In this document: positions 1 through 33,958 of the stretch, piece after piece
Layout: every line of letters begins with the position of its first letter
Position numbering within the stretch: the first letter of the stretch is position 1
NCBI GenBank assembly: GCA_965368975.1
Contig: CBDUPA010000034.1
Span: 1 to 33,958 of the forward strand
From: an uncultured bacterium
GTDB lineage: Bacteria; Acidobacteriota; Thermoanaerobaculia; Multivoradales; JAHZIX01
Direction of reading: 5' to 3'
DNA: 33,958 nucleotides
The notes under the pieces: generated by a model
Database searches by the model: none
Seen by the model: the letters and a program-made list of their open reading frames with translations, nothing else
What the model was told of the DNA's origin: nothing
Position numbers and translations under genes: made by a program

Positions 1-2
1 CG

Positions 3-1328
3 GTGACGTACACACCGACCGCGGACTACAACGGTTCGGACTCGTTCACCTACACCATCGACGACGGCAACGGTGGCACCGCCATTGGCACGGTCAACGT
101 GACGATCACGGCCGTCAACGACGCACCGACGGCGAACGCGGACGCTACGACGACGCAGGTCAACAAGACCGTCACCATCGCAGTCCTCCTCAACGACACC
201 GACGTCGACGGTCCGTCTCTGACCATCAACGCGGTGACTCAAGGCACCAACGGTAGCGTTACCAACAACGGCGACGGCACCGTGACCTACGATCCGAACA
301 ACGGCTTCAAGGGGACGGATACCTTCACTTACACCGTCAGCGACGGCGCGGGTGGTTCCAACATAGGTAATGTCACCGTCTCCGTCGACGCACCGCCGCG
401 CGTCAGTCCGGATCTGCAGGTGCTCTACGACTTCGACGAAGGCACCGGTAGCACCGTCAATGACATCTCCGGCGTTGGCACACCGGTGGATCTGACCATC
501 CAGAACACCGCCAACGTGACCTGGCTAACCGGTGGATTGTCCGTCGACAGCGCCACCCTCATCACCTCCGGCAGCGCGCCGACCAAGGTCATCACGGCTT
601 GCCAGGCGAGTGACGAGGTCACCGTCGAGGCTTGGGTTCTGGCGGATAGCACCAGCCAGTTCGGACCGGCGCGGATCGTCAGCATCTCGGACAAGCCGAG
701 CAAGGTGGACGTCAGCCTCAACCAGGAAGGTGGTGAGTTCAACTTCGCCGTGCAGACGACCTCGACCAACGGCAGTGGACACACATCCACTTCTGGGACT
801 GGAACTGTTGGCATCGTCGACTTGCAGCACGTGGTCTACACCCGTGACAGTGGTGGAACGGTGCGGATTTACATCGATGGCGTCGAGGTCGCGACCGACA
901 GCATCGGCGGGACGTTCAACCGCTGGCGTAACTATCCGTTGAACCTGGTCAACGAGTCGACCAACAACCGTGCGTGGCTCGGTGAGCTGCACCTGGTGGC
1001 GATCTACAGCCGCGCGCTGACGGCCGCCGAGGTGGAGCAGAACTACTACGCCACTGAGACGGCTGTGGGCGATCCGGTCGCCTTCGACGACAGCGCTTCG
1101 ACTACGATCAATACCGCGGTCAACGTCGCCGTGCTGGCCAACGACAACCGCGCGATGGATGTGACGGCTGTCACGCAGGGCGGCAACGGTTCTGTAGTTC
1201 TGAACGGCGATGACACCGTTACCTACACCCCCAACGCTGGCTTCACCGGCGCCGACGCCTTCACCTATACAGTGAGCGATGGTGCGGGCGGGACGGATAC
1301 CGCGACGGTGACCGTCGTGGTGCAGTAG
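3..1328 (+). CDS. Large surface/secreted protein, C-terminal part only (5' end outside the window): cadherin-like Ig repeats (Big_9/tandem-95 type) flanking a LamG/concanavalin A-like jellyroll domain
   Basis: Frame open from the window start. Repeats of 'TYTP...G.D.FTYT(I/V).DG.GG...G.V.V' and 'NDAP.A.AD'. Central domain 'LYDFDEGTGSTVND...TVEAWV...QHVVYTRD...RIYIDG...LGEL...AIYSRALTAAEV' matches LamG-like folds. Stop TAG at 1326-1328. Confidence 0.85.
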   Translation: MTYTPTADYNGSDSFTYTIDDGNGGTAIGTVNVTITAVNDAPTANADATTTQVNKTVTIAVLLNDTDVDGPSLTINAVTQGTNGSVTNNGDGTVTYDPNNGFKGTDTFTYTVSDGAGGSNIGNVTVSVDAPPRVSPDLQVLYDFDEGTGSTVNDISGVGTPVDLTIQNTANVTWLTGGLSVDSATLITSGSAPTKVITACQASDEVTVEAWVLADSTSQFGPARIVSISDKPSKVDVSLNQEGGEFNFAVQTTSTNGSGHTSTSGTGTVGIVDLQHVVYTRDSGGTVRIYIDGVEVATDSIGGTFNRWRNYPLNLVNESTNNRAWLGELHLVAIYSRALTAAEVEQNYYATETAVGDPVAFDDSASTTINTAVNVAVLANDNRAMDVTAVTQGGNGSVVLNGDDTVTYTPNAGFTGADAFTYTVSDGAGGTDTATVTVVVQ

Positions 1329-1360
1329 TCGGCTTGACGATGGCTCTCCCAGGGTCTAGG

Positions 1361-1394
1361 GCCGCCGCCGCGGGTAGGTCGGTGGCGGTTTGTC
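1361..1394 (+). terminator. Possible intrinsic terminator or stem-loop after the surface-protein gene
   Basis: GCCGCCGCCG (1361-1370) pairs with CGGTGGCGGT (1380-1389), giving 10 bp with two G-U pairs and a 9-nt loop. Only a short T tract follows. Confidence 0.4.
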
Positions 1395-1587
1395 GTATCG
1401 GCTACGGCGTTCACTTGGCGCAGTCGTCGGGGCAGATTCGCGGCCAGAGAGCTTCGTCCTTCACGCCTTCTCGGGTAGAGTTGAAGAAGGTCAGTGGGTG
1501 TTCCCCTGGCCGTCGTGTTTGCTTGTCGGACCCCATTCCACTTCGTTCAGCTTCCGCCGGGAACTCAACGCAGAAATGGAGGATGAC

Positions 1588-2814
1588 ATGGGCGTTGAGA
1601 CAGGCACACTGATACTCAAGACGGGCGAGAAGTCCGAGGCGGTCAAGAATCTCGACAGGTTGCTCAAAGAGCACGAGGGTTGGGAGGACGATCTACTGGC
1701 TTCCCTCGCCGAGGCCAAGCGATTGGCAGTCGCGGCGGACGTTCCGGGAGCCGAGAAGTTCCCGGTTACGCGGAAGGACTACAACGCGTACCTGAACGGC
1801 TTTGTCGCCTGGATCCCGGGCACGCACTTGCAGCCCCGCAACGTGGCCGAAGACTTTGACTTCGACCGCGATGCCTACTATGAACTCTGCAAGTTCTACT
1901 GGCTGTTGGACCAACCGACAGGACGCAAGCTGCAAGAGCACGAGGATTTCAAGGACTGGATGGTTGGCGTTGCAAGGGAGTGGGGGGAGTTCTGCGACAC
2001 GCCGAAGTCGATCACCGAGGAATCCTTGTTCTATCTCGCCAGCGACCCGAGGTACAACATTAAGCAGTACATGCGCAAGCTGGATCATAAGCCGACGGGT
2101 TGGTCACTTCCCGACCCAGCGGTCAATCCCACGGCTTGGTGGGTACCGAGCAACCCGAGCGGCTGGTGCACCTTCAACCAGTTCTTCGCCCGTGAGGTCA
2201 ATCCCGGTCTGCGACCGGTAGCGGGCTGCTTCGACGACAGCATCGTCGTATCGCCAGCGGACTCGACCTTCGTCGAGAGGTTCCCGATCGACGAGCACTC
2301 CGAGATCGTCGTCAAGCACACCCACACCTACAACGTGATGGAGCTACTGGAGGGGAGCGCATATCGCGACGCGTTCAAGGATGGGCTGTTCATGCACAGC
2401 TTCTTGAACCCCTATGACTATCATCGCTTCCATGCTCCAGTACGCGGAACGGTGTTGGAGTCGCGGGAGATCCTGGGCGAGGTCTACCTTGATGTGCAAA
2501 TCCAGGGCGACCAGCTGTATGCCACCGACGGCACGGGCTACCAGTTCACGCAGCAGCGTGGCCTGATCGTCTTCGATTCTCCAATCGGACTGGTGGCGGT
2601 GCTGCCGATCGGCATGGCGCAAGTCTCGTCCGTCAACATGATTGCGGTCGAGGGCGCCTACATGAACAAGGGCGAGGAGTTCGGCTACTTCACGTTCGGT
2701 GGCTCCGACATCATCCTGTTGTTCCAAGCCGAGAGCGACGTCGTGCTGACGGCGGCGCCGGACATCCACTACAACACTGGCATGTGCATCGGGGAGGTCC
2801 CCAGGTGCCGCTAG
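1588..2814 (+). CDS. psd: Phosphatidylserine decarboxylase family proenzyme (pyruvoyl-dependent, no evident membrane anchor)
   Basis: Motifs TFNQFFAR, VVSPADS, FLNPYDYHRFHAPVRG, GMAQVSS and KGEEFGYFTFGGSD (autocleavage GG/S). GGAGGA at 1578-1583 precedes ATG 1588. The ORF-track start at 1390 is probably too far upstream. Confidence 0.85.
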   Translation: MGVETGTLILKTGEKSEAVKNLDRLLKEHEGWEDDLLASLAEAKRLAVAADVPGAEKFPVTRKDYNAYLNGFVAWIPGTHLQPRNVAEDFDFDRDAYYELCKFYWLLDQPTGRKLQEHEDFKDWMVGVAREWGEFCDTPKSITEESLFYLASDPRYNIKQYMRKLDHKPTGWSLPDPAVNPTAWWVPSNPSGWCTFNQFFAREVNPGLRPVAGCFDDSIVVSPADSTFVERFPIDEHSEIVVKHTHTYNVMELLEGSAYRDAFKDGLFMHSFLNPYDYHRFHAPVRGTVLESREILGEVYLDVQIQGDQLYATDGTGYQFTQQRGLIVFDSPIGLVAVLPIGMAQVSSVNMIAVEGAYMNKGEEFGYFTFGGSDIILLFQAESDVVLTAAPDIHYNTGMCIGEVPRCR

Positions 2815-3091
2815 CAGGTCTGTGGCAGAAGTTGAGCAGCTGCCGGCGCAGCCACGCTGGCAGCTGCTTCCGTCTGGACCGCCGTGGTGAAGGCAAGAGG
2901 TGGTTGGGTTTGGGGGCCAGAAGAACGTACGTGATGGGACGATTCTGCTTGTGAGGGAGTCTCTTGAAGAGGGCGGTACGTAGAGCTAGGGGGTATGATC
3001 GCCTGCAAACCTCCACCGCGGCTAGTGCGTACTAAGAGCAGCGTGCGATGGCCTGGAGAACTCGAGAACGTCTTGGGCGAGAGGAGAGAGC

Positions 3092-4612
3092 ATGGAACAG
3101 TCGGCGGATCGCAAAGAAGTACTCGTTCGCCACTTGCAGCGTGCTCTGACTTGGCGGCTGGCGGCGGGGCCGGCGCTGCGGTATTCGATGCTGTGGTTGC
3201 TGGCCTGGGCGACGCTCAGCCTGATCTTGCGTGCTGGCTTCGAGATTCCGGTCATCTGGCTGCTCTGGGGTGGCGTAGGCTTGGTGGTGGCGCTGGCTTG
3301 GGCCTGGCGCGAGGCTCGAGCACGACGACCGGACGCTTCGGCGCTGCGGGCGCTGCTCGACGACTACAATGACGCCGGAGGTTTGTTGCTGGCGGGGGCG
3401 GAGACCTCGCTGGGAGCTTGGCAGCCGCGACTCGGTGATGTGCAAGCGCCGCGACTGCGCTGGCGCGGCGCGGCGCGGCAGTGGGGGCAACTGGTTGGGG
3501 CGGTGATCTTTCTCGCCGTGTGCTTGTGGGTGCCGGTGACCAGCGTCGGCAGCACGCGCGGCGCGCTGCAGGTGGATCGCCAGGTGGACGAGCTGAGCGA
3601 ACGGATCGAGGCGTTGGAAGAGGAAGAGGTGCTGGAGCCGGAGCGGGCCGAGGCGCTGCGCGAAGAGCTGGAACAGTTGCAGCAGCAGGCCGACGGCGAG
3701 GATCCCGGCACCACTTGGGAGGCGCTCGACCACCTCGACGACATGACGCAGCAGGCGGCGGACGAGGCTGCAGAGGCGGCGCTGGCGGAGGGCGAGAAGC
3801 TGGCGTCGGCGGAGGCGCTGGCGCAGGCGTTGGCGGAGGGCATGGAGGCCGGCAGTCTGGACGCGCAGGCGATGGGGGAGGCGATGGCGGACCTGTCGAA
3901 CCTGCTCGGGGCCGGCCAGGACAACCGTACGCCGCGTCCGACGCTGCCCGAAGAACTGGCGTCGGCGTTGCAGCAGGGCGAGCTGTCGGCCGAACAGCTG
4001 CGCCAGCTGGCGCAGGCGTTGTCGAGCGACCGCCAGGCGATGCAGCAGGCGCTGCAGCGGCTCAACGAAGCAGGCATGATCGACGCCGAGACGCTGCAGC
4101 AGCTGCAGGCCATGGACGGCACGGCGTCGCAGGATCAGCAGCTCTCCGACTTCCTGGAGCAGGAGCTGCGCGAGCAGCAGGCGCGGCGTCAGTGTGAGGG
4201 TGGCAACTGTCCGCTCGGTGAGGGCGGCAGTTGCCCGAATCACGGGGATAGCTCGAGCCCTGGCAACAGCCGGCCGGGCCAGGGAGGGGTGTCACGCGGC
4301 CGTGGCGATGCGCAGATGAGCTGGACGGAGGCAACGGCCGAAGGGGACGAACGCTTCCAGGCGATCGCGCTGCCGCCCGGCGCGCTGAACGCGGCGCGTA
4401 GCCAGGTGATCGACGTGACGCTGGCGGCGCCCAGCAGCAATGCCGGTACGGCCGCGACGGCTTCGGCCGGCGGTGTGCTGGCGGCTGGCGAGGGGGGTGG
4501 TTCGGCGGTCACTGGCGAGGTGTTACCGCGTCATCGAGCGGCGGTGAAACGGTATTTCGAACACGGCCGGAGTCGGGGTACCGCGCCCCCATCGGTGCCG
4601 GATGTGCCGTAG
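3092..4612 (+). CDS. Membrane-anchored coiled-coil hypothetical protein, first gene of the MoxR/vWA operon
   Basis: AGGAG RBS before ATG 3092. Three hydrophobic N-terminal segments, then a long E/Q/A/L-rich heptad region and a Gly-rich linker. C-terminal 'PRHRAAVKRYF' tail is typical of MoxR-operon accessory proteins. Confidence 0.75.
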   Translation: MEQSADRKEVLVRHLQRALTWRLAAGPALRYSMLWLLAWATLSLILRAGFEIPVIWLLWGGVGLVVALAWAWREARARRPDASALRALLDDYNDAGGLLLAGAETSLGAWQPRLGDVQAPRLRWRGAARQWGQLVGAVIFLAVCLWVPVTSVGSTRGALQVDRQVDELSERIEALEEEEVLEPERAEALREELEQLQQQADGEDPGTTWEALDHLDDMTQQAADEAAEAALAEGEKLASAEALAQALAEGMEAGSLDAQAMGEAMADLSNLLGAGQDNRTPRPTLPEELASALQQGELSAEQLRQLAQALSSDRQAMQQALQRLNEAGMIDAETLQQLQAMDGTASQDQQLSDFLEQELREQQARRQCEGGNCPLGEGGSCPNHGDSSSPGNSRPGQGGVSRGRGDAQMSWTEATAEGDERFQAIALPPGALNAARSQVIDVTLAAPSSNAGTAATASAGGVLAAGEGGGSAVTGEVLPRHRAAVKRYFEHGRSRGTAPPSVPDVP

Positions 4613-4630
4613 ATCGATGTGCCGTAGATC
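4601..4630 (+). repeat. Perfect 15-bp tandem duplication GATGTGCCGTAGATC x2 spanning the stop codon
   Basis: 4601-4615 is identical to 4616-4630. The first copy contains the TAG stop at 4610-4612. Confidence 0.9.
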
Positions 4631-4743
4631 TTCATCGGACTCGAGGCGGGCCTGAGCCGCTTCGGAACCAGGACCGGTCGCACGGAGTCCAGGTTCCTAG
4701 ACAGGTACTGAGGGCTAGACTGGCAATGAGGGAAGGAGACGGA

Positions 4744-5907
4744 ATGAGCGAGACGCAGGAGGCCGAATCGCAGGAGGCCCAATCGCGGCAGACCCAATCG
4801 CGGCAGACCCAATCGCGGCAGACCCAATCGCGGCAGACCCAGCCGCGGCAGAATCAGCCGCAGCAGACCCAGCTATTGCAGCCGGAGGAGTTAGCGCCGG
4901 CGGTGGCGCAGGCGCGGCGTCTGCTGGCCGAGCTGGATCGCATCCTGCTCGGGCGCGAGGACTTCCACCGACGCGTGCTGACCGGCATCTTGAGCCGGGG
5001 ACACATTCTGCTCGAGGGTATGCCCGGGGTTGGCAAGACGGCGCTGGTCAAGGCGCTGGGGCAGCTGTTGCAGCTCGAGTTCAAGCGCGTCCAGTTCACA
5101 CCCGACCTGATGCCGGGCGACATTCTCGGTAGCCATATCCTGCAAGCCGGCGACGACGGCAGTCGCGACATGGTGTTTCGCCCGGGTCCCATCTTCACCC
5201 ACTTGATGCTGGCCGACGAGATCAACCGCGCCTCGCCGAAGACGCAATCGGCGCTGCTGGAAGCGATGCAGGAACGCTGCGTGACGCTGCTCGGCACTAC
5301 TCGCGAATTGCCGGCTCCGTTCTTCGTCCTGGCGTCGCAAAACCCGATCGAGCTGGAGGGCACGTATCCGCTGCCCGAGGCGCAGCTCGACCGCTTTCTC
5401 TACAAGTTGGTGCTGGGGCCGGCCGATGCCAGCGTGCTGGAGTCGATCATCACCAGCCGACGGCACGGTACGCCGCCCCTGCCCGACTGGCACCTGAGCG
5501 GTGATGAGTTGCGGCAGCTGTTCGACGTCGTTGATCGGGTCTACCTGGCGCGACCGGTCGCGCGCTACATCGCGCGGCTGGTCAGCGCCAGCCATCCGGG
5601 CGCCGCCGAGGCACCGGTGGAGGTGAAGCAGTACGTGCAGCACGGGGCCTCGCCGCGTGCCGCTATCGCGATCGCCGAAGCGGCGCGAGCCGAGGCACTG
5701 CTCAGTGACCGGCCGACGGTGGGCTTCGAGGACGTCAAGGCGGTGGCGGCGTCGGTGCTGAATCACCGCCTGATCCTGTCCTATCCGGCGCGCTTCGACG
5801 GTGTCGACACCTTCACCGTGGTCGAGGCTCTGCTGGCCTCGATCGACGAGGCGGGGCTGAACTTGCCGCCGGAGGTGGAGCTCGCGGCCGCGGGGCCGGC
5901 GAGTTGA
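4744..5907 (+). CDS. moxR: MoxR-family AAA+ ATPase
   Basis: LLEGMPGVGKT (Walker A), RVQFTPDLMPGD, LADEINRASPKTQSALLEAMQE, NPIELEGTYPLPEAQLDRF, GASPRA. AAGGAG at 4733-4738 precedes ATG 4744 (alternative ATG 4726). Confidence 0.95.
   Translation: MSETQEAESQEAQSRQTQSRQTQSRQTQSRQTQPRQNQPQQTQLLQPEELAPAVAQARRLLAELDRILLGREDFHRRVLTGILSRGHILLEGMPGVGKTALVKALGQLLQLEFKRVQFTPDLMPGDILGSHILQAGDDGSRDMVFRPGPIFTHLMLADEINRASPKTQSALLEAMQERCVTLLGTTRELPAPFFVLASQNPIELEGTYPLPEAQLDRFLYKLVLGPADASVLESIITSRRHGTPPLPDWHLSGDELRQLFDVVDRVYLARPVARYIARLVSASHPGAAEAPVEVKQYVQHGASPRAAIAIAEAARAEALLSDRPTVGFEDVKAVAASVLNHRLILSYPARFDGVDTFTVVEALLASIDEAGLNLPPEVELAAAGPAS
4778..4867 (+). repeat. In-frame 15-bp VNTR encoding (QSRQT)n at the MoxR N-terminus
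   Basis: CCCAATCGCGGCAGA x4 perfect copies (4778-4837) plus two degenerate copies to 4867. Related degenerate units continue upstream to about 4755. Confidence 0.9.
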
Positions 5908-7646
5908 GGGCCCAAAGCCTCGGAGTGCTCGCCGGGCTGTTGCTGCTGACGTCTGTCGGGCCGCCCAGCCTGGCGCGCAATCCGCAGTTTCGCTACGGTG
6001 ACGTCGAGGCGACCGTCCTCGACGCGACGCCAGAGTCGTCGCGCTACGGCTACAGTGAGGCGCGCTATCGCTTGCGCAACCACTCGGCGGCGACGGCGCA
6101 CCGTGTCGAGCTGTTGCTACCGGACGTGGCGGTGGCCCAGACGGCGCTGGCCCAGGTGTCGCGCGAGGTCGAGCTGGCCCCCGGTGCCACCGTCGAGGTC
6201 TCGCTGCTGCAACCACCGTTGAGCAGCTACGGCAACGGTACCGGCGTGGTGATCGACGGAACCCGTCAGAAGGAGCTGCTGAGTACCTTCCCGGCCTATG
6301 GTCTCGGCGCCAGGATGGTGCTGGCCAGTCGTTCGATCGCGGCTGGCGATCTGGATGCGGCCTTGAAGCTCGGACCCGGGCAGGAGTTCGACCTGGTGAC
6401 CAGTCCGCTGGCACCGGACAACTGGTCCGAAGACTGGTTGGCTTACGCGGGCTTTTCCGGCGTCGTGCTGAGTGAGCACGAGCTGGGGGCATTGCGCTCG
6501 GGGGCACGGGCGGCCTTGGGCCAGTACCTGTCGGCCGGGGGGGTCGTCCTGGTGCTGGGAGCCGGCGAGGGGAGTAGTTTTCGCCAGACTCTACCCGTGG
6601 CGCCTCGGGCGTGCCCGGGCGTGCCGGGGATGACGTGCTCGACCGTCGGCTTCGGTGAGCTGCTGGAGACCTCGACGGACAGCGGCGTGGTCCTGTCGGC
6701 GGCCGAGTCGACACGCGTGCAGCAGGCCTGGGAGCACACGTTCGGCGCCTGGTCCAAGCAGGCGTATGGTTCTCAGATGGCCGAGCGCCGCTTTCCCGTG
6801 CTCGGCGAGGCGTTGTCGGTGCCGGTGCGTGGGCTCTTCTTGGTGTTGCTCTTGTTCGCCATCGTCGTTGGACCACTGAATCTGTCTTGGCTGCGCAAGC
6901 GCAAGCGACGCATGTGGGTACTGTGGACGGTGCCGGTCATCTCGGCCGTGACCTCGTTGGTGGTGCTGACCTACGCCATGCTGGCCGAAGGTGTGACCCG
7001 CTACGAGCGGGCCGAGGGCATCACGCTGCTCGACCAGGATCGGCACGTGGCGCTGAGTCTGGGCCGCCTGGCCTTCTATGCACCGCTGGTGCCCGGTGAC
7101 GGACTGCATTTCTCGACCTCGACGCTGCTGCTACCGGAAGAGGAGAGCACTTCACTGGGCCGTACCCTGGACTGGTCGCAGGACCAACACCTGGAGCGCG
7201 GCTGGATCCTGGCGCGGCTGCCGGCGCACTTCGTGGTGCGCAAGGTCGAGCGTCGGCGCGAGCGTCTGGAGTTGCGCGTCACCGGTAGCGTGCTGGAAGT
7301 GGTCAACGGCCTCGGCGCCGAGATCCGGGAACTCTGGTTGATGGACGAAGCGGGGGCGCTGCATGTGGCGGTCGGATCGATCCCCGCGGGGGCGCCGGCG
7401 CAGCTGGTACAGGCGCGGCCGCCGGACCCCACGCACCGCGCCCGCAGTACGCCGCGCGACCTGTTCAACGACGACTGGACCCACATTGACGATTGGGCCC
7501 GCTCGGATGCCGAGAGCGTCTTGGTGCCCGGGAGCTACGTGGCTCTGTTGCAAGGATGGCCGTTCCTGGAGTCCGGTCTGGTCGATGCGCGCGAGACCCG
7601 CACGTCGACGGTGTACGGACGCTTCCAGCAAGGAGGTGTCCCATGA
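5904..7646 (+). CDS. Exported/membrane hypothetical protein with a class-I glutamine-amidotransferase-like segment and a transmembrane hairpin
   Basis: TTG start overlaps the moxR stop (TTGA). Signal-peptide-like N-terminus. 'WLAYAGFSGVVL...ALGQYLSAGGVVLVLG' is GATase-like. Two TM helices are separated by RKRKRR. Confidence 0.7.
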   Translation: MRAQSLGVLAGLLLLTSVGPPSLARNPQFRYGDVEATVLDATPESSRYGYSEARYRLRNHSAATAHRVELLLPDVAVAQTALAQVSREVELAPGATVEVSLLQPPLSSYGNGTGVVIDGTRQKELLSTFPAYGLGARMVLASRSIAAGDLDAALKLGPGQEFDLVTSPLAPDNWSEDWLAYAGFSGVVLSEHELGALRSGARAALGQYLSAGGVVLVLGAGEGSSFRQTLPVAPRACPGVPGMTCSTVGFGELLETSTDSGVVLSAAESTRVQQAWEHTFGAWSKQAYGSQMAERRFPVLGEALSVPVRGLFLVLLLFAIVVGPLNLSWLRKRKRRMWVLWTVPVISAVTSLVVLTYAMLAEGVTRYERAEGITLLDQDRHVALSLGRLAFYAPLVPGDGLHFSTSTLLLPEEESTSLGRTLDWSQDQHLERGWILARLPAHFVVRKVERRRERLELRVTGSVLEVVNGLGAEIRELWLMDEAGALHVAVGSIPAGAPAQLVQARPPDPTHRARSTPRDLFNDDWTHIDDWARSDAESVLVPGSYVALLQGWPFLESGLVDARETRTSTVYGRFQQGGVP

Positions 7647-7683
7647 CTGGACGATGCTCGACAGGCCAGTCGGAGAACGTGCA

Positions 7684-8640
7684 ATGAGACTCTCCGTCAT
7701 CGAATTGAGCCGACACTTCGGTCCTCTCAAGGCGGTCGACCAGGTGAGTTTCACCCTGGAGCCGGGTGAGATCTATGGCTTTGTCGGTCCCAACGGTGCC
7801 GGCAAGACCACCACCATGCGCATCCTGGCGACCCTCGACGAGCCGACCGGAGGGGATGTCTTTCTGGACGACATTTCGATCATCGAGCAGCCGGAGCTGG
7901 CACGCCAGCACGTCGGCTATGTGCCGGACAGCCTGCCCAGTCCACGCGGCATCACGGTCCACGATTTCCTCGATTTCTTCGCCCGCGCCTACGGCCTGCA
8001 CGGTGCGCACCGACAGCAGACGGTGCAGGAGATCGAGGAGTTCACCAATCTGCTGGGGCTGCGCGAGAAGATGGTCGCGGACCTGTCCAAGGGTATGAAG
8101 CAGCGCGTCAGCTTGGCGCGGGCGCTGGTGCACGAGCCGCGCATTCTGGTCATGGACGAGCCGGCCGCCGGCCTCGATCCGCGCGCCCGCGTCGAGCTGC
8201 GCGAGTTGCTGCGCGTGCTGGCCGAGCAGGGACGTTCGATCCTGATCAGCTCGCACATCCTCAGCGAACTGTCCGAGATCTGTCACGGCGCGGTGATCCT
8301 GGAGCGCGGCACCATCGTGCGGGCTGGATCGATCCAGGGATTGACGCAGGCAGGTCTGCCGCATCGCGAAGTGCACATCCGCGTGCTCGACGATGCCGAG
8401 CAGCTGCTCCACAAGCTACTCGCGGCGCCGGGCATCGAGACCGCGCGTCTCGACGGAGGTGGGCAGCAGGGAGCCGAGAGTGGCGGCAAGGTCGTCGCCC
8501 ACGTGACCGGCAGTGAAGACGACTGCGTCGATCTGCTGGGTCGCCTGGTGGCCGAGGGACACCGGGTGATCGAGTTCCACCAGCGGCGCGCCGACCTGGA
8601 GGAGATCTTCATGAGCTTGACCCGCGGGGAGGTGCAATGA
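7684..8640 (+). CDS. ABC transporter ATP-binding protein (ABC-2/DrrA-like exporter)
   Basis: Walker A GPNGAGKTT, signature LSKGMKQR, Walker B ILVMDEP, H-loop ISSH, C-terminal DLEEIFM. GGAGA lies 7 nt before ATG 7684 (alternative ATG 7654). Confidence 0.95.
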   Translation: MRLSVIELSRHFGPLKAVDQVSFTLEPGEIYGFVGPNGAGKTTTMRILATLDEPTGGDVFLDDISIIEQPELARQHVGYVPDSLPSPRGITVHDFLDFFARAYGLHGAHRQQTVQEIEEFTNLLGLREKMVADLSKGMKQRVSLARALVHEPRILVMDEPAAGLDPRARVELRELLRVLAEQGRSILISSHILSELSEICHGAVILERGTIVRAGSIQGLTQAGLPHREVHIRVLDDAEQLLHKLLAAPGIETARLDGGGQQGAESGGKVVAHVTGSEDDCVDLLGRLVAEGHRVIEFHQRRADLEEIFMSLTRGEVQ

Positions 8641-10226
8641 GCACGACCGCCGTATCGTCACCGAGGGGCACACCTGGGCCGGCACAGAGCGGTACCACGC
8701 TCGCCAGCCGCTTCGAGGCCTGGTTGGATAAGCTCGATGATCGCGTCAACCCGATCGTGGTCAAGGAGCTGCGGCAGGCGGTCCAGGGCCGGTTCCTGTC
8801 CAGCATGCTGCTCTTCTTCCTGCTGTTGCAGGTGCTGGTGGTGGGCATGTTCCTGCTTGCCGGGGCCGGCCAGAACGGCCAGGCGAGCGGCCAGGAGAGT
8901 TTTCTGACGCTGCAGGGCATCCTGCTCTTCATCGCCTTCTTCTTCCTGCCCATTTCGGTGGTGGTGCGACTGTTCCGCGAGCGGACGGACCAGAACCTGG
9001 ACCTCATGTTCATCACCACCCTGTCTCCCGCCAGCATCATTCGCGGCAAGTTCTTCGCTGGCTTGGTCCTGGCGTTGCTGCTGTTCAGCGCCTGTATGCC
9101 GTTCTTGGTGCTCACCTATTTTCTGCGCGGCATCGACATACTGTCCATCCTGATCATCGTCGTTTCCAGCTTTGCCGGCGTGGCACTGGCTCTGCTGGCA
9201 GCGATTTTCGTCGGCTGTCTGGTGCGCCACCCGGTGCTGCGGGTGCTGGTCGGCATCGTCGGCCTGATCGACCTGTTCACCGCCTACACCTTCCTGCAGG
9301 CCGGCCTCGGGGTACTGCTCGCTTCCGGTCTGGGTAGCCGGGCTGACGATTGGAGCGTCTTGGGCTGGGCCACTGCCTGGTCGTTGATCGTGGCGCTGGC
9401 AGGCAGCGCTCTCTTTGTGCTCTCGGTAGCGCTGATCACGCCGGTGACGGCCAACCGCGCGCGACCGGTTCGCCGCTACTTCACGTTCGCCTGGGGGCTG
9501 TCGTTGGCGCTGGCAGTCAGCATGGTTCTCCTGCTCGGTGAGGAAGAGATCTTGATGGTGTGGCAGGCCTGCGCCGCTGTCTTCGTGGCGCTGGCGCTGG
9601 TCGTGGCGGTGTGTGCGCCCGATCTGCCGAGTCGGCGCGTGCTCAGCAGTCTTCCGGACCCGGACCAGCAGCGTTCCGCCTGGCGGCGGCGCTTCGAGTT
9701 CGTTCTCGCCAGCGGTGCGGCTGGAGGCCTGGTCTGGGGGGTGCTGCTCGGTGGTGCCACGATCGCCGCCGGTACCCTGGCGTCGGTCTTGCAGCTCGGC
9801 GGTGCGGGTGCCGTGCAGGAGCTCGCCGAAGCGACGGCGCGCACGGCCGGGTTCCTGGCCTACTCCCTGGCCTACGTGCTGCTGGCCCTGGCCCTGCAAC
9901 GTCGATTTCTGCTGCGCCGCATCTCGCGCAAGCAGACCTGGTTGATCGTGCTGGTCCTGGTCTCGGCGAGTATGGTGTTGCCGCTGATCGTGGCGCTACT
10001 GATCAATCCCGGCGGCAACATCGAGTGGGCCTTGCTGCTCTCGCCGTTCGGCATCTTCGCCGAAAGTCTGCTGCTCGAGGCGCTGGTGATCGCCGGTGTC
10101 GGGGCGTTGCTGATGGTTCTTCTGCACGTGTCGTGGCTGTTGCAGCAATTCAAGGCTTTCCGGCCGCCGAAGTCCGCTCTCGCGCCGGGTCCCGTGTCGC
10201 TGCCCGACGACGCTGGAGACGGTTGA
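8637..10226 (+). CDS. ABC transporter permease-like polytopic membrane protein
   Basis: ATGA overlap with the ATPase stop. 'NPIVVKELRQ' and 'RERTDQNLDLMFITTLSPASIIRGK' are ABC-2-type permease motifs. About a dozen hydrophobic helices. Confidence 0.85.
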   Translation: MSTTAVSSPRGTPGPAQSGTTLASRFEAWLDKLDDRVNPIVVKELRQAVQGRFLSSMLLFFLLLQVLVVGMFLLAGAGQNGQASGQESFLTLQGILLFIAFFFLPISVVVRLFRERTDQNLDLMFITTLSPASIIRGKFFAGLVLALLLFSACMPFLVLTYFLRGIDILSILIIVVSSFAGVALALLAAIFVGCLVRHPVLRVLVGIVGLIDLFTAYTFLQAGLGVLLASGLGSRADDWSVLGWATAWSLIVALAGSALFVLSVALITPVTANRARPVRRYFTFAWGLSLALAVSMVLLLGEEEILMVWQACAAVFVALALVVAVCAPDLPSRRVLSSLPDPDQQRSAWRRRFEFVLASGAAGGLVWGVLLGGATIAAGTLASVLQLGGAGAVQELAEATARTAGFLAYSLAYVLLALALQRRFLLRRISRKQTWLIVLVLVSASMVLPLIVALLINPGGNIEWALLLSPFGIFAESLLLEALVIAGVGALLMVLLHVSWLLQQFKAFRPPKSALAPGPVSLPDDAGDG

Positions 10227-10227
10227 G

Positions 10228-11181
10228 GTGGCGGCGGACGCGGGCTTGGCGGCGGTCTCTGGCGCCGTGCCAGCGGCGCTGCGCGAGGGAGAGCGGCTAG
10301 CGCGCGGCTACCGGCTGGCCATTCCACCGGCGCGTGCCGGCGGCCGGCTGGGGGAGCACCTCGGTCGGCGTGCCGGCAGCTCGCTGGAATTCCAGGAGCA
10401 CCGGGACTACCAGCCCGGCGACGATCTGCGCCACATCGACTGGAACGCCTTCGCACGTAGCGACCGCCTGACCGTCAAGCTCTACCGCGAGGAAGTGACG
10501 CCGCACCTGGACCTGATGCTCGACGCTTCACGCTCGATGGCGACGGAGGAAACGAAGCTGCGCGCGGCGGCCGGGCTGACGGCGCTGTTTGCCGGTGCCG
10601 CGGCGGTCAGTGGCTTCACGCGTACCGTCTGGCAGGCGGGGCAGCGCTGCACGCGCGTGCCCGGCGGTAACGGCCCGGTGGCCGGCTGGCACGTCGGCGC
10701 CGACGACGCTGGGCGTGGCGGGCTGAGCTTCGACGAGACGAGCCCTGGCCACGGCCTCGCCGCTACACCGCCGGCCTGGCGTCCGCGCGGCCTGCGCCTG
10801 CTGGTCAGTGACTTGTTGTGGCCCGAGGAGCCGGCGGCGGCGCTGCAGGCCTTGCTGCGTTTCGACGCCGCGGCGGTGATCGTGGTGCAGGTGTTGAGTC
10901 GCGCCGAGGTCGAGCCGCGGCTGGAAGGTAATCTGCAGCTCGAGGACGCCGAGACTGGCGAGCAGCGGGAGCTCTTCCTCGACGCCGAAGCCCTGTCCCG
11001 CTACCGCCGCGCCCTGGCCGCGCACCAGGAGCGCTGGCGCCGCGCTTGCCGGGATGCCGGCGCTTCCTTCGTCAGCTTGACGGCCGAGCAGATGCTCGGA
11101 CTGGAACCGTCGGTCGGTGGGCGCACGGGCGTCTGGGCGTTGCAGCCCTTGATCGCGGCGGAGGTGCTGTCACCGTCATGA
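10228..11181 (+). CDS. DUF58 domain protein (vWA-like MoxR partner)
   Basis: GSSLEFQEHRDYQPGDDLRHIDWNAFARSDRLTVKLYREE followed by LDASRSM and LLVSD. GTG start 1 nt after the previous stop. Confidence 0.9.
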   Translation: MAADAGLAAVSGAVPAALREGERLARGYRLAIPPARAGGRLGEHLGRRAGSSLEFQEHRDYQPGDDLRHIDWNAFARSDRLTVKLYREEVTPHLDLMLDASRSMATEETKLRAAAGLTALFAGAAAVSGFTRTVWQAGQRCTRVPGGNGPVAGWHVGADDAGRGGLSFDETSPGHGLAATPPAWRPRGLRLLVSDLLWPEEPAAALQALLRFDAAAVIVVQVLSRAEVEPRLEGNLQLEDAETGEQRELFLDAEALSRYRRALAAHQERWRRACRDAGASFVSLTAEQMLGLEPSVGGRTGVWALQPLIAAEVLSPS

Positions 11182-13325
11182 ACCTGGGTATCTATGGCGT
11201 GCTGGCGTTTCCGTGGGGATTGGCCTTTCCGTGGGGATTGGCGTTCCCGTGGGGATTGGCCGGCCTCGCCGCGTTGCCGATCCTGGTCGGCATCTACCTG
11301 CTGCGTCGACGCTACCGCCGGCAGCTGGTGTCCAGCCTGCTGCTGTGGCGTGACCAGCCCGATCAGCGCGAGGGCGGCCGGCGCGTCGATCGCCTGCGCA
11401 TGCCGCCTTCGCTGTGGTTGGAGCTGCTGATCCTGGCGCTGCTCGCCGTCGCCGCCGCGGCCCCGCTGCTGCGCACCGGCGAGGCCGAGATCCCGCTCGC
11501 CGTCGTGCTGGACGATTCCTTCTCGATGCGCGCGGGAGAGTCCGGCGATCGCGTGCCAGGCGAGGTCGCGGCTCCGGGCACCCTCGCCGCCACCTCGCCG
11601 AGGCAGCGTGCCATCGCCGCCGTGGTCGATCTGCTGGCCACCGGCGGCTACCAGCCGGTGTACCTCGTGCTGGCCGGTGAAGTACCTCAATCGTTGGGTA
11701 CGCTTCCGCTGAGGGGCCCCCTTCCGGGAACCGGATCGTCCGACGCACCGCCGGGGCAGCTCGAACACCCCGACGGTAGTCTCGACGTCGAGGCTGTGCG
11801 CCGCTATCTAGACGAGCGCTGGCAGGCTGGTTCCGCGACGACCCACCTGGCTTCGGCCGTAGCTCTCGCGCACGATCTGGTCAACGACCTGGCGGGGCGT
11901 CAGGGCCACGTTCTGGTGCTCACAGACCACGCCCCCGCCGAGCCCCCGTCGCAGCAGCGCTGGTGGTCCTTCGGCCGTTCGTCCGCCAACCTGGCCTTGA
12001 CGCAGGCCGTGCGCTCGCACTCGAACTCGACAGCAGCCTCTCCCGGGAACAGTGCCGAGGACTCTTGCCTGGTCGAGATGACCTACTTCGCCACCGCGAC
12101 GGCTTCGGCACAGATCGTTGACGCCGTGCTCGATGTCGATGCCGAAGGACGTCCGCGCCGCCAGCTCGAAGCCCAGCTGGAAGCGGGCGTGCCGCGGCTG
12201 CTGCGGCTGCCGGTGCCGTCCGGGCTGCCGGTACGTTTACACCTGCACGCCGCCGCGGACTCCGACGACACCCTCGACGCGCTGCAGCCCGACAGCCGGG
12301 CCGACCTGCTGCCTGAGCCCTTCCGTGGTGTGCGCGTCCAGCTGGACATCGCCGACGATCGCTCGCGCCAGCTCTTCGAGCGTGCACTGAACGCCTCCGG
12401 CCGCGCCCTCTTGAACACGCCCCTGGAGGGGCAGGACGCAAGCGGCGAGCGCACGGCCGAGCCGCGGCTGCGCATCACGGACCGCGACACCTCGGCCACG
12501 GCTGCAGATGTCGCCGCAGAAACCAACTCGGGCGACGTCTGGACCCTGCGTCTGCGGCGCGATGCCGATGCCGTGTCCTACCTGGGGCCCTTCGTGCTCG
12601 ACCGCGGTCATCCCCTCACCGACGGGCTCGCCCTCGGCGGCGTCATCTGGGGCGCCGGCCGAGCCGCCAGCCGGGCAGAGGGCGACGGCGTCCTGCCTGG
12701 ACGTGCCCTGATCAGCGCCGGAGACGTGCCCCTGTTCTCGGACTTCGAGACCGCGAGCGGCGGTCATGAGCTGACCCTGCGTTTGCGAGCCGACCTGTCC
12801 AACCTCGACCGCGCGCCCGACTGGCCGGTGCTGGTGTGGAACCTGCTGGCCTGGCGTGCCGGTGAGGCGGACGGGCTGGAGCGTGCAAACGTGCGTCTCG
12901 GCGACGCCGCCCGTCTACGTCTGCCCCTGTGGCTCGACGGCGCCGTCCGGGTCGTCTCGCCCGACGGCCGGGTACGTGATGTGCCAGTACCCAGCGGACG
13001 GGTGCTACGTCTGCCCGCAGACCGCCCCGGCGTCCATCAGGTCCAGGCCGGGAGCCTGCAGACCCGCTTCGCCGTCAACGCCCTGGCCGCCGAGGAGTCG
13101 GACTTGCGCCAGGCCGCCACCGGCCGTTGGGGCAGCTGGTCCACCAGCGCCGATCGAGCCTGGGGCGCTGGGGCGGACAGCGGTGACTGGCGCTACCGCT
13201 CCTATGCCTGGTTGCTGCTGCTGACGGCGCTCGTTCTGCTGCTGGTGCACGCGGTGCTGTTCCTGCTGCCGCGTCCGTCGCGGGCGCACGCAGATCGTCG
13301 CGGTGGCGAGAGGGTACGCGTATGA
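11178..13325 (+). CDS. BatA-domain / vWA-domain membrane protein
   Basis: ATGA overlap at 11178-11181. N-terminal BatA-type 'ALPILVGIYLLRRRYRRQLVSSLLLW...LLILALLAVAAAAP'. MIDAS-like VVLDDSFSM and VLTD. 'EESDL' motif and a C-terminal TM helix. Confidence 0.85.
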   Translation: MNLGIYGVLAFPWGLAFPWGLAFPWGLAGLAALPILVGIYLLRRRYRRQLVSSLLLWRDQPDQREGGRRVDRLRMPPSLWLELLILALLAVAAAAPLLRTGEAEIPLAVVLDDSFSMRAGESGDRVPGEVAAPGTLAATSPRQRAIAAVVDLLATGGYQPVYLVLAGEVPQSLGTLPLRGPLPGTGSSDAPPGQLEHPDGSLDVEAVRRYLDERWQAGSATTHLASAVALAHDLVNDLAGRQGHVLVLTDHAPAEPPSQQRWWSFGRSSANLALTQAVRSHSNSTAASPGNSAEDSCLVEMTYFATATASAQIVDAVLDVDAEGRPRRQLEAQLEAGVPRLLRLPVPSGLPVRLHLHAAADSDDTLDALQPDSRADLLPEPFRGVRVQLDIADDRSRQLFERALNASGRALLNTPLEGQDASGERTAEPRLRITDRDTSATAADVAAETNSGDVWTLRLRRDADAVSYLGPFVLDRGHPLTDGLALGGVIWGAGRAASRAEGDGVLPGRALISAGDVPLFSDFETASGGHELTLRLRADLSNLDRAPDWPVLVWNLLAWRAGEADGLERANVRLGDAARLRLPLWLDGAVRVVSPDGRVRDVPVPSGRVLRLPADRPGVHQVQAGSLQTRFAVNALAAEESDLRQAATGRWGSWSTSADRAWGAGADSGDWRYRSYAWLLLLTALVLLLVHAVLFLLPRPSRAHADRRGGERVRV
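11203..11261 (+). repeat. In-frame 18-bp tandem repeat encoding (LAFPWG)x3
   Basis: TGGCGTTTCCGTGGGGAT / TGGCCTTTCCGTGGGGAT / TGGCGTTCCCGTGGGGAT plus a partial fourth unit. Confidence 0.9.
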
Positions 13326-16297
13326 GCGGGGCAAGGGACGGCTGGGGCGCCTGGTTCGCTGACTTCGTCGGTAACTGGCTCAGTGGTTGGCCGGTCGGTG
13401 TGCTCGAGCCCGTCTGGTTGCTGCTCGTCGTGCCGCTGGCTTGGGCCTGGTGGCGTTGGCGTCCGCCCGGTCGCACGCTGGCCATCCTGCGCGCGCTGCT
13501 GCTCGCCGTCCTGGTGCTGGCGTTGTGCCGGCCCGCGCTGCGCCTGCCGAGCCGGACGGGCAACCTGATCGTGGTCGTCGACCGCAGTGCCTCGCTGCCG
13601 GAGGACGCCCCGGCCAGCGCCGTCGAGGTTCTCAACCTCTTACAGACGGCCCGTCCGGAGAGTGCCCCGGATCGAGAGCAGGACCGCCTGGGTGTCGTCG
13701 CCTTTGGCGAGCGAGCCGCGGTCGAACAGACGCCACAGAGGGGGCGCTTCGGTAGTTTTGTGCACGATGTCGGGAGCGACGCTTCCGAACTCGGCCAGGC
13801 GCTCGACGCCGCCATCGCCCTGCTGCCGCCGGAGACGCCCGGCCGCGTGCTCGTGCTCTCCGACGGTCTGTGGACCGGCGTCGACCCTGCTGCCGCGGCT
13901 GGCCGGGCGACGTTGCGCGGCATTCCGATCGACTTTCGCCTGCTCGAACGCTCGGGTGCCGGTGACCTGGCGGTCGAGGATGTCGAGCTGCCGCGTGAGG
14001 TCAGCCCCGGCGAGGGCTACCTGATCACCGCCTGGGTGCGCTCGCCGGTGTCGCAAGAGATCGACGTCGAGCTACGCCGCGGCGACCAGGTCCTCGCCGC
14101 CGGCCGCCGCGCCGTTCCCGCCGGCCGCAGCCGCCTCACCTTCCGCGATCTGGCCGGCGCGCCCGGCACCTACGGCTACCAGCTGAGCGTGCGACCCGCG
14201 CCGGATGCCGACGCCACAGCCACGGACGCTGCCGCTCCTGACGCCCGTCCGGATCGGCGTCCCGATCCCCGGCCCGAGAACGATATCGCCCGCCTGCTGC
14301 TGTCCGTGCGCGGTCCACGCCCCGTGCTGGTGGCCAGCGACAAGACCGCCTTCGCCGAGCTGCTGCGCGCCGGTGGCCTCCACGTCGAACGGCGATCGCC
14401 GACGCGGCTCGACTGGAGCCTCGCCGAGCTGTCGCGCTACTCGGCCGTGGTGCTCGAAGACGTGCCGGCGCACTTCCTGGGGACCGGCGGCATGGAGACC
14501 CTGGCCGTCTGGGTGCGCGACGGTGCCGGCGGGCTGATGACCACCGGCGGCCCGAACGCCTACGGCCCCGGCGGCTACTACCGCTCGCCACTGGAGGCGG
14601 TGCTGCCGGTATCGATGGAACTGCGGCAGGAACACCGCCGGCTGAGCCTCGCCGTCGCCGTCGCGCTCGACCGCTCGGGCAGCATGGCGGCGCTCGTCCC
14701 AGATGGTCGCACCAAGATGGACCTGGCCAATCTCGCCACCGTCCAGGTGCTGGATCTGCTCACCCCCATGGACCAGATGGCGGTCATCGCGGTCGACAGT
14801 CAGCCCCACGTCATCGCGCCGCTCGACGACGTCGAGGTCTTGCGCGCCGCGCGCGGTGCCATCCTCCAGATTGAGTCCATGGGTGGCGGTATCTTCGTCT
14901 ACGAAGCCCTCCTCGCCGCCGTCGACCAACTCGCCACCTCGCAGGCAGGCGCCCGTCACATCGTCCTCTTCGCTGACGCCGCCGACGCCGAGGAACCGGG
15001 CAACTACAAGGCGCTGCTAGATCGCTGCCGCGAGTCCGGCATCACCGCCAGCGTCATCGGCCTGGGTACACCGCAAGACGCCGATGCCCCGTTGCTCGAA
15101 GACATCGCACGCCGCGGCGGCGGTCGTGCCTACATCACCGAGAGCCCCTACGACCTGCCGCGCCTGTTCGCGCAAGACACCTTCATCGTTGCCCGCTCCT
15201 CCTTCGTCGAAGAGACCACCGCCGTCCGCGCCACCGCCGCCCTCAGCGGCCTCACCGGCCGCGCGCAGCTGCCGGATGTTCCCAGCGTTGGCGGCTACAA
15301 CCTCACCTACCTACGCCCCGAAGCCAGCCTCGCCGCCGTCAGTCAGGACGACTACGAAGCCCCGATGGTCGCTTCCTGGCAGGTCGGCCTCGGTCGCGCG
15401 CTGGCTCTAACGACGCAGGTCGACGGCCCCCACACTGGCGACTGGGCTACCTGGACCGAAGCCGGTGACTTCCTCACCAGCCTGGCCCGCTGGACCGCCG
15501 GTGAGAGCGGCGACCTACCGCTCCTCGTGCGCCAGCGCCTGGACCGTGGCTTGCTACGCGTCGAACTGCACCTAGACCCCGACCGTCGCGGCGATCCCTT
15601 CCGCGAACTACCCCAGCTCACCGTCCTACGCGGCCGTCCCGGAGCGGCACCCGAGACCCGCGTCTTGACCCCCAAGTGGGTCACCCCCGATCAGCTGGAA
15701 GTCCAGGTCCCCCTGCACGGCGACGACGTCGTCCTGACCACGTTGGATCTCCCCGGCGCCGGCCAACGCACCCTCCCCGCCGTCCGCCTGCCCTACAGCC
15801 CCGAACACCGTCCAGCTCCCGCCGGCAGCGGCCTGGCCGCCCTGGAACGCCTGGCTCGCGCCACCGGCGGTCGTCAGCGCGTCGATCTGAAAGAGATCTG
15901 GAACGAGTTCCCGCGTCAGCCCAAGTGGATCGAAGCCGGTCCGTGGCCGGTTCTGCTGGCGATCGTGTTGCTGTTACTTGAAGTTCTGGAGCGACGGACC
16001 GGCCTGGTGACGGCAGCCGTGCGCAGGCTTCCAGCATGGCGCTGGCGTCGAGGTGAACGGCGAGCGCGTGTAGAGGCGGAGAAGCCGGCACCCAAGAGGC
16101 GTCCAAGGCCGAAGCGGCAACGTCGAGTCGAGAGCGTGAAAGCTGAAGCGGCGCCGGAGAGTCAGAGCAAGGGTGAAGAAGTGCCGGAGGTGGCGGTGGA
16201 CGAGCGGGGGAGCGGAAAGTCAGAGGAGAAGGACGCCGGTGTCGTCAGTGCGCTGGGTAAAGCACGTCAACGGGCGCGTCAGAGGGTGGAGCGGTGA
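13322..16297 (+). CDS. Double vWA-domain membrane protein with an Ig-like and a GATase1-like domain
   Basis: ATGA overlap. MIDAS motifs VVVDRSAS and ALDRSGSM. GATase1-like 'YSAVVLEDVPA...WVRDGAGGLMTTGGPNAYGPGGY..SPLEAVLPV'. N- and C-terminal TM helices and a basic C-terminal tail. Confidence 0.9.
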   Translation: MSGARDGWGAWFADFVGNWLSGWPVGVLEPVWLLLVVPLAWAWWRWRPPGRTLAILRALLLAVLVLALCRPALRLPSRTGNLIVVVDRSASLPEDAPASAVEVLNLLQTARPESAPDREQDRLGVVAFGERAAVEQTPQRGRFGSFVHDVGSDASELGQALDAAIALLPPETPGRVLVLSDGLWTGVDPAAAAGRATLRGIPIDFRLLERSGAGDLAVEDVELPREVSPGEGYLITAWVRSPVSQEIDVELRRGDQVLAAGRRAVPAGRSRLTFRDLAGAPGTYGYQLSVRPAPDADATATDAAAPDARPDRRPDPRPENDIARLLLSVRGPRPVLVASDKTAFAELLRAGGLHVERRSPTRLDWSLAELSRYSAVVLEDVPAHFLGTGGMETLAVWVRDGAGGLMTTGGPNAYGPGGYYRSPLEAVLPVSMELRQEHRRLSLAVAVALDRSGSMAALVPDGRTKMDLANLATVQVLDLLTPMDQMAVIAVDSQPHVIAPLDDVEVLRAARGAILQIESMGGGIFVYEALLAAVDQLATSQAGARHIVLFADAADAEEPGNYKALLDRCRESGITASVIGLGTPQDADAPLLEDIARRGGGRAYITESPYDLPRLFAQDTFIVARSSFVEETTAVRATAALSGLTGRAQLPDVPSVGGYNLTYLRPEASLAAVSQDDYEAPMVASWQVGLGRALALTTQVDGPHTGDWATWTEAGDFLTSLARWTAGESGDLPLLVRQRLDRGLLRVELHLDPDRRGDPFRELPQLTVLRGRPGAAPETRVLTPKWVTPDQLEVQVPLHGDDVVLTTLDLPGAGQRTLPAVRLPYSPEHRPAPAGSGLAALERLARATGGRQRVDLKEIWNEFPRQPKWIEAGPWPVLLAIVLLLLEVLERRTGLVTAAVRRLPAWRWRRGERRARVEAEKPAPKRRPRPKRQRRVESVKAEAAPESQSKGEEVPEVAVDERGSGKSEEKDAGVVSALGKARQRARQRVER

Positions 16298-16541
16298 GGG
16301 AGAAGCGGGAAGTTCTTGGGAGTGTCGAGTCTGAGGTGGAGGTCGAGGTTCGAGAAGTTTGGATTCGGGAAGTGCGTCAGCGGGCTGCGGCTGTGGATTC
16401 TGGGGAGATGGAGGTCTTGTCTGCTTCTGAGGCGCGTCGGAGGATCTTCCGGCTGCCTGGGTGAATGGTATGAGTCTTCCTTGTCTCTCTTGCGATGGTC
16501 GAAAGAGTCGAGTGTGTTCAGGCCCTAGAATTTGTATCTCA

Positions 16542-18743
16542 TTAGGAGTCGAGGGAGGCCAAGCTAGCTTTGGCTTGCTCGACGTTTGGGTGGCTACCGA
16601 GCTGTTCGAAGAGTTCCAGTGCCCGCTCCCAAAATTTGCGGGCGGCATCCAGATCGCCGCGATACTTTGAGACCGAACCAAGGTTGGCGCAATCTGTTGC
16701 CATGCCGTGGAGGCTCCCGAGTTGCTGATTGATTTGCAAAGCCTGCCGGTGCATCTGCTCGGCCAACATCAGATTGCCGCGCCGTCGATAGGTCAGGCCC
16801 AGGCCAGAGTAGTCTGTTGCCATGTCTTGGCGACGGCCGAGTTGTTTGTGAAGCTCCAGGGCTTGCTGCAGCATCTGCTCGGCTGCATCCAAGTCACCAC
16901 GAGCAAGGCAGTTTAACCCCAAGCTACCGTAGCTGCTCGCCATATCTCGACAGCCTCCGACCTGCTTATGAATCTCCAGGGCCTGCAGGTGCATCTGCTC
17001 GGCCAGATCTAGATCACCACGAATTCGGTGAATCACACCCAGGTTGGTGTACTGGATCGCGATGCCCTCACGGTTCTTAAGCTGTTCGTGGATCTGGAGG
17101 GCCTGCTGGCATAGCTGCTCGGCCTCCTCAAGATCACCGCGAGTCCCGTGGATCAAACCCAGGTGGCCGTACTGGCTCGCTACGCCCTTGAGGTTCCCGA
17201 GCTGCTGGTTGACCTTCAGGGCCTTTTGGTGCACTTGTTCGGCCAAACCCAGATCGCCCCGGGTCCAGTAGATCAGACCCAGGTTGCCGAAGGCGGTGGC
17301 TTGAGCCTCTAGCTTCCCTTCCCCAGCGAACTCTAGCATCTCTTGGTATTGCTTTTCGGCTTGAGACAGATCTCCACGAGTGAAGCAGGTTGAACCTATT
17401 AGATTGACCACCACTAGTTCGACTTTGGAGCCTGCCTCTGCCCAGCCACGGGCACGCTGGAGCAGGGCCAGATTTTCTTCTAGGAAGCCGAGTTGTAGCA
17501 GTGCGGGAGCGCTGCGCCCTGCTACCACCTTCGCAAAGGCCGCCGGCCCATCCACTACCAGCACGTGCTCTGGAAGCCGCTGCGCAGCGAGGATATCTTT
17601 GGGTTCGGAGTTTTCCAGCCGCTGCCGCCAAGCGTCCCGCGCGCGTTCGTGGTACGCCTTCTGTTCCGCTGCGCTCAACTCGCTTCCGATGTGATCCGAC
17701 AGCAGGGAATGGTAGATGCGCGCTCCGCTCGGCTCGACTCCCAGTAGGTTGCCGACGAAGGCATCTGCCCGCAGTAACTGCAAAGCCTCCGGTGTTATCT
17801 CAGCCACTGCGCAGGCGACCTCCGCCGGCACCGCGACCTCGAGAACGGTGTACGCCTTGAAGGCACGGACCCAGCCTTCCGACTGCTGCTGGCACACGCG
17901 CTTCCACTGCTCCGCCGCAACCCCCGCCGGATCCGAAGGCAGATCCGCAGGGGTGCTCTGCTTCTTCACCAGTAGATCCAGCGCAGCCGCAACCGCGTAG
18001 GGGTGGCCCTTGTACCGGCCCACCGCCGCGAGGGTCTCCTCCCTCGCGAAGGGCAATCCCTCCGTGCGATCCACCAGCACCTCCACCGCCCCGGCTTCCA
18101 GGTGCTCCAGCTCGTCTGCCGGCAGCCGCACCACGTTCTCCAGCTTCATGAATTTCCCATGCTGCGCCAGCTCATCGCCGGGACGCTGCGGGAAGATCAG
18201 CAGAATCCGCTCCGGCAAGTCGTGCACCAGCGCCGCCCAGGCCCCGGCGCTGCCGGGCTGCATGTACTCGTCCGGATCGATCACGAACAGCAAGCGCTGA
18301 TTCGCCTTCAGCTTCGCGGACACCTGCTGCAGCGCCGCCAGCAGCCGCTCGCGCACCGGGCGGCCGGGTTGCTGCTTGAGGGCCTGGAACAGGCCGAGTA
18401 TTTCTTTCCCCTTGGGCAATACCTTCAGCAGCGCCGCCCACTGGCTCTGGCGCTTCGGGGAGGTGGAGAACGAGCCTTCCACCTCGGCACCGGCGAAGGC
18501 TTCTTCCAGCATCCGCTCCATGATGGCGTCGGCGGTGTCTTGCTGGATGATGCTGTAGCGTAGGCAGAAGCACTGGTTGAAGTGGGCTTCGGCGCGGAAG
18601 ACGAGTTCATTGGCCAGGGTGGTCTTGCCCATGCCCTGCTGGCCGACGATGACCACGGCGCAGCCGGTGTCGTCGGTGAGGAGGTGGTGGAAAGCGGCGA
18701 GTTCCTGCTGGCGGCCGACGAAGGGGGTGGATTTGGAGGTCAT
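16542..18743 (-). CDS. STAND/AAA_16-type P-loop NTPase with a C-terminal TPR array
   Basis: PFVGRQQEL, Walker A GQQGMGKT, Walker B LLFVID and the 'GHPYAV' GxP motif. About seven 40-aa TPRs of the form A..Y.NLG.I...RGDL..AEQ.H.QAL.I..QLG. Confidence 0.85.
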   Translation of the reverse strand: MTSKSTPFVGRQQELAAFHHLLTDDTGCAVVIVGQQGMGKTTLANELVFRAEAHFNQCFCLRYSIIQQDTADAIMERMLEEAFAGAEVEGSFSTSPKRQSQWAALLKVLPKGKEILGLFQALKQQPGRPVRERLLAALQQVSAKLKANQRLLFVIDPDEYMQPGSAGAWAALVHDLPERILLIFPQRPGDELAQHGKFMKLENVVRLPADELEHLEAGAVEVLVDRTEGLPFAREETLAAVGRYKGHPYAVAAALDLLVKKQSTPADLPSDPAGVAAEQWKRVCQQQSEGWVRAFKAYTVLEVAVPAEVACAVAEITPEALQLLRADAFVGNLLGVEPSGARIYHSLLSDHIGSELSAAEQKAYHERARDAWRQRLENSEPKDILAAQRLPEHVLVVDGPAAFAKVVAGRSAPALLQLGFLEENLALLQRARGWAEAGSKVELVVVNLIGSTCFTRGDLSQAEKQYQEMLEFAGEGKLEAQATAFGNLGLIYWTRGDLGLAEQVHQKALKVNQQLGNLKGVASQYGHLGLIHGTRGDLEEAEQLCQQALQIHEQLKNREGIAIQYTNLGVIHRIRGDLDLAEQMHLQALEIHKQVGGCRDMASSYGSLGLNCLARGDLDAAEQMLQQALELHKQLGRRQDMATDYSGLGLTYRRRGNLMLAEQMHRQALQINQQLGSLHGMATDCANLGSVSKYRGDLDAARKFWERALELFEQLGSHPNVEQAKASLASLDS

Positions 18744-18885
18744 TGATGGGGAAGTTTAGCAGGGGGTGGAGCGGGCCAGATGGCGGGAACTCACCCATTA
18801 ACTATGGATGGCCCAAGGTCTGCTTAGTTCGTGCGTTTCCTAGGTGAAGGAAGACTCCGCCGATCAATCCAGAGAAAGGCAAAGA

Positions 18886-19185
18886 ATGCCAAAGATCTTG
18901 ACGCTCTTCGTCGTTCCGCTCGGCCTTCTAGCTGTACTCGTCCCTGCAGACAGCGTGCAAGCTCAGGAGTCACGAGGACAACTGAGCGCTTGGGAGGTAC
19001 TTGTGCAGAGCCAACGGGAGATCCCGTCTGAGGCCACGGCCTTGGAACAAGAGGTCCTGGGCTTGATGACGCCAGAACAGGCTAGCCGGTTCGCCCAGGG
19101 TGCTAGTCGAGGAGGTAGCGGAAGCGGGGCGAATCCTGGAAGTCCTGGTCCAGACCTGGTCCCCGAGCCGGGAAAGGTGCGGTAA
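18886..19185 (+). pseudogene. Short ORF with a signal peptide, probably the truncated 5' end of a secreted-protein gene
   Basis: MPKILTLFVVPLGLLAVLVPADSVQA is signal-peptide-like. About 45 protein-like residues follow, then a low-complexity G/S/P tail that stops 29 nt from the convergent PIN gene stop. Confidence 0.4.
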
Positions 19186-19213
19186 GGCTGCTCGCTAGAC
19201 TGGCTTCAGTAGA

Positions 19214-19624
19214 CTAAAGGTTGCCGGCGAGGAATTCCGAAGGTGACAACGCAGCCACAGGACTCTTTCCGAAGTCTGCACTGTTCCGGCTAATGACAGC
19301 CTGGCAGCCGGCTTCCTCAGCTGAAACTGAGACAACAGCATCTTCGAAGTCGTCAAATCCCAAGTCCAATGCGCGCTCGAAGACAGGCGCCCCGGCAGGA
19401 GCAATCGTGAACAGTTCGAGCAGCCAGCGCAGCGCTGTCTCGGGTGGCAAGACCGAGTCGTATCGTTTCGTCAGGTAGTAGATGGTGGTGATGCCGTGAG
19501 TCGGGAGGTAGCCGGTGAGCTTTCCCTGCGCAACCAGATCCAGAATCAGGGCAGAATCTCGGAAGTGCAGTTCGCGTTTGAGTAGAACGTCGAGAACGAC
19601 GTTCAAGTCGAGCATCACCTTCAA
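19214..19624 (-). CDS. vapC: PIN-domain ribonuclease toxin (VapC-like, PIN_3 type)
   Basis: MKVMLDLNVVLDVLLKR...DFEDAVVSVSA...VISRNSADF carries the conserved acidic PIN residues. The TTG start overlaps the antitoxin stop. Confidence 0.85.
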   Translation of the reverse strand: MKVMLDLNVVLDVLLKRELHFRDSALILDLVAQGKLTGYLPTHGITTIYYLTKRYDSVLPPETALRWLLELFTIAPAGAPVFERALDLGFDDFEDAVVSVSAEEAGCQAVISRNSADFGKSPVAALSPSEFLAGNL

Positions 19625-19851
19625 CTGTGCTTCTCCAGCACGGCTTGTAGATACGCTTCCTTCGGTTCGAGATCCGAGGGTAGGATGCCGGTCAGGCGTT
19701 GTACGGCGGGGTGGAGGTCAGCGACTTCGGCAGGTCCCAGCTGTTGCAGGTACCGCGCGACAAGCTCATCTACCGTGGTTTCGTGTTGCTTTGCGAAGCG
19801 TACAGCAGATTGAATCTGCTCTTCTGGGACTTCTAGGACTAGTTTGCTCAT
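19621..19851 (-). CDS. Putative antitoxin (DUF6364-like, ribbon-helix-helix type)
   Basis: 76 aa, MSKLVLEVPEEQIQSAVRFAKQHETTVDELVARYL...HPAVQRLTGILP...YLQAVLEKH. GGAGG RBS on the minus strand (19858-19862). Lies upstream of and overlaps the PIN gene. Confidence 0.8.
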   Translation of the reverse strand: MSKLVLEVPEEQIQSAVRFAKQHETTVDELVARYLQQLGPAEVADLHPAVQRLTGILPSDLEPKEAYLQAVLEKHS

Positions 19852-19886
19852 CAGGTTCCTCCAGCGCGAGTTTACCAGAGGCCGCC

Positions 19887-22800
19887 TCAACTACTGGCCC
19901 GCGCCGCTTCCAGCTTCGCCAACCGCTCCCGCGCCTTGACGACCGCCTGATCGTCTTTCCCCCGCCCCTGACGCGCGTTCTCGAGCGCGTCCAACAGCAC
20001 CTTCTCGGCCCGCGCGAACTCCCCTCGCTGGATCAGCGCTTCGCCCAGCAGTCCCATCGATGCCACCACGTGCGAAGAATTCGGTGGAATCTGGTTGCGG
20101 GCGAAGGTAGCTAGCGCTTGCTCGAGTTGATCTTGCGCTTCGGCGGCCTTGCCCTGCTCCAACAAGGCGTGTGCCAGGTTCTTGCGCACGACGCCCAGGT
20201 TTGCGTGATCCTCGGGTAACGTTTGCGTGAAAGCCTCCAGAGCTTGGCGGAAATTGGACTCTGCACCGGCAGCGTCGCCCAGGAAATTCAGGGTGACGGC
20301 CAGGTTGTGGCTGACCGTCGCGACACGGGTGTTGTTGGGGCCTAGTAAGTCCCGCAGGATGACCAGTGCCTGCTCGTAACCCTCTTGAGCTGCTTCCAAG
20401 TCGCCGCTCTGCCGATGGACGAAAGCCAGATTGCTGAGCACGGTGGCTACCTGGAGGTGCTGCTCGCCGAAGGAGGCGCGATAGACACGGAGGGCCTCGG
20501 TGAACTGGGCTTCGGCACCTTCTAGATCGTCTTGGGCCTGTAGTGCCTGTGCCAGCGTGTTGCGGGCGGCGGCGACGCGCACGTAGTCGTCGCCCAAGAG
20601 ATCGCTCCACATTTCCAGCGCTTGTCTGGCCAGGTCTTCGGCGTCTTCGAGTTCACCTTGCTGGTGGCGCACCATGGCCAGGAGGTTCAGCGAGTCGGCG
20701 ACGTTGGGGTGCTGCTCGCCGAATAGCTCTCGCCGGTTGTTCAGGGCTTGTCGGGCGAGTTCCTCGGCCTCCTGAGAAGCGCCTTGGGCGTAGGCGAGGG
20801 CAGCCAAATTGTGGCGTACGGTGGCCAGATCCGGGTGTTCGGTCTCATAGACGTCGGCTTGAATGTCCAGGGCCTCGGTGAATACCTCCCTTGCCTGCTC
20901 CAGGTTCCCTTGCTCATCATGGAGCAAGCCCAGGTCGTTGAGCACGACGGCGACCTTGGGATGCCGGTCACCGAAGAGGTTTCGATAGAGATCCAGGCTT
21001 TGTGCGTAGGCATCCGAGGCTTCGTCGTGCTTGCCCTGGGCACGCAGCAGGCCACCTAGCTCGGCATAGCCTCCGGCAATCAGATGGTGGCGTTCACCGA
21101 GCACCTCGCCGGCCAGTTGCAGGCTCTGGTACCAGTACTCTTCGGCCATCGCGAACTTGCCCAGCCGGTGATGGGCTCGGGCCAGGCGCGAGAGGGCACG
21201 CACGCCTGTCTCAGTGTCGATCTTGCCGGTGTTGCGCAGCATGACCCAGGCAGCGCGGAAGTTCTCGAGAGCCTTGGCATACTCGCCGTCCAGAATTGCG
21301 TGGTCTCCAAGATCCAGCAGACTCTGCGCGATCTCGGGATGCGAAGCCCCATGCAACTGGCGGCGTACCACCAGCGCTTCTCGGATCAGTGGCTCGGCTT
21401 CGGCGAGCAGGCCCAGTCGCAGGTAGACGCGGCCCATGGTCGCGAGTAGCCGGGCTTGCAGCCGGGGTTGATCTCCCAGCCGGCTGCGGATGTCCAGAGC
21501 ACCGCGGTCGAGCAGCTCGCGAGCGGTCACGCGCTCGCCAAAGGTGCGGTCCGGGTCCGAAGTTTCGAACAGGCCCTCGAGAAAGTGGGTGACTTCTTCG
21601 CCGTGCTCTTGCTCCTGCAGGATCGTCGCACGCTGGACCAGCAAGGCGATAGTGAAGGCGGAGAAGGCAAGAAACGCCGCGACTGCCAGCGCCACCGGCC
21701 AACGATGTCGTCGGACGAACTTGCCGGAGCGGTACCAAAAGGTCTGGTGACGGGCGTTGACCGGGCGACCCAGCAGATAGCGATGAACGTCGGCGGAAAG
21801 CTCCTGGGCCGAGAGGTAGCGGTCGCGCGGATCCTTGCGCAGTGCCTTGGCGACGATGTCGTCCAGGTCCTTGCGCAGGTAGCGCTCCAGCTGGAGCACG
21901 TCGAGGCCCCGCTGTGCGGCGACGCCGCGAGCCCACTCTGCGGAGTGTGAACTCTCGCGTGCTCGCCTCAAGGCGCGTGAAGGAACCTCGGGAGTCTCGA
22001 AGCAGACAGCCTGGATGAAGGCGTGAGGCGAGGTCTCCGAGAGCTGAAAGGGGCGTCGGCCGGCGAGCAGAAGATAGAGCAGGGTACCGAGTGCGTAGAT
22101 GTCGCAGGCGGTTGTGATCGCCTGTCCTTGCATCTGTTCTGGGCTGGCGAATTCGGGGGTCATTGGCGCCATCGCGGTACCCGTGAGCATCTCCTTGTAG
22201 TCGCTGTCGAGTGAGCCCAGCAGCTTGGCGATGCCGAAGTCCAGCAGCTTGAGCTGGCCATCGGCCGTGACCAGAATGTTCGCTGGCTTCAGGTCGCGGT
22301 GGACGACCAGGTTCTGATGCGCGAAGTGGACGACGCTGCACACTTGGCGAAAGAGTTCCAGGCGCTGCCGTAGCGATAGGCGGCGTTGGTCACAGTAGCG
22401 GTCGATCGGTTCGCCCTCGACGTACTCGAGTACCAGGTACTGCTGGCGGTCATCGCTGAGCCCGCCGTCCAGCAGACGCGCGATCGACGGATGCTCGAGG
22501 TCCGCCAGGATCTGGCGCTCACGGCGGAAGCGCTGTTCGACTTCGGGTCGCGTCAGCTCCGGGTGTAGGATCTTGATCGCGACCTGGGTGCTGTAAGCAC
22601 CGTCGACCCGTTCCGCGCGATACACGGTACCCATGCCGCCGCGTCCGAGCACCTCGCGCACCTCGTAAGGACCGATTCTGGAATCCGTGGCCGACTCGGT
22701 TGCCGAGAGGCTCAGCACGGGACCGTCCAGGAAAGTACTGGGGTCGGCGTGTTGTTCGAGGAGTTCGCGCACCTCCTCGAGGACAGCCTGATCCGCCTGG

Positions 22801-22901
22801 CTGGATGCAAGGAACGCGGCTTGGGCTTCCGGCTCGAGTTCCAGAGCTTGGTGGAAGAGGTGGCGGGCCTCCTGCCACTGTTCGGCGTCTAACTTGGGCA
22901 T
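19887..22901 (-). CDS. Hanks-type membrane Ser/Thr protein kinase with a C-terminal TPR array
   Basis: GRGGMGTVY, VAIK, HRDLKPANIL, DFGIAK, ASPEQ. TM helix WPVALAVAAFLAFSAFTIALLV, then many 'HP.VA..LN.L' 42-aa TPRs. The N-terminal 'QWQEARHLFHQALELEP...AFL' helix typical of ECF-linked kinases sets the start at ATG 22901. Confidence 0.95.
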   Translation of the reverse strand: MPKLDAEQWQEARHLFHQALELEPEAQAAFLASSQADQAVLEEVRELLEQHADPSTFLDGPVLSLSATESATDSRIGPYEVREVLGRGGMGTVYRAERVDGAYSTQVAIKILHPELTRPEVEQRFRRERQILADLEHPSIARLLDGGLSDDRQQYLVLEYVEGEPIDRYCDQRRLSLRQRLELFRQVCSVVHFAHQNLVVHRDLKPANILVTADGQLKLLDFGIAKLLGSLDSDYKEMLTGTAMAPMTPEFASPEQMQGQAITTACDIYALGTLLYLLLAGRRPFQLSETSPHAFIQAVCFETPEVPSRALRRARESSHSAEWARGVAAQRGLDVLQLERYLRKDLDDIVAKALRKDPRDRYLSAQELSADVHRYLLGRPVNARHQTFWYRSGKFVRRHRWPVALAVAAFLAFSAFTIALLVQRATILQEQEHGEEVTHFLEGLFETSDPDRTFGERVTARELLDRGALDIRSRLGDQPRLQARLLATMGRVYLRLGLLAEAEPLIREALVVRRQLHGASHPEIAQSLLDLGDHAILDGEYAKALENFRAAWVMLRNTGKIDTETGVRALSRLARAHHRLGKFAMAEEYWYQSLQLAGEVLGERHHLIAGGYAELGGLLRAQGKHDEASDAYAQSLDLYRNLFGDRHPKVAVVLNDLGLLHDEQGNLEQAREVFTEALDIQADVYETEHPDLATVRHNLAALAYAQGASQEAEELARQALNNRRELFGEQHPNVADSLNLLAMVRHQQGELEDAEDLARQALEMWSDLLGDDYVRVAAARNTLAQALQAQDDLEGAEAQFTEALRVYRASFGEQHLQVATVLSNLAFVHRQSGDLEAAQEGYEQALVILRDLLGPNNTRVATVSHNLAVTLNFLGDAAGAESNFRQALEAFTQTLPEDHANLGVVRKNLAHALLEQGKAAEAQDQLEQALATFARNQIPPNSSHVVASMGLLGEALIQRGEFARAEKVLLDALENARQGRGKDDQAVVKARERLAKLEAARASS

Positions 22902-22915
22902 TCTCTTGCCATCCT

Positions 22916-22947
22916 GTGATCCGATCGGTACGCGTCTTGCGCCAACC
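22916..22947 (+). promoter_or_regulatory. Putative ECF sigma promoter, copy 1 (GTGATCC-N16-GCGCCAACC)
   Basis: GTGATCC 22916-22922, 16-nt spacer, GCGCCAACC 22939-22947. Upstream of CDS 23071. Confidence 0.7.
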
Positions 22948-23070
22948 CTATCGCACAGCTGGGAACTGTGGCTGAGTTCGCGTTCCAAGGTCGATGTGAT
23001 GAGGAACCCAGCAGGGCACTCCGCGAGCGGTGTCCGGGTTCCGTCAGGTCTCGAAAGGAGCACCGATAGC

Positions 23071-24672
23071 ATGTGCAGCGCTACTCTACGAAGTTCTTCT
23101 CCTCACCTCCGTTTGATTGTACGGACCCTCGCGGGTCTCTTCCTGGCTTCAATGACGTCCACTGCCTCAGCACAGATCACCAAGGTGGTCGGGTGGGGGC
23201 AGACCGAGGTGACGATCACGGCGGCTGAGTTGGGACTCGATCATTTGATGCCACTGGCCCAGACAGTCTCGGTCGCCAGTTCGCACGGCTCGTTGCAACT
23301 CGACGGCACGGATCTGGTCTACGCGCCGTCTTCCCGCTTCTGGCAGATTGGTTTCGACACATTCCAGGTGTCCGTGGGTGGCAAGGCGCCCAGGGATGTC
23401 TTCCTGATCGCCAACTTGCGCGAAGAGCCTCTGGCCGGGGATGCCTTCCAGGGTTGTGTCTTGGGCGGAGACTGGACCTGGACAGGGGATCTCAGCGAGC
23501 TTCAGCTGCAGTCCTCGAGCGTGACCAACGACTGTTTTCTGAGAGTCCAAGCCGGCGGCACGGGTATCGGGGTTCGCACGCGCCCGCAAGCCCTGACCGG
23601 ACCGGGTGGTGGCAACACGTCCATCTCTCTGGATCCTGGAATCGGTGGTGGTACCGAACTCCCCTTCGGTCTACCCGACGGGATGGAGGTGCCTATTGTG
23701 GCTGGCGTGACGCAGGATGGCAGGGTGGTCTTCGAGTTGGTGCTGACCGGCTCACAGCTACTTGCCCGAGCCTACCGGGCTGATGGATCGGCTGTCACTT
23801 CGTCGCCTCTGGCGCTCAGTGATGAAGCTCAACACCTCGAGATGGACTGGTGGTTCGCCAGCGCATCGGGAGCCCGTGACGGCGGTGTGATGCTGTCGCG
23901 CAACGGTGTCTTCGAGACAGCCGTGACCGGTGTCGACAACTTCGGCCTGCTGGGGTTGCCATGGTCCTGGGAATTTGGGCTGCTGGGGCCGACCAACGGA
24001 GGCCAAGGAGTCTTGGCCTTGCTCGATCCCGAGGTTTGGGTCAGTCCACGGCAACCGATGTTCGAACCCATCTTTGCCGACAGCGCGGCGGGTTTCTCGC
24101 TGAGTCGCTGGAGCGATCTGATCAACCCGGACAAGATCATGGTTTCGACCAAGAATTCCACGCAAAACCCTCAGTTCCTGCTCGGTGTTTCCAATGCGCG
24201 GCAGGTTGCACTGGTCGACGATTCACCGGTGGCCGAACGTCACTTCCGTGCCCGCTTCTCGCTCGGTGTGGATCAAATGGCGCCGGGTACGGGCGTCATG
24301 ACGATCTTCGCGGCTCTAGGACAATCCAGGGAGAAGCCCGTGTTCAGTGTCCAGTTGCGATTCAACCAGAACCTGGGGGCCTACCAAGTGCGCACTCGGA
24401 CACGTCACGGAGCTGGCGAGGTCGTCTCGCCCTGGGCTAGCGCTCCGCCGGCCGTGGCTACCCTCGAGGTGTCCGTGCAGTGGTGGGCGGAGACACAGGC
24501 TGCGGCAGCTGATGGCGGTCTGCGCCTCGAGGTGGGAGGGGCCGAGCTCGTGGAGTTGGGGCAGCTCACGAGCACAACCCTCCGGGTCGAGGAGGCTTGG
24601 ATCGGCGCTGTGCTGATACCCAAGGGTTGGCAGGGTGAGCTGCTCTTCGACGATCTGTGCGCCTGGCGCTAG
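23071..24672 (+). CDS. Secreted hypothetical protein, paralog A (small cadherin-like segment plus two related beta-rich domains)
   Basis: AAGGAG RBS before ATG 23071. Signal peptide ending in ASA-Q. 'HGSL...LVYAP...FW.IGFDTF' is Big_9-like. Two internal 'WW....GA.DGG..L' units. Ends DDLCAWR. Confidence 0.8.
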   Translation: MCSATLRSSSPHLRLIVRTLAGLFLASMTSTASAQITKVVGWGQTEVTITAAELGLDHLMPLAQTVSVASSHGSLQLDGTDLVYAPSSRFWQIGFDTFQVSVGGKAPRDVFLIANLREEPLAGDAFQGCVLGGDWTWTGDLSELQLQSSSVTNDCFLRVQAGGTGIGVRTRPQALTGPGGGNTSISLDPGIGGGTELPFGLPDGMEVPIVAGVTQDGRVVFELVLTGSQLLARAYRADGSAVTSSPLALSDEAQHLEMDWWFASASGARDGGVMLSRNGVFETAVTGVDNFGLLGLPWSWEFGLLGPTNGGQGVLALLDPEVWVSPRQPMFEPIFADSAAGFSLSRWSDLINPDKIMVSTKNSTQNPQFLLGVSNARQVALVDDSPVAERHFRARFSLGVDQMAPGTGVMTIFAALGQSREKPVFSVQLRFNQNLGAYQVRTRTRHGAGEVVSPWASAPPAVATLEVSVQWWAETQAAAADGGLRLEVGGAELVELGQLTSTTLRVEEAWIGAVLIPKGWQGELLFDDLCAWR

Positions 24673-24680
24673 CCCTATGG

Positions 24681-25286
24681 ATGAGTACGTCCATGTTGAC
24701 TGATCTTCCACGCGACGAGGACGTTACCGGGCTCCTGCAGCTATGGAGCCGTGACGGTGACCGGCGGGCACTCGATCTCCTCATGCCACTGGTTTCGCAG
24801 GAGTTGCAACGGATGGCCCTGGGGTTCTTCCGCCACGAGCGACCCGATCACACGCTGCAGCCCACAGCGCTGGTCAACGAGGTGTACCTACGCCTCGTGG
24901 ACCGGCGCAGGGCGACTTGGCAGGATCGGGTTCACTTTCTGAGCTTTGCCGCCCGTACGATGAGGCGCGTGCTGGTCGACCACTCGCGCAAGCACAAGGC
25001 GCTCAAGCGCGGGGCAGGAGCACAGCAGGTGGCTCTGCCGGAAGGGGCCGTCGTCACCTGGCAGCGCGAAATCGACTACCTGGCTCTGGACGAGGCCTTG
25101 ACGTCCCTGGCGCAGCTCGATGCTCGTCAAGCCAGGATCGTCGAGTTGCACTACTTTGCGGGTCTCACCATCGAGGAGCTTGCGACTGTGATCGAAATCG
25201 GTACCGCAACGGTGAAGCGCGATCTAGCGATGGGCCGTGCTTGGTTGCGACGCGCACTCGAGCCGATACCGGACTCCGCCGGCTAG
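24681..25286 (+). CDS. ECF RNA polymerase sigma factor, TIGR02999/ECF43-like (copy 1)
   Basis: DVTGLLQLWS...ERPDHTLQPTALVNEVYLRL...WQDRVHF...MRRVLVDH.R...KRG...YFAGLT.EE.A...TATVKRD...RAWL. Start is ATG 24681 or 24693. Confidence 0.92.
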   Translation: MSTSMLTDLPRDEDVTGLLQLWSRDGDRRALDLLMPLVSQELQRMALGFFRHERPDHTLQPTALVNEVYLRLVDRRRATWQDRVHFLSFAARTMRRVLVDHSRKHKALKRGAGAQQVALPEGAVVTWQREIDYLALDEALTSLAQLDARQARIVELHYFAGLTIEELATVIEIGTATVKRDLAMGRAWLRRALEPIPDSAG

Positions 25287-25332
25287 ACCTCTGCGCTGCG
25301 CCCCGCAGCTGGCGGCTCTTTCTTCCGCTACC

Positions 25333-25364
25333 GTGATCCGGTTTTCATGCGTCTTGCGCCAACC
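25333..25364 (+). promoter_or_regulatory. Putative ECF sigma promoter, copy 2
   Basis: GTGATCC 25333-25339, 16-nt spacer, GCGCCAACC 25356-25364. Upstream of CDS 25480. Confidence 0.7.
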
Positions 25365-25479
25365 TCAACGCAGCGCCTTGAACTCGTAGAATCAAACAAG
25401 GTAGTTGCCATTGACATCCAGTCCCTGGGGGAGATGGCTTTCTCGGGGCTCACTTCATCTCGAAAGGAGAGCCTGAATC

Positions 25480-27000
25480 ATGCGCAGTACCCTGTTCTTC
25501 GAATCGCCCCCTCGTACCTCGGGCCTCGGACCATGGCTGATTGGGATGTGTCTCATTCTGCTACTGACTCCCATGACGATGGCTCAGACGGTCCAAGTCG
25601 TGCCCTGGGCGCAGCCGCTGATACTCATCTCGCTGAATCAGGAGAAGCTGGAGGCTGGAGTCGAAGCTGCCGCCTACCCCTTGACCTGGACCGATCCTCG
25701 GAGAGGTCAGTTGAAGCAAAGCGGGGGCGGTCTGGTCTACATGCCGGATGAGGAGTTCTGGGAGGTGGGCTTTGACAGCTTTCACCTTCGCGAGTCCAGT
25801 ACTTCCAAGCAGTACGAGACCGTCTTCCTGATCGCTGGTCTGCGAGAAGAGCCACAGGCCCTAGGCGCCTTGGAGGGCTGTGTGCTGCACCCGGATTGGT
25901 TCTTGCTGGGTGATGCGCAGGTGGTGCAGAGGCCCGTTGCCAAGAGTTCCACATGCCTGTTCGAAATGACGCTTGGTGCCGATGTGCCGACGACGCTGGT
26001 CGGTCCCAAGGCCCAGACCGGGCCGGGCGGCGGCAACACATCGATCTCACTGGATCCGGGGACTCATCGGTCGCCTGGCTCCTTCGAGCTCTTACCGGGG
26101 ATGGAGACTCCCGTGGTGGCTGCGATTACGTCCCAGGGAGAAACCGTCTTCGAGCTGGTCCTGCGGGAGGGACTGGAGTTGTTCGTACGCGCGTACCACA
26201 GTGACGGCACCGTCGTAATGTCGAAGCCAGTGCAGACAGCTCAGGTCCGTCAGGATCTCGAGCTGGAGTGGTGGTTCGCGAGCACTGAAGGAGCGAGCGA
26301 TGGTGGTCTGCTCCTGGTGCGCGACGGTGTGCTGGAGACCGCAGTCATCGGAATCGACAACTTCGGTTTGCTGGGTCGCGCCTGGAACTGGCACTTTGGC
26401 TTGCTGGCTCCGACCGTGGGAGCGAGCGGTACGCTCGCCTTGGAGCAACCGGAGGTCTGGACCAGTCCCCGTCAGCCGGTCTATCAGCCGCTGTTCGCCA
26501 ACGGCACCGACAACGTCTACAGCGCTCAGTCCGCGGCGCTGCGCGATGCCTCGCCCAGTGCGGAGCGTCACTACCGGGCCAGGTTCTTCGTTGGCTTCGA
26601 GGGTGTGCGAAGTGAAGCGGGAGGCGCCTGGACCCTGTTCCGAGCCGACGACCCGGGTCGCGGCCTGGTGCCGTTCGATGTGCAGGTTCGCAGCAGTCTG
26701 TTTCGAGGCCTCGAGGTTCGTGCCCGCGCTTGGAATGGCTCGATGATGGTCGAAACGCCGTGGGAGCCCCTGCCCGAGGGGCGGTCGAGTCACGACGTTG
26801 CCGTTCAATGGTGGGCGCAGTCGGACGCTCAGACGCCCAACGGCGGTCTGCGGTTGTGGGTCGAAGGCGCCCTGACCGGAGGCGTGTCGGGGCTGGCCAA
26901 TGCCTCAGTGCGGGTCGAGGAGACCTATCTCGGTGTCTTGTCGGCCCCCCTGGGCGGTGGAGGAGAGCTGGTCATTCACGACTTCTTCGCTTGGCGCTAG
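25480..27000 (+). CDS. Secreted hypothetical protein, paralog B
   Basis: GAAAGGAG RBS and a signal peptide ending in TMA-Q. Shares with paralog A the blocks VFLIA.LREEP, TGPGGGNTSISLDPG, DNFGLLG..W.W.FGLL, PEVW.SPRQP, AERH.RARF and VQWWA, and the AWR C-terminus. Confidence 0.85.
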   Translation: MRSTLFFESPPRTSGLGPWLIGMCLILLLTPMTMAQTVQVVPWAQPLILISLNQEKLEAGVEAAAYPLTWTDPRRGQLKQSGGGLVYMPDEEFWEVGFDSFHLRESSTSKQYETVFLIAGLREEPQALGALEGCVLHPDWFLLGDAQVVQRPVAKSSTCLFEMTLGADVPTTLVGPKAQTGPGGGNTSISLDPGTHRSPGSFELLPGMETPVVAAITSQGETVFELVLREGLELFVRAYHSDGTVVMSKPVQTAQVRQDLELEWWFASTEGASDGGLLLVRDGVLETAVIGIDNFGLLGRAWNWHFGLLAPTVGASGTLALEQPEVWTSPRQPVYQPLFANGTDNVYSAQSAALRDASPSAERHYRARFFVGFEGVRSEAGGAWTLFRADDPGRGLVPFDVQVRSSLFRGLEVRARAWNGSMMVETPWEPLPEGRSSHDVAVQWWAQSDAQTPNGGLRLWVEGALTGGVSGLANASVRVEETYLGVLSAPLGGGGELVIHDFFAWR

Positions 27001-27014
27001 CGGTTTCGAATAGC

Positions 27015-27617
27015 ATGGTGACCATGGGAGAACGCTCGCAAGGGCACGACATCACAGCGCTGCTGCAGCAGTGGAGCCGTGGCGGAAACCGGGAGTCACT
27101 CGACCTCTTGATACCTCTCGTCTCTCGGGAGCTGCACCGCATTGCCCGCGGCTTCCTGGGTAACGAACGCGCGGACCACACGCTGCAGCCGACAGCGTTG
27201 GTCAACGAGGTCTACATGCGCCTGGTCGACCGACGCAAGGCGACGTGGCAGGATCGCGTCCATTTCCTGAGCTTCGCGGCGCGCACCATGCGCCGGATTC
27301 TGGTCGATCACTCGCGCAAGCAGAAAGCGCAGAAGCGAGGGGCAGGTGCCCAGCAAGTGACCCTGGATGAGTCCTCGGCTTTCGAACTGCAGCGAGGGGT
27401 CGACTACCTGGCCCTGGATGAAGCGTTGTCGGGCCTGGCGGAGATCGACTCTCGCCAGGCCCGCATCATCGAGCTGCGGTACTTCGCGGGTCTGACCATC
27501 GAGGAGATCGCGGCCGTGGTCGAGGTCGGCACCGCGACCGTCAAGCGGGACTTGGCCATGGCCCGGGCCTGGTTGCGGCGCGAGCTGGAGCCCGATCCCA
27601 CGGCCGCTTCCAGCTAA
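27015..27617 (+). CDS. ECF RNA polymerase sigma factor, TIGR02999/ECF43-like (copy 2)
   Basis: Same motifs as copy 1, about 75% identical over the core by manual alignment. Start is ATG 27015 or 27024. Confidence 0.92.
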   Translation: MVTMGERSQGHDITALLQQWSRGGNRESLDLLIPLVSRELHRIARGFLGNERADHTLQPTALVNEVYMRLVDRRKATWQDRVHFLSFAARTMRRILVDHSRKQKAQKRGAGAQQVTLDESSAFELQRGVDYLALDEALSGLAEIDSRQARIIELRYFAGLTIEEIAAVVEVGTATVKRDLAMARAWLRRELEPDPTAASS

Positions 27618-27629
27618 AGTCGTCTTCGG

Positions 27630-27661
27630 TTGAGCCGTTTTTTTCGGCGTTTGCGCCAACC
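27630..27661 (+). promoter_or_regulatory. Putative ECF sigma promoter, copy 3 (TTGAGCC variant)
   Basis: TTGAGCC 27630-27636, 16-nt spacer, GCGCCAACC 27653-27661. Followed by a short terminator-bounded non-coding stretch. Confidence 0.65.
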
Positions 27662-27665
27662 TGGG

Positions 27666-27791
27666 CAGACGTACGTTTCACAGACTTGCGTACGTTCACA
27701 GACCCGTAGAGACAGCGGTGGCATGCACGACCGCCGCGATCTCTCCTTTCGTGGCGCTGGCCCAGTACCCAACGGGCCGCGCCCTTTTTTT
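27666..27791 (+). ncRNA. Candidate ECF-dependent small RNA (~125 nt) with an anti-Shine-Dalgarno linker
   Basis: Bounded by promoter copy 3 and an intrinsic terminator. Contains the direct repeat CGTACGTT(T)CACAGAC x2, a hairpin at 27715-27737 and the linker CTCTCCTTTCG (27741-27751). The 5' end is estimated. Confidence 0.45.
27753..27791 (+). terminator. Rho-independent terminator
   Basis: Stem GGCGC(T)GGCCC / GGGCCGCGCC with a 10-nt loop, followed by T7 at 27785-27791. Confidence 0.8.
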
Positions 27792-27855
27792 GTTCGGCCT
27801 GTCGTTGCGCAACTCAGCGCGCGAGTAACTACGTGGAGCGAGTGGCGCGGCTACC

Positions 27856-27887
27856 GTGATCCCGTTTTCCCGCACCCTGCGCCAACC
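27856..27887 (+). promoter_or_regulatory. Putative ECF sigma promoter, copy 4
   Basis: GTGATCC 27856-27862, 16-nt spacer, GCGCCAACC 27879-27887. Lies after the terminator and 54 nt upstream of ATG 27942. Confidence 0.7.
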
Positions 27888-27941
27888 CTGCCAGAAGTCG
27901 ACCGCCTCCGGTCATGGATGAAACATGCAGGGAGCTCTACC

Positions 27942-30900
27942 ATGAGATGTCTTCGAGACCTGACGACCTGTCCTCTACTCACCAATCTACGATCGGCCAC
28001 GATGAGGTGCTTGCTGATTCTGGGGCTGCTCTTGCTGCCCTTGACGGCCACTGCTCAGAAGGAAACCGATCCCGGCAATGACGCTACCGTGGTCAGCCAC
28101 ACCTTGCCGACCCTGATGGAGTGTGGCTCCAAGCAGGTCGTTTCGGTGACGGTACAGAACACCGGTAAGTCCACCTGGAGTGGCAAGGCGGCCTACGGTC
28201 TCATGGGCGTGAACAATACGGCGTTCGAGGCTGAAGGCACGGCGCAAGGTGCGCAGCTGCCGGCCGACGTCGATGTCGCGCCCGGGCAGAGCTACACCTT
28301 CGAGCTCGACTTCGTCGTGCCTTCGGCGCCCGGCAACCACACTTCGCAATGGCAGATGACCCAGGGGGGGACAAGCCAGTTCGGCGGCATCGCGTCGGAG
28401 ACGACCAAGGTTGCCTGCCAGATCTCCGAGACCGATGCCGCTGAGGTGGTGAGCCATACGATTCCAGCCTTCATGGAGTGCGGCACCACCCAGGACGTCT
28501 CGATCACCTTCCAGAACACCGGTACGTCGACGTGGCGTCCGGAGCACCTGTATGTGCTGCGCTCGCCCGGCAATCAAGATCCGATGTCGAGCAAGACGGA
28601 GTGGTCGCTGCCCGCCGGGACCGCCGTGTCACCTGGGCAGAGCTACACCTTCCAGCTGCCACTGACCGCGCCGGCGGTGGCTGGCAGCTACAGCACGGAC
28701 TGGAAGATGTTGCACAAGCGGCTGCGCTGGTTCGGGGAAACCGCGCTCAGCACGGTGAACGTGTTGTGTGTCGGTGGTGAGGTGCCGGACGCGGCGGTGG
28801 TCGTCGTCGATCCGCCCAACAACTACGGCACCTGGGTCAAGGAGGAATGCGGCACCGAAACGTCGATCTTCGTGACCCTGCAGAATACGGGCAAGGCCCT
28901 ATGGGGCGCCGACACCTTCCTGGCCGCCACCGGCGGCTCGGATCCCTACCGCACCGACGCCGATCCGCGCGTGCCGTTGCCGCACAGCGTGTTCCCGGGC
29001 GAAACCGTGACCGTCGAGGTACCGCTCAGCATGCCGCCGGACGTCCAGGTCGCGCAGACCAGCGAGTGGCAGCTGGTGCGAGGCGCCAGCGAGTGGTTCG
29101 GTGAGATCGCCACCAAGCAGCTACTCGTGCGCTGCCAGCTCAACGAGAGCGACGATGCGCGCGTGGTATCGCATACCTTCCCCGACCTGATGGAGTGCGG
29201 CAGCACGCAGCGGATCAGCGTGACCATGGAGAACACCGGTACCAGCCGCTGGCGCAAGGATCTGAAGATGCGCTTGGGGGACCCGGGCAACAAGGATCCC
29301 TTCAAGGTGACGCATCGGGTCGACCTTCCCGCCGGTCTCGAGATTGGACCGGGCGGCGCGCACACCTTCGAGTTCGACATCAAGGCACCCGATGCAGCGG
29401 GCACCTACACCACCGATTGGCGCATGGTCCACGAGTGGGTGCGCTGGTTTGGTGAGACCGCGGCCAAGCAGATCGACGTGACGTGCAGCGACTACGGCGT
29501 CGAGTTCCTGCAACCACGCGCGCAAGTGCTCGCGGACGGCGGGAAATTCGACTGGGGCGTTCTGCACGAGGGCGAGGCACCCCGGCCCTTCACCTTCCGC
29601 GTCGCCGCGCCCGACAACTTCAAGGGCGAGCTCTACAACCTGCGTGTGGTCAGCGAGGAAGGGCCGGTGGCGGTCTACTTCGGCCAGCTGAGCAGCGGCA
29701 GTGGCAGCCTGCAGACCGGCGCCGAGGTGCCGGCTGAGCAGGGTCTGGATATCGGCGGCACGCTAGCGGTGAAGCCGGAGATCAAGGAGCTCAAGGCCGG
29801 CGAGCAAGTGGCCTTCCGGGCGGTGATCGCCTTTGATCACAGCCTCGGAGAGTCCTTCGAGTTCGAGATCGTTGGCCTGGCGCAGAAGGCCAGCTGCAAC
29901 GGCACGGACAGCTGGAGCTTCGTGTTCGAGGACTATCCGGGACCGTTCAACGAGGTGATTCCCGAGGAGCAGTTGCCGCGGCAGCTCGCCTACCGCGGTC
30001 GCATCACCAACAACGACGGCGCCCAGTGCCTGGAGATTCCGGAGAGCGGCATCAATGTCACCGTGGTCCAGCGACCCTTCGGCGTCAATACCGACCTGGA
30101 GGTGTTCGGCGGTCCGACCATCGTGCTGCAGCCGGGTGAGAGCTATGTCTTCCGGGTCCTGATCAACGCCACCGTGTCCGCCGAGAGTGGTGAGTACTCG
30201 GCCAACATCGGCGTCAGTCCATCGGGCACCTCGGTGGTCGACACACTCAACATCTCGGGTACCTTCGAGATCCAGGGGCCGGACCTGTCACTCGACAACG
30301 TCAGTGTTCGTTTGCTGTCCTCCGGTATCTCGGTAGGGCATTTCGGTATCTTCACGATCGATCCCGTAGACGCCTCGACCAACATCGATTTCGAGGTGCG
30401 CAACGACAATCCGGACGACATGCACGTCGAGGCCATGTCGGCCAGCATCTCCGGCCCAGCCGCCAGTGGTTTGAGCTACAACCCGACGCCAGTCTCGGCG
30501 GTGGTCCCGGCAGGGTTCCCGTCGGTGTTCGGCGGCCAGCTCCAGGTACTGAGTAGCGCGGTGCCCGGCGATTTCACGATTCACGTCAACTTCCGCGTCA
30601 CCGATGGTGACTTTACACCGGAGTTCGACGAGCTCTTCTCCTTCGACATCCAGGGCACCTTGACTGCCTGCGGTGGCGGAGGCAACTGTGGTCCCATCGT
30701 CAGTGTCGAGGACCAGAACGGCAACAGCGTGCGTGGTACCCACCGCCTCAACCTGGCCAACGAGGGTACCCACGATCTGGTGTTCAAGATCTTCAACATC
30801 GGGGACGAAGAGCTGAGCGTCAACCCGGCGTTGCAGCTGTCCGGCGACGGGCGCTTCAGCGTCCAGTCGTCACCGTCACCAACGACCGTCCCGCCGGATG

Positions 30901-33900
30901 GCGCACAGACTTCCAACTTCACGCTGCGCTTCAACGCTGACGGCACCGGTGTCAATGACACCTTCGCCACCAACGTGACGATCAATGGCAATGGTGCCAA
31001 CACCCCGTACACCTTCACGCTGGAGGTGACGACACGACCACCGATTCCGCTGGTCGTGGAGGTGATCGGTTTCGTGACGGTCGACAACCAAGTGGATCTC
31101 GGCACGCACGAGCAGCTCCCGTTGCTGCCGGTCATCCGCATCACGAACCCGACATCGGACTTCTACTACGTCAAGAGCTTCCGCACCCTGCAGTCGCAGG
31201 GGGGACCGCTGGAGTGGACCTGGGAGTCGCCGGTACCTGCGAGTTCGGAGAACAGCAGCGCCTGGCGAATCGACAAGGATGGTGGCCAGCTGCACGCCGG
31301 GGGCAAGATCGACCTCAACGGCGATCCCGGTGACGTCAACGGCACCTACACCTTCAACTTCTCGTTCGAGTTCAACGACGGACGCTACGGTACCTACAGT
31401 ACCTATAACCTGGCGATCAAGGGCGAACTGGACGGGGTCTACAACCCTGCCATAGACGCGCCGGTAATCGACTGCGAGGATCCCGACAACGTTTGCGTCT
31501 CCAATTTCTGCGGTGCCGTGCAGTCGATCTTCGACGATCAACCGGTAGCTGCCTCGGTCTGCGTCGCCTCGGCGCTGGCTACCTACTGGGGTTGCCTGGG
31601 TTGCGGTTCCTCCAACACGGCCTGCTGGGCGATCTGTGGAGTCGGCATCATCGGCTCCCTGGGTTGCGGTCTGGTCGCGGACGATCTGATCGAAGACCTG
31701 GCGCAGGCGGTGATCGACACAAGAGCCTGCTACTGCGACACCTTCGGCGAGTTCTGCGAGGAGACGTACTACATCGGCTACGAGGTGACGAACCTACCGG
31801 TTGGTACAGCGGTCAATGTACGGTCCAGGTGTCGAACCACGGCTGGGCTCGACATCCAGACCGTGGAGACGGTCAGCCTCAGTAACTCGCTGGACTTCGA
31901 CCTGATCCGTTGCCCCAAGTCGGCGATCTACGAGTTGTGGACCGACCCGGTGCAGGTACTGCCCGGCAACACCCCGTACCGCTGCACCCTGGCCAACCCG
32001 CGCCCAGGTGACCGGCCGGAGATCCCGGAGTACAACGGCCTTCTCGACACCCACTTCACGGGAGTCTTCGACTGCGGCTGCACCGACCCGACCGGCTGCG
32101 GCCAGTTCTACACGCTGGTTGGCAGTGCGCAAGACCTACAGCCAGGTGACGCGATCACCGTGGTGGCCAACCTGGAAGGAGATCATCCGACACAGATCTC
32201 CGCCACGGTAACCGTGACTCAGAATGGCCAGTTCCAGTTCTTGATCCCGGTGCCGGAGTCCGACTCCTACGTGCTGACGATCGAGAACAAGAACGACTAC
32301 CCGCAGTGTACCGTGGAGCCGACCGGCAACCCGATCAGCGGTCCCGGCAACGTGGTGGACATCGCGCGCCTGAGCTGCGACTCGACGCGGCCCAACGTGC
32401 GCATCCTGGTCCCAGCGGACGGTGACACGGTGCAGCCGAATCCGTCCACGGGAGCGATTCTGGTACAAGCCGTCGCTGGCGACGCCAACGGCATCCGCCA
32501 TGTGATTTTCTACGAGGATGGCGTGCCGATCGGCACGGCGACTTCGGCGGGCAATGTGTACGAGATCCAGTGGGTCCCGAGCGGTTCGGGAACGCGTACT
32601 CTGCAAGCACTGGCCGAGAACATACCCGGGGTCACGACCTTCTCTGACCCGGTCAGTGTTACGGTCACCGGCACCGTTGCCTGCGACAATGACACCCAGC
32701 CGCCCACCATCGTCCGGGTCTTCCCGGCTGCAGGTGAAGCGGCGCCGCAGGGCCTGGGTGGTTCTCTGACCCTGGAAGCCGAGGTCGTCGACGACACCGG
32801 CATGAACCACGTGGACTTCTACCTGGACGGCAACAAGGTGACCGTCTTTGGCAATGGTCCGCTGTTCCTGTTCACCGCACCGCAGGTCAGCCTGGGGGCG
32901 CACACCCTACGGGTGGTTGCCGTCGACGTCTGCGGCAAGCCACGCGAGATCGCTCAGTACGACTTCACCGTGGTCGAGTCGGATCCGACCCTGGCTGCCG
33001 GTGCGCTGAACGTTGCCGACTGCTCGATCCTCTACGGCTTTGCCAGCGACATCAACCACACTAATTCGGTGTTGGTCGAGTTCTACAAGGGTGGGCCGCG
33101 CGGCAGCGGTACGCTGGTCGGACAGGACCTGGCCAACGGCTCGTGCACCGGGCTACCCGGGGATCCCAACCAGTGCTTCTCGCTGTCGACGCCGGCAGCG
33201 CTGAAGACCGGCTTCCCGGAGACCGTCTACGCCCACGCTCGCGATATCGATACCCAGGGTCAGCCGACCGGAGCGTGGCCGCAACTGCTGCTGTCGCCCA
33301 AGACCATCACCTGCGAAGACTCCGGCGGTACCGGCAATCCTCCGCCGATTCCCGCTGGGGTCTCGGCCAGCGACGGTGCCTACACCGACCGTGTACGGGT
33401 GACCTGGAACGCATCCTCGGGCGCCTCCGCCTACGAGGTCTACCGCAACAGCGTCAACAACAGTTCCACCGCGACGATGATCGAATCGGACGCATCGACG
33501 ACGCTCTACGACGACATGGACGTGCAATCCGGGCCGCTCTACTACTACTGGCTCAAGGCCAGGAACGGCGATGGTTCGAGTGGCTTCAGCACCGTGAACA
33601 CGGGCTATGCCAGTACGGTGACGGTCAACAATCACCTGCCAGATGGCACGCTGGACGTAGCGGACTGCGATCACGTCGCTGGTTGGGTACGTGACGCGGA
33701 CTACACCGGTCGCACGCAGGCCCACATCTACCGTGACGGTCCGGCGGGTGGCGGTGGCACGGTGGTGGCGACGATCTGGGCGGACCTGACTCGCCCGGGT
33801 CTACCCTTCCCAGACCAGGACCATGGCTTCGATTGGTCTGTGCCGGCGGGGTCGATCCCGCACGGTACGCCGATCTACGTCTACGGCCTGAACGTCGACT

Positions 33901-33958
33901 CCAACGGTGACTTCGACGGCGACAACACGCTGCTCAACGGCTCTCCGATGAGCTTCAA
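27942..33958 (+). CDS. Giant secreted multidomain protein, >2005 aa, 3' end outside the window: 4x NBR1-like Ig, several ASH/choice-of-anchor-D-like Ig, a Cys-rich domain, 2x Big_7-like Ig, FN3 and two 'G.LD.ADC..V.GW..D' repeats
   Basis: I translated frame +3 by hand and found no stop from 27942 to the window end. GGAG RBS 7 nt upstream. Signal peptide ...MRCLLILGLLLLPLTATA-Q (alternative starts 27918 and 28002). Absent from the ORF track because it has no stop within the window. Confidence 0.9.
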   Translation, partial: MRCLRDLTTCPLLTNLRSATMRCLLILGLLLLPLTATAQKETDPGNDATVVSHTLPTLMECGSKQVVSVTVQNTGKSTWSGKAAYGLMGVNNTAFEAEGTAQGAQLPADVDVAPGQSYTFELDFVVPSAPGNHTSQWQMTQGGTSQFGGIASETTKVACQISETDAAEVVSHTIPAFMECGTTQDVSITFQNTGTSTWRPEHLYVLRSPGNQDPMSSKTEWSLPAGTAVSPGQSYTFQLPLTAPAVAGSYSTDWKMLHKRLRWFGETALSTVNVLCVGGEVPDAAVVVVDPPNNYGTWVKEECGTETSIFVTLQNTGKALWGADTFLAATGGSDPYRTDADPRVPLPHSVFPGETVTVEVPLSMPPDVQVAQTSEWQLVRGASEWFGEIATKQLLVRCQLNESDDARVVSHTFPDLMECGSTQRISVTMENTGTSRWRKDLKMRLGDPGNKDPFKVTHRVDLPAGLEIGPGGAHTFEFDIKAPDAAGTYTTDWRMVHEWVRWFGETAAKQIDVTCSDYGVEFLQPRAQVLADGGKFDWGVLHEGEAPRPFTFRVAAPDNFKGELYNLRVVSEEGPVAVYFGQLSSGSGSLQTGAEVPAEQGLDIGGTLAVKPEIKELKAGEQVAFRAVIAFDHSLGESFEFEIVGLAQKASCNGTDSWSFVFEDYPGPFNEVIPEEQLPRQLAYRGRITNNDGAQCLEIPESGINVTVVQRPFGVNTDLEVFGGPTIVLQPGESYVFRVLINATVSAESGEYSANIGVSPSGTSVVDTLNISGTFEIQGPDLSLDNVSVRLLSSGISVGHFGIFTIDPVDASTNIDFEVRNDNPDDMHVEAMSASISGPAASGLSYNPTPVSAVVPAGFPSVFGGQLQVLSSAVPGDFTIHVNFRVTDGDFTPEFDELFSFDIQGTLTACGGGGNCGPIVSVEDQNGNSVRGTHRLNLANEGTHDLVFKIFNIGDEELSVNPALQLSGDGRFSVQSSPSPTTVPPDGAQTSNFTLRFNADGTGVNDTFATNVTINGNGANTPYTFTLEVTTRPPIPLVVEVIGFVTVDNQVDLGTHEQLPLLPVIRITNPTSDFYYVKSFRTLQSQGGPLEWTWESPVPASSENSSAWRIDKDGGQLHAGGKIDLNGDPGDVNGTYTFNFSFEFNDGRYGTYSTYNLAIKGELDGVYNPAIDAPVIDCEDPDNVCVSNFCGAVQSIFDDQPVAASVCVASALATYWGCLGCGSSNTACWAICGVGIIGSLGCGLVADDLIEDLAQAVIDTRACYCDTFGEFCEETYYIGYEVTNLPVGTAVNVRSRCRTTAGLDIQTVETVSLSNSLDFDLIRCPKSAIYELWTDPVQVLPGNTPYRCTLANPRPGDRPEIPEYNGLLDTHFTGVFDCGCTDPTGCGQFYTLVGSAQDLQPGDAITVVANLEGDHPTQISATVTVTQNGQFQFLIPVPESDSYVLTIENKNDYPQCTVEPTGNPISGPGNVVDIARLSCDSTRPNVRILVPADGDTVQPNPSTGAILVQAVAGDANGIRHVIFYEDGVPIGTATSAGNVYEIQWVPSGSGTRTLQALAENIPGVTTFSDPVSVTVTGTVACDNDTQPPTIVRVFPAAGEAAPQGLGGSLTLEAEVVDDTGMNHVDFYLDGNKVTVFGNGPLFLFTAPQVSLGAHTLRVVAVDVCGKPREIAQYDFTVVESDPTLAAGALNVADCSILYGFASDINHTNSVLVEFYKGGPRGSGTLVGQDLANGSCTGLPGDPNQCFSLSTPAALKTGFPETVYAHARDIDTQGQPTGAWPQLLLSPKTITCEDSGGTGNPPPIPAGVSASDGAYTDRVRVTWNASSGASAYEVYRNSVNNSSTATMIESDASTTLYDDMDVQSGPLYYYWLKARNGDGSSGFSTVNTGYASTVTVNNHLPDGTLDVADCDHVAGWVRDADYTGRTQAHIYRDGPAGGGGTVVATIWADLTRPGLPFPDQDHGFDWSVPAGSIPHGTPIYVYGLNVDSNGDFDGDNTLLNGSPMSF

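Follow-up and report, generated by a model that had tools for sequence, protein, structure and literature searches.

Based on gene content, domain matches and the distribution of a repeated promoter-like motif, we consider it probable that the 33,958-nt stretch of DNA analysed here (the window) carries an ECF sigma module that is switched by phosphorylation, belongs to the ECF43/PknS-EcfK kind and has an unusual layout. Reading of the open reading frames revealed an island in which a Hanks kinase gene is divergent from two putative operons, each with a secreted paralog of ~520 aa first and an ECF sigma factor second, followed by a giant Ig-repeat gene (Table 1). No anti-sigma family was matched by any ORF of the island in Pfam or NCBIfam. 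This is the arrangement of the original prediction, which had described a TPR kinase divergent from two sigma genes, a lack of any anti-sigma gene, two secreted paralogs and a giant Ig-repeat ORF; the transmembrane (TM) stretch of the kinase and the leaders of the secreted proteins were read by eye. The switch type is already known, as the activation mechanism has been published for EcfP/PknT and EcfK/PknS, whereas the gene layout and the targets are new. Judged by its sequence, the regulator is a further member of the ECF43/PknS-EcfK group, and such regulators are common in this genome, which totals 20 TIGR02999-type sigmas and 90 Pkinase domain matches, the present arrangement being one among some 20 sigma/kinase modules.

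Table 1. Features of the island, in order of position in the window.
Feature	Position	Strand	Basis and remarks
Receptor Hanks Ser/Thr kinase, 1004 aa	19887..22901	-	Pfam, PDB search, start codon read
Kinase parts	residues ~1-78, PknS-like N-terminal extension; ~79-366, kinase domain; ~480-1000, C-terminal TPR region		
Putative TM helix of the kinase	residues ~401-422; nt ~21636..21701		Hydrophobicity by eye
Motif copy 1	22917..22946	+	Repeat family D4, pattern scan, alignment
Secreted paralog A, 533 aa	23071..24672	+	Structure model, structural comparison, AAGGAG before ATG
Paralog A parts	leader; residues ~35-114, Big_9-like Ig; ~115-332, ConA-like lectin; ~332-533, polysaccharide-lyase-like jelly roll		
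ECF sigma 1, ECF43-type, Thr62 in QPTA	~24681..25286	+	PF07638, TIGR02999, alignment
Motif copy 2	25334..25363	+	~116 nt upstream of paralog B ATG; repeat, scan, alignment
Secreted paralog B, 506 aa	25480..27000	+	42% identical to A; without ~30-aa insert
ECF sigma 2, ECF43-type, Thr60 in QPTA	27015..27617	+	PF07638, TIGR02999, tree
Motif copy 3, TGAGCC for TGATCC	27631..27660	+	14 nt past sigma 2 stop; repeat, alignment
Candidate ~125-nt RNA, or sigma 2 operon 3' UTR	27668..27793	+	Folding, terminator-like hairpin
Motif copy 4	27857..27886	+	~115 nt upstream of giant gene ATG; repeat, scan, alignment
Giant secreted protein 1 with Ig repeats, 1985 aa or more, open at contig end	28002..33956	+	Pfam

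The kinase matched Pkinase (E 2.6e-47) and nine units of TPR_12 (E 1.6e-107) in Pfam, and its catalytic motifs GRGGMG, VAIK, HRDLKPAN, DFG and SPE read as intact. The sole hydrophobic stretch, WPVALAVAAFLAFSAFTIALLV, comprises 22 residues after RRHR and, by eye, separates the kinase domain from the TPRs, so that the TPR region would lie outside the membrane. A phmmer search of the PDB gave 9EED, PknS(1-364), as the best match (E 8.3e-48); the alignment begins at residue 4 of both proteins and thus includes the pre-kinase extension of PknS. The Hanks kinase that had been predicted, with TPRs past its putative TM helix, is present and can be classed as a PknS-like TPR receptor kinase, PknS being its closest solved relative.

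Both sigma factors are composed of sigma2 and sigma4 domains only and share 70% identity. Sigma 1 matched PF07638 with E 1.9e-49 and TIGR02999 with 190.5 bits, and sigma 2 with E 1e-52 and 207 bits, the TIGR02999 cut-off being 126.15. We take these two models to correspond to ECF43, a link that our literature search did not find stated in print; with that assumption, both proteins are the kinase-associated ECF43-type sigmas that had been proposed. The start chosen for sigma 1 lies 8 nt past the stop codon of paralog A, with GTG 24657 and ATG 24693 as alternatives. The sequence HTLQPTALVNE is read in both sigmas in place of the acidic motif, as originally claimed; when LVNE is anchored on the xxQE of DxxDxxQE, Q and A fall at the two Asp positions with T between them. 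A PDB profile search with the sigma aligned mainly region 4. We assign both proteins to the kinase-associated, DAED-less type on these sequence features. The HTLQPTAL motif does not set sigma 1 and sigma 2 apart: every one of the 20 TIGR02999-type sigmas in this genome has T or S at the position of the QPTA threonine. In the phylogenetic tree the two are sisters (support 95/84), within a clade (100/100) that contains a sigma from a genome of the same family but another genus (G003). Region 4 (GTATVKRDLAM.RAWLRR) is near-identical among these three proteins in the alignment, which fits one common -35 element.

Two characterized systems come closest. EcfP of Vibrio parahaemolyticus is described as an ECF43 sigma that is inactive until a Thr in region 2.2 is phosphorylated, with polymyxin as the signal of EcfP/PknT and a resistance regulon as its output (PMC8999054, PMC13147305). 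PknS of Xanthomonas citri has 833 aa, a conserved pre-kinase segment of ~80 aa, a TM helix and three periplasmic TPRs, and its gene adjoins that of EcfK, which controls the T6SS (PMC13147305); no T6SS genes were found in the window. The ECF43 consensus at the phosphorylated position is QTTA (PMC13147305), which QPTA fits, while EcfK has QATE and EcfP STTA there (PMC13147305, PMC8999054). The T51A variant of EcfK keeps its function (PMC13147305), so the QPTA threonine need not be the sole or essential site. Like EcfK/PknS, the module in the window combines a Hanks kinase that has an N-terminal extension, one TM helix (here putative, by eye) and TPRs (here only presumably extracytoplasmic) with a sigma in which the acidic DxxD is missing and a Thr takes the corresponding place; no anti-sigma factor accompanies either system, and the outputs are envelope or secreted functions, here predicted ones. 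It differs in that the window kinase is 1004 aa long with ~9 TPR_12 units, is divergent, and would be paired with two sigmas, each encoded second behind a secreted protein. With EcfP/PknT it shares an ECF43-type sigma with a Thr in region 2.2, where phosphorylation would be expected by analogy. The matches to PF07638/TIGR02999, the QPTA sequence and PknS as the best solved relative of the kinase therefore point to a regulator of the ECF43/PknS-EcfK kind.

From the genes, their domains, the distribution of the motif, the orthologous triad and the predicted fold, we infer the following scheme of signal, phosphorylation, promoter use and operon structure. The bitopic kinase would sense something through its TPR region, presumably extracytoplasmic, autophosphorylate, and then phosphorylate the QPTA threonine in region 2.2 (T62 of sigma 1 and T60 of sigma 2), with linker residues possibly phosphorylated as well. 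The phosphate would supply the negative charge that DAED-less sigmas need for binding the beta' subunit of RNA polymerase, and the active sigmas would read TGATCC-N16-TGCGCCAAC. The motif precedes both the paralog A-sigma 1 and the paralog B-sigma 2 operons, and positive autoregulation would follow. Other targets may include a short terminated RNA, giant 1, paralog C and giant 2 on the adjoining contig, and two distant units, while the primary, ancestral target would be the secreted Ig-lectin-lyase-like protein. A role in contact sensing or antagonism is speculation.

The motif stands before each unit of the island as part of a 38-nt repeat family (D4). Its four copies are intergenic, share the + strand and precede three ATGs by ~115-125 nt; copy 1 is separated by 16 nt from the start codon of the kinase gene and lies ~125 nt upstream of the paralog A ATG. 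A pattern scan of the genome gave seven matches, versus none for the reversed control. Restricted to its strict form, with a spacing of 16 and a T ahead of GCGCCAAC, the motif occurs at eight sites of the genome, six on the window contig (C34) and contig C24 together, where it also precedes paralog C and giant 2; the other two are upstream of a set of peptides on contig C21 and of a giant on contig C17. Many ECF sigmas recognize a CGT-type -10, and the block GCGCCAAC is unlike it. In an alignment of seven sites just the two blocks are conserved and the spacer varies. That one promoter-like motif recurs ahead of both paralog-sigma operons, the candidate RNA and the gene for giant 1 agrees with the original idea of these outputs being switched on by the sigmas.

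The small RNA of that prediction is still a candidate only: its support consists of one promoter-like sequence and a hairpin resembling a terminator, and it found no match in Rfam and no homologue in 20 relatives. It folds into three hairpins (-52 kcal/mol, z -3.07, with one of 200 shuffles as good) and includes a direct repeat, CGTACGTT(T)CACAGAC, present twice. The last hairpin (27753..27783) is G+C-rich and followed by U7 at 27785..27791, and looks like an intrinsic terminator. Whether this is a separate transcript, or simply the terminator and 3' UTR in which the paralog B-sigma 2 operon ends, with motif copy 3 as a weak or dead promoter, could fall either way in our estimation. The hairpin with U7 is the sole convincing terminator past sigma 2, copy 3 is mismatched in its -35 block, and the candidate lacks both conservation and an Rfam family, all of which suit a UTR; on the other side, the -10 block and spacing of copy 3 are perfect, and a structured, terminated transcript of 125 nt would follow it.

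Comparison with related genomes revealed that the gene linkage, for which conservation elsewhere had been the proposed test, is kept in another genus. On contig C23 of G003, the same triad of kinase, paralog and sigma is present, with the kinase 59% identical over its full length, the paralog 33% identical, and the sigma forming the sister of sigma 1 and sigma 2 (100/100). There the motif sits in the gap that separates the kinase orthologue from the operon of paralog and sigma, and it is the sole match in that 8-Mb genome (control 0). A more distant paralog is divergent from a sigma-kinase operon on contig C2 of G003, and contig C47 of a further relative (G001) encodes a full-length paralog; the motif is absent at both loci. 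In the lineage of the window the paralog-sigma cassette has been duplicated in tandem, so that one kinase would now serve two near-identical sigmas.

The paralogs begin with a hydrophobic leader that, by eye, ends in A-x-A/Q, and neither paralog A nor B matched any Pfam or NCBIfam family. Within a family of 36 members, Big_9 was detected in six and a weak match to PF14099 (E 0.0058) in one. The model of paralog A (pLDDT 89.2, pTM 0.85) places its C-terminal domain (332-533) closest to the PL20 glucuronan lyase 2zzj (Z 18.1, rmsd 2.6, 190 aligned), followed by the PL36 lyase Aly36B 6kcv (Z 18.0) and the PL14 structures 5gmt (Z 17.5) and 3a0n (Z 17.0), with rmsd 2.6-3.1 over 190-194 residues; the predicted fold is thus common to these enzymes. 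These beta-jelly-roll polysaccharide lyases are only 7-12% identical to the paralog, no PDB chain matched it by sequence, and the paralog alignment has no visible conserved catalytic set: among the 36 sequences just G73, D96, W261, G303, G482 and G512 are invariant, no set of His, Tyr, Arg or Lys is, and HYRARF is a majority motif only. Since GH16 and lectin domains score merely 2-3 Z units lower, lyase activity is a lead suggested by the model and no more. Residues 118-325 of the model match 1fv2 (Z 14.8), and in the binding domains of clostridial neurotoxins it is the N-terminal, lectin-like half that resembles this middle domain (Z ~14.7); the match is due to the generic ConA-like fold and has no bearing on toxicity.

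Instead of being plain output, the paralogs could belong to the sensor, in line with the co-receptor role originally suggested, binding or cutting an extracellular or periplasmic uronic-acid-type glycan and passing the product, or themselves, to the TPRs with positive feedback; we regard this as unlikely. The paralog stays with sigma and kinase in three gene orders (the window and the two G003 loci), is in G003 the one gene that follows the single motif copy, has modelled lectin-like and lyase-like domains, and evolves faster (33%) than the kinase (59%); TPRs, for their part, are protein-binding modules. However, being first in a sigma operon that regulates itself, or being a divergently placed target gene, suits plain output equally well, the G001 paralog has no kinase or sigma gene among its neighbours, and only G, W and D are invariant in the family. 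The fuller version, in which the triad is a three-part glycan-sensing circuit whose secreted protein frees or presents a uronic-acid oligosaccharide to the kinase TPRs, whose output feeds back on the sensor, and which in this lineage underwent duplication and came to include giant surface proteins as well as a small RNA and bacteriocin-like peptides, appears very doubtful. If true, it would be a Ser/Thr-kinase counterpart of trans-envelope ECF signalling in polysaccharide-utilisation loci.

As for the kinase step of the phosphorylation-switched module, 90 Pkinase matches and 20 such sigmas make cross-talk or another cognate kinase possible. For 13 of the 20 sigmas, a kinase domain is encoded on the same strand less than 500 nt downstream; the kinase domain of the window is divergent, with distances of 2.1 kb to one sigma and 4.4 kb to the other. 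The usual sigma-then-kinase layout thus does not apply to sigma 1 and sigma 2, and their pairing with this kinase rests on the synteny in G003. That the divergent kinase is not the activator, or not the sole one, and that another Hanks kinase acts or control runs mainly through transcription of the sigmas themselves, is nevertheless quite unlikely: the number of kinases, the missing layout and the functional EcfK T51A variant (PMC13147305) would favour it, but another genus has retained both this kinase and its arrangement with the paralog-sigma pair, the promoter-like motif there directly adjoining the start of the kinase gene, and the kinase has the PknS-type N-terminal extension.

It is highly improbable that the motif is the site of another regulator or ECF, or a duplication remnant, because, although copies 1 and 2 arose with the cassette duplication (families D1-D4) and another ECF43-type sigma is located 2.3 kb from the C17 copy, copies are also found ahead of unrelated genes (those of the giants, of the peptides on C21 and of the giant on C17), conservation is limited to two blocks with constant spacing, G003 retains the motif without having the duplication, and the C17 sigma falls into another clade and has a different region 4.

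Giant 1 contains four N_BRCA1_IG domains, two Big_7 and an fn3 in Pfam, in addition to a leader, unassigned beta-rich regions, a Cys-rich region likewise without assignment, and C-terminal repeats of ~110 aa. The toxin-like domain once proposed for it found no counterpart: no toxin family was matched in Pfam (E<=1, three pieces), Atlas or PDB sequences. Nor is the island likely to be self-contained, as had been thought, since the end of the window contig matches the start of C24 only, and the island very probably continues there with a third paralog (C) and a second giant, in addition to the two motif sites elsewhere in the genome. Giant 2 is 58% identical to giant 1. Homologues of giant 1 also occur in another relative (G017); the gene for one of them, on its contig C34, is divergently oriented to genes for a sigma of ECF43 type and a TPR kinase.

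The window comprises the whole of contig C34 (33,958 bases), from a 7.13-Mb genome in 59 contigs that is 99.3% complete. From 19887 to the contig end, the open reading frames were found as the original prediction had described them: a kinase gene, two secreted paralogs (A and B), each followed by an ECF sigma gene, and an Ig-repeat ORF, giant 1. Because the gaps between paralog and sigma are only 8 nt (A–sigma 1) and 14 nt (B–sigma 2), each pair probably forms a single operon. Paralogs A and B are 42% identical, and the two sigmas 70%.

Coordinates of the features discussed (window positions unless a locus on another contig is named)
Feature	Position	Strand	Remark
Kinase	22901..19887	minus	start placed at ATG 22901, giving 1004 aa
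Paralog A	23071..24672	plus	
Sigma 1	~24681..25286	plus	
Paralog B	25480..27000	plus	
Sigma 2	~27015..27617	plus	
Direct repeat at candidate RNA 5' end	27670..27705		
Giant 1 ORF	from 28002	plus	open at contig end
~110-aa repeat/fn3 regions	33629..33958; locus L008 1..1298, 8523..9806		
PIN_3 and DUF6364 genes	19214..19890	minus	
STAND-type ATPase	16542..18743	minus	733 aa
MoxR–DUF58–BatA–VWA string	4726..16297	plus	
Big_9/Cadherin-like protein	3..1328	plus	truncated by contig start
Sigma-kinase(TPR) operon, contig C17	L009 3052..6905	minus	
Secreted repeat protein, contig C17	L009 9204..17999	plus	>2906 aa
Small ORFs, contig C21	L010 7193..7396, 7659..7877	minus	67 and ~72 aa
Motif copy, contig C21	L010 7990		
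Alpha-2-macroglobulin, genome G017	L025 3839..9904	plus	2021 aa

Phosphorylation-activated ECF sigma factors have been studied in three proteobacteria, but the phylum of the window organism is among those where they are most abundant; to our knowledge, hardly any has a known target gene or promoter. Sigma 1 and sigma 2 both matched PF07638 and TIGR02999 far above the cut-off, families that we take to correspond to ECF43. Our literature search found no paper tying ECF43 to PF07638/TIGR02999, nor to lyase- or lectin-like cargo. Both sigmas contain TLQPTALVNE. According to two publications, canonical ECFs have DxxDxxQE at this position, while ECF43 sigmas have uncharged residues there, with Thr in 88% of sequences and the consensus QTTA (QATE in EcfK of X. 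citri, STTA in EcfP of V. parahaemolyticus), and a neighbouring Hanks kinase phosphorylates the Thr, giving the charge required for β' binding (PMC13147305, PMC8999054). Read from the sequence, the QPTA of sigma 1 and sigma 2 fits this pattern. In Pfam, the kinase itself matched Pkinase (E 2.6e-47) and, over nine stretches, TPR_12 (E 1.6e-107); its GRGGMG, VAIK, HRDLKPAN, DFG and SPE motifs are intact, with a single 22-residue hydrophobic stretch after RRHR, between the kinase domain and the TPRs (topology read by eye). Among solved structures, its closest relative is PknS(1–364) of X. citri (9EED, E 8.3e-48); PknS is reported to be a transmembrane kinase with periplasmic TPRs, in which a segment of ~80 residues precedes the kinase domain (PMC13147305). 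The window kinase appears likewise to be a membrane kinase carrying TPRs, and since its alignment to 9EED begins at residue 4, the pre-kinase segment is common to both. No island ORF matched an anti-sigma family in Pfam or NCBIfam. Among PDB sequences, sigma 1 had no match at E<=0.01 (phmmer), and a five-sequence sigma profile matched chiefly in region 4 rather than around the DAED position of solved ECFs. The original prediction had the kinase switching on both sigmas by phosphorylation, which agrees with the published ECF43 mechanism; by homology, that mechanism is well supported as a prediction for this locus.

The genome as a whole contains 20 TIGR02999 matches over the cut-off and 90 Pkinase matches at E<=1e-10. 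The QxTA motif does not set sigma 1 and sigma 2 apart, because T or S occupies this position in all 20 TIGR02999-type sigmas. Thirteen of the 20 are followed on their own strand by a kinase domain no more than 500 nt away; the window layout is an exception, with a divergent kinase, a secreted-protein gene before each sigma, and one kinase for two sigmas.

A repeat search revealed a 38-nt family with four copies in the window, at 22910, 25327, 27624 and 27850, sharing the core TGATCC-N16-TGCGCCAAC (TGAGCC in copy 3). The distance from the end of the motif copy to the downstream ATG is 124 nt for copy 1 (paralog A), 116 nt for copy 2 (paralog B) and 115 nt for copy 4 (giant 1). Scanning the genome with the motif pattern gave seven matches, against none for the reversed control; the strict motif (spacing 16, T before GCGCCAAC) had eight sites, four in the window, two on contig C24 and one each on C17 and C21. 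When seven sites were aligned, only two blocks were invariant and the spacer was free, so that at sequence level the motif looks like a sigma-dependent −35/−10 pair. Relaxing the motif (spacing 15 or 17, or one mismatch) added 12 matches against five in the reversed control; these are probably noise and were set aside, including a site on contig C22 with spacing 17.

The paralog family is rare at full length. A word-based search returned five proteins, three of them from the window's own genome, while a profile search of 1.84 billion representatives gave 1874 matches at E<=0.001, most of which covered only the C-terminal domain of ~200 residues, recurrent in many large proteins; about 40 full-length clusters were present among the best 150 of these 1874 matches. 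Some paralog match was detected in 23 of 40 relatives, with full-length copies at three loci in two genomes. Paralog A alone found no related locus in genome contigs; an eight-row alignment found one (locus L023) in genome contigs and none in metagenome contigs, and a phylum-wide search, in which only three candidates from each of 401 genomes were scored, added no full-length paralog at E<=1e-25. The predicted gene linkage is kept in another genus of the same family: contig C23 of genome G003 encodes a kinase, paralog and sigma triad, its kinase 59% identical over the full length to that of the window. In the phylogenetic tree, the G003 sigma, sigma 1 and sigma 2 form a clade with 100/100 support; because sigma 1 and sigma 2 are sisters within it, the paralog-sigma cassette was duplicated in the window's lineage. 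A more distant paralog on contig C2 of G003 is divergent from a sigma-kinase operon, and one on contig C47 of the relative G001 has neither kinase nor sigma among its neighbouring genes.

Between kinase start and paralog, the G003 triad carries TGATCC-N16-TCGCCAAC. The pattern TGATCC-N16-KCGCCAAC matches the 8-Mb G003 genome at that one site only (control 0). This sole copy, before the paralog-sigma pair, is the strongest single evidence for the motif as a putative autoregulated promoter of the clade of sigma 1, sigma 2 and the G003 sigma, and it shows the paralog to be the presumptive ancestral target. The locus offers a compact, checkable prediction, a motif with eight sites in 7.1 Mb that is kept across genera, with a minimal ancestral regulon of one gene, and a natural case of one kinase with two recently duplicated sigmas.

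Motif copy 3 begins 14 nt past the sigma 2 stop, where an sRNA had been proposed. Folding of the 133 nt from 27668 gave three hairpins (−52 kcal/mol, z −3.07), with U7 behind the third, G+C-rich one. This hairpin, at 27753, escaped a scan for consensus terminators, whose single site, within paralog B, was below the mean count for shuffled sequence. The motif copy and the hairpin with its U7 speak for the sRNA; against it, Rfam gave no match at the gathering threshold over the whole window and none at E<=1 for 27600–28010, and no homologue was found in 20 relatives. A search for sequencing runs listed none. A sigma-dependent RNA of ~125 nt and a 3' UTR with the terminator of the sigma 2 operon are about equally probable. 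The 5' end of the candidate RNA contains a direct repeat, CGTACGTT(T)CACAGAC, in two copies that form both arms of the first hairpin.

Contig C24 starts within an ORF with repeats that share ~90% DNA identity with the window's final 330 nt, and the window end matches nothing else in the genome; by its domain order, this ORF supplies the rest of giant 1, paralleling giant 2. Downstream of it are a third paralog (C, 48% identical to A) and then giant 2, with 2124 aa and 58% identity to giant 1, each preceded by a motif copy. On this sequence evidence, the window contig probably joins C24. The original prediction, largely right overall, had described giant 1 as an Ig protein with a toxin-like domain; Pfam recovered the Ig-type domains, while searches for the toxin-like domain gave no match in Pfam (E<=1 on three pieces), the Atlas or PDB sequences. 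A Cys-rich region of giant 1, at about 31350–32400, has no family assignment. At the C-termini of both giants, an unassigned ~110-aa repeat (ADCxHIAGWxRDAD...GFDW..P) alternates with fn3, and its near-identical copies probably caused the assembly break. The central region of giant 1 has homologues in G017, a genome of another family, in three copies; of two examined, one is oriented divergently to genes for a TPR kinase and a PF07638 sigma, and the other has a histidine kinase gene as its neighbour. A bacterial alpha-2-macroglobulin (MG2, A2M, bMG10) is encoded a few kb from the G017 sigma/kinase/giant locus.

For the fold of the paralogs, a model of paralog A built from 36 family members reached pLDDT 89.2 and pTM 0.85; an earlier model from five sequences was poor (pLDDT 53.9) and was not used. 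Residues ~35–114 form a Big_9-type Ig domain (Big_9 match in 6 of 36 members; Atlas leads score 0.94), and residues ~115–332 are modeled as a ConA-like lectin domain. The latter resembles the lectin-like half of clostridial neurotoxin binding domains (Z ~14.7), a generic fold match in the model that is no sign of toxicity. For residues 332–533, the best superpositions were with polysaccharide lyases of the beta-jelly-roll type (2zzj: Z 18.1, rmsd 2.6, 190 aligned; 6kcv, Z 18.0; 5gmt, 17.5; 3a0n, 17.0), with lectin and GH16 domains 2–3 Z lower. The only invariant columns in the 36-sequence alignment are G, W and D, and the paralog profile had no match among PDB sequences. Based on the model, we read the paralog as a secreted protein that binds glycans and may also cleave them. 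The paralogs may act as co-receptors of the kinase; the predicted complex of the kinase TPR part (505–1004) with paralog A (35–533) scored 0.00, run without controls, and speaks neither for nor against it. A modeled fold and a likely glycan-related role are thereby assigned to a rare, unannotated secreted family. The sigma/kinase mechanism itself is published for ECF43; this locus stands out by its gene layout, by a conserved putative promoter that would serve a small regulon, by the duplication of the sigma and by a new family of cargo proteins.

The motif copy on contig C17 is 2.3 kb away from another operon of an ECF43-type sigma and a TPR kinase, whose sigma belongs to a clade distinct from sigma 1 and sigma 2; this motif copy precedes a secreted repeat protein with MG2-like pieces. 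The motif on C21 precedes two small paralogous ORFs that each have an MKKR...LRKDTLLA leader and a GG site and end in the same Cys-rich sequence. By these features they resemble precursors of bacteriocins or RiPPs; downstream of them is an alpha/beta hydrolase gene.

Within the window, the kinase is followed immediately, on its own strand, by a probable toxin-antitoxin pair, PIN_3 (the toxin, E 6.4e-17) and DUF6364 (E 2.1e-11); the longest ORF for DUF6364 begins 1 nt from the kinase stop. Just upstream of this pair is a STAND-type ATPase (AAA_16) fused to MalT-like TPRs. An ABC ATPase gene and three large ORFs without a Pfam match are interspersed in the MoxR (AAA_3)–DUF58–BatA–VWA string. The contig start cuts a Big_9/Cadherin-like protein, leaving its C-terminal part, with a Laminin_G_3 domain; it is also of the secreted Ig+ConA type.

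Follow-up and report, generated by a model that had tools for sequence, protein, structure and literature searches.

Two kinds of described system come close to the locus analysed here. EcfP-PknT of Vibrio parahaemolyticus and EcfK-PknS of Xanthomonas citri are ECF43 sigma/kinase pairs; in ECF43, the acidic DAED patch of region 2.2 gives way to an uncharged sequence containing a conserved threonine, STTA in EcfP and QTTA in the consensus (PMC8999054, PMC13147305). RpoE/ChrR-type ECF sigma factors, such as PSPTO_1043 of P. syringae and RpoE2 of S. oneidensis, use the promoter TGATCC-N16-CGTA, which is ChIP-derived or start-site-mapped, with starts mapped in Shewanella (PMC5507510, PMC4336711). 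More generally, AAC in the -35 element is typical of most ECF promoter groups, and T-tracts proximal to the -35 (B. subtilis tgaAACnTTTT) influence the choice of ECF at a promoter (PMC5758882). In a 33,958-nt stretch of DNA from an uncultured bacterium (the window), we describe a two-part DNA signal of 31 bases, TGATCC-N15-TGCGCCAACC, which is likely to be an autoregulated, kinase-gated ECF promoter whose -35 and -10 would be read with one of two neighbouring sigma factors, ECF1 or ECF2.

The locus encodes a Hanks-type Ser/Thr kinase (19887..22901, - strand; 1004 aa) that matches Pfam Pkinase with 162 bits and TPR_12 with 354 bits. Its kinase domain spans residues 79-366, after which a single transmembrane helix is predicted (about 400-425), with a TPR-repeat region at about 480-980 beyond it. 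ECF1 (24681..25286, + strand) and ECF2 (27015..27617, + strand) belong to TIGR02999 (190.7 and 208.7 bits for the two sigmas; cut-off 126.15) and PF07638 (168.7 and 180.6 bits), models under which ECF43 members presumably fall. Judged by their sequences, they are a recently duplicated, ECF43-like (TIGR02999) pair, 75.6% identical and mutual closest paralogues, with at most 54% identity to the 19 other paralogues compared. In both, region 2.2 reads HTLQPTALVNE when aligned by inspection, with QPTA where canonical ECFs have DAED, and both share the region-4 helix GTATVKRDLAM with an orthologue in another genus (G003, below).

Each sigma gene follows a gene for a secreted protein. Since ECF1 begins 8 nt past the stop codon of sec1 (23071..24672, + strand; 533 aa, signal peptide), the two form an operon; sec2 (25480..27000, + strand; 506 aa), upstream of ECF2, is a sec1 paralogue with 43% identity. 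Neither sec1 nor sec2 has a Pfam or NCBIfam match, and the structure model of sec1 is mostly beta-sandwich, weakly resembling LamG/ConA-like folds. Both sec proteins carry a signal peptide, with no transmembrane segment beyond the N-terminal signal region in a hydropathy scan, and a search of them against Pfam and NCBIfam found no recognisable anti-sigma co-encoded at the locus, although an unrecognised regulator may be present. As in EcfP-PknT and EcfK-PknS, the sigma gene lies beside that of a transmembrane Hanks-type kinase and the threonine motif is uncharged (QPTA here); the lack of a recognisable anti-sigma would be a further resemblance. Unlike in those systems, the sigma is tandemly duplicated, each copy lying behind a rare secreted beta-sandwich protein, and the kinase bears TPR repeats beyond the membrane helix. 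The predicted targets are giant Ig-repeat proteins, whereas those of the EcfP/EcfK systems are polymyxin-resistance or T6SS genes.

The pattern KTGAKCC-N16-GCGCCAACC has four matches in the window, at 22916, 25333, 27630 and 27856, all on the + strand, and none of 100 dinucleotide shuffles of the window contained any match. A T precedes GCGCCAACC in all four copies, and the conserved unit is therefore TGATCC-N15-TGCGCCAACC. Several features reported in the first-pass annotation were reproduced: the spacer before GCGCCAACC is exactly 16 nt in all four copies, and copies 2, 3 and 4 carry T-runs (T4, T7 and T4, beginning 2-3 nt past the first hexamer). Copy 1 and all four sites found outside the window lack a T-run, which places the tract in 3/8 sites. 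An upstream CTACC is confined, as had been noticed, to copies 2 and 4, two of the eight sites genome-wide. The positions of the four copies relative to the neighbouring genes also bear out that all are intergenic.

The first copy, P1 (22917..22947, + strand; TGATCC-N15-TGCGCCAACC), falls in the gap from the kinase start (22901, - strand) to the sec1 start (23071); transcription is predicted to begin at G 22953, leaving a 118-nt leader before the sec1 ATG. The kinase gene, which is divergent from P1 and has its ATG 15 nt from the -35 hexamer, has no motif copy itself. P2 (25334..25364, + strand), a perfect motif with the T4 tract after the -35, occupies the interval between the ECF1 stop (25286) and sec2 (25480), with a predicted start at 25370 and a 110-nt leader. 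P3 (27631..27661, + strand; TGAGCC-N15-TGCGCCAACC, T7 tract) begins 13 nt past the ECF2 stop (27617); its first hexamer is TGAGCC, as opposed to TGATCC in the other window copies, and its PWM score of 34.8 is the lowest in the window (37.8-41.8 for the other three). P4 (27857..27887, + strand), again perfect and with a T4 tract, stands between a terminator (T-run end at 27791) and the ATG of a giant gene at 27942, with a predicted start at 27893 and a 49-nt leader. The proposal that the motif precedes both secreted-protein/ECF operons and the giant gene thus agrees with the positions of P1, P2 and P4.

Across the 7.1-Mb genome, exactly eight sites with at most one mismatch end in CCAAC, six perfect and two with one mismatch. 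The four outside the window are C17:137203(+), C21:93989(-), and C24:1515(+) and C24:3387(+) (C24a and C24b); two of these three contigs probably flank the window. An unrestricted scan added a ninth one-mismatch site, on C3, with a variant -10. The regulon had been called local but is not strictly so, given the four further sites on three other contigs and two variant sites on C3. The spacing is rigid: the full motif has seven matches at N15 and none at any of the 15 remaining spacers between 9 and 24, and while N15 gives six perfect and three one-mismatch sites, spacers of 13, 14, 16 and 17 give no perfect and 0-2 one-mismatch sites. In 40 other genomes, the motif matched once in total, and a reversed-pattern control did not match at all. 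All eight sites lie between genes and point in the direction of the gene that follows, with a start codon 54-227 nt downstream; the exception is P3, which points at a candidate RNA. At the C17 and C21 sites, the only overlapping ORFs lack Pfam support. P3 aside, the motif-fronted genes encode signal-peptide proteins, comprising secreted and giant surface proteins.

The motif is also conserved beyond this genome. Of 299 further genomes in the order, a single one, G003 from another genus, yielded a sigma orthologue at E<=1e-66, and this genome also has the motif: in this only orthologous locus found, TGATCC-N16-TCGCCAAC lies between the kinase and sec genes, at the same place in otherwise diverged, unalignable intergenic DNA. 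The G003 kinase orthologue has the same architecture and the same divergent arrangement. When the upstream regions of P1, P2, C24a and G003 are aligned, conservation is confined to the motif and the GAAAGGAG ribosome site. A more distant homologous module, in G001, contains no such motif.

Because P1, P2 and C24a front paralogous genes, as do P4 and C24b, the eight sites represent about five independent contexts, and duplication accounts for part of the copy number. The C17, C21 and P3 copies front unrelated sequence. The paralogous contexts, in a locus full of duplications and repeats, would fit a motif that is a small dispersed repeat or a functionless relic of duplication, whether tandem or segmental. 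We nevertheless consider such an origin extremely unlikely: 16 positions are invariant against diverged flanks and a spacer that has mostly diverged too, three copies front unrelated sequence, no copy lies inside a gene or is wrongly oriented, and G003 keeps the core at the orthologous place with the same spacing. Comparison of the eight sites revealed no terminal repeats or flanks common to the copies. The copies do not look like a dispersed repeat or mobile element, which would share flanks or terminal repeats and insert irrespective of genes and orientation: only the two boxes are common to them, their flanks are unrelated and all (8/8) are intergenic and co-oriented.

Compared with the RpoE/ChrR-type promoters, the motif has the identical -35 hexamer and belongs to the same class of rigid spacers; its -10 likewise begins with CG, and by position the sigma operon would again be autoregulated. 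The motif differs in its -10, (T)GCGCCAACC, in which CGCC lies one base further away, and the sigma is of the TIGR02999 type and kinase-linked, not ChrR-bound. The pattern TGATCC-N16-CGTA itself is not enriched in this genome (nine matches versus 6-9 at neighbouring spacers). Against an ECF promoter, the AAC typical of the -35 in most ECF groups is absent, the -35 being TGATCC. As in B. subtilis ECF promoters, T4-T7 runs follow 2-3 nt past the -35 in P2, P3 and P4, but unlike in those promoters the tract is restricted to three of the eight sites. The -10 box, with its ten invariant bases, is also longer and richer in G+C than is usual for DNA that has to melt, which likewise counts against the promoter reading. 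In 8/8 sites, positions +5/+6 past the motif form a pyrimidine-purine step, a feature noticed post hoc.

That invariant 10-bp box, which exceeds a typical ECF -10, would also suit an operator for a non-sigma DNA-binding regulator with two unlike half-sites, co-regulating the secreted-protein genes. This reading appears very unlikely, since the two halves have neither direct nor inverted symmetry, all eight sites face their downstream gene in the same direction, and the internal spacing is constant although the distance to the start codon varies between 54 and 227 nt. Moreover, the first half and spacer equal a proven ECF promoter type (PMC5507510, PMC4336711), and the sigmas and the kinase are the only regulator genes conserved at the locus in both genomes.

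Which sigma factor reads the motif is a separate question. The genome contains 31 PF07638-like matches, 20 of them strong, and the threonine occupies the same region-2.2 position in 19 of 21 aligned sigmas; for this reason, only position and co-occurrence in one other genome tie the motif to the local pair. The motif could instead be a promoter for another of the approximately 30 ECF-like sigmas, whose region-2.2 sequences are near-identical, and the local sigma operons would then be members of a cascade and not autoregulated. An ECF-kinase operon 2.3 kb from the C17 site is compatible with this. However, its sigma gene runs on the opposite strand without a motif copy in front of it, and the encoded protein is only 47-49% identical; no other ECF operon has a copy in front, with only the window pair and this C17 neighbour appearing in the nearest-ECF listing; and in G003 the motif co-occurs with, and adjoins, the ECF1/2 orthologue. 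Control by another sigma is, on this evidence, unlikely, and we favour recognition by ECF1 or ECF2.

If so, regulation could proceed as follows. The transmembrane Ser/Thr kinase, the proposed activator of both sigmas, would sense some signal via the TPR region beyond its membrane helix and, by analogy with EcfP/PknT and EcfK/PknS, phosphorylate the threonine of QPTA in region 2.2. The phosphorylated sigma would then bind core polymerase, and RNA polymerase with ECF1 or ECF2 would read the motif as -35/-10 and start transcription about 6 nt past it. The predicted targets are the two sec-ECF operons, which would give positive autoregulation, a third sec paralogue, three giant Ig/cadherin-repeat surface proteins and a lanthipeptide-leader-like peptide. 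From P3, the predicted product is a terminator-ended RNA of about 125 nt overlapping the 3' end of the ECF2 operon.

The giant gene behind P4 (27942..33956, + strand) encodes a signal-peptide protein of at least 2005 aa with N_BRCA1_IG, Big_7 and fn3 Ig-like repeats; it runs off the contig and probably continues in C24:3-1298. At the other end of the window, 3..1328 (+ strand) encodes the C-terminal 441 aa of another giant protein, with Big_9/cadherin-like repeats and Laminin_G_3, probably the end of a gene of at least 4348 aa whose start lies downstream of the C17:137203 site. The locus is rich in duplications and repeats.

Small RNAs that depend on the ECF sigma factor sigma-E, such as MicA, RybB and MicL, are known from enterobacteria, and MicL originates in the 3' portion of a separate transcription unit. 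The small RNA suggested earlier behind copy 3 corresponds to a structured, ORF-free candidate of about 125 nt (27667..27791, + strand) with three hairpins, whose predicted fold (MFE -51.7 kcal/mol, z -3.59) was matched in stability by 1 of 200 shuffles. It ends in an intrinsic terminator consisting of the last hairpin (27753-27784), with a long, G+C-rich stem of 13 pairs in the MFE structure, and a T7 run (27785-27791); this terminator, at 27753-27791, would also end the sec2-ECF2 transcript. Like MicA, RybB and MicL, the candidate is directly preceded by a putative ECF-type promoter and is short and terminator-ended, and like MicL it lies at the 3' part of another unit; unlike them, it is recognised from sequence alone and has no sequence or Rfam similarity to them. 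Searches returned no Rfam match, a single copy in the genome, no clear target complementarity and no RNA run that contains this DNA.

Most likely, this RNA is what P3 produces: it would start at the 3' end of the ECF2 operon and stop at the terminator. The absence of an Rfam match, a second copy and clear target complementarity would suit a reading, to which we give somewhat less than an even chance, in which there is no free small RNA and P3 is either a second upstream promoter with an attenuating leader/terminator for the giant gene, or a dead copy left behind where the duplicated unit ends. P3 is, in addition, the weakest copy in the window (TGAGCC; PWM 34.8), and both P4 and the giant gene lie within the next 280 nt of that strand. 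On the other hand, the terminator is strong, with its 13-pair G+C-rich stem and T7 run, and the giant gene already has its own perfect promoter in P4. G003 also keeps a relaxed motif copy right after the sigma stop, the same place as P3, where a convergent haem-peroxidase-like gene comes next and no ORF is left to drive; the relaxed pattern has only 19 matches in that 8-Mb genome, although it was chosen after the site was seen. The sequence that follows it is unrelated by eye to the candidate RNA and folds weakly (z -1.91).

Taken furthest, the locus might be a self-contained, duplicating signalling module in which the sec proteins feed back on the kinase TPR region, a sigma-dependent RNA forms a further arm and the long -10 insulates the pair from about 20 sister sigmas; as a whole, we regard this as a long shot. 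If it were true, a kinase-activated sigma would turn on both its own gene and that of a rare secreted beta-sandwich protein, whose feedback on the kinase would close an autocrine or neighbour-sensing loop. The RNA, made at the sigma operon's 3' end, would, if real, provide a post-transcriptional arm of the regulon and be the first to link a small RNA with a phosphorylation-gated ECF.

The window carries four exact copies of a two-part signal, all on the + strand (starting at 22916, 25333, 27630 and 27856; hereafter P1 to P4), and none of 100 dinucleotide shuffles gave a match. The first-pass annotation described these copies correctly throughout: three have a T-run (copies 2, 3 and 4, just behind the TGATCC/TGAGCC hexamer), and CTACC stands ahead of the motif in copies 2 and 4 only. 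Since a T precedes GCGCCAACC in every copy of the alignment, the unit is TGATCC (TGAGCC in copy 3)-N15-TGCGCCAACC. The window is one complete contig (C34, 33,958 bp) of G000, a genome of 7.13 Mb in 59 contigs with 65.4% G+C. A whole-genome count that kept CCAAC and the N15 spacer returned six perfect and two one-mismatch sites, and an unrestricted scan found one more with a single mismatch, which lies on C3 and reads TGCGCCTACC. The spacing is strict: TGATCC-Nx-TGCGCCAAC occurs seven times at x=15 and never at any of the 15 other spacers in the range 9-24. In a genome-wide PWM scan the eight sites scored 30.3-41.8 bits and the next match 24.0. The motif is genuine and far from random.

Several further matches were set aside as chance. 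PWM matches at C22:419 and C40:28418 lie inside long open reading frames that, by eye, look like NRPS adenylation-domain coding sequence, and those at C2:303710 and C20:2514 fall within other open reading frames, also read by eye. An apparent excess of TGATCC-N15-TGCGC (36 matches) is mostly codon periodicity, as spacers of 9, 18, 21 and 24 give 23-24. Across forty related genomes, the same 14-base pattern matched once, in G013, at a place where both strands carry long ORFs, and the reversed-pattern control gave no match.

The regulon had been described as local; four of the sites lie outside the window, at C17:137203(+), C21:93989(-), C24:1515(+) and C24:3387(+), so the motif is not confined to it. 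The contigs concerned are probably neighbors in the order C17, C34, C24, judging from their ends: C24:3-301 shares 90.6% identity with the terminal 299 nt of C34, and the final 116 nt of C17 share 91.4% with its first 116 nt, with no exact end overlap found between C34 and either contig. Both ends of C34 (33559-33958 and 1-400) fall within tandem repeats of giant-protein genes, which explains the assembly breaks; the C17 end is built of ~279-nt units repeated many times (regions compared: C17:148261-150324 and C24:1-1300). If this order is true, seven of the eight sites lie in one supercluster.

P1 precedes the secreted-protein gene sec1 (23071-24672) and the sigma gene ECF1 (24681-25286), P2 precedes sec2 (25480-27000) and ECF2 (27015-27617), P3 precedes a structured RNA, and P4 precedes the gene for a giant protein with Ig-like repeats, which runs from 27942 to the contig end and encodes at least 2005 aa. 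On C24, the site at 1515 (C24a) fronts a third sec paralogue (C24:1672-3288, 47% identical to sec1) and the site at 3387 (C24b) a 2124-aa giant 58% identical to that of the window. The C17 site fronts an unrelated giant of at least 4348 aa. The C21 site fronts a Cys/Thr-rich peptide on the - strand (C21:93659-93882; L003:7659-7882) of 77 aa as a TTG-start ORF or 74 aa from ATG. Its N-terminus scores 25.7 bits against NF038153, the model for class I lanthipeptide leaders (cut-off 22), and no lanthipeptide synthetase was found among the ORFs scanned downstream (an alpha/beta hydrolase, a family-less ORF and a DUF255 thioredoxin-like protein). The downstream proteins inspected have a signal-peptide-like hydrophobic start, the C21 peptide having the lanthipeptide-type leader instead. 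The ATG follows the motif end after 115-126 nt at the three sec genes, after 54-55 nt at the two paralogous giants, after 227 nt on C17 and after 76 nt on C21.

Elsewhere in the window, positions 3-1328 encode the last 441 aa of a Big_9/cadherin/Laminin_G_3 giant, and a phosphatidylserine decarboxylase gene follows. The region ahead of the kinase gene (4726-16297 and 16542-19624) holds a MoxR AAA+/DUF58/BatA/VWA set that includes an ABC-transporter ATPase gene, together with a STAND-type ATPase with TPR repeats and a PIN-domain gene, both on the - strand; the motif is absent from all of these. The kinase itself is a Ser/Thr kinase of 1004 aa (19887-22901, - strand). On C3, a - strand tandem array of at least four secreted giants with CarboxypepD_reg repeats (~1700 aa; C3:180738-191538, L039:2738-13539) has intergenic variants at members 2 and 3, TGATCC-N15-TGCGCCTACC and TGATCC-N15-TGCGCCTACT, and no motif copy at the other two junctions. 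Both variants depart from the main motif by an A-to-T change in the -10 box; they may be weak members of the same regulon or may belong to a sister sigma factor.

Tandem duplication had been judged too little to account for the conservation of the motif. Duplication does account for part of the copy number: P1, P2 and C24a front paralogous genes, as do P4 and C24b, which leaves about five independent contexts.

The most likely explanation of the motif is that it serves as promoter for the duplicated ECF43-like sigma pair, which would regulate itself positively and control secreted and surface proteins; this was in essence the first-pass proposal, and the ECF1 and ECF2 operons do lie behind P1 and P2. 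The two halves differ from each other and keep one orientation, which fits a promoter and not a dimer operator. For the first half and the spacer there is direct precedent: ChIP gave TGATCC-N16-CGTA as the consensus of PSPTO_1043, and the same pattern is the promoter of Shewanella RpoE2, with mapped start sites (PMC5507510, PMC4336711). That pattern is not enriched in G000, and an RpoE/ChrR-type regulon there was rejected. T-tracts proximal to the -35 element tune ECF promoter use in Bacillus subtilis (PMC5758882), and P2-P4 likewise have a -35-proximal T-tract. Two features count against an ECF promoter: the -35 half lacks AAC, and the -10 box is invariant over 10 bp and G+C-rich. A pyrimidine-purine step at +5/+6 past the motif, noticed post hoc, is present at eight of eight sites and predicts starts at 22953, 25370, 27667 and 27893. 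A search of sequencing runs for this DNA returned no RNA run and a single DNA run, with a share of 0.05. No published ECF43 promoter consensus was found in the literature searched; the supplements of PMC7826278 may hold a predicted one, in which case the motif may already be in print.

In G003, a genome of the same family and another genus, a kinase gene is followed by divergent sec and ECF genes in the same layout as in the window. The G003 sigma factor is 68% identical to ECF2; a search of 299 other genomes of the order at E<=1e-66 returned no other match. The intergenic DNA between kinase and sec carries TGATCC-N16-TCGCCAACA, with the spacing seen in G000. When the regions upstream of P1, P2, C24a and the G003 gene were aligned, only the motif and a GAAAGGAG ribosome-binding site were conserved, and this retention is the best single piece of evidence for function; the core conserved across genera is TGATCC-N17-CGCCAA(C). 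A match to TGATCC-N17-CGCCAAC in G005 lies within a histidine-kinase ORF and was rejected as chance. A module in G001 pairs a sigma factor of 59% identity with a divergent homologue of sec; its CGCCAAC falls inside coding sequence, its intergenic DNA lacks the motif, and it was set aside. Searches of genome contigs for related loci returned nothing with sec2 alone as query and just the two G003 loci with an alignment as query, and no related locus was found in metagenome contigs; the sec homologues P0002 and P0004 sit on contigs of 3.2-3.8 kb.

Both sigma factors score above the curated TIGR02999 cut-off (190.7 and 208.7 bits against 126.15) and also match PF07638. The two share 75.6% identity, and none of the 19 other paralogues compared exceeds 54% with them. 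At the position of the canonical ECF acidic DAED patch, both have QPTA (HTLQPTALVNE). ECF43 is marked by the absence of DAED together with a conserved Thr (STTA in EcfP, group consensus QTTA), and this Thr is phosphorylated by a neighboring Hanks-type kinase, which supplies the charge for core polymerase binding (PMC8999054, PMC13147305). PknT phosphorylates EcfP when the two are co-expressed in E. coli (PMC13147305). The kinase of the window has its kinase domain at residues 79-366, one predicted membrane helix at ~400-425 and ~500 residues of TPR repeats beyond it; Pfam and NCBIfam searches detected no anti-sigma domain at the locus. That this pair reads the motif, that the kinase gates it and that transcription begins at the predicted positions are inferred. 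Of the 31 PF07638-like matches in G000, 20 reach at least 105 bits; the sister sigma factors include those at C2:40985 and C17:134335. QPTA is present in 12 of 21 aligned PF07638-like sigma factors and a Thr at the phosphorylated position in 19 of 21, and the large paralogous set is presumably kinase-gated; the lineage runs many sigma/kinase pairs in parallel. G003 and G005, with 47 and 29 sigma matches at E<=1e-40, exceed G000.

A gap of 15 nt separates the kinase start codon from the P1 -35 hexamer (22901-22953); in G003 start codon and hexamer share one base (L032:6385-6392). The kinase promoter and leader must therefore be antisense within the sec1 leader, so that divergent transcription overlaps. 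A sigma-70 consensus scan of 22700-28100, which includes the kinase-P1 region, returned no sites.

The secreted partners are very rare. Among 8,000 scored candidates from a library of 5.8 billion proteins, the sec family has five proteins at E<=1e-3, three of them from G000 itself, and full-length relatives in 40 related genomes are restricted to G003 (two) and G001 (one). The C-terminal sec domain of ~160 residues recurs within many large proteins, and 21 of the 40 genomes have some match to the family profile at E<=0.001. An AlphaFold2 model of sec1 from seven sequences (mean pLDDT 69.4, pTM 0.56) is almost all beta-strand, with its best-modelled beta-sandwich regions at ~200-325 and 365-533. 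Foldseek matches were weak (TM 0.18-0.28, identity 7-12%), values from which no kinship with any of them was deduced. Many of the matched proteins share LamG/ConA-like jelly-roll domains (laminin and neurexin LG domains, glycoside hydrolases, clostridial neurotoxin receptor-binding domains), and the sec proteins are on this basis at most possibly a generic lectin-like beta-sandwich. The sec-sigma co-transcription conserved in both genomes suggests that the sec proteins may have a role in the signalling loop itself.

Copy 3 begins 13 nt past the ECF2 stop. The RNA from the predicted start at 27667 folds into three hairpins (MFE -51.7 kcal/mol, z -3.59; 1 of 200 shuffles equally stable), and the last of these (27753-27784), followed by a T7 run (27785-27791), forms a classic intrinsic terminator. 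The fold reveals this terminator, and a simple scanner with a loop limit of 8 nt missed it (27753-27791). The 5' part contains an imperfect direct repeat (27668-27705; CGTACGTTTCACAGAC / CGTACGTTCACAGAC), in which two palindromic CGUACG copies (DNA CGTACG) pair together in the first hairpin and two CACAGAC copies are unpaired, one in a loop and one in a linker. Rfam gave no match in 22800-28000 at E<=1, no second copy of the RNA was found, and blastn-short searches for targets returned nothing above noise, the matches being 14-19 nt long. Since the sec2-ECF2 transcript must end at this terminator too, the RNA would come from the 3' end of that unit and carry its own promoter. G003 has a relaxed copy, TGCTCC-N16-CCGCCAAAAC, directly behind the sigma stop; this pattern, chosen after the site was seen, matches only 19 times across the 8 Mb of that genome. 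The next gene, haem-peroxidase-like, is convergent and leaves the relaxed copy no ORF to drive, and the RNA behind it looks unrelated in sequence by eye and folds only weakly (z -1.91). On balance, P3 stands an even or slightly better than even chance of making a free small RNA, as opposed to a leader/attenuator or a dead copy.

Most of what is known about kinase-gated ECF43-type sigma factors comes from two examples in proteobacteria. The locus adds a clean candidate promoter for such a sigma factor from a little-studied lineage. Noteworthy features are the long invariant -10 box among ~20 sister sigma factors, the candidate sigma-dependent 3'-end RNA and the great rarity of the secreted partner. 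Being short and strict, the motif is a candidate part for orthogonal expression systems. It gives a regulatory context to three families otherwise without one, the rare sec protein, the giant Ig-repeat surface proteins and the candidate small RNA, and the ~20 sister sigma factors make G000 well suited to asking how cross-talk between paralogous sigma/kinase pairs is avoided.

Follow-up and report, generated by a model that had tools for sequence, protein, structure and literature searches.

Nucleotides 27631-27791, which lie between a stress sigma-factor operon and a giant gene in an uncultured bacterium, would form a small separate transcription unit and are plausibly a sigma-dependent small RNA (sRNA) gene without an Rfam family. 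Here P3, a copy of the promoter predicted to be used by the local ECF sigma factors, would start an RNA of ~125 nt at about 27667; the RNA would comprise two hairpins separated by a short open spacer, the first of them at its 5' end, then an open U-rich linker, a terminator and U7, end in 27785-27791, and accumulate as an Hfq-type trans-acting sRNA of the ECF regulon. We consider it fairly probable that a discrete, ECF-dependent, Hfq-type small RNA arises from P3, and the explanation that we regard as best, an sRNA made from P3 with its target left open, is offered tentatively, as a nearly balanced proposition. The original prediction had gone further, taking a CU-rich tract ahead of the terminator for an exact, unpaired and operon-specific anti-SD seed, a claim that we find overstated.

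Promoter copy 3 and the ECF regulon

The window, that is, the whole stretch of DNA analysed (33,958 nucleotides), corresponds to contig C34 of a 7.1-Mb genome (65% G+C, 59 contigs). Its relevant genes and promoter copies are as follows.

19887-22901, minus strand: TPR-containing Ser/Thr kinase (Pfam), start likely
22917-22946: promoter copy P_A, divergent from the kinase and ahead of paralog A
23071-24672: paralog A, start codon ATG 23071, followed by ECF_A
24693-25286: ECF_A, from ATG 24693, after paralog A
25334-25363: promoter copy P_B, ahead of paralog B
25480-27000: paralog B, start codon ATG 25480, followed by ECF_B
27015-27617, plus strand: ECF sigma factor B (ECF_B), last gene of the paralog B-ECF_B operon, stop codon TAA at 27615-27617
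27631-27660, plus strand: promoter copy 3 (P3), TGAGCC-N15-TGCGCCAAC, with TGAGCC as the -35-like box
27857-27886, plus strand: promoter copy 4 (P4), TGATCC-N15-TGCGCCAAC, serving the giant gene
27942 onwards, plus strand: giant gene for an Ig-repeat secreted protein, start codon ATG 27942, with P4 as its own promoter copy

Both local ECFs match PF07638 and TIGR02999; ECF_B, whose start at ATG 27015 was inferred from homology with ECF_A (72% identity), does so at 1e-52 in Pfam and with 208.7 bits in NCBIfam (cut-off 126). The paralogs matched no Pfam or NCBIfam family, and for paralog B the protein atlas yielded only Ig/cadherin-like leads. The gap between paralog stop and ECF start is 20 nt for ECF_A and 14 nt for ECF_B, and inspection of the sequence revealed no clear SD ahead of either ECF gene, so translation of each paralog-ECF pair could be coupled. 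Kinase-associated ECF groups typically lack anti-sigma factors, according to passages of the ECF classification paper (PMC7826278).

The third promoter copy, as well as the separate copy that serves the giant gene beyond the terminator, were found where the original prediction had placed them. The motif TGAKCC-N15-TGCGCCAAC occurs eight times in the genome, with four copies on C34 and the others at C24:1515 (third paralog, C), C24:3387 and C17:137203 (giant genes) and C21:93989 (small peptides); of the seven copies other than P3, three lie ahead of paralog genes, three ahead of giant genes and one ahead of a small-peptide gene. A looser pattern, TGAKCC-N16-18-CGCCAAC, matched the genome 15 times, compared with a single match for the reversed control. 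At a related locus in another genome (G003, contig C23), TGATCC-N17-CGCCAAC stands ahead of the orthologous paralog-ECF operon, and its first box is overlapped there by the kinase start.

The motif copies were scored with a weight matrix in a leave-one-out scheme, on 18 core columns or on all 44 columns. When left out, P3 scored 25.0 bits on the core columns, with the other genome copies at 24.6-28.2 bits and the G003 copy at 18.1 bits, and the positions that reach the P3 value, 8 of ~14 million, equal in number the motif copies in the genome. On all 44 columns P3 scored 18.0 bits, a value equalled or exceeded at 11 genome positions. By its core-column score, P3 is a member of the cognate-ECF promoter motif, and it may fire with the regulon. 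The distance from the -10-like box to CAG, judged by eye from the listings, is the same in P3 as in most other copies, and the CAG at 27666-27668 places the predicted transcript start at ~27667. A consensus scan of the region listed no sigma-70 promoter.

It could be argued that the site is only the end of an operon, with 27753-27791 terminating the paralog B-ECF_B mRNA and insulating the giant gene, the CU-rich tract being incidental and P3 left over from local promoter duplication as a weakly active or silent copy. We judge this main rival unlikely. It would fit with the one alteration in P3, at the fourth base of the first box, where P3 has G and all seven other copies and the G003 copy have T, so that this -35 position is otherwise invariant. 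However, the remaining core positions of P3 are all intact and its score is that of a full member, and the 14 specified motif bases are expected by chance ~0.1 times per genome, as estimated from base composition.

Fold, terminator and Hfq-type features of the predicted RNA

The structural elements predicted between the end of ECF_B and the giant gene are listed below.

27600-27644, plus strand: weak hairpin with the first T7 (27638-27644), overlapping the -35 box and spacer of P3
27668-27696, plus strand: hairpin 1 (5'), built from a tandem repeat through its two self-complementary CGTACG cores (fold and repeat search)
27697-27707, plus strand: single-stranded spacer, unpaired in the MFE and centroid structures, an alternative seed candidate
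27708-27744, plus strand: hairpin 2, with an inner GC stem at 27715-27737 and AGAGA (27708-27712) pairing with UCUCU (27740-27744)
27745-27752, plus strand: open U-rich linker CCUUUCGU, immediately 5' of the terminator hairpin
27753-27791, plus strand: strong intrinsic terminator, a GC-rich bulged hairpin (27753-27783) followed by T7 (27785-27791)

The RNA spanning 27665-27795 folds at -52.3 kcal/mol, compared with -38.1 +/- 3.6 kcal/mol for shuffled sequences (z -3.98; none of 200 shuffles as stable), and the RNA from P3 to the terminator retains a z-score of -3.29 when the terminator itself is omitted. Such an excess of structure over shuffles speaks against the site being only an operon end. 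The hairpin at 27715-27737 that had been proposed from the sequence recurs in the folds. Two tandem repeats (D2 and D3) lie in the 5' part, CGTACGTT at 27670 and 27689 and TTCACAGAC at 27677 and 27695; the first copy of TTCACAGAC lies in the loop of hairpin 1, and the second (27695-27703) falls mostly within the open spacer, which makes this repeated open motif a plausible seed.

The predicted intrinsic terminator is indeed strong, at -20.9 kcal/mol (z -3.10; none of 200 shuffles as good), and of a rare kind in this genome, in which 46 runs of at least seven T were counted over both strands, 15 with a strong adjacent hairpin (48 strong hairpin and T-run sites when runs of at least six T are counted). 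A consensus terminator scan missed it, which we attribute to the loop and bulge limits of the scan. Hairpin folding detected no strong terminator between the ECF_B stop at 27617 and position 27753. The hairpin before the first T7 reaches -10.7 kcal/mol, no better than shuffles (z -1.0; 36 of 200 at least as good); it may terminate the ECF_B operon leakily, and transcripts of operon B probably continue to 27791, so that the region of the sRNA would also be the 3' UTR of that operon, closed by the same terminator. This is what the operon-end reading expects, and since a terminator is required anyway to end the operon, the terminator alone does not imply an sRNA. Nor is a 168-nt 3' UTR unusual here, as 10 of the 47 strong terminator candidates that follow a supported ORF stop in our crude ORF set lie 100-300 nt past that stop.

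By composition the region is non-coding, with a GC3 of 0.59 in the reading frame running through it against 0.80-0.87 in the flanking genes, and no plus-strand ORF with an SD and ending before the terminator was seen by eye. An upstream start of the giant gene, whose frame is open back to 27630, was considered and rejected on GC3. Rfam release 15 gave no matches at E <= 1 on either strand of 22500-28500.

P3 and P4 might also be tandem promoters of the giant gene, with the intervening terminator conditionally read through as part of a leader or attenuator. The two promoters share strand and regulon, and only 151 nt separate the terminator from the start of the giant gene; yet no fold contains an alternative anti-terminator pairing, the terminator is strong, the other two motif-bearing giant genes have no such unit, and the Rfam search returned no riboswitch or leader, leaving this a remote prospect.

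An Hfq-type sRNA made from P3 is consistent with several features of the 3' end. In E. coli, the minimal Hfq module runs from an internal U-rich stretch through the terminator hairpin that directly follows it to a poly-U tail, and sRNA terminators need at least 7 U for Hfq binding, as described in passages of PMC5558911. The same layout is found here, with CCUUUCGU at 27745-27752, a GC-rich hairpin at 27753-27783 and T7 at 27785-27791, and the genome encodes hfq (C3:387675; 63.2 bits, above the cut-off); the rules were defined in E. coli and may not be those of Hfq in this lineage. The predicted RNA may bind Hfq and act by base-pairing. This layout, together with hfq, speaks for an sRNA and makes the linker bases less convincing as a seed: the linker may be just the U-rich site for Hfq, and the seed may lie in the repeated UUCACAGAC stretch. 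When an alternative seed, GUUCACAGACCCGU, was ranked against all crude ORF starts, the best regulon gene came 1846th, and GTCTGTGAA occurs at 19 genome sites against 25 expected.

Complementarity and specificity of the CU-rich tract

The tract and its predicted partners are these.

27741-27751, plus strand: CTCTCCTTTCG, the proposed anti-SD seed, with 27741-27744 predicted paired and 27745-27751 open
25461-25471, plus strand: paralog B RBS CGAAAGGAGAG, 11/11 complementary to 27741-27751, start codon ATG 25480
23052-23060, plus strand: paralog A RBS CGAAAGGAG, 9/9 complementary to 27743-27751, start codon ATG 23071

The tract and both exact complements are as the original prediction gave them. 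Within the window, CGAAAGGAG occurs exactly three times (23052-23060 and 25461-25469 on the plus strand, 27743-27751 on the minus strand), with 0.34 expected and three reached in none of 100 shuffles. The predicted openness of the tract survives for its 3' part only: the linker at 27745-27752 has per-base unpaired probabilities of 0.6-1.0, except G27751 at 0.36-0.44, whereas U27740-U27744 pair with A27708-A27712 (unpaired probability <=0.15 in all five transcript versions folded), so that 7 of the 11 seed bases are open and 4 are predicted to be paired.

According to the original prediction in its full form, CUCUCCUUUCG in the P3 RNA forms 11 bp with the paralog B RBS and 9 bp with that of paralog A, and the RNA thereby blocks translation of the paralogs and the ECFs, which, if true, would provide direct negative feedback on the sigma factors. 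Besides the exact complements, this model can draw on an RBS stretch, CTCGAAAGGAG, common to all three paralogs and kept as GAAAGGAGAGCC in G003, on the possible coupling of paralog and ECF translation, and on the genetic linkage of the sRNA to the operons. The energetics are less favourable. Duplexes with the tract reach -13.0, -17.4 and -13.2 kcal/mol for paralogs A, B and C, against target opening costs of 4.0, 6.0 and 8.7 kcal/mol and, in the three P3-started RNAs, a cost of 7.4-8.0 kcal/mol for opening the 11-nt tract (5.1-5.7 for 9 nt and 0.9-1.5 for the last 7 nt). The net pairing, an approximate sum of duplex and both openings, is ~-3.5 kcal/mol for B, ~-3.5 for A and ~+0.9 for C. A CUUUC-type stretch upstream of the SD pairs with it in a local hairpin in paralog C, in G003 and in one of the folds of B.

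Specificity is the second difficulty. The 3' tail of 16S rRNA was taken from relatives, the 16S rRNA of the genome itself being missing from the assembly, and reads GGATCACCTCCTTTCT in all eight 16S loci read, two of them from the same family. The tract shares CTCCTTTC, eight of its 11 bases, with this tail, so the seed matches any strong SD, a caveat that had been attached to the prediction from the outset and is borne out here. Measured against the relatives' tail, GAAAGGAG is no more than a long SD with a perfect match, present at 117 genome sites, 52 of them RBS-like. The match is not confined to the two operons as had been claimed, the 9-mer CGAAAGGAG occurring at 46 genome sites, of which 20 are RBS-like and three of these are the three paralogs, and the 11-mer at seven sites, five RBS-like and two elsewhere, the tract included. 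Since ~2.7 sites are expected for the 11-mer from composition, these counts also suit the operon-end reading, in which the tract is incidental.

Targets were ranked on 8694 crude ORF starts, from a caller based on ORF length and GC3 whose set contains false ORFs and lacks ECF_B. For the 11-nt tract, paralog B ranked 10th, in favour of the full model, with C at ~164-180th and A at ~201-218th; with the open 8 nt alone, A, B and C tie at ~306-335th. By cofold gain, A ranked 160th, B 1082nd and C 4241st of 8481, although we judge the cofold ranking itself uninformative, dominated as it is by long GC-rich refoldings in a GC-rich genome (the top match has -26.1 kcal/mol and 50 intermolecular pairs). 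Among the top 200 cofolds, 27701-27707 and the linker 27745-27752 were among the sRNA positions most often paired with targets. An operon-specific match between 3' region and own RBS was also considered and rejected, because the matrix of duplexes between 3' regions and RBS windows showed no diagonal. CU-rich tracts are present in the 3' regions of operon A and paralog C as well. Taken with the location of the linker where Hfq binds in Hfq-type sRNAs (as outlined in passages of PMC5558911), the generic anti-SD character, the ranks of A and C and net energies of ~-3.5 kcal/mol or worse leave negative feedback aimed specifically at the sigma operons unsupported beyond proximity, and we regard the full model as quite unlikely. 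Since most of the matching stretch is the complement that any ribosome-binding site would have, support for a specific shut-off of these operons is weak.

The open linker of an Hfq-type sRNA from a kinase-associated ECF regulon might mimic the 16S tail and, while the sigma factor is active, compete with ribosomes for unusually long SDs, including the conserved CTCGAAAGGAG sites of the sigma-factor operons, a decidedly unlikely scheme in our estimation. The tract might instead act without P3, as part of the operon mRNA, by folding back on the RBS of its own paralog B or as a processed autoregulatory sRNA. Tract and 11/11 partner would share one transcript if the weak first T7 is read through, and precedents exist in icaR (passages of PMC3868564) and in OppZ and CarZ (passages of PMC7398697). 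The specificity and energy problems are identical to those of the full model, though, the CU-rich tracts at the 3' ends of operon A and paralog C bring no own-operon preference in the duplex matrix, and a full promoter copy at the site is left unexplained; we give such action little probability.

Finally, the GGAG-containing 11-mer on the minus strand could be a genuine RBS, serving an ATG-started ORF of 36 codons that runs from 27724 down to 27614. Five of seven genome copies of the 11-mer are RBS-like, as this would predict, but here GGAG lies 18 nt from the ATG, the peptide is rich in Arg and Lys as expected from the A-run, the ORF runs antisense into ECF_B, and neither a promoter-like site (in a scan for the sigma-70 type) nor a terminator was seen on that strand. 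This possibility is barely credible. We retain as best explanation an sRNA made from P3, for which the CU-rich linker may be a seed for strong SD sites, with paralog B as the best local candidate target.

Conservation and relation to known systems

The homologue search suggested by the original prediction returned nothing in 40 related genomes, none of the same genus. Apart from the window itself, a DNA search picked up only the P_B promoter and a single 30-nt match at E 0.0087, and a single-sequence covariance model gave chance-level matches only across the 40 genomes (best per-genome E 0.0127), with two inspected matches appearing coding-like by eye. This is in line with the operon-end reading, but, with no same-genus genome among the relatives, missing conservation is weak evidence. 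The credibility of a small RNA gene at 27631-27791, judged from its sequence, is raised by the P3 score, the fold, the rare terminator and the presence of hfq, and lowered by this lack of a homologue.

Among proteins, the paralogs have one full-length relative outside the genome, at the G003 locus (36% identity), and a search of genome contigs found only that locus to be related. The sRNA unit is absent there, a convergent gene lying downstream of the ECF gene instead, and the paralogous locus on C24 has neither an ECF gene nor an sRNA unit between paralog C and its giant gene. No closer relatives were found in metagenomes with paralog B or an alignment of four sequences as the query. An origin of the sRNA body as a duplicated paralog 5' UTR was rejected, local alignments being no better than shuffles (of 1000 mononucleotide shuffles, 727 reached the score of A, 772 that of B and 496 that of C); in a MAFFT alignment of the sRNA body with the paralog 5' UTRs, similarity was confined to the promoter.

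Sigma-dependent sRNAs that serve as the repressing arm of a regulon, and autoregulation through 3' UTRs, are both well established. RybB, for example, exerts indirect feedback on sigma E. The candidate, whose target is putative, has no sequence or Rfam similarity to MicL, MicA or RybB. In its mode of action it would most resemble MicL, a sigma-E-dependent Hfq sRNA of enterobacteria that is transcribed from the end of another gene, here likewise from an ECF-type sigma promoter at such an end, and like MicL, MicA and RybB it would be the repressing arm of a sigma regulon (passages of PMC4102768). In contrast to these sRNAs, the sigma factor is of the TIGR02999/PF07638 type beside a Ser/Thr kinase, and P3 lies past the stop codon, whereas the MicL promoter is within the coding sequence, as stated in the same passages of PMC4102768.

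OppZ and CarZ of Vibrio cholerae are autoregulatory 3' UTR-derived sRNAs, processed by RNase E and without a promoter of their own (passages of PMC7398697). As with OppZ and CarZ, the RNA here would come from the 3' end of an operon, share the terminator of the upstream operon and be complementary to a translation start in the same operon, with 11/11 bases for the paralog B RBS, and would feed back negatively at the post-transcriptional level; unlike them, it has its own promoter copy. The icaR mRNA of Staphylococcus aureus carries a pyrimidine-rich anti-SD motif in its 3' UTR that pairs in cis with its own SD, a similar arrangement of motif and same-mRNA SD, but the icaR case is Gram-positive, acts in cis through UCCCC and involves RNase III, while here a U-rich CCUUUCG lies ~2.3 kb from its predicted partner (passages of PMC3868564). 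In Rhodobacter sphaeroides, the sRNA UdsC originates from a 3' UTR and binds the 5' UTR of the rpoHII mRNA; it resembles the candidate as proposed in that an alternative sigma factor is encoded by its target mRNA, and differs in that RpoHII is not an ECF and UdsC is not encoded beside its target (passages of PMC9779115).

A keyword search of open-access main texts found no sRNA described in a kinase-associated ECF regulon. If the predicted RNA is made, it would add an sRNA arm to the regulon of a kinase-adjacent (Ser/Thr) ECF of the TIGR02999/PF07638 type from a lineage that is uncultured; as the principle is well established, the gain would be one of breadth and not a new mechanism. Should linker mimicry of the 16S tail also prove true, it would amount to direct post-transcriptional autoregulation of a phosphorylation-controlled ECF.

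The promoter motif and the kinase start

The promoter motif TGAKCC-N15-TGCGCCAAC occurs in eight copies in the source genome (G000):

Window: 22917 (P_A), 25334 (P_B), 27631 (P3) and 27857 (P4)
Contig C24: 1515 and 3387
Contig C17: 137203
Contig C21: 93989, minus strand

The same motif is retained on contig C23 of the relative G003, upstream of the orthologous paralog-ECF operon. The two regions in which the kinase gene begins beside this promoter are:

Window 22899-22946: probable kinase start and P_A
G003 locus L039 1880-1916: counterpart of this region

The kinase most likely starts at the minus-strand ATG at 22901, rather than at 23072. This ATG lies 15 nt away from the first box of P_A, and in G003 the start codon overlaps the first promoter box. 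In G000 and G003 alike, the kinase gene and the paralog-ECF operon are thus closely spaced and divergently oriented.

Translation signals of the paralogs and hairpins on C24

Window 23050-23060 and 25459-25471: ribosome-binding sites (RBS) of paralogs A and B
C24 locus L043 1654-1664: RBS of paralog C
L039 2025-2036: RBS of the G003 homologue
L043 1397-1443 and 3337-3386: two related hairpins, arms GGGCGCCGG…CCGGCGCC

The RBS, CTCGAAAGGAG, is the same in all three paralogs, and paralog B and the G003 homologue have GAAAGGAGAGCC in common despite just 36% protein identity; the Shine-Dalgarno (SD) element is unusual in length and conservation. In paralog C and in G003, it is predicted to form a local hairpin by pairing with a CUUUC-type stretch upstream of it. 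Each of the two C24 hairpins continues into a CU-rich tail and stands ahead of one C24 promoter copy; elsewhere in G000, a search for the arm pair found one unrelated palindrome on C19 and no other.

The sRNA candidate and a possible target

Window 27670-27703: tandem repeat CGTACGTT(T)CACAGAC, two copies, 18-19 nt spacing
Window 27614-27724, minus strand: 36-codon ORF (MPPLSLRVCERTQVCETYVC…), antisense to the sRNA candidate
C4 locus L056 2476-2510, minus strand: 5' UTR of a 365-aa secreted protein with no Pfam family (start codon C4:271974)

The tandem repeat lies immediately downstream of the predicted transcription start and, as RNA, is predicted to fold into hairpin 1; at the DNA level, the repeat might just as well serve to bind a protein. 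The antisense ORF has a GGAG-to-ATG distance of 18 nt. The C4 5' UTR contains both GUCUGUGAAC, complementary to the 10 nt at 27694-27703, and GAAAGGAGA, which is complementary to 9 nt of the CU tract. These sites are not colinear for one duplex, and we regard this putative target as a lead only. Across the 7.1-Mb genome, canonical intrinsic terminators are scarce (48 candidates), and the assembly contains no 16S rRNA gene.

Small peptides and the extent of the regulon

L057 1193-1396 and 1659-1892 (C21), minus strand: tandem paralogous small-peptide genes

The C21 promoter copy is predicted to drive these two genes, whose products are 67 and about 74-77 aa long. Both peptides have an N-terminal stretch of the LRKDTLL type, and their Cys-rich C-termini are identical (…TTISPDCVHNESVGCPTTFTPTW); we take them to resemble RiPP-type precursor peptides. 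The predicted regulon defined by the eight-copy motif is small, comprising three secreted paralogs that belong to no known family, three giant Ig-repeat proteins, the small-peptide locus and the sRNA candidate.
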